Below, one piece after another: positions 1 through 34,774 of a stretch of DNA of 34,774 bases. A program made the translations under genes and the position numbers. Origin of the DNA: Candidatus Woesearchaeota archaeon (lineage in GTDB: Archaea > Nanobdellota > Nanobdellia > Woesearchaeales > JACJVV01). The stretch spans positions 1 through 34,774 of the forward strand of contig JBLKOW010000001.1 in NCBI GenBank assembly GCA_047603135.1, read 5' to 3'. Each line of letters opens with the position of its first letter. Positions within the stretch are counted from its first letter, which is position 1. The notes under the pieces are model-generated. The model saw nothing but the letters and a program-made list of their open reading frames with translations. It had not been told where the DNA came from and did not search any database.

Positions 1-1
1 T

Positions 2-166
2 TGGAATGACTTTCAACCTCATTATGAATTAGCTGTAGTAGTATTTCCTGATGGTACAAAGCCATATCACTTTCGCTTACCTACAATTTATTATGCTGAT
101 ATTGATGAGAGTATTTTAGAAAGATTAGCAAATATTGCTGAGTATTGTTGTGTTGTTACCATTTAA
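2..166 (+). CDS. 3' end of an upstream CDS (partial, product unknown)
   Basis: The frame is open from the window edge (WNDFQPHYELAVVVFPDGTKPYHFRLPTIYYADIDESILERLANIAEYCCVVTI) and ends at TAA 164-166. There is no start codon inside the window. Confidence 0.3.
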   Translation, partial: WNDFQPHYELAVVVFPDGTKPYHFRLPTIYYADIDESILERLANIAEYCCVVTI

Positions 167-197
167 CATTCAATCAGTTTCATTTTTTGAAACAAAT

Positions 198-207
198 CTT
201 TATAAAC
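198..207 (+). promoter_or_regulatory. TATA-like box upstream of the thioredoxin-CcdA fusion gene
   Basis: CTTTATAAAC is centred about 29 nt upstream of ATG 232. This spacing is expected for an archaeal leaderless transcript. Confidence 0.35.
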
Positions 208-231
208 CGTTTCTAAGTTATATATACACAA

Positions 232-1956
232 ATGGACAACCAACGGAAAATAAATAAAAAATCAGTCAATAAAGAAAGAACACTTGTGAAAATGAACACA
301 AAAAGTTCTATTACTGCATTCATATACGCAATATTGTTCTTTCTACTAATTGCATTATCATCAAGTATGGTGCTTGCACAGCAACCTCCAAATGTATATT
401 TCTTTTGGGGTGATGGTTGTCCGCATTGCAGTGCACAAAAGCCATTTCTAGAAGAATTAAAAAGTGAATTTCCCTCAATACAGATTTATGATTTTGAAGT
501 ATGGGGTAATCAATCAAATCGCCCTTATTTTTCAGTAATAGGAGAAGCACATGGTATTTCTGCAGGCGGAGTTCCAACGACTTTTGTTGGTGAAGAACAC
601 TTTGTAGGGTTTAATACTGCAATTGCAAATCAAATTCGTGCAACTATTTCTGACTGTGTAGCAGATGGATGTGAGGACATTTCATATCCTGCCTTAATCT
701 CGCAAGGTTGGGAAAGCCAAGATACACAAACTGATTTTCTTGGTGAGTACAATGAAACTCCGTTATGTATGCATGCATTTTTTCAAACTGAATGCGAACC
801 GTGTGAACGAACATTTTTTCATCTCGAGGAAGTTGCAGAGCGAAATAATGTAAATCTCTATATTTACTATATGGATAATGAAAGTGATGCTGAATTATAT
901 GAACGATTAAAACAAGCTCACGGTCTTCGTGTTGGAGGTTTTCCTGCAATCTTTGTTGGCGATACCTTTCATATTGGTGAGCGTGCAATTGTAGAAAATG
1001 TTGAGAAAGATGTACAGCGCTGTCTTGAGGAAGATTGTTTATGTCCTGTATCGCAACTTCATCCACAAACATCACGTATGCCTCAGCGTGGAGATATTGT
1101 TTCTGAGCGTGTTAATGTAGTAAATATTCCATTTCTAGGTGATGTGAATGTTGGTGCAATGCCACTTGCTTTAATGACTATCCTTATTGCTTTTGTTGAT
1201 GGTTTTAATCCCTGTTCATTATGGGTACTTACCTTTTTGCTTGGTATGGTTTTATTTTCAGGTTCACGAAAAAAAGTGTTAATAATTGGTATAACTTATT
1301 TAACAGTGACTGCAACAGTCTATGGTCTTTTTATGCTTGCATATCTTAATGTTTTTCTTTATATTGGTTATGTAACCTGGATAAAAATAATCGTTGCATT
1401 ACTTGCATTAACGTTTGGATTAATTAATATTAAAGATTATTTTTGGTATAAAAAAGGTGTTTCTTTATCTATTCCTGACAAATATAAACCTAAACTCTTT
1501 AAGCAAGTGCGAGGTATCTTGAAAGGAAATGTATCAGTTCCTGCAATGATTGGCGCAACTGCATTAATGGCATTAGGTATTACACTTGTCGAGCTTCCAT
1601 GCACTGCAGGATTTCCAATGATTTGGACCAACATAATTTTGCTTCATGATCTTCCATTTATGGAGTATATGTTTTTATTCTTGCTCTATGTTCTTGTATA
1701 TTTAAGTGTTGAATTAGTCATTTTCTTTTCAGCAGTATTTACTATGAAGAGTAGTGCGCTTACTGAACAGCGTGGTCGTGACTTAAAATTAGTTGGCGGT
1801 ATTATTATGGTAGTACTTGCCTATGTCATGGCATTTAGGTATGATGCAATGGGTACGATAGAAGGAACACTAGCTGTATTCTTAGTTGCATTCAGTCTTG
1901 CAGGAGCAGTATTAATTGTGCACCGTAAAGTTATTCCATACTTTAGAAAGAGATAG
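232..1956 (+). CDS. Membrane thiol-disulfide oxidoreductase: signal anchor, two thioredoxin-fold domains (CPHC and CEPC), and a CcdA/DsbD-like transmembrane domain
   Basis: 574-aa ORF. It has an N-terminal hydrophobic anchor. It carries WGDGCPHCSAQKPFLEEL (the DsbA-type CPHC motif) and a second CxxC (TECEPCERT). The C-terminal polytopic domain has two Pro-Cys motifs (GFNPCSLWVL and ELPCTAGFPMIW), as in CcdA/DsbD electron transporters. The start could instead be M21 at 292. Confidence 0.7.
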   Translation: MDNQRKINKKSVNKERTLVKMNTKSSITAFIYAILFFLLIALSSSMVLAQQPPNVYFFWGDGCPHCSAQKPFLEELKSEFPSIQIYDFEVWGNQSNRPYFSVIGEAHGISAGGVPTTFVGEEHFVGFNTAIANQIRATISDCVADGCEDISYPALISQGWESQDTQTDFLGEYNETPLCMHAFFQTECEPCERTFFHLEEVAERNNVNLYIYYMDNESDAELYERLKQAHGLRVGGFPAIFVGDTFHIGERAIVENVEKDVQRCLEEDCLCPVSQLHPQTSRMPQRGDIVSERVNVVNIPFLGDVNVGAMPLALMTILIAFVDGFNPCSLWVLTFLLGMVLFSGSRKKVLIIGITYLTVTATVYGLFMLAYLNVFLYIGYVTWIKIIVALLALTFGLINIKDYFWYKKGVSLSIPDKYKPKLFKQVRGILKGNVSVPAMIGATALMALGITLVELPCTAGFPMIWTNIILLHDLPFMEYMFLFLLYVLVYLSVELVIFFSAVFTMKSSALTEQRGRDLKLVGGIIMVVLAYVMAFRYDAMGTIEGTLAVFLVAFSLAGAVLIVHRKVIPYFRKR

Positions 1957-2021
1957 TGCTACTGTACTTGTTTCTTGATGAAAAAGAAGTGAACTCAATA
2001 CCAAGATTGACTTTTCACAAT

Positions 2022-2465
2022 TTAAATCTGCTTTTCAAGATATATTCTATTCTCACTAATATCATCTTGCTGCTCAACTTCAGTAAAAAAGAAACCATAT
2101 TTAATTAGATATGCAAGCATTTCTCTTCTATTATTTCGAGTCTTAATTCTTATTTTACTATATCTTTTTTGTTTTGCCCAATTGCTTTGAAAATCCATCA
2201 TTGCTTTAAGAAGCCCTAGCTTTCTAAATGAAGGGTTTACTCCTGCCATCCAGCAATAAAATGAACCATCGTTAAATCTATCATATCCTACTATATATCC
2301 AGCTGGACTAGAATTAACATACGCAACAATAATCAATTTTTCTTTACCTGCATACCTATTCTCAAAATATTCTTTGTCATATGCTTTATTAAACTCAGTA
2401 ACTGTTGCATTAACGCGCAAAGCTTCTTCAATTGATGCTTCTTTAATAGATATTGTTGTGTCCAT
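2022..2465 (-). CDS. GNAT-family N-acetyltransferase
   Basis: 147-aa ORF with an acetyl-CoA binding type motif (VNPSFRKLGLLKAMMDF) and typical GNAT length. A TATA-like box lies about 26 nt upstream. Confidence 0.7.
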   Translation of the reverse strand: MDTTISIKEASIEEALRVNATVTEFNKAYDKEYFENRYAGKEKLIIVAYVNSSPAGYIVGYDRFNDGSFYCWMAGVNPSFRKLGLLKAMMDFQSNWAKQKRYSKIRIKTRNNRREMLAYLIKYGFFFTEVEQQDDISENRIYLEKQI

Positions 2466-2486
2466 AGTTTAATAAAGAATCATTAG

Positions 2487-2495
2487 TTTATAAAA
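2487..2495 (-). promoter_or_regulatory. TATA-like box for the GNAT gene (leaderless spacing)
   Basis: TTTATAAAA (palindromic core) is centred about 26 nt upstream of the minus-strand ATG at 2465. Confidence 0.35.
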
Positions 2496-2525
2496 TATGT
2501 GTGGTAATTTCAGTATCTACAAGTA

Positions 2526-2537
2526 CATTTATATATT
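2526..2537 (+). promoter_or_regulatory. TATA-like box for the nucleotidyltransferase gene (leaderless spacing)
   Basis: CATTTATATATT is centred about 26 nt upstream of ATG 2558. Confidence 0.35.
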
Positions 2538-2557
2538 CATAACTTTATTCTTAATAG

Positions 2558-3322
2558 ATGAAACTAATTTATATTAAAAAAGAAGTCTCACTAAAAAAAG
2601 TATCAGCAAAATATAAACTAATTGTAAAAAATGTAAGAAGTCAGTTGCTGAAACATTCTGATAAGATTCATAGTATTTATTTGTATGGGAGTGTTGCTAC
2701 GGGGAAAGCAAAGTCTCCTTCCTCTGACTTGGATATGATAATAGTTCTAAATAGAAAACCAACATTAAAAACTAAAAGCAAGCTCAAAGACTTAGAAAAT
2801 TTATTATCGCAAAAATATCAAAAAACTTTTAGAGAAGTAGGTTTTGCGATAACGTATAAAAATGAAGTATTGCGAGGTAAGGATGCCTTTGGCTGGCGAT
2901 TTACACTCGAAATATTATCCGTAAGGATTTATGGAAAAAACCTCTTTCAAAAAAGAGTAAGATTTAGCCCAACAAAAAGACTTGCTAAAGGTTTACACTC
3001 TGATGTTTATGAAAATATTAGAGAAGCAAAAAAGAAGCTAAATTCTGCAAATACTAAAGAATATAATATACAAATAAAATCAATAATGAAGAAATTAATT
3101 AGAACTGCATTCTCTATAGTTATGGAAGATGAAAATTATTGGACTACTAATTTAGATGAAATGACAAAAATTTTTATAAAACATTATCCTACTAAAAAGC
3201 AGCAAATAAATGCAGTTTTAGAAATGACTAAAACTGAGTCACCTAATAAGAATGATGCAATTTTCATTCTTAATACTTTTGGGAAGTGGGTTTCATCAGA
3301 ATACTTTAAACGAGTTAATTAA
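2558..3322 (+). CDS. Nucleotidyltransferase-domain protein (Pol-beta superfamily, aminoglycoside/streptomycin adenylyltransferase-like)
   Basis: 254-aa ORF with the minimal NTase signature LYGSVATGKAKSPSSDLDMIIVL (GS...DxD). Confidence 0.65.
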   Translation: MKLIYIKKEVSLKKVSAKYKLIVKNVRSQLLKHSDKIHSIYLYGSVATGKAKSPSSDLDMIIVLNRKPTLKTKSKLKDLENLLSQKYQKTFREVGFAITYKNEVLRGKDAFGWRFTLEILSVRIYGKNLFQKRVRFSPTKRLAKGLHSDVYENIREAKKKLNSANTKEYNIQIKSIMKKLIRTAFSIVMEDENYWTTNLDEMTKIFIKHYPTKKQQINAVLEMTKTESPNKNDAIFILNTFGKWVSSEYFKRVN

Positions 3323-3341
3323 CTAATCCTCTACCCACAAC

Positions 3342-3872
3342 TTACTTCTTAAAAACAGAAACTAATGTTCCATGCACATCCAGTGTTGTTTCCTTGCGCA
3401 GTCCTTCAGGATGAAAGTGCGGACCAAAGACAACGAGTTTTGCCTTTTCATTCATTTCTTCCTGCAATTTTCGCTCAAGTCTGTTTCGTATATAATTATC
3501 TGGATGAATGAACAAATAATCATACTCATGAAGTGCATGGTTAAAGAAATCATCATTAATAAAGGTAACATCAACGTTTGCTTTCTTTGCAAGGCGCACT
3601 GCATGTTTATGTAGTTCATTATCATACTCAATTCCGGCTGCATTAGTAAATAAGCGCGCAGTTAAAACAGCTCTTCCATCCCCGCTTCCAAGGTCAAGAA
3701 ACTTTTTATGTTTCTTAAGACCTGTTTTTTCAAAAAGGTCAAATAATTCATGAAGCGGGCTTACTCCCCAGTACCCAATACCTGTATCTTTTACAAGTAA
3801 TCTATTTTGCATAAGCATTTCTTGATGAAACTCGTCATACAGTTTTCGCAAAGAGAGAAATTTTTTCTTCAT
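3342..3872 (-). CDS. Class I SAM-dependent methyltransferase
   Basis: 176-aa ORF with motif I FLDLGSGDGRAVL. A TATA-like CTATATATAC (3893-3903) lies about 26 nt upstream of the start. Confidence 0.7.
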   Translation of the reverse strand: MKKKFLSLRKLYDEFHQEMLMQNRLLVKDTGIGYWGVSPLHELFDLFEKTGLKKHKKFLDLGSGDGRAVLTARLFTNAAGIEYDNELHKHAVRLAKKANVDVTFINDDFFNHALHEYDYLFIHPDNYIRNRLERKLQEEMNEKAKLVVFGPHFHPEGLRKETTLDVHGTLVSVFKK

Positions 3873-3993
3873 AAGTTAGTAAAGAGAGATGTTCTATATA
3901 TACTTTTTCAATGCAATTAGTAAAATATCTTTTATAATGAAAGATGAAAAATACTACTACGTAGTAACGAAATATTTATAAATAAATCTCAAT

Positions 3994-4398
3994 ATGAAGG
4001 GGCATATGAGCTCCGAAAAGAAGGGAAAAGAAAAACTAGTCATTATAGATACTAATCTGCACGTTCAAGATCCGCATGGTATCATTCTTAGTTACTTCAA
4101 TACGCAAGGAGATAATCAATTTACTCATGGCAATACCAAAAGTTTTTTGAGACGGTGTATGGGGCTTTTTGGAACACTTGTTTTCTTGAAATTTTTTTTT
4201 CAAGAAATGATAACGACATTTTGGATGGCGCTTTTAATAGTTCTTATGGGGGCAGTTATGGGAGTTATATTTGTTAAAGGGGGAGACTTTTTTATTCGAA
4301 TATTGACACGTTCAGGTTCATCCGATGGTCTTCGTGGAGTATTTATTCAGTTAACATTTATGACACTTATCGTATTAGTCCTAGGTGTATTTATATGA
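3994..4398 (+). CDS. Hypothetical membrane protein
   Basis: 134-aa ORF with 2-3 hydrophobic helices in the C-terminal half. Its stop overlaps the next start (ATGA at 4395). The TATA-like ATTTATAAA at 3974-3982 fits the internal ATG at 4006 better. Confidence 0.45.
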   Translation: MKGHMSSEKKGKEKLVIIDTNLHVQDPHGIILSYFNTQGDNQFTHGNTKSFLRRCMGLFGTLVFLKFFFQEMITTFWMALLIVLMGAVMGVIFVKGGDFFIRILTRSGSSDGLRGVFIQLTFMTLIVLVLGVFI

Positions 4399-5000
4399 GT
4401 ATTAATGAAAAGTATAGTATAAATCAAGCATATAAGCCTTTCTTTGAATTATTAAGTTCTAAAGGTATAGCAGGTCCTATACAATTCACATTTAAAATAG
4501 CGAATAGTAATGATCTTGATAACGATCAATTAGGACAAGTACACAACATAGCATATGAGGATTGGTTTAGAAATATTGGACCTATTGCAGCGAGCATTTC
4601 TCAATATAGTGGTAGAATTATTATTGCTACAGTGCCTTACCGTGTTGAACGAGGGGCAAATCTCAATGAAGTTGAGCGAGGTTACAGAGGTATTGTATGT
4701 GAGTCAGTTGCATTTAATACTGTAGGAAGAATTTCAAATGACTCAATCGACAAAACAGTTACTGATGTACTTGCAGATTTACAAGAAGACTCACGTTTAT
4801 TTAGCTCATTTGTTTCTCGAGTTCCAGAATTACACAAGGATGATCCAATAATTCTTGTTGCAGGGCGAAGTGGTATGCTTTATAGAGCAAGCTATTCTCA
4901 TCTTTCAGATGGTAAAGGAATCAAGCTTATTCGTGAGGGCACTGTAAAAATACAAGGTAGCAAGTATGTTTATACTCCTGCATCTCACAATAAAGAATAA
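4395..5000 (+). CDS. Hypothetical soluble protein
   Basis: 201-aa ORF, translationally coupled to the upstream membrane ORF. I recognise no motif. Confidence 0.5.
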   Translation: MSINEKYSINQAYKPFFELLSSKGIAGPIQFTFKIANSNDLDNDQLGQVHNIAYEDWFRNIGPIAASISQYSGRIIIATVPYRVERGANLNEVERGYRGIVCESVAFNTVGRISNDSIDKTVTDVLADLQEDSRLFSSFVSRVPELHKDDPIILVAGRSGMLYRASYSHLSDGKGIKLIREGTVKIQGSKYVYTPASHNKE

Positions 5001-5051
5001 TTTTCTTAAGTTGTTATTCTAAACAAATTTATAATTTTGAATTCATCACCT

Positions 5052-5061
5052 ATTTTATATA
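5052..5061 (+). promoter_or_regulatory. TATA-like box (leaderless spacing) for the 5083 membrane protein gene
   Basis: ATTTTATATA is centred about 26 nt upstream of ATG 5083. Confidence 0.3.
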
Positions 5062-5082
5062 TTCAAACAACTTTTATAATAC

Positions 5083-5526
5083 ATGCTTGGGGCAATATAC
5101 TTGTTAATACTTTTTGGAGGGCATGTTGTTCTTGTACATGTCTTGAAAGGATTAAAGAACAGTATAGCTTCAGGTATTGATTTTAGTTTAACAGGTGCTT
5201 TTCTTGCAGGGTATTGGTTTGGCTGGAAGTGGGGTTTCATTGTTGGCATTATCTTTGCACTGACGAACAATATAATCCAAATGGAATTCTACCCTTCGAT
5301 GTTATTACTCATTCCAATGACTGGTGTTGTTGGTATTTGGGGTACGTTTGTTGCTATCTACAATTTACCAATACTTATGAGTGTTTTGATAGGAGTAATT
5401 GCCTATGCAATAATAACTGATATAGGTATGATGACATTATTTGGAGAACGTGATTTTGTTATGATGGGAAGCTTTTTTCTTGGGTCTCTAATCATTAATT
5501 GGATATTCTTTGACCTATTTTTCTAA
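5083..5526 (+). CDS. Small polytopic membrane protein (about 4 TM), function unknown
   Basis: 147-aa ORF, hydrophobic throughout. The overlapping ORFs 5055-5270(-) and 5214-5420(+) look like frame shadows. Confidence 0.55.
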   Translation: MLGAIYLLILFGGHVVLVHVLKGLKNSIASGIDFSLTGAFLAGYWFGWKWGFIVGIIFALTNNIIQMEFYPSMLLLIPMTGVVGIWGTFVAIYNLPILMSVLIGVIAYAIITDIGMMTLFGERDFVMMGSFFLGSLIINWIFFDLFF

Positions 5527-5535
5527 GAATTACAC

Positions 5536-5709
5536 TTAAAGAAGTCCGCGTGCTTCATACTGCTCACGTTTTGCAGTACGTCTAAATCTTCCGTACTTAT
5601 CTTCAGGAGAATATTTAGGTGGTTCAGGAATAATTGTTTCCTTTCCATCACATGTTTCTTTTAAGGTATACTTTTTGCATGATTCACAAAAACGAATGTG
5701 TCTTGCCAT
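5536..5709 (-). CDS. nop10: H/ACA ribonucleoprotein component Nop10
   Basis: MARHIRFCESCKKYTLKETCDGKETIIPEPPKYSPEDKYGRFRR matches the Nop10 zinc-ribbon plus PPKFSPEDKY signature. The ORF track begins at GTG 5718. ATG 5709 gives the canonical N-terminus. Confidence 0.85.
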   Translation of the reverse strand: MARHIRFCESCKKYTLKETCDGKETIIPEPPKYSPEDKYGRFRRTAKREQYEARGLL

Positions 5710-5714
5710 AGAAA

Positions 5715-6488
5715 TCACTTCTTTTTATTAAGACGTTTATATGAAACAGTAGCATGATGTTTTTCAAGTTTGTCAGTAACTTCTTTTATGAGAGGCTCAA
5801 ATACTGACTCTGCTTCTTTATAACTAGGTGCTTTAAATGATACATAATACTTTCCAGCTCCTTTATAGGTGCTATGCACATTACTTTTTTCAACAGGCTT
5901 AAATGCTTCTTTAATAACTTCAACACCATCATTTTCGTAACAAGAAATAGTAAACTCTCCTTCAATATGGACTTCTGGTGGTTTTATACGTTGTTTAATG
6001 ACTTCTTCAAGTTGATCAGCATGCGGAATATCGTAACTTTGCGCGGAAACTCCTTCATTAACAACATCATTAAAGAATGAAACTAAATCAGTATAATCAG
6101 CTTTAATTTTTTCGAGAATAATCTTATAATACTCAATTGTTTTTAATTTATTTTGCTGTGCAACATACTCAATGATTTTTTCAGACTTTTGAATTAACTT
6201 AATATATTCAACTTTTTTCTTTCGCTGTGAATCATTAACACGGCGTAAACTTAAATCAATATGTCCACGCTCAAGATTAATACGCAGTACAACACAAACA
6301 ACTTTCTTTCCTTCTTTTACAAAGTCGCGAATGTTACGGATACGTCCTGCTGCAATTTCAGAAATATGGATCATACCGCTTTTGCCATACTCATCTAGTT
6401 TAACAAACACAGAATTAGGTTGAACTGCAGTAATGGTGCTTAACACCAATTCTCCTTCCTCAGGAAAACCCTGCTTTTGAAATAACAT
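5715..6488 (-). CDS. eif2a: Translation initiation factor aIF2 alpha subunit
   Basis: 257 aa. It has an N-terminal S1 domain (PEEGELVLSTITAVQPNSVFVKLDEYGKSGMIHISEIAAGRIRNIRDFVKEGKKVVCVVLRINLERGHIDLSLRRV). It sits in the conserved archaeal neighbourhood with S27e, L44e and Nop10. Confidence 0.9.
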   Translation of the reverse strand: MLFQKQGFPEEGELVLSTITAVQPNSVFVKLDEYGKSGMIHISEIAAGRIRNIRDFVKEGKKVVCVVLRINLERGHIDLSLRRVNDSQRKKKVEYIKLIQKSEKIIEYVAQQNKLKTIEYYKIILEKIKADYTDLVSFFNDVVNEGVSAQSYDIPHADQLEEVIKQRIKPPEVHIEGEFTISCYENDGVEVIKEAFKPVEKSNVHSTYKGAGKYYVSFKAPSYKEAESVFEPLIKEVTDKLEKHHATVSYKRLNKKK

Positions 6489-6490
6489 GC

Positions 6491-6679
6491 TTACTCAAGT
6501 ACCTCCAAAATGCGAACACGGACAGAAGATTTTCCTCCGGTTGGAACAGCAAGACGCTTTCCACATACTAAACAGTGAACTTCAGTAGCAGATTTTCCAA
6601 AAATAACTTGCTCATTTTTGCATTTAGGACAACGGACTTTAACGAATTTTGAAACTGGTTCTCTTTGCATTTTTAACAC
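6491..6679 (-). CDS. rps27e: 30S ribosomal protein S27e
   Basis: 62 aa with a C4 zinc ribbon, CPKCKNEQVIFGKSATEVHCLVCGK. Confidence 0.9.
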   Translation of the reverse strand: MLKMQREPVSKFVKVRCPKCKNEQVIFGKSATEVHCLVCGKRLAVPTGGKSSVRVRILEVLE

Positions 6680-6994
6680 CTATACTAATTCAAGTTTCTT
6701 TGTTCGGAAACTTTTTCCTCGTGGAACGAATTGTTTTCTACTTTCAGTACATTCATATCGAAAGTCAATTCGTTTGCTTGTTTTTTTACCAGTCATTTTA
6801 AACTTTGTAACTGGAGGCTTACTACCATATTTTCCAAGATTTCCAGTTCCTTTTCCAAAGCCAGTTCGTTTTTTAGCGAATTGAGCAAGAGGATGTGTTG
6901 AACCAGGAGTTCTTTTTTTAGCTTGAACAACTTTGTGTACTGTATGTTTCTTTAAAACAGGATTATAACGTCGTATTTGTTTAGGTATCTTCAT
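6680..6994 (-). CDS. rpl44e: 50S ribosomal protein L44e (variant lacking the zinc-binding cysteines)
   Basis: 104 aa, basic. It contains the L44e-type segments KKHTVHKV and GKTSKRIDFRYECTESRKQF and is contiguous with rps27e. Confidence 0.85.
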   Translation of the reverse strand: MKIPKQIRRYNPVLKKHTVHKVVQAKKRTPGSTHPLAQFAKKRTGFGKGTGNLGKYGSKPPVTKFKMTGKKTSKRIDFRYECTESRKQFVPRGKSFRTKKLELV

Positions 6995-7145
6995 AATTTC
7001 ACCAGATTTTGTTGTTTGTTCAAGAAATAGAGGACTGTTTATAAAGGTTTTTGTGGTGTATACGCAAAGAAGTCTAGTTTACGCGTCAAAAATAATGTAA
7101 TTTTGGCTGGAAAACCAACTAACTCATTCTATTAAGCCCAAAAAT

Positions 7146-7236
7146 TCGAATGTAAAAAGTCAACATGCACGGCGAATTTATGTGTTTCTTACTAAGAAAT
7201 ACATCGCCTCGATGGGCAAAGTAGACTTTCTACTTA
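7146..7236 (-). repeat. Structured interspersed repeat, short form, copy 5 (inverted orientation)
   Basis: Its reverse complement aligns with 32388-32480 and with the 3' module of the long copies (GGCAAAG...GGCGAT-hairpin-TTCGCCGTGCA...GACTTTTTAC). CAAAAAT occurs on both flanks (7139-7145 and 7237-7243). Confidence 0.85.
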
Positions 7237-7334
7237 CAAAAATGCATAAACTATTTATATCGCAGTAATATATGCTGGAATAGTATAATATAGATAGAGA
7301 TAAAAAATCACATAAAACTATATGGGGGGATATT

Positions 7335-7727
7335 ATGGCAGAACAATCAGCAATTGGCGCATTTGTGCTTCGAATTGCAGTTGGTTTAATTTTTTTGGTT
7401 GCAGGTTTTGGTAAATTGATGAATCCAGCAATGCCAACAGGTATGCTTGAGGGGCTTGGCTTTCCAATGGCAGCAATGTTTGCATGGGTACTCATCATTG
7501 TTGAAATTGGTGGCGGTGCAATGCTTCTTTTAGGGTGGAACGTGCAATATGCATCAATTCCGTTAGCAATTATATTAGTTGTTGCAACAATTACGGTGTT
7601 TATACCGCAACTTGGTGGCGATAATCCAATGGCAATGATGGATGTGCTTTGGCACGTAATTGGAATTGGCGCATTAATCAGTTTGTATTTAACTGGTCCT
7701 GGTGCGTACGCACTCCAAAAGGAATAA
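7335..7727 (+). CDS. DoxX-family membrane protein
   Basis: 130 aa with 4 TM. The N-terminal LRIAVGLIFLVAGFGKL pattern is typical of DoxX. A purine-rich SD-like GGGGGGAT precedes the ATG. Confidence 0.65.
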   Translation: MAEQSAIGAFVLRIAVGLIFLVAGFGKLMNPAMPTGMLEGLGFPMAAMFAWVLIIVEIGGGAMLLLGWNVQYASIPLAIILVVATITVFIPQLGGDNPMAMMDVLWHVIGIGALISLYLTGPGAYALQKE

Positions 7728-7737
7728 ACCTAATCTA

Positions 7738-7753
7738 TTTTTTTATTTTTTTT
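7738..7753 (+). terminator. Oligo-T tract (T7-A-T8), a likely archaeal intrinsic termination signal after the DoxX gene
   Basis: TTTTTTTATTTTTTTT begins 11 nt after the stop codon, between convergent genes. Confidence 0.4.
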
Positions 7754-7858
7754 AATTCTATTTTCTTATATTTAGTATATGTCTTTATTATACACTTCTT
7801 TTGAAATGAGCATTGTAATAAAAGCTAATAAATAAAAGAATAAAAAAAGAAAAAATTT

Positions 7859-8992
7859 CTATTTCCCTACATATTGCCCAACAACTACATCCTTCACCGC
7901 ATCAATGGATTCCGATCGCTCAGGGAGCATATTAACCATATTGACTCCATGCTGAACTTCATGTCCGCTCACATCACGAACTCCTTTAAAGTCTGCATTG
8001 CCAGGTAATTGGAGCTGAGCAATTTCATTAATGACATGACGTGAATATTGGAATGTATTTTCCATGTCAGTCGTTGCGCCAGTTGATAAGTGAAGTGCTT
8101 TTCCAACTACATCAACTAATGATTCCATTTCCATCTGACCTTTGAAGATAATATCCATTGCATCGGCAGTATCAGCAAGCGAATCAGCAACCACTCCACA
8201 TTTTGCAGAGGCACCAGCATACGACTTTGCTTTGTTCTGAAAAATTTCTTTTAGGTGTGCATACCGTGGGATAGATTCATCAAGGCGATACATTCTTCCA
8301 GCTAAATCATGAAGTGCTAATTCGTGTTGATCATAGCTAATCACTGTATCTGCTTTGAATCCTTCTTTTTCAATCGCTTCACGCAATTCTCCAAGCGTTT
8401 CTTCTGCTTTTTTATATGCTTCAATAGTAGCATCTTTTTCATTCAAGAAACTTTCAAACTTACGTGTTGCATCCTCAGCAGCATCTGCATGTACTCGTAC
8501 GACATCATCTATCATTGCTTTATATCCTTCAAATTTTTCTGCATATGCTGAGAGAGCGCGATGATAGTTCTCAGCCTGTTCAATAACCATAGGAATAACA
8601 TCTCCTGGATTTTCAGGTTGATTATAAACAAGTTCTTTTTTGACACCAACTTGTTCTTTTTCTGCTACAGTTTCAGTTGTTCGTATTGTTTTTCGAAGTA
8701 CTGGTACTTCATATGTTGCACCAAATAATGAAATAGTTACTGGTACTTTTTTTTCGACCTCAACTTCTTTTTCTACTGTGTTATAGATCGGTGTTTCTTT
8801 TTCTTCGGCGAGTGAATCTTTCATACACTCATAGAGTTGTTCTCTACTTTGCATAACTGCATCATGCATGGAAGTAAGATTTTCTAAACCTCCACTATGC
8901 ATTTTTCCATTTCCATAATGTTTTTTTCCAAATCCATTTCGTTTTCCTGTTTTACGTGTTGCTTCCGTAAGTAATCCTTCGAGTTTTTGCAT
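7859..8992 (-). CDS. Hypothetical protein (acidic, helix-rich)
   Basis: 377-aa uninterrupted ORF, divergent from the atp operon. I recognise no motif. The plus-strand ORFs inside it are low-complexity shadows. Confidence 0.55.
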   Translation of the reverse strand: MQKLEGLLTEATRKTGKRNGFGKKHYGNGKMHSGGLENLTSMHDAVMQSREQLYECMKDSLAEEKETPIYNTVEKEVEVEKKVPVTISLFGATYEVPVLRKTIRTTETVAEKEQVGVKKELVYNQPENPGDVIPMVIEQAENYHRALSAYAEKFEGYKAMIDDVVRVHADAAEDATRKFESFLNEKDATIEAYKKAEETLGELREAIEKEGFKADTVISYDQHELALHDLAGRMYRLDESIPRYAHLKEIFQNKAKSYAGASAKCGVVADSLADTADAMDIIFKGQMEMESLVDVVGKALHLSTGATTDMENTFQYSRHVINEIAQLQLPGNADFKGVRDVSGHEVQHGVNMVNMLPERSESIDAVKDVVVGQYVGK

Positions 8993-9284
8993 GTAATCAC
9001 CTCATAAACTACATAAAATATGTTTATTAAGGAGTTTCCGACGAGAAAACTGAATAATTTTCAAGAAAATTGAATTATATTCTAAATGGGCGAAAAGGAT
9101 TACTGTTTTTAAGGAAAAAATGAAAGTATTTCCATATATTTGAAAAAATTATTTTTAAGAAAATGTGCATTTCATTCTTCTTCTCTTATCTAATTATGGT
9201 GATTTTGTGGTCACTAGTGTTGTTGTCTTAAACACTCTTAAAAATCATCTATTTTGAATTAACTACTGTTAAGGGAACGCATAC

Positions 9285-9292
9285 TTTTATAA
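9285..9292 (+). promoter_or_regulatory. Candidate TATA box of the atp operon
   Basis: TTTTATAA lies about 60 nt upstream of the atpH ATG in a 360-nt divergent intergenic region. Confidence 0.25.
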
Positions 9293-9352
9293 GTGATAAT
9301 GCTATAATCATAGCAACGAGAGAAAAGAAGACGTTAATTTGGATGTGATATT

Positions 9353-9667
9353 ATGGAAATTCTTACTGAATTAGAGGCCTTTGAAAGAGAACAGGTTAAG
9401 TCTCTTACGAAAGCCAAAGAAAAAGTTCTTGAAAAACTTCAAAGTGAGCAGGAGAATCTCCATGCTGAATATGAGCAAAAAATAAAAAACGCTCGTGCAG
9501 AAAAAGAAAAGCTAATTGCACACGCTAAGCAAAAAGCTGAACGTGATTCACACGAGACTGATGCAATGTATGAAAAAAAGGCTCAAGATATTTCAAAATT
9601 ATTCTCTGCAAAAAAGGATGAGGCAGTAGATCTTATTCTTAAGGAGTTTATCGATAATCATGTTTAG
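9353..9667 (+). CDS. atpH: A-type ATP synthase subunit H
   Basis: 104-aa charged coiled-coil protein. It is the first gene of the canonical H-I-K-E-C-F-A-B-D order and overlaps atpI by 8 nt. Confidence 0.6.
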   Translation: MEILTELEAFEREQVKSLTKAKEKVLEKLQSEQENLHAEYEQKIKNARAEKEKLIAHAKQKAERDSHETDAMYEKKAQDISKLFSAKKDEAVDLILKEFIDNHV

Positions 9668-11657
9668 AACAGCACCGATGTATCACATCGTTACAGCCGT
9701 TCCGCGCATTTCTTTAAGCAGAACGCTTACTCGGTTGCATCATGAAAAAATTAGTCAAGTCATTATTCCAGAAAGTAATGAAGTTCTACCTGTTGGGTCT
9801 TCAAAGGTATCTGATTCATCAAATAAATCTAATACATCAAACGCATCAAATCCTGAGAGTTCTTCTAAAACGGAATCAACTACTGTTTCTTTGCCTGCGG
9901 TCGAATCAATTTTTCAGCGTGTTTCGCAGTTACGTCAAAAATTAGATGAGTATGGGTTGCAACCTAAACGAGATATAATAAAAGAGCTTTTCACACGAAA
10001 AACAGTTTCTAGGAAGAATACAAAACCACATCCAATATATGGCACATCATATGAAAATCTGATTGAAGATACTGAAAAAGCGATTGCTCCTTTAGAAAAT
10101 CAATTAGCTGTTGCTCTTAAAAAGAGTGAGTCGCTTAAAGAGTCTATTGAACATACAGCATATGTAGTTAATGCTCTAAAACGACTTCCAAAAGGATTAC
10201 CAATCAGTGCCCTGCAAAATACTGAATGTATTCATACCATTGTTGGCAATATGTATCTTTCAAAAATTCCACTTATTGAAAAACAACTCAAAGAAAAAGC
10301 ACTGATTCATGTATATCCATTTGACAAAAGTCTTGCAACTATTATTGTAACGTGTACTAAAAAAGATATTGCATTTACTGAGCAGATTGTTCACGATACA
10401 GGCTTTGAAGAATTTATCATTCCGCAAGGAGATGTAACAGTTAAAGAAATGATTGAGCAATTGGAAAAGAGAATAACTAATGCAAAAACAGAGCAAAAGC
10501 AATTACAAACTACTGTAGTTGCATTACAAACTGAATATAATCCGTTATTAAATGATCTCTATATTAAATTATCAATTATTTATGATATTCAAAAAGCAAA
10601 AGGTGCAAGTGCTGGTCTTGAAGGATATGCAACTTTTGAGGCATGGGTTCCACAAAAAGAATTACCACATTTTACAAAGGTAATGGAATCAGAAAATGAA
10701 GGGTACGTATTTTTATACTGTGAAAAAGAAGACGCACCAACACTTCTTGAAAATCCTCAGGTAATCAAACCATTTGAAAGCATTACAGCGTTATATGCAC
10801 TCCCATCCTATAAACAGTTTGATCCAACTCCCATTTTAGCAGTTACCTTTTCACTCTTTTTTGGTTTTATGCTTACTGATGTTATCTACGGTTTAATACT
10901 TCTTATTTTTGGAATACTATTACTGCGTGGCAAGGGTTCATATCATGAAATGACGCGGAACATTAGTATTGTTCTTATTGCATTCGGTGGTGCAACACTA
11001 ATTTTAGGATCGTTATTTGGTTCATACTTTGGAAACTTTTTCCAGAGCTTTGGTATCTCAATTCCAGCATTAATTGATCCTATGTCGCAGGTAATGACTC
11101 TTTTAATATTAACACTTGTGCTCGGCGTCATTCATCTAGGCACAGGTCTGTTTATTGGTTTTATTGAGAATATTCGTAAAGGTGACCCACTCACTGCATT
11201 TCACACGCAAGGTGTATGGATTTTGTTTTTACTCTCAATATTATGCATCGTCGCAGGTTTACAAGCACTTGGTTTATCAATACTCTTTTCATCAGTCATT
11301 CTTCAAATAGTGTTAACATACATTAAAAGTGATGCTATTACGTCAGTACTTTCAATATTTAATTTTCCAAGTTTCATTGGTGACCTATTTTCATATGGAA
11401 GACTAATGGCGCTTGCGCTAGGAACTGCAGGTATTGCGCTTGCGGTTAATTTCATGACAGTACTTTCCTTTAGTATTCCTATTGTTGGACCAGTTATTGC
11501 AGTTCTTATTTTTGTCATTGGTCACACGTTTAATATGGCAATGAATGGACTAGGTGCATTTGTTCACTCGATACGTTTACACTTCCTTGAATTTTTCACG
11601 CGATTTTATGATGCGAATGGAAATAAATATGTACCATTTGGGCACCGAGAGGAATAG
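9660..11657 (+). CDS. atpI: A-type ATP synthase subunit I (stator a-subunit)
   Basis: 665 aa. It has a soluble N-terminal half and a polytopic C-terminal half with the conserved Arg region (LFSYGRLMALALG...HSIRLHFLEFF). Confidence 0.9.
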   Translation: MFRTAPMYHIVTAVPRISLSRTLTRLHHEKISQVIIPESNEVLPVGSSKVSDSSNKSNTSNASNPESSSKTESTTVSLPAVESIFQRVSQLRQKLDEYGLQPKRDIIKELFTRKTVSRKNTKPHPIYGTSYENLIEDTEKAIAPLENQLAVALKKSESLKESIEHTAYVVNALKRLPKGLPISALQNTECIHTIVGNMYLSKIPLIEKQLKEKALIHVYPFDKSLATIIVTCTKKDIAFTEQIVHDTGFEEFIIPQGDVTVKEMIEQLEKRITNAKTEQKQLQTTVVALQTEYNPLLNDLYIKLSIIYDIQKAKGASAGLEGYATFEAWVPQKELPHFTKVMESENEGYVFLYCEKEDAPTLLENPQVIKPFESITALYALPSYKQFDPTPILAVTFSLFFGFMLTDVIYGLILLIFGILLLRGKGSYHEMTRNISIVLIAFGGATLILGSLFGSYFGNFFQSFGISIPALIDPMSQVMTLLILTLVLGVIHLGTGLFIGFIENIRKGDPLTAFHTQGVWILFLLSILCIVAGLQALGLSILFSSVILQIVLTYIKSDAITSVLSIFNFPSFIGDLFSYGRLMALALGTAGIALAVNFMTVLSFSIPIVGPVIAVLIFVIGHTFNMAMNGLGAFVHSIRLHFLEFFTRFYDANGNKYVPFGHREE

Positions 11658-11798
11658 TAAAATAAATGGTAACAAGTAATATAAAATAATATAATAAAAA
11701 ATCAAAATAAATAGAAAGAAAATACAAAACAGAGATAAAAAAATGAAAAAAAGAAATTTACAATCGGAAATAAAAAAAATAACAGATGAGGTGTTAGC

Positions 11799-12284
11799 AT
11801 GAGCATAACATTAGGAACAGTATATGCAATTCTTGGCGCTGCAACAGCAATGGGATTTGCAGGGATTGCAACTGCAATCGGTGTAAAATCAGCAGGCGTT
11901 GCTGCAGCAGGTGCAGTTGCTGAGCGAAAGGAGAATTTTAAGAGTGCACTTGTTTTACAAGCACTTCCTCAAACGCAAACAGTTTATGCATTCATTATTT
12001 CACTTTTGATAATGATGGGAGCAGGACTTCTTGGTGGAGGAGCACGTGAACTTACCACATGGCAAGGATTATCTATGTTTGGTGCAGGACTTGCAGTAGC
12101 ATTAACCGGTATTTCAGCTGTGTTTCAGGGATTAGTTTCTGGTGCAGGTATTGTGGGATGTGCAAAGAATGAAAGTGCATTCGCTCCAAGTTTAATCTTT
12201 TCAGGGCAGTGTGAGACTCCAGCTATCTTTGGATTCATTGTCGCATTGATATTACTCGTTGTTGGAATTGGGGTGCTTGGTTAA
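11799..12284 (+). CDS. atpK: A-type ATP synthase proteolipid subunit K, duplicated (4 TM) form
   Basis: 161 aa forming two hairpins. Helix 2 carries ALPQTQTVYAF (Gln where the carboxylate normally sits). Helix 4 carries SGQCETPAIFGF (Glu retained). The SD-like GAGGTG precedes the ATG. Confidence 0.9.
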   Translation: MSITLGTVYAILGAATAMGFAGIATAIGVKSAGVAAAGAVAERKENFKSALVLQALPQTQTVYAFIISLLIMMGAGLLGGGARELTTWQGLSMFGAGLAVALTGISAVFQGLVSGAGIVGCAKNESAFAPSLIFSGQCETPAIFGFIVALILLVVGIGVLG

Positions 12285-12839
12285 ATGCGCATGATTGGAA
12301 ATCCTGAACGATTGAAGAAGAGTATTAGTATGCATTATGCTAAAATTCTTAAGGAATTTGAGGAGACTGAGCGTACAAAGGCTGCACGCGATATTGCTGA
12401 AATTCATGATAAGTTTGAGAAACAACTCATTGCAATTCAGAAGCAGACTGAGGATGAAGAAAAATCAGCATACAGAACAACCATTTCTGCACGAACAATC
12501 TCATCAAAGAAAGCATATGAAGGTATTCGTGAACGTTTAATAGGTGATGTTTTCAGTGAAGCACTTAAGAAAGTTCCTCATGTTTTAACAAGTGAGGAAT
12601 ATATAAAAAAGGTGCAAAAAAATCTTGAGTCAACGAACTATGATAAAATAGAGGGTGGATACTCAGAATATGGTAGTCATTTTCCAGGTATTGTAATTAA
12701 TCATAAATTAAAAGGGATAATTGCACATGCAGGAAATGCGTACTTTGATTTTACATACACCTCGTATATTTTATCAAGTAAACAAGAGATTCGTCAAAAG
12801 ATTATCGCACTTATTTCAAATAGAAAAGGAGGAATCTAA
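12285..12839 (+). CDS. atpE: A-type ATP synthase subunit E
   Basis: 184 aa with an N-terminal coiled coil and a C-terminal globular part. Its position in the operon fits subunit E. Confidence 0.75.
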   Translation: MRMIGNPERLKKSISMHYAKILKEFEETERTKAARDIAEIHDKFEKQLIAIQKQTEDEEKSAYRTTISARTISSKKAYEGIRERLIGDVFSEALKKVPHVLTSEEYIKKVQKNLESTNYDKIEGGYSEYGSHFPGIVINHKLKGIIAHAGNAYFDFTYTSYILSSKQEIRQKIIALISNRKGGI

Positions 12840-13927
12840 TGTTAGCAGAAACAGGGATTATTGTTGGGGGAACTGCAGTTGCAGCGGGTACACTTGCAAT
12901 AGTTGCCTATAAAAACTTACAAGAAGGTTCTTATTTGTATGTGAACGCACGAATTGCATCACGCTCGTCAGAGCGTATTTCGCAGCAGAAATACGTACAA
13001 CTTGCTCATCTTTCCCATCTAAAAGATGTTGTTTCTGCACTCCGTGAGACATCATATTATCCTTATCTTGAACAAAATAATGGACATGATGTTCTTTCAT
13101 ATGATAAAGCACTTGAAGAAGCTCAGATTCATGCATTTGAAGAAATGAAGAAGTTATCTCCTGCACGACTTCACCCAGTTCTTGATGCATATGGTCTTCG
13201 TTTTGAAACACCCTTCTTGAAAGCAATTTTCAGGTCATTATTTACCAAAAAAGTGCTTGATACAAAATATCTTCCGACCGCAGGAGTAAATCCATTATTT
13301 GTTCAGCGTTTAAGTACAGCAAAAACTCTCGGTGATTTAGCAGTTATTTTACATAATAGTCCTTATCAAGGCTTGCTCGATACTTCATACCCAACAATTG
13401 AAGCGTTTGATGTCGCACTTGATAAACATGTGTATTGTATTTTAGAAAAATCATTATCAAAGCTACGCACATTCGACGCACAGTCATTGCGTGATTTGTT
13501 TGTGTATGAAAACTCAATTGATAATATCTTATCATTAATTCGTATTCGTCTTAGAGGAATTGATTGGAAATTAGTTACTGGTGAGACTGTTGGTTTTTAT
13601 GATGTATATGGCGTTTTACTTGACGATGCTCTTCGCGCGCCATCTATGAAAGCATTTGTCGAACTCTTTAAAGATACACCGCTATATGATACATTAAAAC
13701 ATACACTTGCAACAGCTGGAGAAAAAAATGTCCGTGCCTATGAGCATGCGTTAATCTCTGCAAAAATAAAATATGTTAATGATAATAATGTAGGTAAATC
13801 AACAAGTCCTTATTCAATCTTTGCGTATCTTATGCATATTGGATATGAGCGTCGTAATTTACTCGTCGTTGCAAAAGCCGTTACTGGTGGAATTCCAAAA
13901 GAAGATGTTCAGGAGTTGATAGTATGA
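12839..13927 (+). CDS. atpC: A-type ATP synthase subunit C
   Basis: 362 aa, helical. Assigned by operon position and size. Its start overlaps the atpE stop by 1 nt. Confidence 0.8.
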   Translation: MLAETGIIVGGTAVAAGTLAIVAYKNLQEGSYLYVNARIASRSSERISQQKYVQLAHLSHLKDVVSALRETSYYPYLEQNNGHDVLSYDKALEEAQIHAFEEMKKLSPARLHPVLDAYGLRFETPFLKAIFRSLFTKKVLDTKYLPTAGVNPLFVQRLSTAKTLGDLAVILHNSPYQGLLDTSYPTIEAFDVALDKHVYCILEKSLSKLRTFDAQSLRDLFVYENSIDNILSLIRIRLRGIDWKLVTGETVGFYDVYGVLLDDALRAPSMKAFVELFKDTPLYDTLKHTLATAGEKNVRAYEHALISAKIKYVNDNNVGKSTSPYSIFAYLMHIGYERRNLLVVAKAVTGGIPKEDVQELIV

Positions 13928-14247
13928 GTCAAAATATCTCAGCAACAAACACTGCATCGCATACACGATTAATTGTAATTTCACATGAAGAATTTGCACT
14001 AGGAATGCGTCTTGCAGGAGTGCGAGAGAGTTATGCAGTAAATAATAAAGAAGAAGCATTAAAAGCATATCAAACAATAACACCTGATGCGTTTGTAATT
14101 GTAACTGAAGGTATAACTGAGTTAATTCCAGAGCTAAAAGAGCTTGCTAACGTAGTTATTTTTCCAGACAAAGTAGGTGACTTTTCAAACATATCTGATT
14201 TAAAGAGAATTACACGAATCGCAATTGGTTCAGAAATTGAATTATAA
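13924..14247 (+). CDS. atpF: A-type ATP synthase subunit F
   Basis: 107 aa with LIVISHEEFALGMRLAGV, typical of subunit F. ATGA overlap with atpC. Confidence 0.8.
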   Translation: MSQNISATNTASHTRLIVISHEEFALGMRLAGVRESYAVNNKEEALKAYQTITPDAFVIVTEGITELIPELKELANVVIFPDKVGDFSNISDLKRITRIAIGSEIEL

Positions 14248-14266
14248 TAATGTATGAGGGTACACA

Positions 14267-16486
14267 ATGACAAACGAAAATAGATTACAAGGATCAATTA
14301 AAAGCATTGCAGGGCCACTAGTAGTTGGAAGAGACATGCAAGGCGTAAAAATGTATGATTTAGTTAAGGTTGGAAAACTAAAGCTAATGGGTGAAGTAAT
14401 TCAACTGCGAAATGACACTGCATATATTCAAGTCTATGAAGATACATCTGGTCTTACTACTGGTGAAGAAATTGTCTCAACAGATATGCCATTAAGTGTT
14501 GAATTAGGTCCTGGATTACTTGGAAGCATTCTTGACGGTGTTGGACGCCCGCTTCCTATTATTGCAGAGAAAACAGGAACATACATTGCTCGTGGTGTGG
14601 AAGCTCCCACGATAAATAAAGAAAGACGATATGAATTCTCTCCTTCTATTAAAGAGGGTGATGATGTTGTTCCTGGTCAAGTTCTAGGTTCAGTAAAAGA
14701 AACCGACCTCATTAAACATTACATAATGGTTCCTGTTGGTGTTGTTGGTCGTGTTAAAGACATAATTCCTGGTACATGTACTGCAAAGGATGTTATTGCA
14801 CGAATCCAAACTGCAGGAGGCACTCATGAAATTACATTAGCACAGTGGTGGCCGGTACGTCGCTCACGTCCTGTAAAGAAAAAGCTTGACCCTGCAGAAA
14901 TGCTTGTATCAGGACAGCGTGTTTTCGATACTTTCTTTCCGTTAGTTAAAGGTGGTACTGCAGCTATTCCTGGTCCTTTTGGTTCAGGGAAAACAGTATC
15001 TCAGCATCAGCTTGCAAAATGGGTTAATGCTGATATTGTTGTCTACATTGGTTGTGGTGAGCGTGGAAATGAGATGACTGAAGTACTCAAAGAATTTCCT
15101 GAATTAATAGATCCTAAGACTGGTAAACCACTTATGGAGCGAACAGTTCTTATCGCAAACACAAGTAACATGCCAGTTGCTGCGCGTGAAGCGTCTATTT
15201 ATACAGGGATTACTATTGCAGAATATTATCGTGACATGGGATATGATGTAGCATTAATGGCAGATTCAACATCGCGCTGGGCTGAAGCACTTCGTGAAAT
15301 GTCCTCTCGTCTTGAAGAAATGCCTGGTGAGGAAGGATATCCTGCATACTTATCTTCTCGTCTTGCACAATTTTATGAGCGTGCAGGTAAAGTGGTAACT
15401 CTTAATAATAAAAATTCATCATTATCGATTATTGGTGCAGTTTCTCCTCCTGGTGGAGACTTTTCAGAACCAGTCACACAAAATACCTTGCGTATTACCA
15501 AAGTATTCTGGGGGCTTGATGCAAAACTAGCATACAAGAGACACTTCCCTTCAATTAATTGGTTGACTTCATACTCGCTTTATAGCGATAAATTACATAG
15601 CTTTTACGAAAAAGTTGATGCAGACTTTCCTGATTTAATAAACACGGCAATGTCATTGCTTCAAAAAGAATCCGAACTACAAGAAATTGTTCAGTTAGTT
15701 GGTCCAGATGCACTTCCTGATAATGATCGGCTCGTGCTCCATACCGCGCGAAAGCTACGTGAAGATTATTTACAACAGCACGCTTTTCATGATATTGACT
15801 CCTATTGTTCACTTGAAAAGCAACATATGATGCTTAAAGTAATTATTGATTATCATAATGTACTCAATAGCTTTATCAAAAAAGGATCTAAGTTTGTAAC
15901 ACTTGTTGATGAAAAGATTGATGAGCAAATTGCACGAATTAAATATCAAAAAGATAGTAAAAAATATGTTGCTAATATTTATGATATGATTGAGAAAACA
16001 CGTCCAAAGTCTGTAAGTGAGCGAAAAGATGAAACAGATAAAGAAGGACGAGATGCACAGAAAAAAGCAGATGAGAAAAAAGAGCAAAACGCGCAAAATG
16101 AATCTCGAAGTAACACTCGCAAAGAAACTAAAAAAGAAGTCGCCACAGAAACTAAAAAAGAATCGACTCGAGCGCACTCAGCGTATTTATCAAAAGAATC
16201 TGCTAAAACATCTACTCGTAAGAGTGTAAGTAGTAATAGTAGAAAAAGTGCTGCTAAAAAAGCAAAAAATAAGCTACGTAAAAATCCAAAAAAACGTACA
16301 AAAGTAAAAAAAAGTATGGCACAAAACGCTTCTAAAAAAGTAGCAAAAAAGCCAGTAAAGCGCTCAAATTCGCAAAAACCATCAAAATCGCAAAGAAGCA
16401 ATTCAAAACGTAAAACTGCAGGAAAAAGTTCTGCACGAAAGCGACCACTGTCGCGCAAGCCTAAATCAAGGAAGGTGAAATCATGA
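14267..16486 (+). CDS. atpA: A-type ATP synthase catalytic subunit A with an unusual Lys/Ser/Arg-rich C-terminal extension
   Basis: It has the Walker A motif [17 protein letters not shown], and [16 protein letters not shown]. The homologous core ends near residue 575-585. About 160 low-complexity basic residues follow before the stop, which overlaps the atpB start (ATGA). Confidence 0.95.
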
Positions 16487-17859
16487 TTAAAGAATATACT
16501 TCAGTAACAAACGTAATCGGCCCTTTGGTCGTAGTAGAAGGCGTTAGTAATGTTGCGTACGGTGAAATTGTTACCATCAGAACTGCAAATAATGAACAAC
16601 GTATGGGTCAAGTTCTTGAAATAGGTGAAGGTCGTGCTATTGTGCAAGTCTTTCAAGGAACAACTGGAATTGACACACGTAATACGCGTGTAAGATTCAC
16701 TGCTGAAACCATGAAGATCAATGTAAGTCCTGATATGCTTGGTCGTGTTTTTAGTGGTGTTGGAAAGCCACTTGATGGACAGCCTGATGTTATTCAAGAA
16801 GCACGGCTTGATGTAAACGGTAATCCGCTTAATCCATCCTCACGTGAATATCCTTCTGAATTTATTCAAACAGGAATCTCAGCAATAGATGTTATGAACA
16901 CATTAGTTCGTGGACAAAAATTACCTATTTTTTCTGGCTCAGGTCTTCCTCATAATAAACTTGCAAGTCAGATTGCAAAGCAAGCGCGCGTTCTTGGGAA
17001 AGATGAACAGTTTGCAGTAGTATTTGCGGCTATGGGAATTACTTTTGAAGAAGCACAATTCTTTAGGAGTGAGTTTGAAAAAACAGGTGCAATGAATAAT
17101 GTTGTCATGTTTCTTAATTTAGCAGATGATCCTGCAATTGAGCGAATAATAACCCCAAGAATGGCACTTACTACAGCAGAATATTTAGCATATGAAAAAG
17201 ATATGCATATCTTAGTAATCTTAACTGATATGACTAATTATTGTGAGGCGCTACGTGAGATTTCAGCAGCGCGAAGTGAAGTTCCTGGAAGACGAGGATA
17301 TCCTGGATACATGTATACTGACTTAGCAGCACTCTATGAGCGTGCAGGAAAAGTAAAGGGAAAAACAGGTACATTAACACAAATGCCAATTATATCGATG
17401 CCTGATGATGACATTACGCATCCCATCCCTGATTTAACAGGATATATCACTGAAGGACAATTTGTACTTAGTCGTGATTTACATAGAGGGGGAATTTATG
17501 CTCCTGTTGATGTTCTTCCATCGCTGTCTCGGCTCATGAAAAAAGGAATTGGTGAAGGAAAAACACGAAATGACCACGATGATGTTTCTAACCAATTATA
17601 TGCTGCGTATGCACGAGGAAGAGAACTTCGCGACTTAGTTGCAGTTATTGGTAAGGAGTCCCTTGCAGAAGTTGATCGAAAGTTCCTTGACTTTGCAGAA
17701 GAGTATGAACAAACATTTGTTAATCAACCTTACACTGAGGATCGTGCTGTCACGGAAAGTCTTGACAAGGCATGGGAATTACTGCGAAAACTTCCTCGCA
17801 GTGAGCTGAAGCGTATTAGTGTTGAAATACTTGACGAATATTATAATAAGGAAAATTAA
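16483..17859 (+). CDS. atpB: A-type ATP synthase subunit B
   Basis: 458 aa with [51 protein letters not shown], and ITEGQ. Confidence 0.95.
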
Positions 17860-17936
17860 GGTAGCTAAGCAAAAGTACTTGTACAGTAAAACTAAATGAA
17901 AGAATAAAAGTACCAAGTTGTTCAAAAAAAGTAAAA

Positions 17937-18542
17937 ATGGAAACTATAAAACCAACACGAATGGAATTAATCCGAACAAAGCGTCGCATAGTTCTTGCAA
18001 AAAAAGGGCATAAACTCCTCAAGCAAAAACGAGACGTTCTTGTTATGGAGTTTTTCTCTTTGCTTAAGGAAATTAAAGTTATTCGTCAGCGCCTTGCAGA
18101 TACACTTGGGAATGCTCAAACATCTCTTGCACGCGCAATTGCAATGGAAGGTATGGTGACCGTTCAGCGTCTTGCTCTTGGTATGACTGATAAATTAGAT
18201 ATATCTTTTACTCGGGCGCGTATGATGGGAGTAGAAGTCTCTCGTCTTGAAAATTTAAACCCTTCGTATCAATGGCCTGGTTATCTAGGACATTCAGTTG
18301 AATTAACAAATGCAATTGTATTGTATCGAAATGTATTTTCAGACTTTGTACATCTTGCTGAAAAACAGCATGCGCTCAATAAACTTGGTGAAGAGATTCA
18401 GCGGACAAAAAGGCGTGTTAATGCACTTGAATTTATTCGTATGCCTTTCTTAGCAAAAGCAAAGAAACAAATTGCATTTAGATTAGAAGAACTTGAACGT
18501 GAAAATTTCTCACGTCTAAAACAACTCAAGAAAAAGAATTAA
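17937..18542 (+). CDS. atpD: A-type ATP synthase subunit D (central stalk)
   Basis: 201 aa. PTRMELIRTKRRIVLAKKGHKLLKQKRDVLVMEF is the subunit D N-terminal signature. Confidence 0.9.
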   Translation: METIKPTRMELIRTKRRIVLAKKGHKLLKQKRDVLVMEFFSLLKEIKVIRQRLADTLGNAQTSLARAIAMEGMVTVQRLALGMTDKLDISFTRARMMGVEVSRLENLNPSYQWPGYLGHSVELTNAIVLYRNVFSDFVHLAEKQHALNKLGEEIQRTKRRVNALEFIRMPFLAKAKKQIAFRLEELERENFSRLKQLKKKN

Positions 18543-18606
18543 TGCAACATAACTATTAACCTAACTATTGTATACGTCTTGCATATGTCCTGTATATCTC
18601 CTGCTC

Positions 18607-18744
18607 ATGAAATCAATTCACCATCGAAAAAAGAATGAACGCCTCGTCATTTTGCTTGGGTTTGCTCGGCTCTTTTCTGAAATAACTATAGTTATTGGTT
18701 TTTTAACACTTATTGGCATAGTGGTGTATCATTTATTTTTTTAA
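18607..18744 (+). CDS. Possible 45-aa single-TM micro-protein (speculative)
   Basis: MKSIHHRKKNERLVILLGFARLFSEITIVIGFLTLIGIVVYHLFF has a basic head and one hydrophobic helix. It is below the ORF-track size cutoff and lies in an otherwise unexplained 343-nt spacer. Confidence 0.2.
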   Translation: MKSIHHRKKNERLVILLGFARLFSEITIVIGFLTLIGIVVYHLFF

Positions 18745-18885
18745 AAGGTGCAACATTATATCTCTTGCATTTATTTAATTCCCTTCACTATATTACCCTC
18801 AAGAACAGTAATATTTAAAAATGCGAAATGAAGTAGGTATTACTTAATGAAATTAGTTTTAACAAATTTGGTTGGGTGAGTGTGA

Positions 18886-19623
18886 ATGAAAAATGAATTA
18901 GGTAGTTTAGTTAGTTCTGGAATAGACCCTGAGAAAGCAGAGGCACGTGAATTGTGGAAACGCGGGCATTTGAATGGTTCGTATTCAAACCAAGATCCAG
19001 GATATAAGTTTGCGCGTCGTGCTGAAAAACATGGTTCACCACGAACATATGTTCCTCCAGCAGAAAGACAAATACCTGTGGAAGATGGACATGGAAACTC
19101 TACGAGTGGAAATAAGTTTGATGAACAGTGGTCAGGAGATGATAAAGTATCGCTTGATGAAGTTTTATCAGCAGTTGATTCTGAATCGGTATTTAACGCA
19201 CGTGTTCAAGCAGTGTATGAGGGCGGTGTTCTAGATATCGGTTATGATGCAGATTCACGCGTTATGGAAGTATATGGTGATGCACCTCTTTACAACTTAG
19301 CACTCTTTTTAGGAGATAGTAAAAATGTTTCAGAGGTAGTTGTGCATCATAATGGTGAAGAAAATCGTCTTTCATATGATAAAAAACGCGATGTAATCAG
19401 TCTTAATGGAATGGAAATGTTTTGTCCTCATGATCCAGATAAGCCAATTAACTCAAGACAAGTACATGCAGTTCAGATACCTGGAATGGAAAGAGTAAGT
19501 CTTGAGGCACTTGAAGGAAATGGTCATTATCATCCAGAGATTGAATTCGATGATTTATTGGCAAAACCTGAGACGATGGAACGGCCAAGCACTGATGAAA
19601 TGACTCGTGTGTATAGAGATTAA
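18886..19623 (+). CDS. Hypothetical protein
   Basis: 245-aa ORF, acidic, with no recognisable motif. Its stop codon lies inside the TTAATTAG direct repeat that borders repeat copy 1. Confidence 0.55.
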   Translation: MKNELGSLVSSGIDPEKAEARELWKRGHLNGSYSNQDPGYKFARRAEKHGSPRTYVPPAERQIPVEDGHGNSTSGNKFDEQWSGDDKVSLDEVLSAVDSESVFNARVQAVYEGGVLDIGYDADSRVMEVYGDAPLYNLALFLGDSKNVSEVVVHHNGEENRLSYDKKRDVISLNGMEMFCPHDPDKPINSRQVHAVQIPGMERVSLEALEGNGHYHPEIEFDDLLAKPETMERPSTDEMTRVYRD

Positions 19624-19627
19624 TTAG

Positions 19628-19868
19628 TAAAATCTGCTTTTTCCACCAGTGTGTTTTTACATGCCTGGCTACGTCTGTGCATGTTCACGCGCGGCATAGT
19701 GGAAAAAGCAGGGTCTGAGAAAACCGACCAAGCCGTAGGCGAGCATGCCTCCAGTCTCTGACTGGTGGTGTCGGTTTTCGATTGACAAATCGACTTTGCC
19801 CTTTGAGGCGATGTGTTTCTTGTCAAAGAAACACATAAGTTCGCCGTGCAAGTTGATTTTTTACGTGC
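19628..19868 (+). repeat. Structured interspersed repeat, long form, copy 1 (complete)
   Basis: It aligns with 29074-29310 and 30706-30995, and its 3' module aligns with 32388-32480 and complement 7146-7236. It has multiple internal helices, including a perfect 13-bp pairing (19634-19646 with 19699-19711). It is flanked by the exact 8-bp direct repeat TTAATTAG. Confidence 0.9.
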
Positions 19869-19985
19869 TTAATTAGCTTTTTATTTTCTTTCTTTTATTC
19901 TTTATTCTAACCTAGTATTAACTATGCATTTTATTCCATAACTAATATAAATAATGAGCATTTGGTTCCATTCTGAGGTGAATAA

Positions 19986-20261
19986 ATGGATAAAACTGAA
20001 ATTAAGCAAACAATTCTTGACATTGTAAATGATATAGCTACAGAAAATGATGAATTAGTAACACTTGATTCTATTCGTCACGATGTGCACTTAAGTAAGC
20101 AACTTGATTTAGACTCAATGGATTTTCTTGATATTGTAATGGAACTAAGAAAACAATATGGTGTTGAAGTTCCTGAAGAAGACTATCATCGACTTGGCAC
20201 GCTCAATAGTAGCGCAGATTATCTTGTTGGTCCGCTTGAAAAAGTAGATTATAGGGGCTAG
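19986..20261 (+). CDS. Acyl carrier protein-like (phosphopantetheine-binding) protein
   Basis: 91 aa. LDLDSMDFLDIVMELRKQYGVEVPEED matches the ACP DSL/DSM Ser-attachment motif followed by an acidic helix II-III. Confidence 0.75.
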   Translation: MDKTEIKQTILDIVNDIATENDELVTLDSIRHDVHLSKQLDLDSMDFLDIVMELRKQYGVEVPEEDYHRLGTLNSSADYLVGPLEKVDYRG

Positions 20262-20475
20262 CTATTCAAACAAGTATATACTATCTTAAGTTTAAGTTAG
20301 TTTTTAGTTTATAAGACATCTAGAGTGATATAAAAACTAGCAAGCAATAAGTTATGCTAACTAAAAAGCGATGTGTGAGGCACATCAGGATTTAGCAATT
20401 TGCCGAACGGTGTTGTTGTAATTATACTTAATTTATTATTGAGTCAAACACGAGATAGTACATATTCAAACAAAT

Positions 20476-20501
20476 AAAAAATCTACTTTACAAGTTTTTA
20501 C
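20476..20501 (+). repeat. Footprint-like remnant of the repeat family (the two halves of the closing helix joined without an interior)
   Basis: AAAAAATCTACTTT-A-CAAGTT-TTTTAC compares with the family termini AAA(G/A)TCTACTTTG ... CAAGTTGACTTTTTAC. It is flanked by the 11-bp direct repeat TATTCAAACAA (20463-20473 and 20506-20516). Confidence 0.45.
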
Positions 20502-20504
20502 ACA

Positions 20505-21617
20505 CTATTCAAACAAGCGTTTGAAGAAACCGCTCTTTTTGCTTTCAGCATCAAGCTCTTCAAAGAGTTTGCGCTCTTTCTTAGAAAGTGATGTAGGCAC
20601 TTTAATCTTAACTTTAACTAACTGGCTTCCTTTTGCTGAAGATTGTAAATGCTGAATCCCTTTATCTTTCATTTTAAAGATAGTGTCAGGCTGCGTTCCA
20701 GCAGGGATGCGCAGTTTTGCTTTACCAAGCAAGGTTGGTACTTCAATCTCAGTTCCAAGTGCTGCCTGAGAAACACTAATAGGGTATTCTAAATAAATAT
20801 CATTACCTTTGCGCGTAAATCTTTCGTCTGGTTTCACATGAACAAAAACATAGAGGTCTCCGTTTATGCCATTGGGTATTGCCTCTCCCTCCCCTTCGAG
20901 ACGAAGACGCATTTCATCATCAATCCCTGCAGGGATTCGTACATCTAGTTTTTTCTTTGTTCGTACAAGTCCTGTTCCATCACAATGTGAACATTCTTTT
21001 TCAATAGTTTTTCCTGTGCCTCTACATGTATTACAAGGGGCATTTGTTTGAAATAATCCAAATGGGGTGCGCTGTGTTCGCCGAACCTGTCCAGCTCCTT
21101 TACAATCAGGACATGTTTTAATTGCGTCAGGCGATTCTGCACCTGTTCCTTTACATTCAGGACATGTATCAAGTTTAGTGAATTGAATTGTTTTTGTTGT
21201 TCCAAACGCAGCCTCTTCAAGTGTTATATCAATATCATACCGCAGGTCTTCTCCGCGAAGTTGTCTGCGTCTTCTTCCACGCCCGCCAAAGCCAAAACCT
21301 CCACCAAATATATCACCTAAATGATCGAACAAATCACCAAAGTCTCCTTGAAATGACTCAAATCCGCCAAAATCAAATCCACCTTGACCTCCTCCAAATC
21401 CGCTAGGATCTGCAGTTCCGTATTGGTCATAGTGTTGGCGTTTTTTATCGTCGCTAAGAACTGCTGCAGCTGCATTTATTTTCTTAAAATGCTCTGCATC
21501 ACCTGTTTCTTTATTATCTGGGTGGTATTTTCGTGCTAGTCGTTTGTACGCTTTTTTAATCTCGTCTCGGCTTGCGTTTTTTGAAACACCAAGAAGTTCG
21601 TAATAATCATCTGTCAT
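20505..21617 (-). CDS. dnaJ: Chaperone DnaJ (Hsp40)
   Basis: It has a J domain (DYYELLGV...YHPD), a Gly/Phe-rich linker, and four CxxCxGxG repeats. The start is set at MTDDYY (ATG 21617), which forms an ATGA overlap with the upstream HD gene stop. The ORF track extends 6 codons further. Confidence 0.95.
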   Translation of the reverse strand: MTDDYYELLGVSKNASRDEIKKAYKRLARKYHPDNKETGDAEHFKKINAAAAVLSDDKKRQHYDQYGTADPSGFGGGQGGFDFGGFESFQGDFGDLFDHLGDIFGGGFGFGGRGRRRRQLRGEDLRYDIDITLEEAAFGTTKTIQFTKLDTCPECKGTGAESPDAIKTCPDCKGAGQVRRTQRTPFGLFQTNAPCNTCRGTGKTIEKECSHCDGTGLVRTKKKLDVRIPAGIDDEMRLRLEGEGEAIPNGINGDLYVFVHVKPDERFTRKGNDIYLEYPISVSQAALGTEIEVPTLLGKAKLRIPAGTQPDTIFKMKDKGIQHLQSSAKGSQLVKVKIKVPTSLSKKERKLFEELDAESKKSGFFKRLFE

Positions 21618-22201
21618 GAGTATACATCCTCGCAAAGATATGGTTCAATTGTTTTTTCATTGATATTTTCAGGTCGTAGCCCTATCTTTTTAAATATTTG
21701 GTCTTCAAGTGCATGAAGTAGTAGGCGTATTTTCTCAGTATCTTTTGAAAGTACTGGATATCGTCGTGCTCCATCTTCAAGGCGTTCGTCAATACTAATT
21801 ATATTATCATGCAAAACACGTTTATCTGCGTAATATAAGATGCGTTCTTCCCATGAATTAAAGCCATTATATATGTTACTTGTTTTATGAGCGCGCACAA
21901 TTGCTGCGATTTCTGAAAAACCTTTTGCAATTAAAAGATCAGCACCAGCATCCTCATGTGCACCACACTCCTTTTTGATTTCATCAAACTTCTTAATATC
22001 ATGAAGTATGCCTGCTATGCGTATATTCTCTACGTTAACAGGAACTCCATGCTCGTTTAATCTCTCAGCAAGAAACAGTGCAACACCCTGCACTTTACGT
22101 GCGTGCAGGAATATGTTGCGTGGTGTTTCTGTTTCTTTGAGGAGTGCAATGCACTCTTCATGTGATGGATGATTGCTTGCTGTCACTTTTGTTGTATGCA
22201 T
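21614..22201 (-). CDS. HD-domain phosphohydrolase
   Basis: 195 aa with H...HD metal-binding signature (FLHARKV ... AGILHDIKKFD ... HK). It is inserted between dnaK and dnaJ and translationally coupled to dnaJ. Confidence 0.75.
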   Translation of the reverse strand: MHTTKVTASNHPSHEECIALLKETETPRNIFLHARKVQGVALFLAERLNEHGVPVNVENIRIAGILHDIKKFDEIKKECGAHEDAGADLLIAKGFSEIAAIVRAHKTSNIYNGFNSWEERILYYADKRVLHDNIISIDERLEDGARRYPVLSKDTEKIRLLLHALEDQIFKKIGLRPENINEKTIEPYLCEDVYS

Positions 22202-22215
22202 TAAATAATATGCAT

Positions 22216-24165
22216 CTATTTCTTGTCTTTCTTACTTTTATCTTCAGCTTTTTTATCTGCTTTTTCATCGACCACATCTGCATCAACAACGGTTTCATCT
22301 TTTTTAGTAGATGCATCTTCTGGTTTACCTTGCGCACCTTCTGTTCCTGAACCAGCTGCTGCTTGTCCTTTTTGTGCTTCAGCTGCTGCCTTTGCATAAA
22401 GATCAGTTGCAACTTTTTGGAACTTTTCAGTTAATTCGTCTTTCTTTTTCTTAATTGTTTCGTAGTTTTTGTCTCTATCTTTCAAAAGTTCCTTGAGTTC
22501 CTCAAGTTCTTTTTGAATTGGCTCAATCTCTTTTTTATCTGCTTTGTCGCCCATTTCTTTGAGTGTTTTTTCGTACTGGAAAACCATGCTTTCTGCTTCA
22601 TTAAGTGTTTCTATTTTTTCACGTTTCTTTTTGTCTTCTTCTGCATGCTTTTCTGCATCTTCCTGCATCTTTTTAATTTCATCTTCACTCAGATTACTTG
22701 TTCCAGTGACGGTAATCTTTTGTTCTTTTCCAGTTCCCATGTCTTTTGCACTAACATGTACGATACCATTTGCATCAATATCGAAGGTAACTTCAATTTG
22801 TGGAACGCCTCTTGGTGCTGGCGGGATTCCTTCTAAGTCAAATCGACCTAGGCTTTTATTGTCAGCCGACATTGCACGTTCTCCTTGGAGTACATTAATG
22901 GTAACAGCTGGCTGATTATCTGCAGCAGTTGAAAAGATTTGACTTTTCTTTGTTGGGATGGTTGTGTTTCGCTCAATAATCTTTGTGGAAACTCCTCCAA
23001 GCGTCTCAATACCAAGGCTGAGTGGGGTAACATCAAGAAGAAGTACATCTTTTACTTCTCCGCCAAGAATTCCTGCTTGAATTGCTGCACCAAATGCTAC
23101 AGCCTCGTCTGGGTTAACAGATTTATCTCCTTCAAGTCCAGTAATTTCTTTAACTAACTTTTGTACTGCAGGAATCCGTGTTGAACCACCTACTAAAATA
23201 ACTTTATCAACCTTTAGATCTGCATCTTTAATTGCTTGTTCAGTTGGAGTTCTTAATTTAGTAAGTATATCACTAATCAGACTTTCAAATCGTGATCGTG
23301 ATAGTGTTAAATTGATGTGCTGGTTCTGTGTGATGTATGGTATATTGATAGTTGTTTCTGATGCGCTACTTAATTCAATTTTTGCTTTTTCTGCTGCATC
23401 TTTTAATCGCTGAAGTGCAAGTTTATCTTCACGTAAATCGTTGCCACTGTCTTTTTTATGTTCTTCAGCAATCCAGTCAATAATTGCTTCATCAATATCA
23501 TCTCCACCGAGGTGATTATTACCTGATGTTGCTTTTACTTCAAAAACGCCTTCATCAAGTTCAAGAACGGATACATCAAATGTACCTCCTCCAAAGTCAA
23601 AGACAAGAACATTATGTGCTTCTGATTTATCAAGACCATATGCGAGAGCTGCTGCAGTCGGTTCGTTTACGATTCTCAAAACATTTAATCCTGCAATTGC
23701 TCCTGCATCTTTTGTTGCTTGTCTTTGCGCGTCATTAAAATATGCTGGAACAGTAACAACTGCATCTTTAACTGCATGTCCTAGGTATGCTTCTGCATCT
23801 CGCTTTAATTTTTGAAGTGTAATTGCTGAGATTTCCTGTGGCTTGTATTCTTTTCCATCAACTTCAACTGTTTCGTTTGAACCCATTTTACGTTTAATAC
23901 TTCTTACAACGTGTGCAGGATCAACAATTGCCTGATTCTTTGCAACTTGTCCAACAACTCGTTCATTTCCTTGTCCCTTAATCCACACAACAGAAGGTGT
24001 TGTCCGTGATCCTTCAGCATTAGGGATAATGGTTGGTTTACCTCCCTCAATAACCGCAACTGCAGAGTACGTTGTTCCTAAATCAATACCTATTGCTTTT
24101 GCAACAGTGCGTCCTTTTTTTTCTTCACCTTGTGGTTTCTTTTCGTCTTTTTTAGTATCTGTCAT
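22216..24165 (-). CDS. dnaK: Chaperone DnaK (Hsp70)
   Basis: 649 aa with [23 protein letters not shown], and [14 protein letters not shown]. The SD-like GGAGGGA precedes the ATG. Confidence 0.97.
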
Positions 24166-24183
24166 AATAATCCCTCCGATAAT

Positions 24184-24240
24184 ATTTTTGTAGTGTTTAT
24201 TTCGTATTGTTTATTTTTGTAGTGTTTTTTTCGTATAGTA
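24184..24240. repeat. Tandem direct repeat (about 29-nt unit, two copies plus short ATTTTT-led partials) in the grpE-dnaK spacer
   Basis: ATTTTTGTAGTGTTTATTTCGTATTGTTT is followed by ATTTTTGTAGTGTTTTTTTCGTATAGT, then ATTTTTCACATAAT and ATTTTTCTAAC. Confidence 0.7.
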
Positions 24241-24280
24241 TTTTTCACATAATATTTTTCTAACAAACTTTTTGTATTCT

Positions 24281-24892
24281 TTACTCTTCTTTTTTCTTAT
24301 CAGTCTTTGCTTGTTTTTCCTTTGAAATTTTCACGCGTGCATGTCTAATAACGCGTTCATGTAACATGTATCCTGGCTGCAATACTTCAAGAACGACATT
24401 TGGCTTTCCGTCAGACTCTTCTTGAAAAAGTGGTTCATGCAATTCTGGGTTGAACGTAACGCCAACTTCATTAATAATGCGAACGCCTTCATTCTTGAGT
24501 ATTGACCATAATTGTTCATAAAGCATTGCAACTCCCTTTGTTACTTCTTCATCTTTTTCTTTAAGATTCTTAGTAACGTGCTCAAAATTTTCAAGGAGAG
24601 GTATTAACTGTGAAACGAATGACTGTGTTGCATATTTTGCCTGAGATTCACGATCACGGTCAACTCGTTTTCGATAGTTTTCAAGTTCTGCTTGGACACG
24701 TTGCATACCTTGTAAATATTCTCCTGCTTGTTGTTTAAGAGTTTCAAGATCATCACTTTTGTTGTTTTGGTTAGTATTTTTACCTTCTTTATCCTGTTTA
24801 GTGCTTTTTACTTGCTCTCTTTCTGCCACTCCTTCATTCATTGCTTTGTTCTCTTGTTTTTTACTCTCATTTTTTCTTTCTTTTGCAGACAT
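24281..24892 (-). CDS. grpE: Nucleotide exchange factor GrpE
   Basis: 203 aa with a charged N-terminus, a coiled coil (ELENYRKRVDRD), and a C-terminal beta domain (FNPELHEP...VLQPGY...RVIRHARVKI). Confidence 0.9.
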   Translation of the reverse strand: MSAKERKNESKKQENKAMNEGVAEREQVKSTKQDKEGKNTNQNNKSDDLETLKQQAGEYLQGMQRVQAELENYRKRVDRDRESQAKYATQSFVSQLIPLLENFEHVTKNLKEKDEEVTKGVAMLYEQLWSILKNEGVRIINEVGVTFNPELHEPLFQEESDGKPNVVLEVLQPGYMLHERVIRHARVKISKEKQAKTDKKKEE

Positions 24893-24904
24893 AAAATATC
24901 CACC

Positions 24905-25258
24905 TCATCCAAAATATGTTGGTGTTTCATTTGGTCGTTTAGCCATTCCTTTAGCAGATTTCTTTTGTTTCTTTTCTGCATGCTTAATTGCTTTAGGAAC
25001 TTCTATTTTTCCAAACTGTTTTTCATAATCTTGTATAACTTTTGTAAGTAAATCTTTAAACAGCAGTGCATGGTATGGATCAACCATCACCACATTATGT
25101 TTTACTGCAAGGGTTGGGTGTCCTTTATCGCGTTCATCAACGCGTGGAGTTATACTTTTAAAATCAAAAAATACCATGGTTGGGTTGAAATTAATAGATG
25201 CTTGATGTGCATAAAATGCATCACCATCTGAAATTGTCATATTGATTTTTTGTTCCAT
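24905..25258 (-). CDS. DUF3467-like small protein, first gene of the chaperone operon
   Basis: 117 aa. FYAHQASINFNPTMVFFDF resembles the DUF3467 core (Y.N...I.hs..EF.lDF). The SD-like GAGGT precedes the ATG. Confidence 0.55.
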   Translation of the reverse strand: MEQKINMTISDGDAFYAHQASINFNPTMVFFDFKSITPRVDERDKGHPTLAVKHNVVMVDPYHALLFKDLLTKVIQDYEKQFGKIEVPKAIKHAEKKQKKSAKGMAKRPNETPTYFG

Positions 25259-25453
25259 AGTGTGTACCTCTTTCGTTGAATTAAGCTCAACAGAAACAAG
25301 GTAATATTATTTTATTTATAAATTTTACGTTTAATTTGACAGAATTGCTTAAAACCTGTATTTTTTCTTTATTGAATTTTATCTACTATTTTACCAAAAT
25401 CTTCATTCCTATTAAGAATCTTTATTACTTTTACGAGAATTCTATCAGTCTAT

Positions 25454-26071
25454 TCAAACAAAGTAATTTCTCGGGACAAAATTACGCGGGTTTCCTAGCT
25501 TAATGCGAAATCTGTGGGTAAACCGTTCACGTTTTGTTCGTCGTGGAACACGCGATATACGTGCTCCTTGGTATTCGTCTTGAAGAAACAAATCTGAAGG
25601 AACAAATTTCTCTATGTCAGTATCAGTTGAAATTCCGTATGCATGAATATTATCCTTACGCCAAACACCTATTAGTGAACCATTTTCTGGATTAAGTTCA
25701 GCAGTTATTTTAATGGTAGCAGGACAGCTGTGAAGTGGAAAATCGCATCCATTCAGCTCATTTGGATCTGGAATATGAACAATAAGCATTTCATAATCTG
25801 TAGGTCCGCTTTTTTTTGACTCAGCTTGTCCCCATAAACTGACAACGCGTACTTTACATTCACCGTGCATCAAATCATCTATCGTGCCGTACTCATGTCC
25901 ACGCCCACCATGAACAATTTGCCATGTTTTTTCTATTCCAGCAGGTTGTCTCCAATTCTGTTCTTTAAATCCAATAGGTCTGCGTAGTGAATCATACCCT
26001 TTTTGATAAGGGGTAATGAAATCAACAAATCTCTGTTCAGTTAAAACTTTGAGGTAAGGATGCTCTTTCAT
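25454..26071 (-). CDS. Hypothetical protein
   Basis: 205-aa ORF with a basic C-terminus and no recognised motif. Confidence 0.5.
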   Translation of the reverse strand: MKEHPYLKVLTEQRFVDFITPYQKGYDSLRRPIGFKEQNWRQPAGIEKTWQIVHGGRGHEYGTIDDLMHGECKVRVVSLWGQAESKKSGPTDYEMLIVHIPDPNELNGCDFPLHSCPATIKITAELNPENGSLIGVWRKDNIHAYGISTDTDIEKFVPSDLFLQDEYQGARISRVPRRTKRERFTHRFRIKLGNPRNFVPRNYFV

Positions 26072-26132
26072 GACAGAGCAAAATGAAATTTGGTTTATAT
26101 ATATTATGCATTATTTTACTTAAGAGTGGTTA

Positions 26133-27458
26133 ATGATAAAAATTAGAGTTAAAGCTCACAATTTATATAAACAAGGAGCGTTTTCCAATAGTATGCTTAA
26201 GAAAATATTAAAGATGTTTTCATCTTCTGCAAAATCTGAACCAATTCTTATGACTAACGAAGATGCTCTTGCGAAAGCAATTCATCTCCATTCAGAGTAC
26301 ATTTCCAATACACTTGAACCGCGTATGCATGCAATTATTGATAGTATGCATGCTGAAATAAGCGATATACAGAAGAATGCAAAAAAACTTCAGCAAGCTC
26401 AGCTCCGTAATACAAATATTCCTCATAAAGAAATGCAAATCATGAAAGGGAACCGTGAGAGTTATGTAAAACATGTAGAATTATTACTTGAGCAAATTGA
26501 GTTTCCTAAGAAATACTCAGAAATTGAGGCAGTGCATGACCATTTCACAGGAGTTCTTGAGCGTTTTACTGAGCAAACACAAAAGCCTCGTGCTGTCTTG
26601 CATCATTTCTTTGAACATGAGGCAAAGGCAGTGCATAAAGGGATTGGTCGTCTTCATAAATCGTATGAAGAAATGAAGAATCTCTTAGAAGCAGATGACT
26701 ATAATGCAATCTTACGTGCGTATACCTGTACAAAACGTCTTGATTCTGCAAAAGAAAAACACGTGCAGTTACAGGAAGAATTATGGGAAAAAGAAGAACT
26801 TCTTGCAAAGCGAAAAAAGGAAATTGAAAAACTAACAAGTGAATTACATTCATTAAAGAATTCATCTGCTTATAAGACACTTCAAGAATTGATGAGCGAA
26901 AAAGAACATGCACAAAAAGAATATACTGCATTAAAATCATCAATTGGGGTACGTTTTGCAAAAATTGAGCGTGCACTTCGTAAATATGAACGGAATGCTA
27001 TCGACGATAGAGAAGTTGCAACTGAAGTATTGCGTAGCGCATCAGATGCAGTTACACGTTTTCCTGCAAAAAAGATAATTGATTTATTAAAAACATTAAA
27101 GTCCCGTGTTGATTCTGGTTCAATTGAATTAAAAAATAATGATAAAATTGCTACAGAAATCGATGCAATGATTATTGAATCATATCCTGAGAAGATGGCG
27201 GAGAGGTGTAATTCACTCCAAAAAACGATTGATGAAGCCCATGAAAAAATTATGCAAGATACTGTTGCACGTTCAATAACAGTTCTTGAAGAACGATTGC
27301 AATCTGAGAAAGTAGGGGTGCGTGAAATCGAAAAAGATGTTGAAGCACTGCATGAAAAGCGCAAAGGAATTTCGAAGGAAAATATCTATAACGATTTAGC
27401 ATCAGCATTAAGTGATGCACTCCACACAAGCGTTACACTAAAAGATAGTAAGAAATAG
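26133..27458 (+). CDS. Hypothetical coiled-coil protein
   Basis: 441-aa ORF, charged and heptad-rich throughout. The start may be one of the internal Met codons (MLKKILKMFSS). The antisense ORFs are shadows. Confidence 0.6.
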   Translation: MIKIRVKAHNLYKQGAFSNSMLKKILKMFSSSAKSEPILMTNEDALAKAIHLHSEYISNTLEPRMHAIIDSMHAEISDIQKNAKKLQQAQLRNTNIPHKEMQIMKGNRESYVKHVELLLEQIEFPKKYSEIEAVHDHFTGVLERFTEQTQKPRAVLHHFFEHEAKAVHKGIGRLHKSYEEMKNLLEADDYNAILRAYTCTKRLDSAKEKHVQLQEELWEKEELLAKRKKEIEKLTSELHSLKNSSAYKTLQELMSEKEHAQKEYTALKSSIGVRFAKIERALRKYERNAIDDREVATEVLRSASDAVTRFPAKKIIDLLKTLKSRVDSGSIELKNNDKIATEIDAMIIESYPEKMAERCNSLQKTIDEAHEKIMQDTVARSITVLEERLQSEKVGVREIEKDVEALHEKRKGISKENIYNDLASALSDALHTSVTLKDSKK

Positions 27459-27465
27459 GTGTCTT

Positions 27466-28023
27466 ATGAAAATATCTGCGCGCATGCGAAAAAAGATAAG
27501 ATTATATGGATTCTATGTTTCGCTTGTCTTATTCTTACTTGGTGCGTTAATGCTTTTTGGCGTAAGTCCTATGAAATTATTCGTCATTTCATTTTTAATT
27601 CTCTTGGGATGTATTTCACGATTGTATAAGCATTTTGTAGGTATTTCAATCGGTTTTGAATTAGTAACACCTATAACAATTGTTCTTGCGTATACCACTG
27701 ATTTTTTCTTTGCACTTATTGCTGGGCAATTTATGTTTCTCGTTTCAACATTGCTGTCTGGAAGACTTAATGCAGTAGCTATGGTTGTCCAAATGTCTGT
27801 TTATGCAGTCATCACTCTTCTTACTGTTTTATTCAGTGCGGTTCCTTTCGTCACATTAGCAGTATTTTTAGTATTTGTGAGAAACATAGTATTATGGCTC
27901 ATGATGGTAATGCTTTTTGGTGTTGACTTTTTCAAAGCAACACTTGCAACACTCCCTAATATAATTATCAACTCATTTATAGTTGGTACTGCAGGAATTT
28001 TCTTTGTGAATGTGCTTGTATAG
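27466..28023 (+). CDS. Hypothetical polytopic membrane protein
   Basis: 185 aa with 5-6 hydrophobic helices. It starts 8 nt after the preceding stop. Confidence 0.55.
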   Translation: MKISARMRKKIRLYGFYVSLVLFLLGALMLFGVSPMKLFVISFLILLGCISRLYKHFVGISIGFELVTPITIVLAYTTDFFFALIAGQFMFLVSTLLSGRLNAVAMVVQMSVYAVITLLTVLFSAVPFVTLAVFLVFVRNIVLWLMMVMLFGVDFFKATLATLPNIIINSFIVGTAGIFFVNVLV

Positions 28024-28143
28024 ATTAGTGAAATAATTAAAACCATTAAAGGTGAATGTATTCTATCTATTCTAAAAACTAGTAATATATATAAAAGAGT
28101 AGTTTGAATGACTTGCAATGGATGACGTATCTTTTGCAATACA

Positions 28144-28881
28144 TTGCTCATAACCATTATTGCTGGTTTATCAACAGCCCTAGGTGGATTATTTCCACTT
28201 TTCTTTAAGAATTTTAATCGAAAGATTTTGTTTTTCTCATTAGGAATGTCAGCTGGTGTGATGGTATATATCTCATTTGTGGAGATGATTCCTGAGGCAA
28301 TACAGGAAGTGGGTTTTACCCTAACAAATATTGCATTTTTTGTAGGAATCATTTTTATGATGGTTTTAGACTTTTTAATTCCTCATAAATATATTGCAGA
28401 AAATAATGTCTCAGCTGAAGATCAAAAAAATAATAAATTTGATCGTGCAGGAAAGTTTACTGCACTTGGTATTGCTATTCATAATTTTCCAGAAGGTATG
28501 ATTGTTTTTATGAGTGCTATGATTGATATTAACTTAGGAATTGTTCTTGCAATTGCAGTGGCTATTCACAACATTCCTGAGGGTATTGCCATTGCAGCCC
28601 CCATCTATTATGCAACAAAGTCTAAGATAAAAGCATTCATGTACTGTTTTTTAGCAGGAATCGCCGAGCCTGCTGGTGCACTTGTTCTCGCTTTATTCTT
28701 TATCAATTATTTTAATCCATTTATTTTAGGTTTATCTCTTGCATTTGTAGCAGGCGTTATGATATTTATTAGTTTTGACGAGCTATTACCTATTAGCTTT
28801 AAAGAAAACCATGACCATATAGCAACTGCAGGCATATTCATAGGGATGCTTATAATGGCTATAACTTTATTATTCTTGTAG
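28144..28881 (+). CDS. zupT: ZIP-family zinc transporter ZupT
   Basis: 245 aa with paired HNFPEGM and HNIPEGIA metal-binding motifs. The N-terminus LITIIAGLSTALGG parallels ZupT. The start is apparently TTG. Confidence 0.85.
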   Translation: MLITIIAGLSTALGGLFPLFFKNFNRKILFFSLGMSAGVMVYISFVEMIPEAIQEVGFTLTNIAFFVGIIFMMVLDFLIPHKYIAENNVSAEDQKNNKFDRAGKFTALGIAIHNFPEGMIVFMSAMIDINLGIVLAIAVAIHNIPEGIAIAAPIYYATKSKIKAFMYCFLAGIAEPAGALVLALFFINYFNPFILGLSLAFVAGVMIFISFDELLPISFKENHDHIATAGIFIGMLIMAITLLFL

Positions 28882-28903
28882 AGTTATATCTATTAAATTA
28901 TTG

Positions 28904-28965
28904 AAAATCTCGCATTCGAGATTTGAATGGGGATTCAAATACCCCTCACTTTAGTGCGAGATTTT
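28904..28965 (+). repeat. Mini stem-loop element 1 (62 nt, AAAATC...GATTTT termini)
   Basis: The 11-bp closing helix pairs 28904-28914 with 28955-28965. Two mutually exclusive local hairpins form at 28905-28924 and 28921-28940. The GGGG loop (28929-28932) is complementary to CCCC (28942-28945). Confidence 0.7.
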
Positions 28966-28972
28966 TAATTCC

Positions 28973-29053
28973 AAAAATCCGACTCAATCGTGAGTCTGTA
29001 ATACCCCAACATTTATGTTGGGGATAGGACGAACAACCAAGAGTCGGATTTTT
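28973..29053 (+). repeat. Mini stem-loop element 2 (81 nt, AAAAATCCGAC...GTCGGATTTTT termini)
   Basis: The perfect 13-bp closing helix pairs 28973-28985 with 29041-29053. It has an apical 8-bp hairpin (29004-29011 with 29016-29023). The closing helix resembles the AAATCGAC/GTTGATTT helix of the main family. Confidence 0.7.
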
Positions 29054-29073
29054 GTTATTTGCAATCTAAGTAA

Positions 29074-29310
29074 GTAAAATCTGCTTTTTTCACCTGTGTT
29101 TTTTTACATGCCTGGCTACGTCTGTGCATGTTCACTGGTGGTGTAGTAGAAAAAGCAGGGTCTGAGAATACCGACTGAGCCGCATACAAGCATGCCATCA
29201 GTCGGGTGAAAATCAAAGACTTTCAGCGTACCAGAAATTTCATTTCTGTGTATATGACTGGTGGTGTAGGTTTTCGATTGACAGTTTACTTTGCCAAGTG
29301 GAGTTTTTTC
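29074..29310 (+). repeat. Structured interspersed repeat, long form, copy 2 (3' hairpin module missing)
   Basis: It aligns with copy 1 and copy 3 from GTAAAATCTGC to CTTTGCCAAGTGGAG and then diverges. It carries the 52-nt expansion arm also present in copy 3. Confidence 0.85.
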
Positions 29311-29398
29311 AACCAGCTTAAAATATAAGTGCTTCTGAAATCGTACTTTTTATATTAAAAAAGAAACAAAGTATTAATATTTCTTCTTCAAAAGAGAA

Positions 29399-29408
29399 AT
29401 ATTTATAA
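29399..29408 (+). promoter_or_regulatory. TATA-like box for the AAA+ ATPase gene (leaderless spacing)
   Basis: TATTTATAAA is centred about 28 nt upstream of ATG 29432. Confidence 0.35.
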
Positions 29409-29431
29409 ACTTCCTGTATTTTATTGTGTAT

Positions 29432-30709
29432 ATGTATGATAAAAAAAGGCTTGCACTCTATTTTGAAGATACTAAAGTAGTTGTCAAAGACTCTATTGAG
29501 AGAAATCTTAAGCTACCTTCTTCAAAGAGTATTGTTTCATTAATTGGTGCACGAAGAACTGGCAAAACATATCTTTTTTATCAAAAGATTGCTACGCTTC
29601 CAAAAGAACAAGTTATTTTATTAGAATTTGAAAATCCGGTTTTATCGAGGGTAACTGTTGATGAATTTGGTGAGATTATCTCGCAGTATGTGTCACTTTA
29701 TAAAGCGTCATATGATAAAAAGTTATATATTTTTATTGATGAGCCACAAGTACTCCATAACTGGGAGATTGGTATACGATATTTGCATGATACTTTTGAT
29801 TGTGAATTGTATATAACTGGGTCTTCATCGAAACTTTTAAGTAAAGAAATTGCAACATCACTTAGGGGAAGAAATATTTCATTTTATTTATATCCTCTTT
29901 CTTTTGTAGAATTTTTAAGATTTAAAGGAGAGGGTATTATGTTGCCATTAGATACAAAGAAAAAAGGTTTTGTCCTAAATCTATTTAGGGAGTTTTTATT
30001 GTATGGTGGTTTTCCACAAGTTGTTCTTGCTGAATCGGAATTAGAAAAGAAACAAATACTTAAAAATTATTATGACCTTGTTGTATTCAAAGATATAGTT
30101 GACAGGTATAATTTAAAAAACACGAATCTTATTAGGTATCTTATAGAATATGTTGTATCAGCAAATACAAAAGTAATTAGTATTCATAAATTATTCAAAA
30201 CATTGCAATCACAGGGTTTTAAAGTTGCAAAAAATACTCTTTATGACTATTATAGTATTCTTGCTGATGTTTTTTTCATAGTGTCGCTAAAAAAACATTC
30301 ATTTTCAGTTCGAAGGCAAGAATTATCTTTTGAAAAGCCTTTTCTTATTGATGTTGGTTATATGTCCTTATTCTCGATGGAAGATTATGGAAAAAGACTT
30401 GAAAATGTTGTGTGTGTTGAGTTACAAAGGAGGCGTGGTGTACATGATTCCATTTTCTTTACATCTGACAATTCTTTTGAATGCGACTTCCTCATAAAAG
30501 AAGGTGCAAAAATAACGAAAGCAATCCAAGTCTGCTACGAACTAAATGATGATAATGAAAAACGTGAAATTGCAGGGTTAGTAGAAGCATGCAAGACTTA
30601 TAAACTCAAAGAAGGTTTGCTTCTTACCTACGACCATGAAGACTCATTTCAAAAAGATGGCATTACCATTGAAGTAAAACCTGTCTGGAAATGGTTATTA
30701 AGTACGTAA
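29432..30709 (+). CDS. AAA+ superfamily ATPase (COG1373 / DUF4143-type)
   Basis: It has Walker A GARRTGKT and Walker B LYIFIDEPQ, with the size and C-terminal region typical of archaeal DUF4143 ATPases. The ORF track starts at GTG 29426. ATG 29432 fits the TATA spacing. Confidence 0.8.
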   Translation: MYDKKRLALYFEDTKVVVKDSIERNLKLPSSKSIVSLIGARRTGKTYLFYQKIATLPKEQVILLEFENPVLSRVTVDEFGEIISQYVSLYKASYDKKLYIFIDEPQVLHNWEIGIRYLHDTFDCELYITGSSSKLLSKEIATSLRGRNISFYLYPLSFVEFLRFKGEGIMLPLDTKKKGFVLNLFREFLLYGGFPQVVLAESELEKKQILKNYYDLVVFKDIVDRYNLKNTNLIRYLIEYVVSANTKVISIHKLFKTLQSQGFKVAKNTLYDYYSILADVFFIVSLKKHSFSVRRQELSFEKPFLIDVGYMSLFSMEDYGKRLENVVCVELQRRRGVHDSIFFTSDNSFECDFLIKEGAKITKAIQVCYELNDDNEKREIAGLVEACKTYKLKEGLLLTYDHEDSFQKDGITIEVKPVWKWLLST

Positions 30710-30995
30710 AATCTGTTAATACACTAGAGTGTTTTTACATGCCAGACAACATTTGTGCATGTTCACTGGTGGTGTAGTGGAAAAAAGCAGGGTTTGATAA
30801 AACCGACCGAGCAGTGGGAGAGCATGCCACCAATCCGATGAAAATAAAAGATTTTCAGCGTACCAGAAATTTCATTTCTGTGTGTATGGCTGGTGATGTC
30901 GATTTTCGATTGACAGTCTACTTTGCCAAGTGAGGCGATATTTCTTAATTTCACTAAAAAAATGTACTCGCCGTGCAAGTTGACTTTTTACGTTC
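30706..30995 (+). repeat. Structured interspersed repeat, long form, copy 3 (complete, 5' part diverged)
   Basis: It aligns with copies 1 and 2 and includes both the 51-nt expansion arm and the 3' hairpin module. The ATPase stop codon TAA (30707-30709) lies inside its first nucleotides. Confidence 0.9.
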
Positions 30996-31083
30996 CTAAA
31001 AACAAAACACATAAATAGAATCTTATAAAGCCTTATAGTATATATTACACAAAAGCTTTAACTTAAATTATTAAACTTCACAC

Positions 31084-31911
31084 GTGAAATCAATGACACA
31101 AGAACTATACGAAAAAATCCGTGAAAAGCTACGTACATTAACAGGTAAAAAGAATATATATCTTGTTGAGCGCGGTAATAAAGCAATCTGGCATGCACTT
31201 AATTATGCACATGAGCAAGGCTTTAAGGAAGTTAGCATTCAGGATCAAGGCGGTTGGGTGACCTATGAACCTTACTCAGTACGGTTAAGTTTAGTAGTAA
31301 ATACCATACCTACTGATTATGGGCTATTTGAGGGGGATTTTCAAGATGCAGTTCTGCTCATTAATTCAATGCCAGGATATGCGAGTTACCTTGACACTAC
31401 AAAAATAACGGTAACAAATGGATTAATTATAAATGATGTTTCAGGAAGTATTGGCACACCTCAAGGAAAATGGGGAGATATTATTGTGGGAAGTTTTGGA
31501 AGATGGAAGCCAGTAAATGCTGGATTTGGCGGTTTTATTGCAACTGATAAAGGGCTGAATATTGAAGAGTTTTCGTTCAATGAGAATGGGCTCTTGACAA
31601 TTATACAAAAACTGGAAGAACTTCCTAAACGGCGTGAATTTCTTGTTTCAACATGCGCGCAAGTAAAAGAATCGTTAAAGCAGTGCACGATTATTCATCC
31701 TAAGCATGAAGGAATAGTGGTAATTGTTAAAGGCGATAGTCATGATTCAGCACATGTGTTAGCATTTTGTGACGAGTTTGAATTTCCTTATACTATTTGT
31801 CCACGTTACATTAGAATAACTGAGCCAGGTGTTTCAATTGAAGTAAAACGCTTGGATGAAGCAGACCGGGAAAAGCCAACTGAAACATGTGAGTTTATCA
31901 AACAAAAGTAA
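31084..31911 (+). CDS. Compact PLP-dependent-transferase-like protein (DegT/aminotransferase fold, tentative)
   Basis: 275 aa. GSFGRWKPVNAGFGGFI resembles the SF..K.....G.GG Schiff-base lysine region of DegT-type enzymes. The start may be ATG 31093. Confidence 0.4.
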   Translation: MKSMTQELYEKIREKLRTLTGKKNIYLVERGNKAIWHALNYAHEQGFKEVSIQDQGGWVTYEPYSVRLSLVVNTIPTDYGLFEGDFQDAVLLINSMPGYASYLDTTKITVTNGLIINDVSGSIGTPQGKWGDIIVGSFGRWKPVNAGFGGFIATDKGLNIEEFSFNENGLLTIIQKLEELPKRREFLVSTCAQVKESLKQCTIIHPKHEGIVVIVKGDSHDSAHVLAFCDEFEFPYTICPRYIRITEPGVSIEVKRLDEADREKPTETCEFIKQK

Positions 31912-31927
31912 GTAATGAGGTAATATT

Positions 31928-32362
31928 ATGTCAAACAATACAGAATCACATAACACGAATTCAATTGAAAGAAATTCTAATGAAGAAAACGATAAGAATA
32001 CTACACTTTATTCTCTGCAAAAAGAATTGCAGGAATTTATAGATGAGCGTGACTGGGATCAATTCCATAAACCAAAAGATGTTGCGCTTGCACTCATTAT
32101 TGAGGTTGGAGAAGTTCTTGAGCACTTTCGCTTTAAGAGTGATGCTGAAATAAAAGAGTGGCTTAATAATCCTGAGAATAACGAAAAAATAGGCGATGAA
32201 CTTGCTGACTGTTTTGGTTTTTTGCTTGATTTAGCACGGGTAACAAATGTTGATATAGTATCTGCATTTAAGAAAAAAATGGAAAAGAATCGTATGAAAT
32301 ACCCTGCAGAAAAAGTTCGAGGAAAAAATCATAAGTATACATATTACGAAGATACGAAGTAA
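31928..32362 (+). CDS. MazG-like nucleoside triphosphate pyrophosphohydrolase (dCTPase-like)
   Basis: 144 aa with the EVGEVLEHF ... ELADCFGFLLDLA all-alpha NTP-PPase signature and a low-complexity N-terminus. Confidence 0.8.
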   Translation: MSNNTESHNTNSIERNSNEENDKNTTLYSLQKELQEFIDERDWDQFHKPKDVALALIIEVGEVLEHFRFKSDAEIKEWLNNPENNEKIGDELADCFGFLLDLARVTNVDIVSAFKKKMEKNRMKYPAEKVRGKNHKYTYYEDTK

Positions 32363-32387
32363 TGCTTATTATGAAATGTACTATACA

Positions 32388-32480
32388 CAGCGAGTAAAAA
32401 GTTTGCTTTGCCTTTCGAGGCGATATGTTTCTTGATAAAGAAACATATAAATTCGCCGTGCAAGCTTGACTTTTTACGTG
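32388..32480 (+). repeat. Structured interspersed repeat, short form, copy 4
   Basis: GCGAGTAAAAAGT...ACTTTTTACGTG inverted termini enclose the conserved CTTTGCC-GAGGCGAT-hairpin-TTCGCCGTGCAAG module. CTATACA occurs on both flanks (32381-32387 and 32481-32487). Confidence 0.9.
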
Positions 32481-32551
32481 CTATACATAAAAGATAAATA
32501 GTACATATTATAAAATTGGCTTTATACTGAGATTAAAAGTTTTTATTAAAC

Positions 32552-32986
32552 TTATTCTGAGCCAAGAAACTCGCCGGTAACTTTACAGTATGAATCAATT
32601 CCTATTGTAAGGCCTGGAAAGTCTTCAGGTGATAGACCTTTATCTGGCTCACCAAGGACAATCTCTCCTCGATTATTCTCATATGCAAGTAATTGCATGT
32701 GTGGATCAATGTTTGGATCATGAGGGCTAACAAGGCGGCCATATACTGCCTTTGTAAAGTAATTATCTATGCGTTCAATTGCTCCGTATGAATTATGTGT
32801 ATCTCCTTTTTCAGGAAAAAAAGATTCTAATAAACCAGCATGGGTGACTGAAATAGTACCAAAAACATCTGTTATATCCTCAGAATGAACCCATTCATGC
32901 ACTACTATATCTTCGTCACTCTGCGATTGAGAATACCTACGTTCTTGCTCATCATATAATGCCATTAAATCGGTTACATGAGTCAT
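32552..32986 (-). CDS. Hypothetical acidic protein
   Basis: 144-aa ORF with no recognised motif. It is closely followed upstream by a co-oriented small ORF. Confidence 0.5.
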   Translation of the reverse strand: MTHVTDLMALYDEQERRYSQSQSDEDIVVHEWVHSEDITDVFGTISVTHAGLLESFFPEKGDTHNSYGAIERIDNYFTKAVYGRLVSPHDPNIDPHMQLLAYENNRGEIVLGEPDKGLSPEDFPGLTIGIDSYCKVTGEFLGSE

Positions 32987-32994
32987 ATAATCAC

Positions 32995-33264
32995 CTAATC
33001 ATGAGAAACAACAAATGTCTGATTCGTTTGTGTTGTATTAGTACTATCTTCAAGAGAATCATTTTGTGGTGGTAGCCATTGCTCAGTTATTGCTGCCCCT
33101 ACCACATTACTTACTGACTTTCCAACGCCAAAAAGCCACCTTCCATAGTCTCTAGTAAAAGAAATTGCATCATCTGGATTATCAAGGCGGTAATTATTGT
33201 ACTTAACGACAAGATAGCCTCCGAAAAGCAAAAATGCAATGACAAGGAGTGTTACGACTTTCAT
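32995..33264 (-). CDS. Small N-terminally anchored hypothetical protein
   Basis: 89 aa with one N-terminal TM helix (VVTLLVIAFLLFGGYLVV). Confidence 0.45.
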   Translation of the reverse strand: MKVVTLLVIAFLLFGGYLVVKYNNYRLDNPDDAISFTRDYGRWLFGVGKSVSNVVGAAITEQWLPPQNDSLEDSTNTTQTNQTFVVSHD

Positions 33265-33327
33265 ACCTATGCAATTTGATTTGTTTTTATAAGGATTTCG
33301 CCAATCACGTATCTGTTGCTCTCATTC

Positions 33328-34527
33328 TTATGAAGTATGTGCATGTTTTGCATGGTGGCGATGATGATCGAGAAAATAATCACTAAAATAATTAACGATA
33401 GTAGCAAGGACATAACTCATGATGAAAAACATAAACCCAATGCTTAAAATAAGATCAATACCAGGCAAGTGTGCAAAATTAAGTTTCATAATAAATAATA
33501 CGATAGCAACTTCAATACCTTTTGCTACATTGAGTGTCATAAAAACTTTTTCTTTTATATTCAAATCTTTCATAAAAATCATGAGGCACATAAAACGTAC
33601 AATGAGATAGACGACTAGTAATCCAAATACTTTGAGCAAGAGTGCAGATTCTGGGAAGAAGAACTCCATTCCAAACAAAATGAAAACTATAATATACAAA
33701 ATATGTGTAACCATTGAAGTGTATCTTCGCTGTAATGTTTCTTTAGTAAGTCCATGTAAAAAAATGCCGTAAATAGCAACTGCAAGTGTTCCGTTTGCAT
33801 TAACAAACTCACTAATAGCAAATAATGCAATAGCAATAGTAATAATCATTAACGCTGAGAGCTCTTTCTCCATAACAAAATTATGTATGATTTTATAAAC
33901 CATATATGCCAAAAATATTCCTAGGAGAAGTGCAATAAAAACTTGCTGTAGGAGGTGAAAAGTCACTCCAATAATTCCTTCTGCAATTTCCATTGTAGAT
34001 TGCAAATAACTAATGACAAAGAAGGCAAATATAACTACTATTGGTCCAGAGATTATCCCTTCAATTTCGAGCATTTCACGAAGTTTTGTCTTTTTAAGAT
34101 GAAAGAATTCCATCGCAATAATAGGATCAACACCATAAATGATAATACTTAAGAGAAAACAGAGCACAAATGCTTCAAAGCCTTTGAAGGGCAAATCAAA
34201 AAGTAAAAAAACAGCGAGTGTTATAATGTACGTACTTACAAAAAAATAAACTACATTAAACTTTAGAACAAGAAGAAAGTTTTTAACAATATGTGCAATA
34301 TTAAATTTCATCGATGTTTCAAGTACAATTAAGATTAATGCAAGTGCACTTAATACCAAAATAATTTCTGTGTTAAAATACGCAAATCCGAATCGTTGTA
34401 AGATAAACCCTGCAATAACTAAGAATAAAATATTTGACATTCGCAGGGTTGTACAAACAGCAGTAATTAAGATGCCTAATATAAGAAGAACGGCGATATA
34501 AAATAAATATATAATATATTGCTCCAT
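33328..34527 (-). CDS. Cation:proton antiporter (Na+/H+ exchanger family, NhaP-like)
   Basis: About 400 aa with 10 or more TM helices. The GVDPIIAMEFF segment resembles the (A/G)TDP motif of CPA1 exchangers. It has a His-rich C-terminus. The start is set at MEQYIIY (ATG 34527; alternative 34542), because the track's longer N-terminus runs into the tRNA gene and a TATA-like TTATTAAAAG lies about 25 nt upstream of 34527. Confidence 0.7.
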   Translation of the reverse strand: MEQYIIYLFYIAVLLILGILITAVCTTLRMSNILFLVIAGFILQRFGFAYFNTEIILVLSALALILIVLETSMKFNIAHIVKNFLLVLKFNVVYFFVSTYIITLAVFLLFDLPFKGFEAFVLCFLLSIIIYGVDPIIAMEFFHLKKTKLREMLEIEGIISGPIVVIFAFFVISYLQSTMEIAEGIIGVTFHLLQQVFIALLLGIFLAYMVYKIIHNFVMEKELSALMIITIAIALFAISEFVNANGTLAVAIYGIFLHGLTKETLQRRYTSMVTHILYIIVFILFGMEFFFPESALLLKVFGLLVVYLIVRFMCLMIFMKDLNIKEKVFMTLNVAKGIEVAIVLFIMKLNFAHLPGIDLILSIGFMFFIMSYVLATIVNYFSDYFLDHHRHHAKHAHTS

Positions 34528-34636
34528 ATCATAACCTTGCATGTTACTTATTAAAAGTTTTACTGTATTGATGGCACAGTAAAAAAACCGAGTGTGGTTT
34601 ACATGCACGTTTAGACTCGTCTGGCTTATAAAAACA

Positions 34637-34644
34637 TTTATAAA
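34637..34644 (+). promoter_or_regulatory. TATA box for tRNA-Glu
   Basis: TTTATAAA is centred about 29 nt upstream of tRNA position 1. Confidence 0.4.
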
Positions 34645-34668
34645 CAATTCTAAAATCGTTATCTTATT

Positions 34669-34773
34669 GCCCTTGTGGTGTAGTCCGGCCAATCATTTTG
34701 GATTTTCGTGGCGAAGAATCAAACTTCTCGCCGAAAACATCCAAAGACTCGGGTTCGAATCCCGGCGAGGGCA
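34669..34773 (+). tRNA. tRNA-Glu(UUC) with a 30-nt intron at the canonical 37/38 position
   Basis: Hand fold: acceptor GCCCTTG/CGAGGGC; D arm GGTGTAGTCCGGCCAATCAT, typical of archaeal tRNA-Glu; anticodon stem TTGGA/TCCAA with loop TTTTCG|intron|A (anticodon TTC at 34705-34707); 4-nt variable loop; T arm TCGGG-TTCGAAT-CCCGG; discriminator A. The intron (34709-34738) contains its own GGCG...CGCC hairpin. CCA is not encoded within the window. Confidence 0.85.
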
Positions 34774-34774
34774 T

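Follow-up and report, generated by a model that had tools for sequence, protein, structure and literature searches.

The catalytic subunits of rotary ATPases are among the most conserved proteins known, and a catalytic subunit that is 25% longer is therefore unusual. An extension of a non-catalytic hexamer subunit has been described in an F-type enzyme. In the mycobacterial F1 α subunit, residues 533-545 of the C-terminal extension α514-548 dock into γ, and their deletion stimulates the ATPase (PMC8698299), which shows that such extensions can regulate rotary ATPases. Lysine-rich low-complexity regions, in turn, have been linked to non-specific nucleic-acid binding (PMC6821194), and AlgP of Pseudomonas is reported to associate with polyphosphate granules (PMC9239181).

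We analyzed an A-type ATPase locus in a contig of a Candidatus Woesearchaeota archaeon (host genome G000; 1.03 Mb, 34% GC, 86% complete). The best hits to named proteins are from Woesearchaeota and Nanoarchaeota, which makes the host a DPANN archaeon. The whole stretch of 34,774 nucleotides is referred to as the window. An initial annotation, made from the letters of the window, had described a Lys/Ser/Arg-rich tail on the catalytic A subunit (AtpA) encoded at this locus.

The atpA gene and its C-terminal tail

The ATPase operon in the window is complete, and its gene order is the standard archaeal one (Table 1). Pfam matches were obtained to V_ATPase_I, ATP-synt_C, vATP-synt_AC39, ATP-synt_F, the A and B subunit domains, and ATP-synt_D; the 184-aa and 104-aa genes, which gave weak matches or none, were named E and H, respectively, from position only. 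The atpA gene sits between atpF and atpB. Its product matched PF02874, PF16886, PF00006, and PF22919, all above the gathering thresholds, and thus contains the complete domain set of an A subunit: the N-terminal β-barrel, the A-specific barrel-sandwich insert, the nucleotide-binding domain, and the V/A C-terminal domain. The last of these Pfam domains stops at residue 528. The Walker A P-loop GPFGSGKT and the motif GERGNEM were both found in the translation and both aligned with the A subunit of Pyrococcus horikoshii (1vdz_A), of which residues 4-575 (chain length 588) align to residues 8-578 of the window protein with E = 1.7e-230. Every defining feature tested is present, and the gene product is a bona fide AtpA.

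Table 1. Positions of the features discussed in the text (window coordinates).
Feature	Position	Strand	Basis
A-type ATPase operon, order H?-I-K-E-C-F-A-B-D	9353-18542	+	Pfam
atpA, single ORF, 739 aa (coordinates include the stop)	14267-16486	+	ORF and translation
Canonical A-subunit core, residues 1 to ~586	14267-16024	+	Pfam, PDB 1vdz_A alignment, homologue end points
Mixed-charge (K/E/D/R/Q) segment, residues ~583-625, one long predicted helix	16013-16141	+	AlphaFold2
Direct in-frame repeat, 19 nt x2, 24 nt apart, encoding ETKKE twice	16120-16162	+	Repeat search
Predicted disordered K/S/R-rich polycationic segment, residues 626-739	16142-16483	+	AlphaFold2, composition
Shine-Dalgarno-like GGAAGGTGA for atpB, within the final tail codons	16470-16478	+	Read from sequence
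ATGA, atpB start overlapping the atpA stop	16483-16486	+	Read from sequence
atpB, 458 aa, normal length	16483-17859	+	ORF and Pfam

AtpA runs 177 residues beyond the conserved KYxK anchor, compared with a median of 31 residues for the 120 best homologues in a collection of 5.8 billion proteins. The excess is therefore approximately 146-153 residues (roughly 16025-16483), and the tail adds about 25% to the length of the protein. The last 160 residues contain 41 K, 27 S, and 16 R. The first 80 of these contain 22 K+R and 15 D+E, and the last 80 contain 35 K+R and no D+E. A single-sequence AlphaFold2 model of residues 440-739 predicted one helix of ~43 residues (fragment H144-186, block pLDDT 64-87) followed by coil over residues 626-739, for which the pLDDT was mostly <50. 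ER/K single α-helix domains are long, isolated, highly charged helices in which acidic and basic residues alternate. The helix predicted here from a single sequence could be such a domain; its composition is mixed K/E/D/R/Q, with S, N, and T in between. The DNA repeats of the tail are weak and irregular. Apart from the direct repeat in Table 1, the repeat families are spaced by 18, 78, and 114 nt; all of these spacings, like that of 24 nt, are multiples of three, which fits an in-frame duplication or slippage followed by decay.

At the 3′ end, the atpA stop TGA (16484-16486) overlaps the atpB ATG (16483-16485). The sequence equivalent to the atpB ribosome-binding site in two sister contigs (see below), GAGGTG, is positioned 3′ of the atpA stop. 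These results indicate that the atpA ORF now covers the atpB ribosome-binding site and that translational coupling is kept.

We examined whether the tail is genuine coding sequence. A and T make up 48.5% and 14.8% of the tail DNA, respectively; at this base composition, the probability that 160 codons are free of stops is ~4e-5, and the frame was open in 0 of 20,000 shuffles. The two other forward frames over the tail contain 6 and 20 stops. T occupies 12%, 7%, and 26% of codon positions 1, 2, and 3, respectively, which is a coding-like periodicity, and the synonymous codons used for K, E, R, S, A, and T match the usage of the core and of the genome. A Logan contig from SRR32456830 was 99.8% identical to the window over 13.9 kb, with 29 differences, none of which is in the tail; its AtpA (P0002, hereafter the twin) has 739 aa and an identical tail. 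The two assemblies may come from the same or related samples, and the full-length tail was found in one population only.

Two other candidate genes in this region were rejected. The only in-frame ATG of the tail is codon 683, which has an A-run upstream, and a separate 57-aa basic protein starting there would be without a ribosome-binding site. An antisense ORF (15979-16458, minus strand, 159 aa, F/L-rich) matches no Pfam family and is the mirror of the AAA/AAG-rich codons. Because the frame is open, the coding signal is present, a second assembly agrees, and no separate internal gene was found, an error or a mis-joined gene is very unlikely. The tail is a real in-frame coding extension, although it could be clipped after translation.

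The description of the tail in the initial annotation is confirmed, and the interpretation given there is supported in part. A Lys/Ser/Arg-rich tail is fused in frame to a complete A subunit within one ORF, and its stop overlaps the atpB ATG, both as described there. The start, given as 16000, was essentially right, lying ~8 codons before the homologue-based start at ~16025. Neither assembly contains the stop or frameshift near 16000 that was suggested there as a possible flaw, and the structure prediction that it proposed gave the ~43-residue helix and the ~115-residue coil described above.

Relatives of the tail and basic ends in the host genome

The tail region (residues 578-739) matched nothing except the twin among the proteins of 406-1294 aa in the collection of 5.8e9 proteins. 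No phmmer match was obtained among 1.84e9 cluster representatives, and no Pfam match was obtained at E ≤ 1. In scans with back-translated patterns of residues 520-739, the tail was unmatched in 185,579 species genomes and in JGI metagenomes. The survey was extended to 401 genomes from the GTDB order of the window, 149 of which carry AtpA; a comparable AtpA C-terminal tail was present in 0 of these 149. The 401 genomes include four unpublished ones (G134, G209, G211, and G315), and the tally is the same without them; they enter no other result. Survey matches with frames >650 aa, or matches that ran through stops into query positions as far as 729, were false leads: the 20 suspect AtpAs that were retrieved all have canonical C-termini. 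Sequence upstream or at the N-terminus explains the long frames, and composition explains the matches that ran through stops. The tail contains no AKKA, SPKK, or KKxx-type repeat unit and matches no family profile of histone-H1-like or lysine-repeat proteins. It lies outside every such family, though it may work like one.

The assertion of the initial annotation that no such tail is known on an A/V-ATPase catalytic subunit holds for the sources searched. No comparable extension occurs on any solved A/V-ATPase A chain in the PDB, and a literature search, which included extensions of DPANN and Woesearchaeota ATP synthases, returned no A/V-type A-subunit extension. Two origins offered there are not supported. 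A gene fusion finds no support, the tail being without a homologue in 5.8e9 and 1.84e9 proteins, in Pfam, and in two contig collections. Nor is a lost stop codon with read-through into the spacer supported by the sister genes described below, in which the spacer between atpA and atpB is 11 nt and offers nothing to read into. The comparison of the 3′ ends of relatives revealed no equivalent intergenic sequence, and it revealed two sisters with shorter basic tails.

These sisters are P0003 (610 aa, SRR20069387) and P0004 (615 aa, ERZ27301260), which are 72% and 70% identical to the window AtpA, respectively. Their basic tails run 52-57 residues past the anchor, or ~26-31 past the median end, with a net charge of +15. 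In a quick IQ-TREE tree of tail-trimmed columns, the window AtpA (P0001) and its twin are sister to P0003 and P0004 with an SH-aLRT of 99, and the next clade has canonical ends. BLASTP of the window tail against a sister tail gave nothing significant, no motif is common to the window tail and the sister tails, and the sister tails are without the mixed-charge helix region; only position and charge suggest that the long and short tails are homologous. In the comparison of P0003 with P0004, the core gave a dN of 0.056 and a dS of 1.7 (ω ~0.03), and the tail gave a dN of 0.38 and a dS of 1.1 (ω ~0.35, with dS saturated) and three indels, all in frame. The tail of this clade has remained in frame and basic across saturated synonymous divergence and is fast in sequence and length. 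Parsimony on the tree and the tails suggests a single origin of the basic tail within this small clade, followed by a several-fold expansion in the window lineage.

Among the 120 best homologues, the C-termini of only five clusters lie >20 residues beyond the median, three with acidic tails and two with basic ones. P0015, P0115, and P0120, which are AtpAs of other DPANN archaea, carry acidic or polar low-complexity C-terminal tails that run 79-106 residues past the anchor and were acquired independently, and another DPANN AtpA, P0031, carries a basic N-terminal extension. Floppy AtpA ends thus recur, but the enzyme does not demand their charge.

Basic, acid-poor segments were counted among 1030 crudely called G000 ORFs (≥80 aa), the criterion being a segment of at least 40 aa with K+R ≥40% and D+E ≤10%. 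Such segments occur in 16 of the 1030 ORFs, and that of AtpA (residues 640-739, 100 aa) is the longest of the 16. The carriers assigned by Pfam include an MscS channel (C-terminal tail), a VCA0040-like translocase (N-terminus), a Lon-like membrane protease (C-terminus), aIF2-γ (N-terminus), a tRNA-splicing endonuclease (N-terminus), and an S4/pseudouridine synthase (N-terminus, ~210 aa); several multi-TM proteins of no assigned family are also among them. The genome additionally encodes stand-alone AKKK-repeat proteins. Same-genus orthologues of the MscS channel have basic tails as well, which are shorter and unrelated in sequence, and relatives have aIF2-γ extensions of ~20 to 55 residues, that of G000 being the longest. 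In an exploratory, post-hoc count that used a crude hydropathy call, 9-10 of the 16 carriers contained TM segments, compared with 30% for the whole ORF set (one-sided Fisher test, p = 0.007-0.024); a generalised positive-inside effect, or the absence of any function, would account for this enrichment equally well. These results indicate that the AtpA tail is the extreme of a lineage-wide tendency toward K/S/T/R-rich low-complexity ends, which is strongest in G000 and affects mainly membrane and RNA-binding proteins. The presence of similar tails on many G000 proteins makes a dedicated ATPase-specific function less likely.

Origin and possible function of the tail

We lean toward the reading, in regards to the origin as well as the contacts, that the tail is a lineage-specific low-complexity expansion of an ordinary A subunit. 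The expansion would form a predicted disordered arm whose electrostatic contacts, if it acts in any way, would be non-specific and would most plausibly involve anionic lipid head groups; only its charge and its frame would be constrained. A short basic tail would already have been present in the common ancestor of the window AtpA and P0003/P0004, and in-frame duplication or slippage of A-rich codons would have extended it to ~150 residues in this lineage. In solved A/V-ATPases, the subunit A C-terminal domain lies next to the central stalk and makes the underside of the A3B3 head, which faces the membrane. Each head would thus carry three arms underneath, each consisting of the ~43-residue helix and ~115 floppy residues with a charge of ~+35, and the arms would be long enough to reach the membrane surface or the rotor. 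Binding by the arms would be to polyanions in general, irrespective of sequence, with anionic lipid head groups the likeliest partner and RNA, DNA, and polyphosphate the alternatives. The effect would be weak electrostatic anchoring or clustering and not new catalysis. The proposed contact with the membrane draws on the geometry of the solved A/V-ATPases and on the modest, post-hoc enrichment of membrane proteins among the carriers of basic segments. The binding of nucleic acid or membrane by the tail, as raised in the initial annotation, is possible. To our knowledge, the A3B3 head is cytoplasmic in every A/V-ATPase, and this topology excludes the tether to a host surface that was raised along with it.

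The tail might be a functional module of the enzyme whose three arms clamp the head to an anionic membrane or to a polyanion (RNA or polyphosphate), or brake the rotor, but we regard this as unlikely. If true, the arms would serve as an extra stator or as a latency switch for a DPANN symbiont, and no regulatory or tethering extension of an A/V-type catalytic subunit would have been described before it.

Another possibility, that the tail is a translated but functionless expansion of A-rich codons, tolerated on an exposed C-terminus and fixed by drift in the AT-rich genome of a small-population symbiont, has a modest chance of being correct. The tail is without homologues, its full-length form is known from one population, the genome has 34% GC, and many unrelated G000 proteins have similar ends; the sister tails, moreover, evolve fast (dN/dS ~0.35, compared with 0.03 for the core) and with indels, and the acidic tails on other DPANN AtpAs indicate that charge is no general requirement of the enzyme. 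Against a passenger, however, the two branches of the clade have each kept a basic tail in frame, although synonymous divergence is saturated. The 35 basic and 0 acidic residues in the last 80 exceed what A-richness demands, since GAA and GAT are also A-rich, and most of the basic ends of G000 belong to membrane or RNA-binding proteins, which offer polycations obvious targets. A regulator of rotation, in which part of the tail, e.g., the helix at residues 583-625, would dock on subunits D/F or on the A/B C-terminal domains and block wasteful ATP hydrolysis, is suggested by analogy with the mycobacterial α533-545 segment. The two extensions would be placed alike, each at the C-terminal end of an α/β-superfamily hexamer subunit and on the side of the head that faces the rotor. 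The model gives a helix with moderate confidence, and an energy-limited DPANN symbiont could conceivably gain from a latent ATPase. We nevertheless consider such a regulator quite improbable: no motif is shared with the sister tails, which also do not have the mixed-charge helix region, the tail is four times the length that a hook needs and is mostly low-complexity, and unrelated proteins carry similar tails. A complex prediction for tail residues 560-650 with subunits D and F gave no answer (score 0.00), which counts neither for nor against binding.

An artefact, i.e., a stop removed by an assembly or consensus error or a separate small basic-protein gene mis-joined to atpA, is hardly tenable and has largely been refuted already. 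The tail does contain A-runs of 7-8 nt, which are prone to indel errors, its full-length form comes from a single population, and stand-alone AKKK-repeat proteins exist in G000. Errors, however, break frames and do not keep 150 codons open (P ~4e-5), and every base of the tail agrees between two assemblies that differ at 29 sites. The codon usage of the tail is that of the genome, the ORF terminates exactly in the ATGA overlap with atpB, the sole internal ATG is without a ribosome-binding site, and relatives have just 11 nt between atpA and atpB.

Comparison with known systems

If the tail acts on the membrane or on the rotor, an energy-limited symbiont would be tuning its A-type ATPase in a manner that is new, and the tail would parallel the mycobacterial α extension, itself a drug target. 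The tail more probably reflects a little-described habit of DPANN genomes, in which housekeeping proteins readily gain charged, disordered ends; the proteins affected here are mainly those of the membrane and those that bind RNA. This habit matters for the annotation of DPANN genomes and for the origins of low-complexity sequence in reduced genomes. As a single-population low-complexity tail that is part of a compositional habit, the AtpA tail is of modest interest alone.

The window AtpA has the same core, domains, motifs, and operon order as canonical archaeal AtpA (P. horikoshii, 1vdz and 3i4l; compare the Thermus V/A-ATPase, 3a5c) and differs from it in ~150 extra C-terminal residues. Like the mycobacterial α extension, the tail is lineage-specific and prolongs a nucleotide-binding hexamer subunit of a rotary ATPase at its C-terminus, on the side that faces the rotor. 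The mycobacterial extension, however, belongs to the non-catalytic α subunit of an F-type enzyme, has ~35 residues and a docking motif, and is conserved across mycobacteria, whereas the window tail belongs to the catalytic A subunit and is a low-complexity polycation of ~150 residues with no conserved motif. The tail shares with the lysine-rich ends of histone-H1-like proteins and AlgP a K/A/S/P/R-rich, acid-free composition, predicted disorder, and a terminal position. In contrast to these ends, it is without a regular AKKA/SPKK-type repeat or a family match and is carried by a membrane-bound bioenergetic enzyme without a known nucleic-acid role. The tails of P0003 and P0004 are shorter, contain no helix segment, and end at a stop 11 nt before atpB, whereas the window stop overlaps atpB; they have in common with the window tail the same position, a basic and acid-poor composition, and fast evolution.

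Genomic setting of the ATPase operon

The operon lies within an island of approximately 12.7 kb, and the syntenic site of the same-genus genomes does not contain this island. In two of these genomes (G001 and G002), homologues of the genes in the right flank of the island directly adjoin homologues of those in the left flank. No matches to AtpA or AtpB were found in G001–G003, which belong to the same genus and are 93–98% complete. The aIF2-alpha of the window shared 67% identity with those of G001–G003, whereas its identity to sequences from the rest of the order Woesearchaeales did not exceed 55%. The island is flanked by inverted copies of a MITE-like repeat (88% identity over 73 nt), and the closest relatives of the window AtpA are found in other families. 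These observations suggest that the operon was gained horizontally or was rearranged via the MITE.

Coordinates of the features described in this section (window positions unless a contig is given)
Feature	Position	Strand	Remark
ATPase-operon island	7150–19870		compared with loci L069 and L071
Left flanking genes	3342–6994
Right flanking genes	20505–25258
MITE-like repeat copies	7152–7222; 19793–19864
Diverged atpA patch	14569–14722		154 nt
Antisense ORF	15979–16458	−	159 aa
A-runs	16290–16311		7–8 nt
aIF2-gamma (L054)	G000:C71:1979–3355
(V/A)AKKK-repeat protein	G000:C9:4459–4725	+	88 aa
(V/A)AKKK-repeat protein	G000:C16:9388–9783	−	131 aa

Variation within atpA and at AtpA termini

Comparison of the window with L021 (a Logan contig from SRR32456830) over 13.9 kb gave 29 differences, 20 of which were concentrated in a single atpA patch with a divergence of 13%. 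This patch is located in the A-specific barrel-sandwich insert, where it alters 7 residues, and it looks like a recombination patch derived from a diverged allele.

The DNA encoding the C-terminal tail of AtpA also carries an F/L-rich antisense ORF that is stop-free across the whole tail. This ORF is a mirror artefact of the lysine-rich coding sequence, and it could lead gene callers astray. The A-runs of the tail occur inside consecutive AAA lysine codons and could in principle promote slippage during transcription or translation; because the other frames soon meet stops, the products of such slippage would be variants with a shortened tail.

Among other DPANN AtpAs, P0031 (locus L026, G295:C4) has a basic N-terminal extension of approximately 30 aa, and P0015, P0115, and P0120 have acidic or polar low-complexity C-tails of 79–106 residues beyond the conserved KYxK anchor. 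AtpA termini seem unusually permissive in the DPANN superphylum.

Other basic sequences in the genome and the order

A basic N-terminal extension of aIF2-gamma was found across the order (L054 and L064–L068); its length ranges from approximately 20 to 55 residues and is greatest in G000, the genome containing the window. Two small proteins of G000 consist largely of (V/A)AKKK-type repeats. The shorter is nearly all repeat, and the longer, which had no match in a Pfam search, comprises a small, duplicated N-terminal domain (YLYF(V/I)DK motif) and an 80-aa repeat tail. Both are candidates for histone-H1-like proteins that associate with chromatin or bind RNA.

Follow-up and report, generated by a model that had tools for sequence, protein, structure and literature searches.

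A probable MITE-like family of hairpin repeats in intergenic DNA of a Candidatus Woesearchaeota MAG

Long and short copies of one repeat family in a single contig

The window analysed here is one entire contig of 34,774 nucleotides from a MAG labelled Candidatus Woesearchaeota, within the DPANN archaea, whose very small streamlined genomes are usually assumed to be poor in repetitive DNA. A 257-base block in this window, c1, is preceded by an orphan 245-aa ORF with no Pfam match and has a PP-binding (ACP-like) ORF on its other side, in keeping with the hypothetical gene and ACP gene that the first-pass annotation placed there. No homologue of the orphan gene was found outside the species. Comparison of 30 window ORFs with Pfam, a scan that left out the five ORFs of the A-type ATPase operon (11799-17859), revealed no transposase, integrase or RT domain, as had been stated before, and a tRNA was the sole match of the entire window to Rfam 15 at the gathering threshold. 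Searches of Rfam with c1, c3 and the block at 28870-29080 at E values up to 10 returned sub-threshold noise only (microRNA models for c1 and c3), so that c1 stays, as first described, unassigned to any RNA family. BLAST of c1 against plasmids and phages gave no match.

Comparison of the window with itself recovered the five mutually aligning copies reported previously, three long (c1, c2 and c3) and two short (s1 and s2; Table 1). The short copies consist of the core hairpin alone, and the same unit makes up the 3' third of the long copies; the basic unit of the family is a hairpin of ~92 nt, of which the long form is a derivative. Family copies measure 84-294 nt. The c1 core comprises, in order, CTTTGCC-CTTT-GA-GGCGA, an apical stem-loop, TCGCC-GT-GCAAG, the right arm GATTTTTTAC and the 4-nt extension GTGC, and is recognised by model R1 at 19782-19864 with 75.3 bits (E = 6.6e-17; nhmmer E = 2.3e-16). 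Module A is confined to the long copies, and module B carries an extra 49 nt inside it in c2 and c3. c2 breaks off within the core motif, after ACTTTGCCAAGTG, and so has no right arm, and the core of c3 has a degraded apical stem. ORFs within the copies are short, lie in frames that differ from copy to copy and have no homologues, none being conserved; a 68-aa ORF inside c1, used as a protein query for further copies, returned no candidates.

Two of the long copies overlap gene ends. Specifically, the TAA stop codon of the orphan gene (19621-19623) falls within the left TTAATTAG of c1, the last base of which is also the G of the terminal GTAAAATC, and the stop codon of an AAA_14/DUF4143 ATPase gene (30707-30709) sits in the left arm of c3, downstream of that gene. 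s2 lies between the divergent L44e and DoxX genes. We considered a composite transposon made of c2, the ATPase gene and c3, which is unsupported because the outer flanks of c2 and c3 share a mere 4 bp (CTAA).

Table 1. Coordinates of the repeat copies in the window and of the parts of c1.
Feature	Position	Strand	Evidence or remark
c1, long composite copy	19620-19876	+	257-base block
c1, left flanking direct repeat TTAATTAG	19620-19627	+	sequence and cognate-flank statistics
c1, left terminal arm GTAAAATC	19627-19634	+	pairs with 19855-19864
c1, extra hairpin module A	19634-19711	+	perfect 13-bp closing stem
c1, extra hairpin module B	19713-19786	+	10-bp stem GAAAACCGAC/GTCGGTTTTC plus inner hairpin
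c1, core module (conserved family unit)	19787-19868	+	R1 model, nhmmer, motif table
c1, right flanking direct repeat TTAATTAG	19869-19876	+	
c2, long copy with modules A and B	29071-29300 (start 29071-29073, end approximate)	+	
c3, long copy, both termini complete	30702-30995 (start 30702-30706)	+	R1 30909-30991, 56.3 bits
s1, short copy	32381-32487 (core 32394-32477, stem extension 32390-32481)	+	R1 91.6 bits
s2, short copy	7139-7243 (core 7152-7233)	-	R1 85.8 bits

Flanking direct repeats and dispersed copies

The inverted termini reported for c1 are present as GTAAAATC and GATTTTTTAC, and the left arm is homologous to that of the short copies, GTA[A/G]AAAGTC. Inverted arms of the form GTA[A/G]AAAGTC...GACTTT[T/C]TAC plus a 4-nt extension occur in all complete copies; the left arm, (G)TAAGTA[A/G]AAAGTCAGCTTTGCC..., and the right arm, ...GCAAGCAGACTTT[T/C]TACATAC, are imperfect inverted repeats. 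Outside them, TTAATTAG borders c1 on both sides exactly as the first-pass annotation had it. Its suggested likeness to a target-site duplication holds because other copies carry their own, different repeats of 7-9 bp, namely TTTTCCTTT, AACCTAAT, GTGAAAAG, CTATACA at s1 (32381-32387 and 32481-32487) and ATTTTTG at s2 (CAAAAAT on the plus strand; 7139-7145 and 7237-7243). Taking 16 nt at each end of 18 copies and counting exact repeats of 7 bp or more, we found one in 7/18, compared to 5/306 (1.6%) non-cognate flank pairs (binomial P = 8e-9), and the longest shared flank word averaged 6.9 for cognate flanks and 5.4 for controls (permutation p = 5e-5). Flanking repeat and conserved hairpin are separated by a variable 0-6 nt on each side, and by 21 nt in a single case; unusually for a DDE element, the outermost bases are unconserved. 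No intact flanking duplication was found at c3. At c1 the left TTAATTAG overlaps sequence common to the three long copies (TTAATTA-G / CTAAGTAAG / TTAAGTACG), and part of it may therefore be element and not target. A preference for palindromic targets was rejected, since inverted repeats in the flanks did not exceed the length of those in controls (p = 0.24), and no fixed tetranucleotide is common to the left flanks. An empty site of c1 would read as the end of the orphan gene, a single TTAATTAG and CTTTTTATTTTC.

The first-pass annotation had proposed looking for copies beyond the window and for an empty TTAATTAG site in relatives; further copies exist, as do empty spacers at the sites of s1 and s2. 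Loci read from one related MAG (GCA_964581515.1), the coding DNA of which is ~67% identical to that of the window, amount to ~8% of its genome and hold at least 16 copies from two subfamilies: 12 exact-pattern matches, one variant whose apical part is replaced, and three of type II, the second subfamily. These copies are solitary and spread over eight contigs; they sit among housekeeping genes and may point either way. Positions in the two genomes are non-orthologous. The spacer downstream of the MazG gene holds s1 in the window and is empty at the orthologous locus of the related MAG (L012), the L44e-upstream spacer that holds s2 is empty in relatives, and upstream of the Na/H exchanger gene a copy is present in L012 and absent from the window. 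All 19 copies with gene context are intergenic, in divergent, convergent and tandem spacers at ~5:3:10, as in random intergenic insertion, and show no orientation bias with respect to neighbouring genes. All public contigs carrying the orphan or ACP gene stop inside the element; such elements break short-read assemblies, and no empty allele was seen among the public contigs of the same species at this locus.

Other searches yielded no further copies and no partner. Neither the 5' module of the long form nor the core pattern had a match in the metagenome collection. This is weak evidence: a JGI contig (L023) of the related MAG's species exists, so that either the collection or exact-pattern searching must be incomplete. 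In viral contigs there was no match to the core pattern or to module A, and a single match to the module B junction pattern was dismissed as a chance match in GC-rich coding DNA. DnaJ loci of relatives (L020-L022, L026 and L027) contain no copies and, at just ~3-21 kb each, are uninformative about absence; a DDE_Tnp_1 element in L027 has ends with no similarity to the arms described here. There was no transposase among the 25 families listed for 69 ORFs of the related-MAG loci (~8% of the genome), and no autonomous partner with matching termini in the window or in those loci.

Short non-coding copies with terminal inverted repeats, locus-specific duplications and presence or absence at orthologous sites are what one finds in MITEs. 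We consider it probable (roughly 0.6) that c1 is a long composite copy of a non-autonomous, foldback MITE-like family in a DPANN lineage. The family was previously uncatalogued; the kind of element is well known, and no new type of RNA is involved. Archaea commonly carry MITEs, at 20% of the genomes when 8,220 were surveyed (PMC11602168). Of the four candidates raised at first pass (a MITE, a PATE-like derivative, a recombination site and a novel structured ncRNA), the MITE is the one we favour, and neither the PATE nor the long-form ncRNA is upheld.

Under the MITE-like reading, the transposing unit would be the hairpin-forming segment of ~92 bp with its imperfect inverted arms. A transposase encoded elsewhere in the genome, not on this contig, would bind the arms and mobilise the unit in trans; we suspect a DDE-type enzyme acting by cut-and-paste or copy-in. 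Insertion into AT-rich intergenic DNA through a staggered cut, followed by repair, would leave the direct duplication of ~8 bp. The long form may have originated by nested insertion or internal duplication, which in c1 would have parted the initial six bases of the left arm from the rest of the element by modules A and B (~150 nt), and the long composite itself would have been copied at least three times, as c1, c2 and c3. The insertion of c1 appears to have hit the orphan gene precisely at its stop codon, which the TTAATTA(G) duplication would have kept. With five copies in 35 kb, one of them supplying a gene's stop codon, mobile hairpins would shape the intergenic regions and gene ends of DPANN archaea.

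Folding of the long form and conservation of the core hairpin

Folded as RNA, c1 reaches -98.5 kcal/mol on the plus strand (z = -7.5) and -85.1 kcal/mol on the minus strand (z = -5.8), with 0/200 shuffles as good on either strand, and its G+C content is 0.46 compared to ~0.33 in the surroundings. Much of the pairing first proposed for it is there: 19634-19646 (CTGCTTTTTCCAC) and 19699-19711 match perfectly as reverse complements, 19719-19728 (GAAAACCGAC) is perfectly complementary to 19770-19779, and 19748-19756 does pair with 19760-19768, at 8/9 positions instead of perfectly (there is one T.T). The crossing, pseudoknot-type pairing of 19660-19673 with 19734-19747, given as 12/14, came to 11/14 on recounting and is unsupported because it rests on a repeated palindromic GCATGC and shows no covariation in c2 or c3.

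The stable plus-strand fold, the elevated G+C content and the co-orientation of all three long copies with their flanking genes are features that a free-standing structured ncRNA gene would have, in this case a three-way junction closed by the terminal stem and possibly including the pseudoknot. We regard such a gene as very improbable. Across c1-c3, modules A and B show 0 compensatory and ~14 pair-breaking changes (covariation term unfavourable, +3.0), and the stem of module A, perfect in c1, is degraded in c2 and c3. In addition, c2 has no 3' third, a 49-nt insertion interrupts domain B of c2 and c3, orientation relative to genes is inconsistent in the family, Rfam offers no match even at E up to 10, and the long-form modules were not found in the related-MAG loci or in the metagenome and viral collections searched. 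The extra modules of the long form are decaying; their decay without compensation, the truncation of c2 and the loss of the apical stem in c3 are as expected for dead copies of a selfish element.

The core hairpin is 98.4% paired, and 10/32 of its pairs have compensatory changes, a level of covariation reached by 0/500 shuffles (slid controls are 41-49% paired). Copies within the related MAG have a mean identity of 82% and yet only ~0.5 broken pairs each, and the core is ~74% identical between the window and that MAG, where coding DNA is 66-70% identical. The two subfamilies have unrelated outer and apical stems and share the asymmetric internal motif GCC-N4-GA-GGCG...CGCC-GT-GC, and a compensatory change from G-C to A-T lies in helix 2. 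The hairpin is followed by a run of T5-6 on both strands, and the folding energy of the cores as ssDNA is -15 to -23 kcal/mol (z -4 to -8). The hairpins are much better preserved than the flanking duplications, and than one would expect of a neutral, dead MITE, and this is the point that the MITE reading leaves unexplained; if the duplications decay neutrally, we estimate that the stems are ~7 times better preserved. The apical stem is also kept, for which a transposase that binds dsDNA has no obvious need.

These observations, from the compensatory changes to the T runs on both strands, are consistent with a host-maintained structural element of mobile origin, spread by transposition, whose resident copies are now under selection. 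A host protein would read the folded hairpin, in read-through RNA or in ssDNA, through the GCC-N4-GA / GT-GC loop, and the hairpin might, for instance, mark 3' ends, confer stability or signal termination on either strand. We think this rather unlikely. For the 5/19 copies that lie in divergent promoter spacers, a function at 3' ends or as terminator would make no sense; the spacer classes look random, and the copies show no orientation bias relative to neighbouring genes. The copies have no internal promoter and unconserved flanks, and the G.U to A.C balance is weak (5 to 2), so that no transcribed strand is indicated. Diverse active master copies, or arm-to-arm conversion, could also yield the covariation without any host function. 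Nor is the internal loop a canonical L7Ae-binding kink-turn. Kink-turns have a three-nt bulge followed by tandem sheared G.A/A.G pairs; here the bulge is 5 nt, and the loop is excluded from the canonical class by an invariant T/U, rather than A, at position 1n. H/ACA, C/D box and bulge-helix-bulge (BHB) readings of the loop were ruled out from sequence, as was a hammerhead (CUGAUGA in two copies only, no GAAA).

The same hairpin could instead be the ssDNA substrate of a structure-specific recombinase or HUH transposase, like attC sites, REP/RAYT elements or IS200/IS605 ends. Recognition of a folded strand with extrahelical bases (a bulged T and the N4-GA bulge) would explain why pairing and not sequence is conserved. 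Whole-hairpin covariation, bulges conserved at fixed positions, a motif that is asymmetric and therefore strand-specific, a GTAG/GTAA start as in REPs, the stability of the cores as ssDNA and the cassette-like placement of 4/5 window copies after co-oriented ORFs all point this way. We nonetheless judge it decidedly unlikely. None of those three systems makes target-site duplications such as the 7-9 bp ones here, RYYYAAC/GTTRRRY boxes are absent, the copies of the related MAG are solitary and scattered, the unit of 84-92 nt is larger than a REP, and no Y1/HUH or tyrosine recombinase gene is present in the DNA read (the window and the related-MAG loci).

A further reading, which we also think rather unlikely, is a structure-selected class of mobile hairpin in DPANN archaea. 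Here a protein, be it a transposase or a factor of the host, would recognise the folded strand by its invariant asymmetric loop GCC-N4-GA / GT-GC, and resident copies would be under selection for pairing. This would explain why the loop is shared despite unrelated stems, why copies that are 82% identical remain 98% paired, and why duplications decay and stems do not. If true, the family would be a mobile element that makes duplications and yet depends on its hairpin, a combination that, to our knowledge, has not been described for attC, REP/RAYT or IS200/IS605. The conserved internal loop is a candidate protein-binding site, the family provides a compact natural test of whether palindromic MITEs stay folded through selection, arm conversion or turnover of active copies, and the covariance model can be used for masking and annotating repeats in related MAGs.

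Comparison with known systems

Integron attC sites are imperfect palindromes of 55-140 nt in which structure rather than sequence is conserved, and they have been reported in archaeal MAGs. The present hairpins resemble them in their extrahelical bases, variable apical part and position after co-oriented ORFs. We rejected attC identity: the termini, GTAAAAAGTC/GACTTTTTAC, are not R''(RYYYAAC)/R'(GTTRRRY) core boxes, there are no arrays and no integrase, and the copies are solitary, on eight contigs among housekeeping genes, and flanked by duplications.

REP/BIME-RAYT elements and PATEs are likewise intergenic hairpins recognised as structure, with a GTAG-like 5' end and compensatory stem evolution. 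REPs, however, are 20-40 nt long, often form inverted pairs and make no target duplication, whereas the core here is 84-92 nt, solitary and set in duplicated targets, which led us to reject REP/BIME identity. PATEs have subterminal hairpins and insert 3' of a fixed tetra- or pentanucleotide. The earlier suggestion of a PATE or other IS200/IS605 derivative is unsupported because PATEs lack terminal inverted repeats and target duplications, and the present element has both, with no fixed tetranucleotide in its left flanks and no Y1 transposase seen.

ERIC/IRU of Enterobacteria and Correia/NEMIS of Neisseria are intergenic, whole-length imperfect palindromes of ~100-150 bp that form long hairpins when transcribed and are documented to affect transcripts through RNase III/E sites and promoters. 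Like them, the family has short and long size classes that would have arisen from insertions at fixed internal points, and pairing kept across diverged copies. ERIC and Correia elements differ in being bacterial and in duplicating only TA (Correia, and ERIC in Yersinia) rather than 7-9 bp.

The closest likeness is to prokaryotic MITEs, archaeal ones included, of which Sulfolobus SM1-SM4 and the haloarchaeal MITEs are examples: non-coding elements of ~90-290 bp with inverted termini, duplications, dispersed intergenic copies, a narrow taxonomic range and no transposase of their own. The family described here departs from them in that no partner IS was identified in the DNA read and the outermost bases beside the duplication are unconserved, and in that hairpin covariation extends over the entire element and not only its ends, around an asymmetric internal loop that is fixed; the host is a DPANN archaeon with a small genome.

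Copy 1 and the conserved hairpin core

Direct reading of c1, one of three long copies (c1–c3) that share the window with two short copies (s1, s2) of the same repeat family, recovered every feature that the first-pass annotation had listed for it, including three stems, inverted termini (GTAAAATC and GATTTTTTAC) and a direct repeat at both ends. The other two long copies and both short copies were likewise borne out, and c2 and c3 each carry 49 extra nt. The pseudoknot proposed for c1 was not upheld, as it rests on a repeated GCATGC palindrome and is without covariation. When folded as RNA, the plus strand of c1 reaches -98.5 kcal/mol (z = -7.5) and the minus strand -85.1 kcal/mol (z = -5.8).

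Coordinates of the repeat family and neighbouring features (L-numbers are loci outside the window)
Feature	Position	Strand	Remark
c1, long copy	19620-19876		
c1, 13-bp stem	19634-19646 / 19699-19711		perfect reverse complement
c1, second stem	19719-19728 / 19770-19779		perfect reverse complement
c1, third stem	19748-19756 / 19760-19768		8/9 positions pair
TTAATTAG at c1 ends	19620-19627; 19869-19876		exact
c2, long copy	29073 to ~29300		without its 3' third
c3, long copy	30706-30995		
c2 to c3, whole span	29071-30995		
49-nt segment	29203-29251 (c2); 30835-30883 (c3)		
s1, short copy	32394-32477	+	
s2, short copy	7152-7233	-	
Inverted repeat around s1	32369-32384; 32498-32513		16 nt; TTATGAAATGTACTAT / ATAGTACATATTATAA
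ATPase stop codon	30707-30709		
H1 and H2	28898-29060		
H1	~28900-28969		stem ATTGAAAATCTCGCA/TGCGAGATTTTTAAT
H2	~28972-29054		stem AAAAATCCGACTC/GAGTCGGATTTTT
tRNA call	34669-34773		
Type II copies	L006:298-368; L004:4532-4601; L024:2046-2115		different outer stem
Apical variant	L013:6555-6706		
DDE_Tnp_1 gene	L027:4967-5896		

The core, which forms the 3' third of long copies and the whole of short ones, has the layout GTA[A/G]AAAGTCAGCTTT-GCC-N4-GA-GGCGA-[apical stem-loop]-TCGCC-GT-GC-AAGCAGACTTT[T/C]TAC, and a 4-nt stem extension (G[T/C][A/G]A ... A[T/A][A/G]C) lengthens it to ~92 nt. Across 14 short copies pairing in the hairpin stands at 98.4% and 10 of 32 pairs show both-sided, pair-keeping changes, values that none of 500 shuffles reached; pairing with slid partners falls to 41-49%. 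Variants of the outer stem and of the apical stem are mixed among copies, indicating several independent events. In a second subfamily (type II) both stems are unrelated to those of the core and the internal motif is identical; in one copy a central-helix pair has gone from G-C to A-T, a compensatory change. The type II outer stem reads GTAT[A/G][C/T]TGG/CCA[A/G][C/T]ATAC, its apical stem starts ATGA...TCAT, and G+C is higher (0.46-0.54); GCC-N4-GA-GGC../..GCC-GT-GC is retained, with compensatory changes among the three copies.

A k-turn reading of the internal loop is ruled out by U at position 1n, and hammerhead, H/ACA, C/D and BHB readings by direct reading. The functional strand cannot be called, since G.U exceeds A.C by only 5 to 2. 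The cores also fold well as single-stranded DNA (z from -4 to -8).

Flanking repeats and occupied or empty sites

Exact direct repeats of 7–9 bp, no more than 16 nt from both ends, flank 7 of 18 copies, and each locus has its own: TTTTCTA, TTTTCCTTT, AACCTAAT, GTGAAAAG, CTATACA, ATTTTTG and, at c1, TTAATTAG. Such a repeat was found in 5 of 306 control pairings that set the left flank of one copy against the right flank of another (P = 8e-9), and the mean longest word shared by cognate flanks was 6.9 vs 5.4 (p = 5e-5). With the 4-nt extension included, the repeat abuts at least one side of the element in almost every case, with 0–3 extra bases on the other. The c1 pair matches at 8/8 positions in direct and only 6/8 in inverted orientation. 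The left TTAATTAG has CTAAGTAAG as its aligned counterpart in c2 and TTAAGTACG in c3, so some of its bases may derive from the element or from a preferred target.

Gene context was examined for 19 copies, every one of which is intergenic, in divergent, convergent and tandem spacers at ~5:3:10 and with no orientation bias. The spacer 3' of MazG holds s1 in the window and is empty in a related MAG (GCA_964581515.1), which has a copy upstream of a Na/H exchanger gene, a position unoccupied in the window; s2 lies upstream of L44e in the window, and relatives have nothing there. Within the species, no empty allele was present among public contigs of the c1 locus. These short-read contigs (Logan; L001, L002, L015-L019; seven runs, SRR32456828-84) all stop inside c1, either 34–55 nt in or around 19827, at the apical hairpin, so the element systematically fragments assemblies of this organism.

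The s1 copy is enclosed by a pre-existing inverted repeat with convergent genes on either side, and thus seems to have inserted into a hairpin older than itself. In L024, the type II copy likewise lies between the arms of an 11-bp inverted repeat; as a general property of the family, flanking inverted repeats were not borne out (p = 0.24).

Relatives and gene setting

Copies outside the window, which the first-pass annotation had suggested seeking, are present in the related MAG: searching one genome per species for the conserved 3' pattern yielded at least 12 matches, and among the matches listed all were in this assembly (CAZOOV01), across 8 contigs. Only the ~85-nt 3' module of the long copies, equivalent to the short form, matches there (67–83% identity); syntenic genes are 66–70% identical in nucleotide sequence and DnaJ is 67% identical. 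A profile and covariance model (R1) recovered all copies, the type II copies and a variant in L013 with 97 nt in place of the apical part. In this variant the arms and internal motif are normal and the insert is structured and unrelated, making the apical position a second place that tolerates extra sequence; its flanks share a direct repeat no shorter than 9 bp (TTAAAGCAT; by eye, TTAAAGCATT), at unequal distances of 9 and 21 nt. Five other related loci, JGI metagenomes, and plasmid and phage searches gave no family matches, a single pattern match in viral contigs was due to chance, and, as checked in Rfam, the family has no match.

The record of the related MAG (loci L003-L014 and L024) bears the title 'uncultured Methanosarcinales archaeon', and its DnaJ and neighbourhood group with Woesearchaeota-labelled proteins; the taxonomic label looks wrong in one of the two records. 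The window DnaJ matches exactly an NCBI protein labelled Candidatus Woesearchaeota archaeon, and its closest relatives (65–70% identity) are likewise labelled Woesearchaeota. The window also encodes ribosomal protein L44e, eIF2-alpha, an A-type ATPase operon and a DUF3467-GrpE-DnaK-HD-DnaJ cluster. Upstream of c1 is an ORF with no Pfam domain and downstream a PP-binding (ACP-like) protein. In agreement with the first-pass annotation, a Pfam scan of 30 window ORFs brought up no transposase, integrase or reverse transcriptase domain; five ORFs of the A-type ATPase operon (11799-17859) lie outside this set. In a more distant Woesearchaeota relative (GCA_047602755.1) a DDE_Tnp_1 (IS4/IS5-type) transposase adjoins the DnaK cluster, indicating that IS elements of this type exist in the group; its ends have no similarity to the hairpin family. 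At the contig end, Rfam calls a tRNA of 105 nt against a 71-position model (45.2 bits) and ARAGORN finds none across the window; an archaeal tRNA with an intron, ending one base short of the contig end, is the probable explanation.

Long derivatives and the nature of the family

Comparison of junctions in c1–c3 indicates that long copies are short units whose left arm is broken after GTAAAA by two hairpins, module A (78 nt, 13-bp stem) and module B (74 nt in c1, 123 nt in c2 and c3); in c1, AAATC stands at both sides of the inserted block. Conservation of the long copies as an RNA is disfavoured: modules A and B have no compensatory changes, ~14 broken pair cells and an unfavourable covariation term, the core motif of c2 is cut short and the apical stem of c3 is gone, so that the long copies look like decaying derivatives. 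In c2 and c3, the 49-nt segment of module B shows partial complementarity to the element's left end and similarity to module A's right arm, which suggests, from sequence resemblance, an internal partial duplication and not foreign DNA.

The c2 and c3 copies (83% identical over 235 nt; c3 complete) bracket, in the same orientation, a lone AAA_14/DUF4143 ATPase gene whose last codons and stop codon are supplied by the left arm of c3. A composite transposon is unsupported, as the outer flanks share only CTAA. Directly upstream of c2 are two more strong hairpins, H1 (inner GGGG...CCCC, pseudoknot possible) and H2, jointly folding at -66.5 kcal/mol (z = -7.7), with no credible Rfam match and no second copy in either the window or the loci. 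At their feet they have A-runs and T-runs similar to those of modules A and B (AAAATCTGC, AAAACCGAC), making the whole ZIP-to-ATPase spacer a string of hairpin modules.

Among the identities proposed in the first-pass annotation a MITE-type element is best supported, and the PATE, REP and attC readings are each at odds with one or more of the defining features tested; a terminator-only reading fits less well, as some copies lie in divergent spacers. We favour, at a probability of about 0.6, a non-autonomous foldback MITE-type element that would be mobilised in trans by a putative transposase and would duplicate ~8 bp of AT-rich intergenic target on insertion, with c1 presumably a long composite derivative that inserted where the upstream orphan gene has its stop codon. 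A simple dead-MITE picture is at odds with one observation. Preservation of resident hairpins far exceeds that of the duplications beside them, with ~0.5 broken pairs per copy against ~3–4 expected at ~6% neutral change per site (our own estimate, which supposes that the 7/18 intact duplications reflect neutral decay). Pairing is this well preserved although mean identity of copies within one genome is only 82%. The preservation may stem from selection acting on the folded hairpin, from conversion between its arms, or from rapid turnover of a diverse pool of active copies.

The family is a real, uncatalogued one of prokaryotic MITE-like palindromic elements, of interest for its DPANN host, its high local copy density and its conserved structure with a fixed asymmetric loop; MITEs are common in archaea (PMC11602168).

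What the first reader, a model, noticed from the sequence alone, without database searches (positions are those of the whole stretch)
19787..19859. Covarying helices with conserved flaws in the shared 3' module
Base pairs change in a compensated way between copies. The closing helix reads AAATCGAC/GTTGATTT in copy 1, AGTCTAC/GTTGACT in copies 3 and 5, and AAAAAGT/ACTTTTT in copy 4. The apical hairpin reads TGTGTTTCTT/AAGAAACACA in copy 1 and TATGTTTCTT/AAGAAACATA in copy 4.

The imperfections, by contrast, are conserved. Every copy has one extra T (CTTTG opposite CAAG). Every copy has a non-Watson-Crick position in mid-helix (G-T in copy 1, T-T in copies 3, 4 and 5). The strings CTTTGCC and TTCGCCGTGCA are nearly invariant. 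Wobble G-T/G-U pairs are only acceptable on the element's sense strand.

Structure conserved together with its flaws is typical of sites read as folded single strands. Examples are integron attC sites (extrahelical bases), IS200/IS605 subterminal hairpins (bulged T), and protein-bound RNAs.
Basis: partly seen in the sequence, partly recalled or inferred. Interest (0 to 1): 0.7.

Follow-up and report, generated by a model that had tools for sequence, protein, structure and literature searches.

The report
Mobile hairpin repeat, Woesearchaeota genome
A small hairpin-forming, non-coding DNA repeat occurs five times in this 35-kb contig of a Woesearchaeota archaeon and most likely is a miniature transposable element (MITE-like); only two or three compensated base-pair changes hint that its fold is under selection, so it is a fairly ordinary kind of thing in a little-studied lineage.

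Summary
The sequence features are real. Window 19787-19859 is the 3' hairpin module of a repeat with five copies in this contig. The contig belongs to a Candidatus Woesearchaeota MAG.

The copies come in two forms:
- Two short copies of about 91-93 nt are one long imperfect hairpin.
- Three long copies of about 240-300 nt are the same unit with a 165-215-nt structured segment inserted behind the left end.

Features that fit a MITE-like mobile element:
- All ends carry a terminal inverted repeat (nAGnAC-GTAAAA ... TTTTTAC-GTnCTn).
- Three of four testable copies are flanked by 7-8-bp direct repeats, expected by chance at 0.017 per copy.
- All copies sit in AT-rich intergenic DNA, mostly just after stop codons.
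- Two copies are visibly decaying.

Covariation is thin. The 3' module has two clean compensated pairs and one doubtful one. The 5' module has none. The "conserved flaws" lie in nearly invariant columns of copies that are about 85% identical, so shared ancestry explains them.

I found no Rfam family. I found no transposase, TnpA, TnpB, IscB or integrase in the 39 kb of this genome I could see. I found no copies in relatives or in public collections.

Best reading: a new MITE/REPIN-like family. The attC and IS200/IS605 definitions are not met.

The parts
19627..19868 (+). Copy c1, long form and best preserved. It runs from the left terminal repeat GTAAAA (19627-19632), through the 5' module (to 19786) and the 3' hairpin module (19787-19864, which is the finding), to the terminal extension GTGC.
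   Evidence: Repeat families D1, D3, D4 and D7. R1 hit 19786-19866 at 102 bits. RNA fold -100 kcal/mol with z -6.9. The outermost helix GUAAA/UUUAC closes a multi-branch fold.
19620..19627 (+). Left copy of the 8-bp direct repeat TTAATTAG flanking c1. It contains the TAA stop codon of the upstream 245-aa gene.
   Evidence: Longest common flank word is 8 nt (chance of 8 or more: 0.005). Caveat: this word overlaps the weak terminal extension ATTAAnTA.
19869..19876 (+). Right copy of the direct repeat TTAATTAG flanking c1.
29074..29355 (+). Copy c2, long form and decaying. The 5' module is intact and carries a ~50-nt extra hairpin shared with c3. In the 3' module the inner helix GAGGCGAT/TCGCC is lost, but the end GTACTTTTTAT is still recognisable.
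   Evidence: D1, D2 and D7. nhmmer E = 1.8e-73 for the 5' module. R1 gives only 16.3 bits at 29281-29355. 10 mismatches plus 1 A.C among the 28 pairs of the 3' module.
30701..30997 (+). Copy c3, long form. Its left end supplies the last two codons and the stop codon of the AAA_14/DUF4143 ATPase gene. The inner helix is intact. The apical hairpin is degenerate and in a shifted register.
   Evidence: D1-D3. Inverted repeat I12, 30694-30711 with 30986-31003, 83%. R1 87.8 bits. Homologues keep ...PVWKWLL and then differ. RNA fold z is only -1.8.
32388..32480 (+). Copy c4, short form (93 nt). It is one long imperfect hairpin, GTAAAAAGT...ACTTTTTAC, and lies between the convergent MazG-like gene and a 144-aa gene.
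   Evidence: D3 and D5. R1 98.8 bits. DNA fold z -5.7 on both strands.
32381..32387 (+). Left copy of the 7-bp direct repeat CTATACA flanking c4.
   Evidence: chance of 7 or more: 0.017. Removing c4 and one repeat restores a 9-bp hairpin, ATGTACTAT...ATAGTACAT (I25).
32481..32487 (+). Right copy of the direct repeat CTATACA flanking c4.
7146..7236 (-). Copy cA, short form (91 nt) on the minus strand. It lies in the divergent spacer between the DoxX gene (+) and the ribosomal L44e gene (-), upstream of L44e's own TTTATAAAC promoter-like box.
   Evidence: R1 95.3 bits at 7150-7229 on the minus strand. Present unchanged in an independent 18.8-kb Logan contig.
7237..7243 (-). Left copy (in element orientation) of the 7-bp direct repeat ATTTTTG flanking cA.
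7139..7145 (-). Right copy (in element orientation) of the direct repeat ATTTTTG flanking cA.

Best explanation
The finding is the right-hand hairpin of a lineage-specific, non-coding, non-autonomous mobile element of the MITE type.

Basic unit and long form
- The basic unit is the short form (about 91-93 bp). Its two arms are an imperfect inverted repeat running from the termini (nAGnAC-GTAAAA / TTTTTAC-GTnCTn) to a 10-bp apical hairpin.
- The long form is the same unit with a 165-215-nt self-folding segment inserted at one fixed point, between GTAAAA and AGTCTAC.

Inferred mechanism
- A transposase encoded elsewhere in the genome (not seen here) inserts copies into AT-rich intergenic DNA. 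Most insertions lie just after stop codons and leave a short target duplication. (Inferred.)
- Copies then decay. (Shown: c2 and c3.)
- Hairpin complementarity in the younger copies c1, c4 and cA is kept slightly more than chance predicts. This can come from selection on a single-stranded transposition intermediate or transcript. It can also come from arm-to-arm templated repair in a palindrome. (Inferred.)
- Four of five copies lie directly downstream of a co-oriented gene and end in hairpin plus T5-6. When read through they probably form a 3' hairpin and an oligo-T stop for the archaeal RNA polymerase. This would be a side effect or an exaptation, not the reason the repeat exists. (Inferred.)
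For: - Five copies in 34.8 kb, in two size classes that share both ends.
- All nine readable ends share GTAAAA plus a weak extension, with G at position -4 in 8 of 9 ends. c3 has an 18-nt terminal inverted repeat at 83% (I12).
- Direct repeats of 8, 7 and 7 bp with different sequences flank c1, c4 and cA. The chance of 7 bp or more at random sites in this window is 0.017.
- Excising c4 restores a host hairpin (I25).
- c3 replaces the C-terminal codons of a conserved ATPase.
- c2 and c3 carry many uncompensated changes, and paired and unpaired columns of the 5' module diverge alike. This is the behaviour of decaying insertions.
- Independent Logan assemblies of the same organism break inside the element, as expected for a genomic repeat.
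- The element is absent from 80 kb around the ATPase operon and a homologous gene in the nearest available relatives. Exact-pattern scans of metagenome and viral collections and blastn against the phage and plasmid collections found nothing related.
- It matches no Rfam family.
- There is no conserved promoter box upstream of copies, and no conserved ORF.
- Literature: MITEs have direct repeats that wane with time, insert in AT-rich spacers, give stable stem-loop transcripts, cluster and nest, and include a terminator-like family (PMC10969869). A Woesearchaeal genome is among the most MITE-dense archaea, at 105 per Mb (PMC11602168).
Against: - No transposase with matching ends was found. Only about 39 kb of the genome could be read.
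- The ends are ragged. The direct repeats lie 0-6 nt from the conserved core. On one side of each copy they overlap the weak terminal extension. The duplication could therefore be 4 bp plus microhomology rather than 7-8 bp.
- c2 and c3 have no flank repeat.
- The best conserved part is interior (CTTTGCC, GAGGCGAT, TCGCCGTGCA), not the termini, and 4 nt beside it are hypervariable. That pattern fits a protein- or fold-constrained motif better than a plain transposase-binding end.
- Compensated changes in c1 and c4 are nominally more frequent than chance (P about 0.008).
- All five copies are co-oriented with a neighbouring gene.
Confidence: 0.6

Rival explanations
1. A functional structured RNA. 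The element would be a cis-acting 3'-UTR module (stabiliser or terminator) or a small RNA. Its fold and internal-loop nucleotides would be selected because a protein binds them. It would have spread by transposition or duplication.
For: - Plus-strand RNA folds are better than minus-strand folds in 5 of 5 copies.
- Three G.T against one A.C in the module.
- Seven of nine changes in paired columns of c1, c4 and cA keep or improve pairing.
- Invariant loop nucleotides sit next to a hypervariable 4-mer.
- GC content is 46% against about 35% for the surroundings.
- Four of five copies lie just after a co-oriented stop codon and end in T5-6.
Against: - No Rfam match even at E = 10.
- No promoter box upstream.
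- The 5' module shows no compensation and decays at a near-neutral rate.
- c2 lost the conserved inner helix entirely.
- cA lies upstream of, not inside, a transcription unit with its own promoter-like box.
- Not found in relatives.
- The internal loop is not a K-turn: it has U where the essential A(1n) should be (read from the sequence, my own knowledge of the motif).
Confidence: 0.15
2. A hairpin read as single-stranded DNA and moved by a Y1 HUH enzyme, as in REPIN/RAYT or an IS200/IS605-derived palindromic element. This would be the first such system in DPANN archaea.
For: - The short form is an 80-90-nt imperfect hairpin like a REPIN. [quoted passage not shown]
- A local alternative hairpin, TTGCC-N6-GGCGA, exists on the left arm only. 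It recalls the REPIN 'clover' fold.
- cA starts with GTAG.
- The ragged ends fit poorly with a cut-and-paste DDE enzyme.
Against: - Flanking direct repeats of different sequence at three copies. No flanking target duplication is noted for REPINs in the passages I read, and IS200/IS605 elements make none (my own knowledge).
- No conserved tetra- or pentanucleotide lies next to the left end.
- Both DNA strands fold equally well.
- No Y1 gene in 39 kb.
- RAYT systems are known only from bacteria (abstracts listed).
Confidence: 0.12
3. Integron attC sites, that is, a cluster of attC sites lacking an integrase (CALIN). The region 29.0-32.5 kb would be a cassette array.
For: - c2, c3 and c4 are co-oriented within 3.4 kb, with one or two ORFs between them.
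- GTTGACT resembles GTTRRRY at 6 of 7 positions.
- Archaeal integrons, mostly CALINs, occur in Nanoarchaeota (DPANN), and attCs within one genome resemble each other (PMC9668308).
Against: - AGTCTAC matches RYYYAAC at only 5 of 7 positions. A T.T or G.T mismatch falls inside the AAC/GTT triplet.
- Four to five further base pairs follow the 7-bp box directly, where an attC has an unpaired spacer.
- Conservation and the inverted repeat continue about 8-12 nt beyond the would-be crossover point.
- c1 and cA are singletons among housekeeping genes (ATPase operon, L44e).
- Flanking direct repeats are present.
- A 165-215-nt extra module has no place in an attC.
- No IntI gene.
Confidence: 0.03
4. 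Orphan guide-RNA scaffolds of a transposon nuclease or recombinase (TnpB/IscB omega RNA, or an IS110 bridge RNA).
For: - Size (240-300 nt) and a multi-helix fold with conserved internal loops.
- A hypervariable 4-mer in a loop.
Against: - No Rfam hit to any described RNA family.
- No adjacent nuclease or recombinase ORF. The large unknown ORFs are coiled-coil-like and have no Pfam or NCBIfam hit.
- By eye I saw no complementarity between the variable 4-mer and the flanks. I did not run a systematic search.
- Short copies lack most of the scaffold.
Confidence: 0.03

Closest known systems
Bacterial palindromic MITEs that act at the RNA level: ERIC/IRU of enterobacteria, and BOX, RUP and SPRITE of Streptococcus pneumoniae (SPRITE is the terminator-like one)
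   Same: Small non-coding intergenic repeats that fold into a long imperfect hairpin. They have size variants made by insertion of extra modules at fixed internal points. They cluster and nest, produce stable stem-loop transcripts, and SPRITE looks like a terminator (PMC10969869). The ERIC size variants are from my own knowledge.
   Different: The host is a DPANN archaeon. There is no sequence similarity. Archaeal termination needs only the oligo-T, so any terminator role would work differently. The mobilising enzyme is unknown.
QMITE2 of Coxiella burnetii and classical IS-derived MITEs
   Same: QMITE2 has direct repeats of 7-9 bp, terminal inverted repeats of about 20-30 bp, a core of about 100-150 bp and a very stable predicted transcript fold (PMC10969869, Figure 2 legend). 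These numbers are close to those of the long form here.
   Different: No parent IS with the same ends is known. The termini here are ragged. The interior is better conserved than the ends.
REPINs mobilised by RAYT (Y1 HUH) transposases
   Same: A hairpin of about 70-110 nt made of two inverted conserved arms, with extragenic location, common compensatory changes and decaying singlets (PMC3116915).
   Different: REPINs are bacterial. Their arms carry 16-bp invariant blocks at the two ends. A linked single-copy RAYT gene exists. None of this is shown here, and these copies do have flank repeats.
Archaeal MITEs (Sulfolobus, Halobacterium, Haloquadratum; census of 8220 archaeal genomes)
   Same: Non-autonomous repeats in archaeal spacers. 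A Woesearchaeal genome reaches 105 MITEs per Mb (PMC11602168). The five copies seen here in 34.8 kb correspond to about 140 per Mb.
   Different: This family could not be matched to any described one. I could not check the census's sequence files.
Integron attC sites
   Same: An imperfect hairpin with a bulged base, a closing box that begins GTT on the 3' arm, an inner box and a variable tip. Copies within one genome are similar to each other.
   Different: The consensus and geometry are not met. The element has terminal inverted repeats and flank repeats, singleton copies among core genes, and an extra 5' module. There is no integrase.

Membership tests
Prokaryotic MITE | Short (under about 500 bp), non-coding and multi-copy within a genome | tested here: met
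   Five copies of 91-297 nt in 34.8 kb. No ORF is conserved between copies.
Prokaryotic MITE | Terminal inverted repeats | tested here: met
   GTAAAA/TTTTTAC at all nine readable ends, plus the weak extension nAGnAC. c3 has 18 nt at 83%.
Prokaryotic MITE | Target-site duplication directly abutting the ends | tested here: inconclusive
   Direct repeats of 8, 7 and 7 bp at c1, c4 and cA (chance 0.017 each). They lie 0-6 nt from the conserved core and overlap the terminal extension on one side. c2 and c3 have none.
Prokaryotic MITE | Cognate autonomous IS or transposase with the same ends | not testable with these tools
   None in the window or in the 4.1-kb extension. The rest of the genome could not be fetched.
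Prokaryotic MITE | Insertion polymorphism or empty sites | tested here: inconclusive
   The Logan contigs retrieved for flanking genes (about a dozen, from several sequencing runs) all carry the same insertions. No relative is close enough to show an empty site.
Integron attC | R''/R' boxes RYYYAAC and GTTRRRY, fully paired | tested here: not met
   AGTCTAC matches 5 of 7 and GTTGACT 6 of 7. A T.T (G.T in c1) falls inside the AAC/GTT triplet. The consensus is from my own knowledge.
Integron attC | Unpaired central spacer next to the R box, then the L box, with homology ending at R' | tested here: not met
   Four to five more pairs (TTTGC/GCAA) follow the 7-bp box. Conservation continues about 8-12 nt past the box.
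Integron attC | IntI integrase, or an array of two or more sites with cassette ORFs | tested here: inconclusive
   No tyrosine recombinase. c2, c3 and c4 form an array-like stretch, but c1 and cA are isolated among core genes.
IS200/IS605 ends or derived palindromic elements | Subterminal imperfect hairpins at both ends on the same strand, with no terminal inverted repeat and no duplication | tested here: not met
   Short copies are a single hairpin. Terminal inverted repeats and flank repeats are present.
IS200/IS605 ends or derived palindromic elements | Conserved 4-5-nt target immediately 5' of the left end | tested here: not met
   Left flanks differ between copies beyond the shared extension.
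IS200/IS605 ends or derived palindromic elements | TnpA (Y1) and/or TnpB in the genome | not testable with these tools
   None in 39 kb.
REPIN/RAYT | Two inverted REPs forming a hairpin of about 70-110 nt, with frequent compensated changes | tested here: inconclusive
   The short form fits in size and shape. There are two or three compensated pairs. Compare PMC3116915.
REPIN/RAYT | A single-copy RAYT gene flanked by the repeats | not testable with these tools
   Not seen in 39 kb.
Any Rfam RNA family (including omega RNA, HEARO, sRNAs and ribozymes) | Covariance-model match | tested here: not met
   Only a tRNA passes gathering thresholds in the window. On the copies, nothing scores better than E = 1.4.

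The most novel reading that the evidence does not exclude
The hairpin would be a site read in folded single-stranded form. It could be ssDNA handled by a HUH-type enzyme, or RNA bound by a protein at the invariant GCC/GAGGCGA-UCGCCGUGC loop. It would spread through a DPANN archaeal genome. That would make it the first REPIN/RAYT-like, or protein-bound mobile RNA-motif, system described in Archaea. The 5' module would be an added functional domain.
Probability: 0.12. Interest if true: 0.6.

Novelty: new member of a known kind. Interest (0 to 1): 0.3.

Why it matters
- DPANN archaea have tiny genomes, yet this one carries a dense load of structured repeats: five copies plus two other palindromic units in 35 kb.
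- This fits a recent census that ranks a Woesearchaeal genome among the most MITE-rich archaea (PMC11602168).
- The family breaks short-read assemblies. It has rewritten the end of at least one gene. It places hairpin-plus-oligo-T signals behind genes, so it matters for annotation and binning and possibly for 3'-end formation in these organisms.
- If the fold proves to be selected, it would offer a handle on an unknown archaeal transposition or RNA-binding activity.
- As it stands, it is an ordinary kind of element in an under-described lineage.

Tried and rejected
1. The one genome-contig scan used GAGGCGATN{24,40}TCGCCGTGCA. The pattern was too GC-rich. All 120 loci (L001-L120) are chance hits in GC-rich bacteria, so the scan was wasted.
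2. The first metagenome scan, with the 25-base pattern CTTTGCCNNNNGAGGCGATN{24,40}TCGCCGTGCA, gave 0 hits. The second, with TTTTCGATTGACAN{5,6}CTTTGCC, gave six loci (L123-L128). None resembles the element beyond the pattern itself.
3. Three viral scans gave 0 hits.
4. I searched the protein database with a spurious 68-aa ORF of the element, hoping to catch other copies. It found nothing.
5. I looked for other contigs of the same genome through paralogues of the AAA_14 ATPase. Only the same locus came back, in seven Logan runs, plus one foreign MAG.
6. Walking off the contig ends added 4.1 kb on the left and no new copy. Nothing was gained on the right.
7. The covariance model on 80 kb from the nearest relatives found nothing.
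8. blastn against the phage and plasmid collections found no match.
9. Ideas considered and dropped:
- K-turn: the A at 1n is replaced by U.
- H/ACA or C/D sRNA: no boxes and no pocket.
- Archaeal origin recognition box: the GTGGAAA motifs are stem arms 50 nt apart, not a contiguous dyad, and there is no orc1/cdc6 gene.
- IS66 derivative: the GTAA ends and an IS66-type gene in relative L131 suggested it, but the 8 bp abutting GTAA/TTAC are not direct repeats.
- SINE-like retro-copy: copies extend past the T-run, and short copies keep the 5' end.
- Small protein gene: no frame is conserved.
Full report
WHAT THE WINDOW IS

The 34,774 bases are a complete contig of an NCBI metagenome-assembled genome named Candidatus Woesearchaeota archaeon. 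Its A-type ATPase subunit B is on record with a longest contig of exactly 34,774 nt. The genes are archaeal:
- aIF2-alpha, ribosomal L44e and a full A/V-ATPase operon.
- DnaK, DnaJ and GrpE.
- A tRNA with an intron.

GC content is about 35%. The nearest relatives in the protein collection are only 77-79% identical in subunit B.

THE OBSERVATION

Window 19787-19859 is the 3' hairpin of a repeat. Repeat finding, pattern searches, a covariance model built from the hairpin (R1) and an nhmmer profile of the 5' part all agree on five copies and no more:
- c1: 19627-19868 (+).
- c2: 29074-29355 (+).
- c3: 30701-30997 (+).
- c4: 32388-32480 (+).
- cA: 7146-7236 (-).

The fold is far better than chance. 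Whole c1 as RNA gives -100 kcal/mol and z -6.9. The hairpin alone as DNA gives z -5.6.

ANATOMY

- c4 and cA are short forms. Each is a single long imperfect hairpin: GTAAAAAGTCTAC-TTTGCC-NNNN-GAGGCGA-[10-bp hairpin]-TAAAT-TCGCC-GT-GCAAG-TTGACTTTTTAC.
- c1, c2 and c3 are the same unit with 165-215 nt inserted at one point, between GTAAAA and A(A/G)TC. The inserted segment folds on its own into two branched stems.
- In c1 the outer GUAAA/UUUAC pairs close a multi-branch structure.
- c2 and c3 share a further ~50-nt hairpin inside that segment.
- When all nine readable ends are aligned in the same sense, conservation continues about 5-6 nt outside GTAAAA (nAGnAC, with G in 8 of 9 ends) and then stops.
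- c3's inverted termini reach 18 nt at 83%. However, homologues of the upstream ATPase keep ...PVWKWLL. The element therefore starts no earlier than 30701, and it supplies the last two codons and the stop codon.

EVIDENCE FOR INSERTION

- Different direct repeats flank three copies: TTAATTAG (c1), CTATACA (c4) and ATTTTTG (cA). At random sites in this window, a shared flank word of 7 nt or more occurs with probability 0.017.
- Removing c4 and one repeat restores a 9-bp host hairpin (I25).
- The insertion sites are AT-rich spacers. Four copies lie 0-190 nt after the stop codon of a co-oriented gene. cA lies between divergent genes.
- c2 and c3 are decaying. c2 has lost the inner helix (R1 16 bits against 88-102 for the others). 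c3's apical hairpin is degenerate, and the whole-copy fold has z of only -1.8.
- Independent Logan assemblies from about ten runs contain the same loci and break inside the element, as repeats do. One 18.8-kb contig carries cA unchanged.

Caveat. The repeats do not abut a fixed terminus: the offsets are 0/4, 6/3 and 3/6 nt. On one side of each copy they overlap the weak terminal extension. The duplication may therefore be 4 bp plus 3 nt of microhomology. c1's repeat is partly explained by the TTAA in the termini. c2 and c3 show no flank repeat.

COVARIATION AND "CONSERVED FLAWS"

On the four intact hairpins, 89.8% of cells pair. Three pairs show a change on both sides:
- Columns 6-75: A-T in c1, G-C in the other copies.
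- Columns 30-51: A-T in c4.
- Columns 32-49: this pair lies in c3's misaligned hairpin and is doubtful.

Statistics:
- 15 of 500 column shuffles reach this count.
- A simulation with the observed number of substitutions placed at random gives P about 0.008 without c3 and about 0.024 with it.

Among c1, c4 and cA, seven of nine changes in paired columns keep or improve pairing. Those seven are four changes in two compensated pairs, two changes to G.T, and one T.T to G.T. cA has two disruptive changes.

The 5' module has no double change. Relative to c1's fold, 8 of 55 pairs are broken in c2 and 13 of 55 in c3. Its paired and unpaired columns differ at similar rates.

The bulged T and the mid-helix T.T lie in nearly invariant columns of copies about 85% identical, so descent alone accounts for them. 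cA breaks the "CAAG" rule. RNAalifold prefers another register for the inner helix, so the position of the flaws depends on the model.

Strand asymmetry is weak. As DNA the two strands fold equally well. As RNA the plus strand is better in 5 of 5 copies.

WHAT IT IS NOT

- No Rfam family matches.
- No ORF is conserved between copies.
- Pfam and NCBIfam find no transposase, Y1 HUH, TnpB/IscB or tyrosine recombinase in any ORF of the window. The genes called in the extra 4.1 kb carry no such Pfam hit.
- The two large unknown ORFs are coiled-coil-like.
- The attC definition is not met:
  - The boxes match 5 of 7 and 6 of 7 positions, with a mismatch inside AAC/GTT.
  - Paired bases stand where the unpaired spacer should be.
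  - Homology continues past the crossover point.
  - There are singleton copies among core genes.
  - Flank repeats are present, and there is an extra module.
- The IS200/IS605 definition is not met:
  - Short copies have one hairpin.
  - Terminal inverted repeats are present.
  - There is no fixed target.
  - Flank repeats are present.

DISTRIBUTION

- The covariance model finds nothing in 80 kb around the ATPase operon and a related ATPase gene of the nearest relatives.
- Two metagenome scans and three viral scans found nothing related. blastn against phages and plasmids found no match.
- The single genome-collection scan was wasted on an unspecific pattern. Absence from other sequenced genomes is therefore not established.

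MOST LIKELY MECHANISM

The element is a non-autonomous MITE-type element moved by an enzyme encoded elsewhere. The basic unit is the palindromic short form, and the long form is a modular derivative.
- Shown: multi-copy, two forms with shared inverted ends, intergenic AT-rich sites, one gene end rewritten, decay of older copies, and lineage restriction as far as it could be tested.
- Inferred: the target duplication and its length, the transposase, and a side role as a 3' hairpin plus oligo-T stop when read through from the upstream gene.

The modest excess of compensated changes fits what is reported for REPIN hairpins (PMC3116915). It can arise from selection on a single-stranded intermediate or transcript, or from templated repair between the arms.

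MITE reviews describe the same set of traits: waning direct repeats, AT-rich spacers, stable stem-loop transcripts, nesting and clustering, and terminator-like families (PMC10969869). A census found a Woesearchaeal genome with 105 MITEs per Mb (PMC11602168). The density here is about 140 per Mb.

WHAT KEEPS THE MORE INTERESTING READINGS ALIVE

- The interior motif (CTTTGCC, GAGGCGAT, TCGCCGTGCA) is better conserved than the termini and sits next to a hypervariable 4-mer.
- All copies are co-oriented with a neighbouring gene.
- The ends are ragged.

These points fit a protein-bound RNA or a hairpin handled as ssDNA somewhat better than a textbook DDE MITE. With five copies, none of this can be tested further here.

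VERDICT

This is a new member of a known kind (a MITE/REPIN-like palindromic repeat) in a DPANN archaeon. Interest is about 0.3.

Noticed in passing
window 28900-28969 and 28959-29067: Two further small palindromic units lie directly 5' of copy c2. Their arms are ATTGAAAATCTCGCA/TGCGAGATTTTTAAT (93%) and AGATTTTTAATTCCAAAAATCCGACTC/GAGTCGGATTTTTGTTATTTGCAATCT (81%). Their ends (AAAATC.. / ..GATTTTT) resemble those of the main element. Each is single-copy in the 39 kb seen, and Rfam finds nothing there. The spacer 28882-29425 is a pile-up of hairpin elements.
   Followed up: partly
window 34669-34773: A tRNA gene with an intron lies at the very end of the contig (last base 34773 of 34774; reported as not cut off). 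Rfam scores it at 45 bits. ARAGORN run with bacterial settings misses it.
   Followed up: no
window 14267-16486 (tail about 15990-16486): A-ATPase catalytic subunit A is 739 aa. After the normal domains it has a Lys/Ser/Arg-rich low-complexity tail of about 165 aa. This shows as an AT skew of 0.43-0.47. Relatives have 574-586 aa.
   Followed up: partly
L129 5319-5929, L130 3791-4401, L131 11387-12400, L132 2974-3987: In related Woesearchaeota or Nanoarchaeota contigs, the ATPase operon carries foreign genes inserted between subunits B and D. These are a MazE-PIN toxin-antitoxin pair or a DUF1016/YhcG nuclease-like gene. The present contig has neither.
   Followed up: no
window 30695-30709: The AAA_14/DUF4143 ATPase gene (29426-30709) ends inside copy c3. 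Homologues share ...PVWKWLL and then have 1-6 unrelated residues. Here the last two codons and the TAA stop come from the element's left end.
   Followed up: yes
window 32369-32384 and 32498-32513: A 16-nt inverted repeat (88%) brackets copy c4 and its flank repeats. Without c4 it would form a hairpin between the convergent MazG-like gene and the 144-aa gene. It may be a native terminator that served as the insertion site.
   Followed up: partly
window about 200-210, 29397-29405, 34638-34646, and about 7040 on the minus strand: The motif TTTATAAAC recurs about 25-50 nt upstream of gene starts and of the tRNA. It is probably this organism's TATA/BRE promoter box. It is absent upstream of the element copies, apart from a weak ATATAAATA before cA.
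   Followed up: no
L131 1-508: A relative's contig carries a 925-aa gene with IS66-type DDE transposase and RNase H-like domains. IS66 ends start with GTAA (my own knowledge), like this element. However, the 8 bp abutting GTAA/TTAC here are not direct repeats, so I did not pursue the link.
   Followed up: partly

What the first reader, a model, noticed from the sequence alone, without database searches (positions are those of the whole stretch)
29074..30995. AAA+ (DUF4143-type) ATPase gene bracketed by two direct long copies, the upstream one truncated
Copy 2 lacks the whole 3' hairpin module; similarity stops at CTTTGCCAAGTGGAG, about 29303-29310. The ATPase gene follows with its own promoter-like box. 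Copy 3 begins inside the ATPase stop codon (acGTAAaatc). Copy 3 in turn has lost the 5' strand of the 13-bp helix seen in copies 1 and 2: CTGTTAATACAC replaces CTGCTTTTTCCAC. The pattern fits either insertion of the ATPase block into or next to a pre-existing element, or recombination between two elements. ORF 18886-19623 also ends inside the border of copy 1. Gene ends and element 5' ends therefore coincide repeatedly.
Basis: seen in the sequence. Interest (0 to 1): 0.65.

Follow-up and report, generated by a model that had tools for sequence, protein, structure and literature searches.

The report
Defence-type ATPase gene between two decayed repeats
An intact, single-copy ATPase gene of a candidate antiviral type sits between two worn-out copies of a small hairpin-forming repeat that litters this uncultured archaeon's intergenic DNA; nothing ties the gene to the repeats, so the arrangement is most likely ordinary.

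Summary
ORF 29432-30709 is an intact AAA_14+DUF4143 ATPase and a strong match to PADLOC candidate defence family PDC-S01. Two direct copies of a repeat flank it. Copy 2 (29074-29300) loses family similarity 12 nt into the 3' hairpin module. Copy 3 (30706-30991) is full length and starts at the ATPase stop codon, but its 13-bp helix and apical hairpin are degraded.

The repeat is a mosaic. Its core is an ~85-nt hairpin module with strong compensatory changes, at roughly 25-40 copies per genome, also present in one related MAG. In long copies a ~160-210-nt two-hairpin block (about 10-18 copies) splits the module's 5' arm. Copy 1 is transcribed together with the upstream ORF.

I found no causal link to the ATPase:
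- Copies 2 and 3 are only 72-90% identical by segment.
- The ATPase is at single-copy depth in eight metagenomes, with no ATPase-free or excised form.
- The three closest homologue loci carry no repeat.
- Twelve repeat loci in the related MAG carry no ATPase.

Most likely these are two independently placed, decaying REP/BIME- or MITE-like elements in 3' intergenic spaces. Integration through repeat homology is not excluded. Interest is low to moderate.

The parts
28900..28969 (+). Hairpin element hpA (arms ATTGAAAATCTCGCA / TGCGAGATTTTTAAT). It belongs to a different, very abundant repeat family and is the first unit of the repeat pile-up between the ZIP gene and the ATPase gene.
   Evidence: Inverted repeat I6. 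Metagenome word depth is 380-500x against a baseline of about 9x.
28972..29062 (+). Hairpin element hpB (13-bp basal stem AAAAATCCGACTC / GAGTCGGATTTTT with an inner hairpin CCCCAACAT..ATGTTGGGG). A second abundant family.
   Evidence: Inverted repeat I2. Depth is 600-740x against about 9x.
29074..29300 (+). Long copy 2. It holds the 5' edge GTAAAA, hairpin unit H1 (13-bp helix with one mismatch and one wobble), hairpin unit H2 with the 49-nt loop insertion (29204-29252), and the first 12 nt of the 3' hairpin module (CTTTGCCAAGTG). Family similarity ends at 29300.
   Evidence: The tail is not significantly module-like.
29301..29431 (+). AT-rich spacer (about 21% GC). It contains T runs, a TATA-like box TTTATAAA (29402-29409) and a 13-nt inverted repeat around it (29372-29384 / 29395-29407). 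This is the likely promoter of the ATPase gene, giving a leaderless or short-leader mRNA.
   Evidence: Sequence reading, GC content and inverted repeat I19. Promoter function is inferred from general knowledge of archaeal TATA-box promoters.
29432..30709 (+). Intact 425-aa AAA_14 + DUF4143 ATPase (an alternative GTG start lies at 29426). It is a PDC-S01-type candidate single-gene defence protein. It is single copy and present in every metagenome that holds the locus.
   Evidence: Pfam, PADLOC PDC-S01 at E 3.6e-96, full-length alignment with invariant Walker A and Walker B residues, depth equal to the flanks and literature PMC12988326 and PMC3424549.
30706..30991 (+). Long copy 3. It is full length (5' edge, H1, H2 with the 49-nt insertion at 30836-30884, 3' hairpin module ending GACTTTTTAC). 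The 5' strand of the H1 helix and the apical stem of the 3' module are degraded. Its first bases supply the ATPase stop codon (30707-30709).
   Evidence: fold z only -2.4. The alignment scores 72.6 bits, with broken apical pairs marked.
19627..19864 (+). Long copy 1, the well-preserved reference copy. It has a perfect 13-bp H1 helix, H2 without the insertion, and an intact 3' module. It is transcribed contiguously with the 3' end of ORF 18886-19623.
   Evidence: Fold of -98.5 kcal/mol, z -7.5. RNA contigs 19572-19785 and 19521-19694. Covariance model R1 score 89.9 bits.
32394..32477 (+). Short copy, consisting of the 85-nt hairpin module alone. It lies 30 nt after the MazG-like gene, between convergent genes. 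It is absent from the syntenic site of the related MAG.
   Evidence: R1 score 95.4 bits. L018 3017-3103 has no element.
7152..7233 (-). Short copy (hairpin module alone) in the divergent intergenic region between the L44e and DoxX genes.
   Evidence: R1 score 94.5 bits, gene assignments and position table.

Best explanation
The ATPase gene is an ordinary, intact chromosomal gene. It is single copy, has its own TATA-box promoter, and belongs to the PDC-S01 candidate defence family (AAA_14 ATPase fused to a DUF4143 / PD-(D/E)XK-type domain). It happens to lie between two separately placed, decaying members of a dispersed mosaic family of palindromic intergenic repeats. That family is REP/BIME-like or MITE-like and occupies the short spaces after stop codons in this DPANN-like archaeon.

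The family's core is an ~85-nt imperfect hairpin module ending in a T5-6 run on either strand. In long copies a ~160-210-nt block of two hairpin units (H1, H2) splits the 5' basal arm of that module between GTAAAA and (A)GTC. Copy 2 lies downstream of the ZIP transporter gene, behind two hairpins of other families, and has lost its 3' module. Copy 3 lies downstream of the ATPase gene.

Shown:
- the anatomy, copy numbers and covariation of the hairpin module;
- transcription of copy 1 together with its upstream ORF;
- the single-copy, fixed state of the ATPase;
- the absence of an ATPase-repeat association at the other loci examined.

Inferred:
- the elements are, or were, moved in trans by an enzyme encoded elsewhere in the genome;
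- once in place they act as 3'-UTR hairpins with an oligo-T stop, that is, terminators or 3'-end stabilisers for the upstream gene;
- genes end at their 5' edge because that edge is TAA-rich and the genome is compact.
For: Family anatomy and abundance:
- Three long and two short copies lie in the window.
- Depth at 80% or higher likeness is 100-180x for the 5' block and 240-420x for the 3' module, against about 9x for unique DNA. Other copies end at ..CGATTGACA without the module, carry internal deletions, or carry the 49-nt insertion. About 10 short copies start TAAGTAAAAAGTCT.
- All 12 copies in the related MAG are short modules.

Hairpin conservation:
- 96.7% of cells are paired and 11 of 32 pairs show changes on both sides. 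None of 500 shuffles reached this, and slid controls pair only 39-51%.

Mobility or turnover:
- The short copy after the MazG-like gene is absent from the syntenic site in the MAG.

Placement:
- 8 of 12 MAG copies lie 14-69 nt after a stop codon, in either orientation.

Transcription:
- Metatranscriptome contigs join the end of ORF 18886-19623 to copy 1.

No special tie to the ATPase:
- Copies 2 and 3 are 72-90% identical by segment, about as far from each other as from copy 1.
- The ATPase is at flank depth with no deletion joint in eight DNA runs.
- GC is 30.8% and GC3 21.8%, against window means of 35.8% and 23.5%.
- The closest homologues (60, 59 and 50% identity) have no repeats nearby.
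- No ATPase lies within about 96 kb around the 12 MAG copies.
- The ATPase C-terminus is at the family-normal position.
- The window holds no transposase, integrase or TnpB.
Against: - With roughly 10-18 long copies per genome, two in direct orientation 1.6 kb apart around one HGT-prone gene is somewhat unexpected. My rough Poisson estimate gives about a 0.1-0.2 chance somewhere in a ~1 Mb genome. Genome size is assumed, not known.
- Copies 2 and 3 share the 49-nt insertion and the AAGTG junction variant that copy 1 lacks. Copy 2 is cut exactly where the ATPase's AT-rich promoter region begins.
- The mobilising enzyme, any transposition event, and terminator activity are all unobserved.
- The RNA evidence comes from unstranded assembled contigs at low depth, and DNA carry-over cannot be excluded.
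- The source genome is not available, so the other copies were seen only as depth and loose ends, not as sequences.
Confidence: 0.58

Rival explanations
1. The ATPase was integrated through repeat homology. A DNA segment carrying the ATPase gene plus a partial long copy (or a segment flanked by family members in a donor strain) recombined with a resident long copy. This left a truncated hybrid copy upstream and a full hybrid copy downstream. On this view the repeats act as portable homology that captures an accessory defence gene.
For: - The two copies are in direct orientation with 1632-nt start-to-start spacing.
- They share the 49-nt insertion and junction variant.
- Copy 2 is truncated right at the start of the ATPase's promoter region.
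- H1 of copy 2 is closer to copy 1 (88%) than H1 of copy 3 is (80%), as a crossover between H1 and H2 could give.
- PDC-S01 genes have moved between domains many times (PMC12988326). The best homologues are spread over DPANN, CPR and Elusimicrobia.
Against: - The copies are only about 83% identical overall, and their longest shared exact word is 31 nt. Any such event is therefore old, or the partner copies were already diverged.
- No integrase or recombinase is nearby.
- Eight metagenomes show no empty or excised allele.
- The ATPase's GC3 is like its neighbours'.
- At least one other copy has the 49-nt insertion.
- The segment-identity pattern rests on three sequences and carries no statistical weight.
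Confidence: 0.2
2. The long element is chiefly a functional structured RNA, a 3'-UTR or sRNA module of about 240 nt, kept by selection at several genes. Copies 2 and 3 are pseudo-copies. The link to gene ends reflects RNA function (stability, processing or regulation of the upstream mRNA), not mobility.
For: - Copy 1 folds far better than shuffles (z -7.5).
- It is covered by metatranscriptome contigs contiguous with the upstream ORF.
- The 49-nt insertion sits in a hairpin loop and forms small hairpins itself, as expansions in structured RNAs do.
- The hairpin module keeps invariant unpaired motifs (CTTTGCC, GAGGCGAT, TCGCCGTGCA) across two species while its stems covary.
- The model scores 90-95 bits on one strand and 20-40 on the other, so the element is asymmetric.
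Against: - There is no Rfam match.
- Short modules occur in both orientations relative to the neighbouring genes. That fits a DNA-level or orientation-free role better than one specific RNA.
- G-U counts (6) and A-C counts (5) in the stems give no strand signal.
- Many copies are truncated, deleted or mosaic, which is typical of selfish repeats.
- Copies 2 and 3 fold poorly (z -1.9 and -2.4).
- The family was seen in only two genomes out of 185,579 species representatives, and in no JGI metagenome or viral contig.
Confidence: 0.15
3. There is no biology in the bracket. Two family members fell on either side of a gene by chance in a repeat-dense region, and copy 2 lost its 3' part through an unrelated small deletion.
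For: - The same 35-kb window holds five family members plus two other abundant hairpin families.
- Truncated and deleted copies are common elsewhere in the genome.
- The rough chance estimate for such a pair is not small (0.1-0.2, my calculation with an assumed genome size).
Against: This is largely the null form of the best explanation and is not separable from it with present data. The shared subfamily features of copies 2 and 3 are a mild argument against pure chance.
Confidence: 0.07

Closest known systems
REP sequences and their mosaics (BIMEs) of bacteria, mobilised by RAYT (IS200/IS605-like Y1) transposases
   Same: - Multi-copy extragenic imperfect palindromes, mostly just downstream of coding regions.
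- Found singly or combined with other hairpin units into mosaics.
- Stems show compensatory changes between subfamilies.
- Often transcribed as part of the upstream mRNA, and thought to act as terminators or 3' stabilisers (PMC3733652).
   Different: - The module is about 85 nt, against 20-40 nt for REPs.
- The terminal (G/A)TA(G/A) is base-paired with the 3' end. It is not a free GTAG tag, and it reads GTAG in only 3 of 14 short copies.
- Copy number is tens, not hundreds.
- The host is an archaeon; that paper names only bacterial phyla as hosts.
- No RAYT gene could be looked for, because the genome is not available.
MITEs (for example Correia/NEMIS, ERIC, RUP-type elements)
   Same: - Small non-autonomous intergenic repeats whose two ends are inverted repeats and which fold into one long hairpin.
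- Presence or absence differs between relatives.
- Nested and truncated derivatives exist.
- They can supply terminators, and stop codons at their ends.
   Different: - No target-site duplication is visible at the 14 short copies.
- No related autonomous IS is known.
- Central sequence motifs are invariant between two species, which is unusual for a purely selfish MITE.
IS200/IS605-derived palindrome-associated elements (PATEs). This comparison applies to the H1-H2 block of the long copies.
   Same: - A subterminal hairpin lies at each end.
- There are no terminal inverted repeats and no target duplication.
- Every copy seen begins right after the same TAAAA. The block sits after TAAAA inside the short module, and some copies end at ..CGATTGACA with unrelated DNA behind.
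   Different: This is a resemblance only. No TnpA or TnpB was found in the window. The flanks of other copies are known only as 30-nt loose-end consensus sequences. Cleavage-site and guide pairing was not tested.
PDC-S01 (PADLOC phage-defence candidate; COG1373, AAA_14 + DUF4143). This comparison applies to the gene itself.
   Same: - Full-length match to the PDC-S01 model at E 3.6e-96.
- Both Pfam domains are present.
- Walker A GARRTGKT and Walker B FIDEPQ are conserved.
- The family is described as an ATPase fused to a PD-(D/E)XK domain, is abundant in archaea, and has been transferred between domains many times (PMC12988326). DUF4143 is listed as a PD-(D/E)XK family (PMC3424549).
   Different: - Defence activity is unproven for the family as a whole and untested here.
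- The gene is not in a recognisable defence island; its neighbours are a ZIP transporter, a DegT-like protein and a MazG-like protein.
- Where I recall many family members having E-x-K, this clade has an invariant Q-V-C. That recollection was not checked.
Integrated elements bounded by attL/attR direct repeats
   Same: A gene block is bounded by direct repeats, one of which is a partial copy.
   Different: - The repeats are 230 nt long at about 83% identity, not short and identical.
- They belong to a family with ten or more dispersed copies.
- There is no integrase.
- Eight metagenomes show no excised or empty form.

Membership tests
AAA_14 + DUF4143 ATPase (COG1373) / PADLOC PDC-S01 | N-terminal AAA_14 P-loop domain with Walker A and Walker B motifs | tested here: met
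   PF13173 at E 2.2e-30, residues 34-164. G39, G44, K45, T46 and D103, E104 are invariant across 10 homologues.
AAA_14 + DUF4143 ATPase (COG1373) / PADLOC PDC-S01 | C-terminal DUF4143 domain (PD-(D/E)XK superfamily) | tested here: met
   PF13635 at E 4.6e-12, residues 222-371, above the gathering score. The superfamily assignment comes from PMC3424549. Catalytic residues were not verified. The motif E350-x-D352 ... Q366-V-C368 is invariant in this clade.
AAA_14 + DUF4143 ATPase (COG1373) / PADLOC PDC-S01 | Match to the PDC-S01 profile over the full length | tested here: met
   PDLC04787 at E 3.6e-96, residues 23-424 on profile positions 18-408 of 412.
AAA_14 + DUF4143 ATPase (COG1373) / PADLOC PDC-S01 | Protection against viruses | not testable with these tools
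REP / BIME | Short imperfect palindrome, many copies, extragenic, mostly downstream of genes | tested here: met
   Depth indicates about 25-40 module copies. All 17 copies examined are intergenic or at a gene's last bases, and 8 of 12 MAG copies lie 14-69 nt after a stop codon. The module is about 85 nt, longer than the usual 20-40 nt.
REP / BIME | Unpaired GTAG (or CGTC) tag at one end | tested here: not met
   The end reads (G/A)TA(G/A) and is GTAG in 3 of 14 short copies. It is paired with the 3' (C/T)TA(C/T).
REP / BIME | Cognate RAYT (Y1 transposase) gene flanked by the repeats | not testable with these tools
   Only 35 kb of the source genome and 96 kb of the related MAG are at hand, and none was seen there.
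REP / BIME | Mosaic arrays of different hairpin units | tested here: met
   28900-29300 holds hpA, hpB, H1, H2 and a module stub. Long copies are H1 + H2 + module. Other mosaics and deletion forms appear in the metagenome.
MITE | Terminal inverted repeats | tested here: met
   GTAAAAAGTCAGCTTTGC pairs with GCAAGCAGACTTTTTAC. This is helix 1, 16 pairs, 97% of cells paired.
MITE | Target-site duplication flanking each copy | tested here: not met
   Inspection of the flanks of 14 short copies shows no direct repeat.
MITE | Related autonomous IS with the same ends | not testable with these tools
   The complete genome is not available.
IS200/IS605-derived PATE (H1-H2 block) | Insertion 3' of a fixed short target, subterminal hairpins, no TSD, TnpA in the genome | tested here: inconclusive
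   All copies seen start after TAAAA and carry hairpins near both ends. TnpA could not be searched for, and the other copies were seen only as loose ends.
Integrated element with att duplication | Near-identical direct repeats, an integrase, and detectable empty or excised forms | tested here: not met
   Identity is 72-90% by segment. No integrase is present. Eight DNA runs show no joint.
Any Rfam RNA family | Covariance-model match | tested here: not met
   Nothing at gathering score on the elements. Only chance-level hits at E above 2.9.

The most novel reading that the evidence does not exclude
The long copies are not junk. The H1-H2 block would be an IS200/IS605-like single-strand mobile unit nested in a conserved REP-like hairpin. 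The resulting dispersed 230-nt homologies would serve in this DPANN-like archaeon as landing pads, through which accessory defence genes such as this PDC-S01 ATPase are captured and exchanged between strains. Alternatively, the intact long copy is a new class of structured 3'-UTR RNA specific to this lineage.
Probability: 0.12. Interest if true: 0.6.

Novelty: new member of a known kind. Interest (0 to 1): 0.3.

Why it matters
If the plain reading is right, this is useful annotation but nothing more. It identifies an undescribed family of mosaic palindromic repeats in an uncultured, DPANN-like archaeal lineage. Its core is an 85-nt hairpin with clear covariation, and long forms carry a 160-210-nt block. 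It also shows that a tidy-looking gene bracketed by repeats need not be a mobile cassette.

The family could still matter in two ways. First, REP/BIME-like systems are documented almost only in bacteria, so an archaeal counterpart with a findable mobilising enzyme would widen that picture. Second, small-genome archaea are thought to be repeat-poor, yet here three hairpin families reach tens of copies each.

The ATPase belongs to PDC-S01, one of the commonest unvalidated defence candidates in archaea. Any clue to how such genes move would be of interest, but this locus does not provide one.

Tried and rejected
- **Known RNA family.** Rfam at gathering and at E up to 10 found nothing on the elements, and ARAGORN found no tRNA. 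A tRNA-like look of TGGTGGTGTAGTGG and GGTTTTCGATTG is superficial, since neither tool supports it.
- **Source genome or close relatives.** The exact-protein look-up returned only 0.9-1.7-kb Logan unitigs broken at repeat words. The one genome with the family (MAG CAZOOV01) is a different species: 60-63% amino-acid identity in three neighbouring genes, and synteny ends upstream of the MazG-like gene. The 275-aa neighbour has no homologue above 49% identity. An empty-site test was therefore impossible.
- **Wider distribution.** Patterns for the 5' block and for the module found nothing in JGI metagenome contigs or IMG/VR viral contigs.
- **Decayed but complete 3' module in copy 2.** There is a collinear ATAAGT ... 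ACTTTTTA, but it is not significant (p 0.07-0.12).
- **Recent duplication of copies 2 and 3.** Rejected on 72-90% segment identity.
- **Circular or excised ATPase unit.** The 1.66-kb unitigs are explained by one shared 31-mer in copies 2 and 3. Depth equals the flanks and DNA shows no joint. The apparent 29099-to-30765 joint in an RNA contig comes from another, 90-95%-alike copy.
- **Recent HGT signal.** GC is 1.5 sd low, GC3 is normal, so this is not an outlier.
- **Coding potential of the elements.** The internal ORFs are not conserved in frame between copies. Searching the 68-aa ORF of copy 1 to fish out other copies found nothing.
- **H1 and H2 as duplicates of each other.** Significant only in copy 2, as a 26-nt match that includes the end of the 49-nt insertion. 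Not significant in copy 1.
- **Strand of function from G-U versus A-C counts.** 6 against 5, so uninformative.
Full report
**What is in the sequence.**
Three stretches of about 230-290 nt are clearly related and lie in direct orientation:
- Copy 1 is at 19627-19864.
- Copy 2 is at 29074-29300.
- Copy 3 is at 30706-30991.

Between copies 2 and 3 lies ORF 29432-30709 (425 aa from the ATG). It matches Pfam AAA_14 (E 2.2e-30) and DUF4143 (E 4.6e-12). Copy 2 is identical to copy 3 through CTTTGCCAAGTG (ending at 29300) and then diverges. A 128-nt spacer of 21% GC follows. It carries a TATA-like TTTATAAA at 29402-29409, 22 nt before the ATG. Copy 3 starts with GTAAAATCTG at 30706, so the ATPase stop codon (30707-30709) is made of the element's first bases. 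In copy 3, CTG-TTAATACAC stands where copies 1 and 2 have the 5' strand of a 13-bp helix.

**Is copy 2 really truncated?**
I built a covariance model of the 3' hairpin module from 16 copies and searched the window with filters off.
- The four true modules score 72.6-95.4 bits.
- The region 29271-29363 scores 17.7 bits (E about 0.07), and that includes 30 nt already known to be homologous.
- The tail alone (29304-29365) aligns to real modules no better than dinucleotide shuffles do (p 0.07-0.12).

The module is absent or decayed beyond recognition. A collinear ATAAGT ... ACTTTTTA is a faint hint of decay rather than clean deletion.

**What the repeat is.**
The family has two layers.

The core is an ~85-nt imperfect hairpin of the form GTAAAAAGTCAGCTTTGCC .. 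GAGGCGAT [stem-loop] .. TCGCCGTGCAAGCAGACTTTTTAC.
- It occurs alone at 32394-32477 (+) and 7152-7233 (-).
- A pattern scan of 185,579 species genomes found it 12 times in one MAG and nowhere else (CAZOOV01, labelled uncultured Methanosarcinales archaeon).
- Across 16 copies, 96.7% of cells form pairs and 11 of 32 pairs show changes on both sides. No shuffle out of 500 reaches this, and slid controls pair only 39-51%.
- The unpaired motifs CTTTGCC, GAGGCGAT and TCGCCGTGCA are invariant in both species.

In the long copies a block of about 160-210 nt splits the 5' basal arm of this hairpin, between GTAAAA and (A)GTC. The block consists of two hairpin units:
- H1 is the 13-bp helix CTGCTTTTTCCAC / GTGGAAAAAGCAG around an inner ACATGC..GCATGT hairpin.
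- H2 is AAAACCGAC / GTCGGTTTT around CCAGTC..GACTGG.

Copies 2 and 3 carry a further 49-nt insertion in the H2 loop.

**Abundance and variants in the source population.**
Four DNA metagenomes from lake water hold the locus at about 9x. At 80% or higher likeness the 5' block reaches 100-180x and the 3' module 240-420x. That corresponds to about 10-18 and 25-40 copies per genome. The same output shows several variants:
- about ten short copies starting TAAGTAAAAAGTCT;
- copies that end at ..CGATTGACA with unrelated DNA behind, so the block also occurs without the module;
- copies with internal deletions of 75-108 nt;
- two or three contigs per run with the 49-nt insertion, which points to at least one further carrier besides copies 2 and 3.

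The two hairpins just upstream of copy 2 (28900-28969 and 28972-29062) belong to other families at 380-740x. The 550-nt gap between the ZIP transporter gene and the ATPase gene is thus a pile-up of at least four repeat units. This is a mosaic, as in bacterial BIMEs.

**Placement, turnover and transcription.**
- In the MAG, 8 of 12 copies lie 14-69 nt after a stop codon, in either orientation. The rest sit between divergent genes or have no ORF on one side.
- The MAG locus L018 is syntenic with the window from the MazG-like gene to the Na+/H+ exchanger (60-63% amino-acid identity). It has no element after the MazG-like gene, where the window has one. Copies are therefore gained or lost between relatives.
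- Metatranscriptomes from the same lake contain contigs 19572-19785 (no mismatches) and 19521-19694. These join the 3' end of ORF 18886-19623 to copy 1, so copy 1 is transcribed as that gene's 3' UTR.
- These RNA data are unstranded assembled contigs at low depth. No RNA contig specific to the ATPase, copy 2 or copy 3 was found.
- Copy 1 folds far better than shuffles (z -7.5). Copies 2 and 3 do not (z -1.9 and -2.4), which fits decay.
- There is no Rfam match.

**The gene.**
- The protein matches PADLOC's PDC-S01 model over its full length (E 3.6e-96).
- PDC-S01 is a candidate single-gene defence system. It is described as an ATPase fused to a PD-(D/E)XK domain, is very common in archaea, and has been transferred between domains many times (PMC12988326). 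DUF4143 is listed as a PD-(D/E)XK family (PMC3424549).
- The protein is full length, with invariant Walker A and Walker B residues. It ends two residues after the conserved PVWKWLL, where its homologues end. Copy 3 has therefore not cut it short.
- The closest homologues are only 60, 59 and 50% identical. The next ones (40-49%) include sequences named as Pacearchaeota, Woesearchaeota, Nanoarchaeota, Diapherotrites, Elusimicrobia and Moranbacteria.
- There is no PDB relative by sequence.

**Is the gene tied to the repeats?**
Five tests speak against a tie:
1. The three closest homologue loci (L021-L023) contain no family member.
2. The ~96 kb around the 12 MAG copies contain no ATPase homologue.
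3. Copies 2 and 3 are 72-90% identical by segment and about as far from each other as from copy 1. Apart from the shared insertion and junction variant, they are not a recent duplicate pair.
4. The ATPase has the depth of its flanks in eight DNA runs from two studies, with no joint that would show an ATPase-free or excised form. The 1.66-kb unitigs that carry it simply end at the one 31-mer that copies 2 and 3 share.
5. Its GC (30.8%) is 1.5 sd below the window mean and its GC3 (21.8%) is average.

The window is plain chromosome and encodes no transposase, integrase or TnpB. It carries the A-type ATP synthase operon, aIF2-alpha, L44e and DnaK/DnaJ/GrpE.

**Why gene ends meet element ends.**
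- The 5' edge of the family is TAA-rich. Copy 2 has TAAGTAAGTAAAA, with TAA in all three frames. Copies 1 and 3 have stops in two frames (read).
- Intergenic spacers in this genome are short, many under 100 nt.
- An element that settles right after a gene, or clips its last codons, will therefore mark the gene's end.
- Only two of the three long copies show this, at offsets of -4 and +3 nt. In the MAG the stop codons lie 14-69 nt away, so it is not a family rule.

**Most likely history and mechanism.**
I judge it most likely (about 0.58) that copy 2 and copy 3 are separate members of the family. Copy 2 belongs to the repeat pile-up after the ZIP gene. Copy 3 lies after the ATPase gene. Both are decaying, and the ATPase is a resident accessory gene with its own promoter.

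Three steps are inferred, not shown:
- the elements are moved in trans by an enzyme encoded elsewhere;
- in place, the hairpin with its T5-6 run (present on either strand because the module's ends are inverted repeats) stops or stabilises transcripts;
- copy 2's 3' end was lost by deletion, possibly when the ATPase and its promoter arrived.

The main rival (about 0.2) is that the ATPase was brought in by recombination through repeat homology. In its favour are the direct orientation, the shared subfamily features, the truncation point, and the gene's known tendency to move. Against it are the divergence of the copies and the lack of any polymorphism.

A structured-RNA reading of the intact long copy (about 0.15) is not excluded. 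It could hold alongside either history.

**Host.**
Best hits of the 275-aa neighbour (PF27296) are almost all Woesearchaeota or Nanoarchaeota, at 49% identity or less. The ATPase's homologues point the same way. The source therefore looks DPANN-like, despite the Methanosarcinales label on the only other genome that carries the family. I did not test this with a marker-gene phylogeny.

**Comparison with known systems.**
- The family works like REP/BIME or MITE repeats but is not a demonstrated member of either. The end tetranucleotide is paired and rarely reads GTAG, there is no target duplication, and no cognate transposase could be sought.
- The H1-H2 block resembles IS200/IS605-derived palindrome-associated elements in having subterminal hairpins and a constant TAAAA on its left. 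This is a lead only.
- The gene is a clear member of PDC-S01.

**Verdict.**
The proposed causal link is not supported, though it is not excluded. This is a new member of a known kind, of low to moderate interest.

Noticed in passing
window 28900-29062: Two hairpin elements directly upstream of copy 2 reach 380-740x metagenome depth against about 9x. That suggests roughly 40-80 copies each, more than the family in the finding. Both begin with AAAATC and end with GATTTT, as H1 does on its 5' side. They were not found in the 96 kb of the related MAG.
   Followed up: partly
window 32363-32551 versus L018 3017-3103: The short hairpin module after the MazG-like gene is missing from the syntenic intergenic spacer of the related MAG. 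This is a presence/absence difference between species.
   Followed up: yes
window 14267-16486: The A-type ATP synthase subunit A ORF is 739 aa. Its Pfam domains end at residue 528, leaving a C-terminal extension of about 210 aa with no domain hit.
   Followed up: no
window 34669-34773: Rfam finds a 105-nt tRNA (45 bits) that ARAGORN misses. It is presumably a tRNA gene with an intron, which fits an archaeal source. It overlaps the annotated start region of the Na+/H+ exchanger ORF on the other strand.
   Followed up: no
L009-L020 (MAG CAZOOV01): The only genome sharing the repeat family is labelled uncultured Methanosarcinales archaeon. Yet the best named hits of two window proteins are Woesearchaeota, Nanoarchaeota and other DPANN. 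The label or the binning may be wrong.
   Followed up: partly
window 29372-29407: A 13-nt inverted repeat (TATTAATATTTCT / AGAAATATTTATA) overlaps the TATA-like box of the ATPase gene. It could be an operator for a regulator.
   Followed up: no
window 30479-30535 (ATPase residues 350-368): The motif E-C-D-F ... I-Q-V-C is invariant in the ten closest homologues. From memory, many DUF4143 proteins have E-x-D ... E-V-K here. If so, this clade may lack the canonical PD-(D/E)XK Glu and Lys. This was not checked against a structure or the HMM.
   Followed up: no
window 29120-29145 and 29244-29269: Inside copy 2, the H1 3' side (TCTGTGCATGTTCACTGGTGGTGTAG) and the end of the 49-nt insertion plus the H2 3' side (TCTGTGTATATGACTGGTGGTGTAG) match at 22 of 25 aligned bases (0 of 1000 shuffles scored as high). 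This suggests that the insertion arose by copying between hairpin units.
   Followed up: partly
window 29286 and 29303: The population varies here. T>C at 29286 and an extra T in the T run after 29303 appear in three of the first four DNA runs, and again in one or two of four further runs.
   Followed up: no
L022 9684-9881: Upstream of the 50%-identical ATPase homologue P0004 lies a fragment encoding the last ~70 residues of another DUF4143 ATPase (35% identity). These genes therefore can pile up and decay side by side in other genomes.
   Followed up: no
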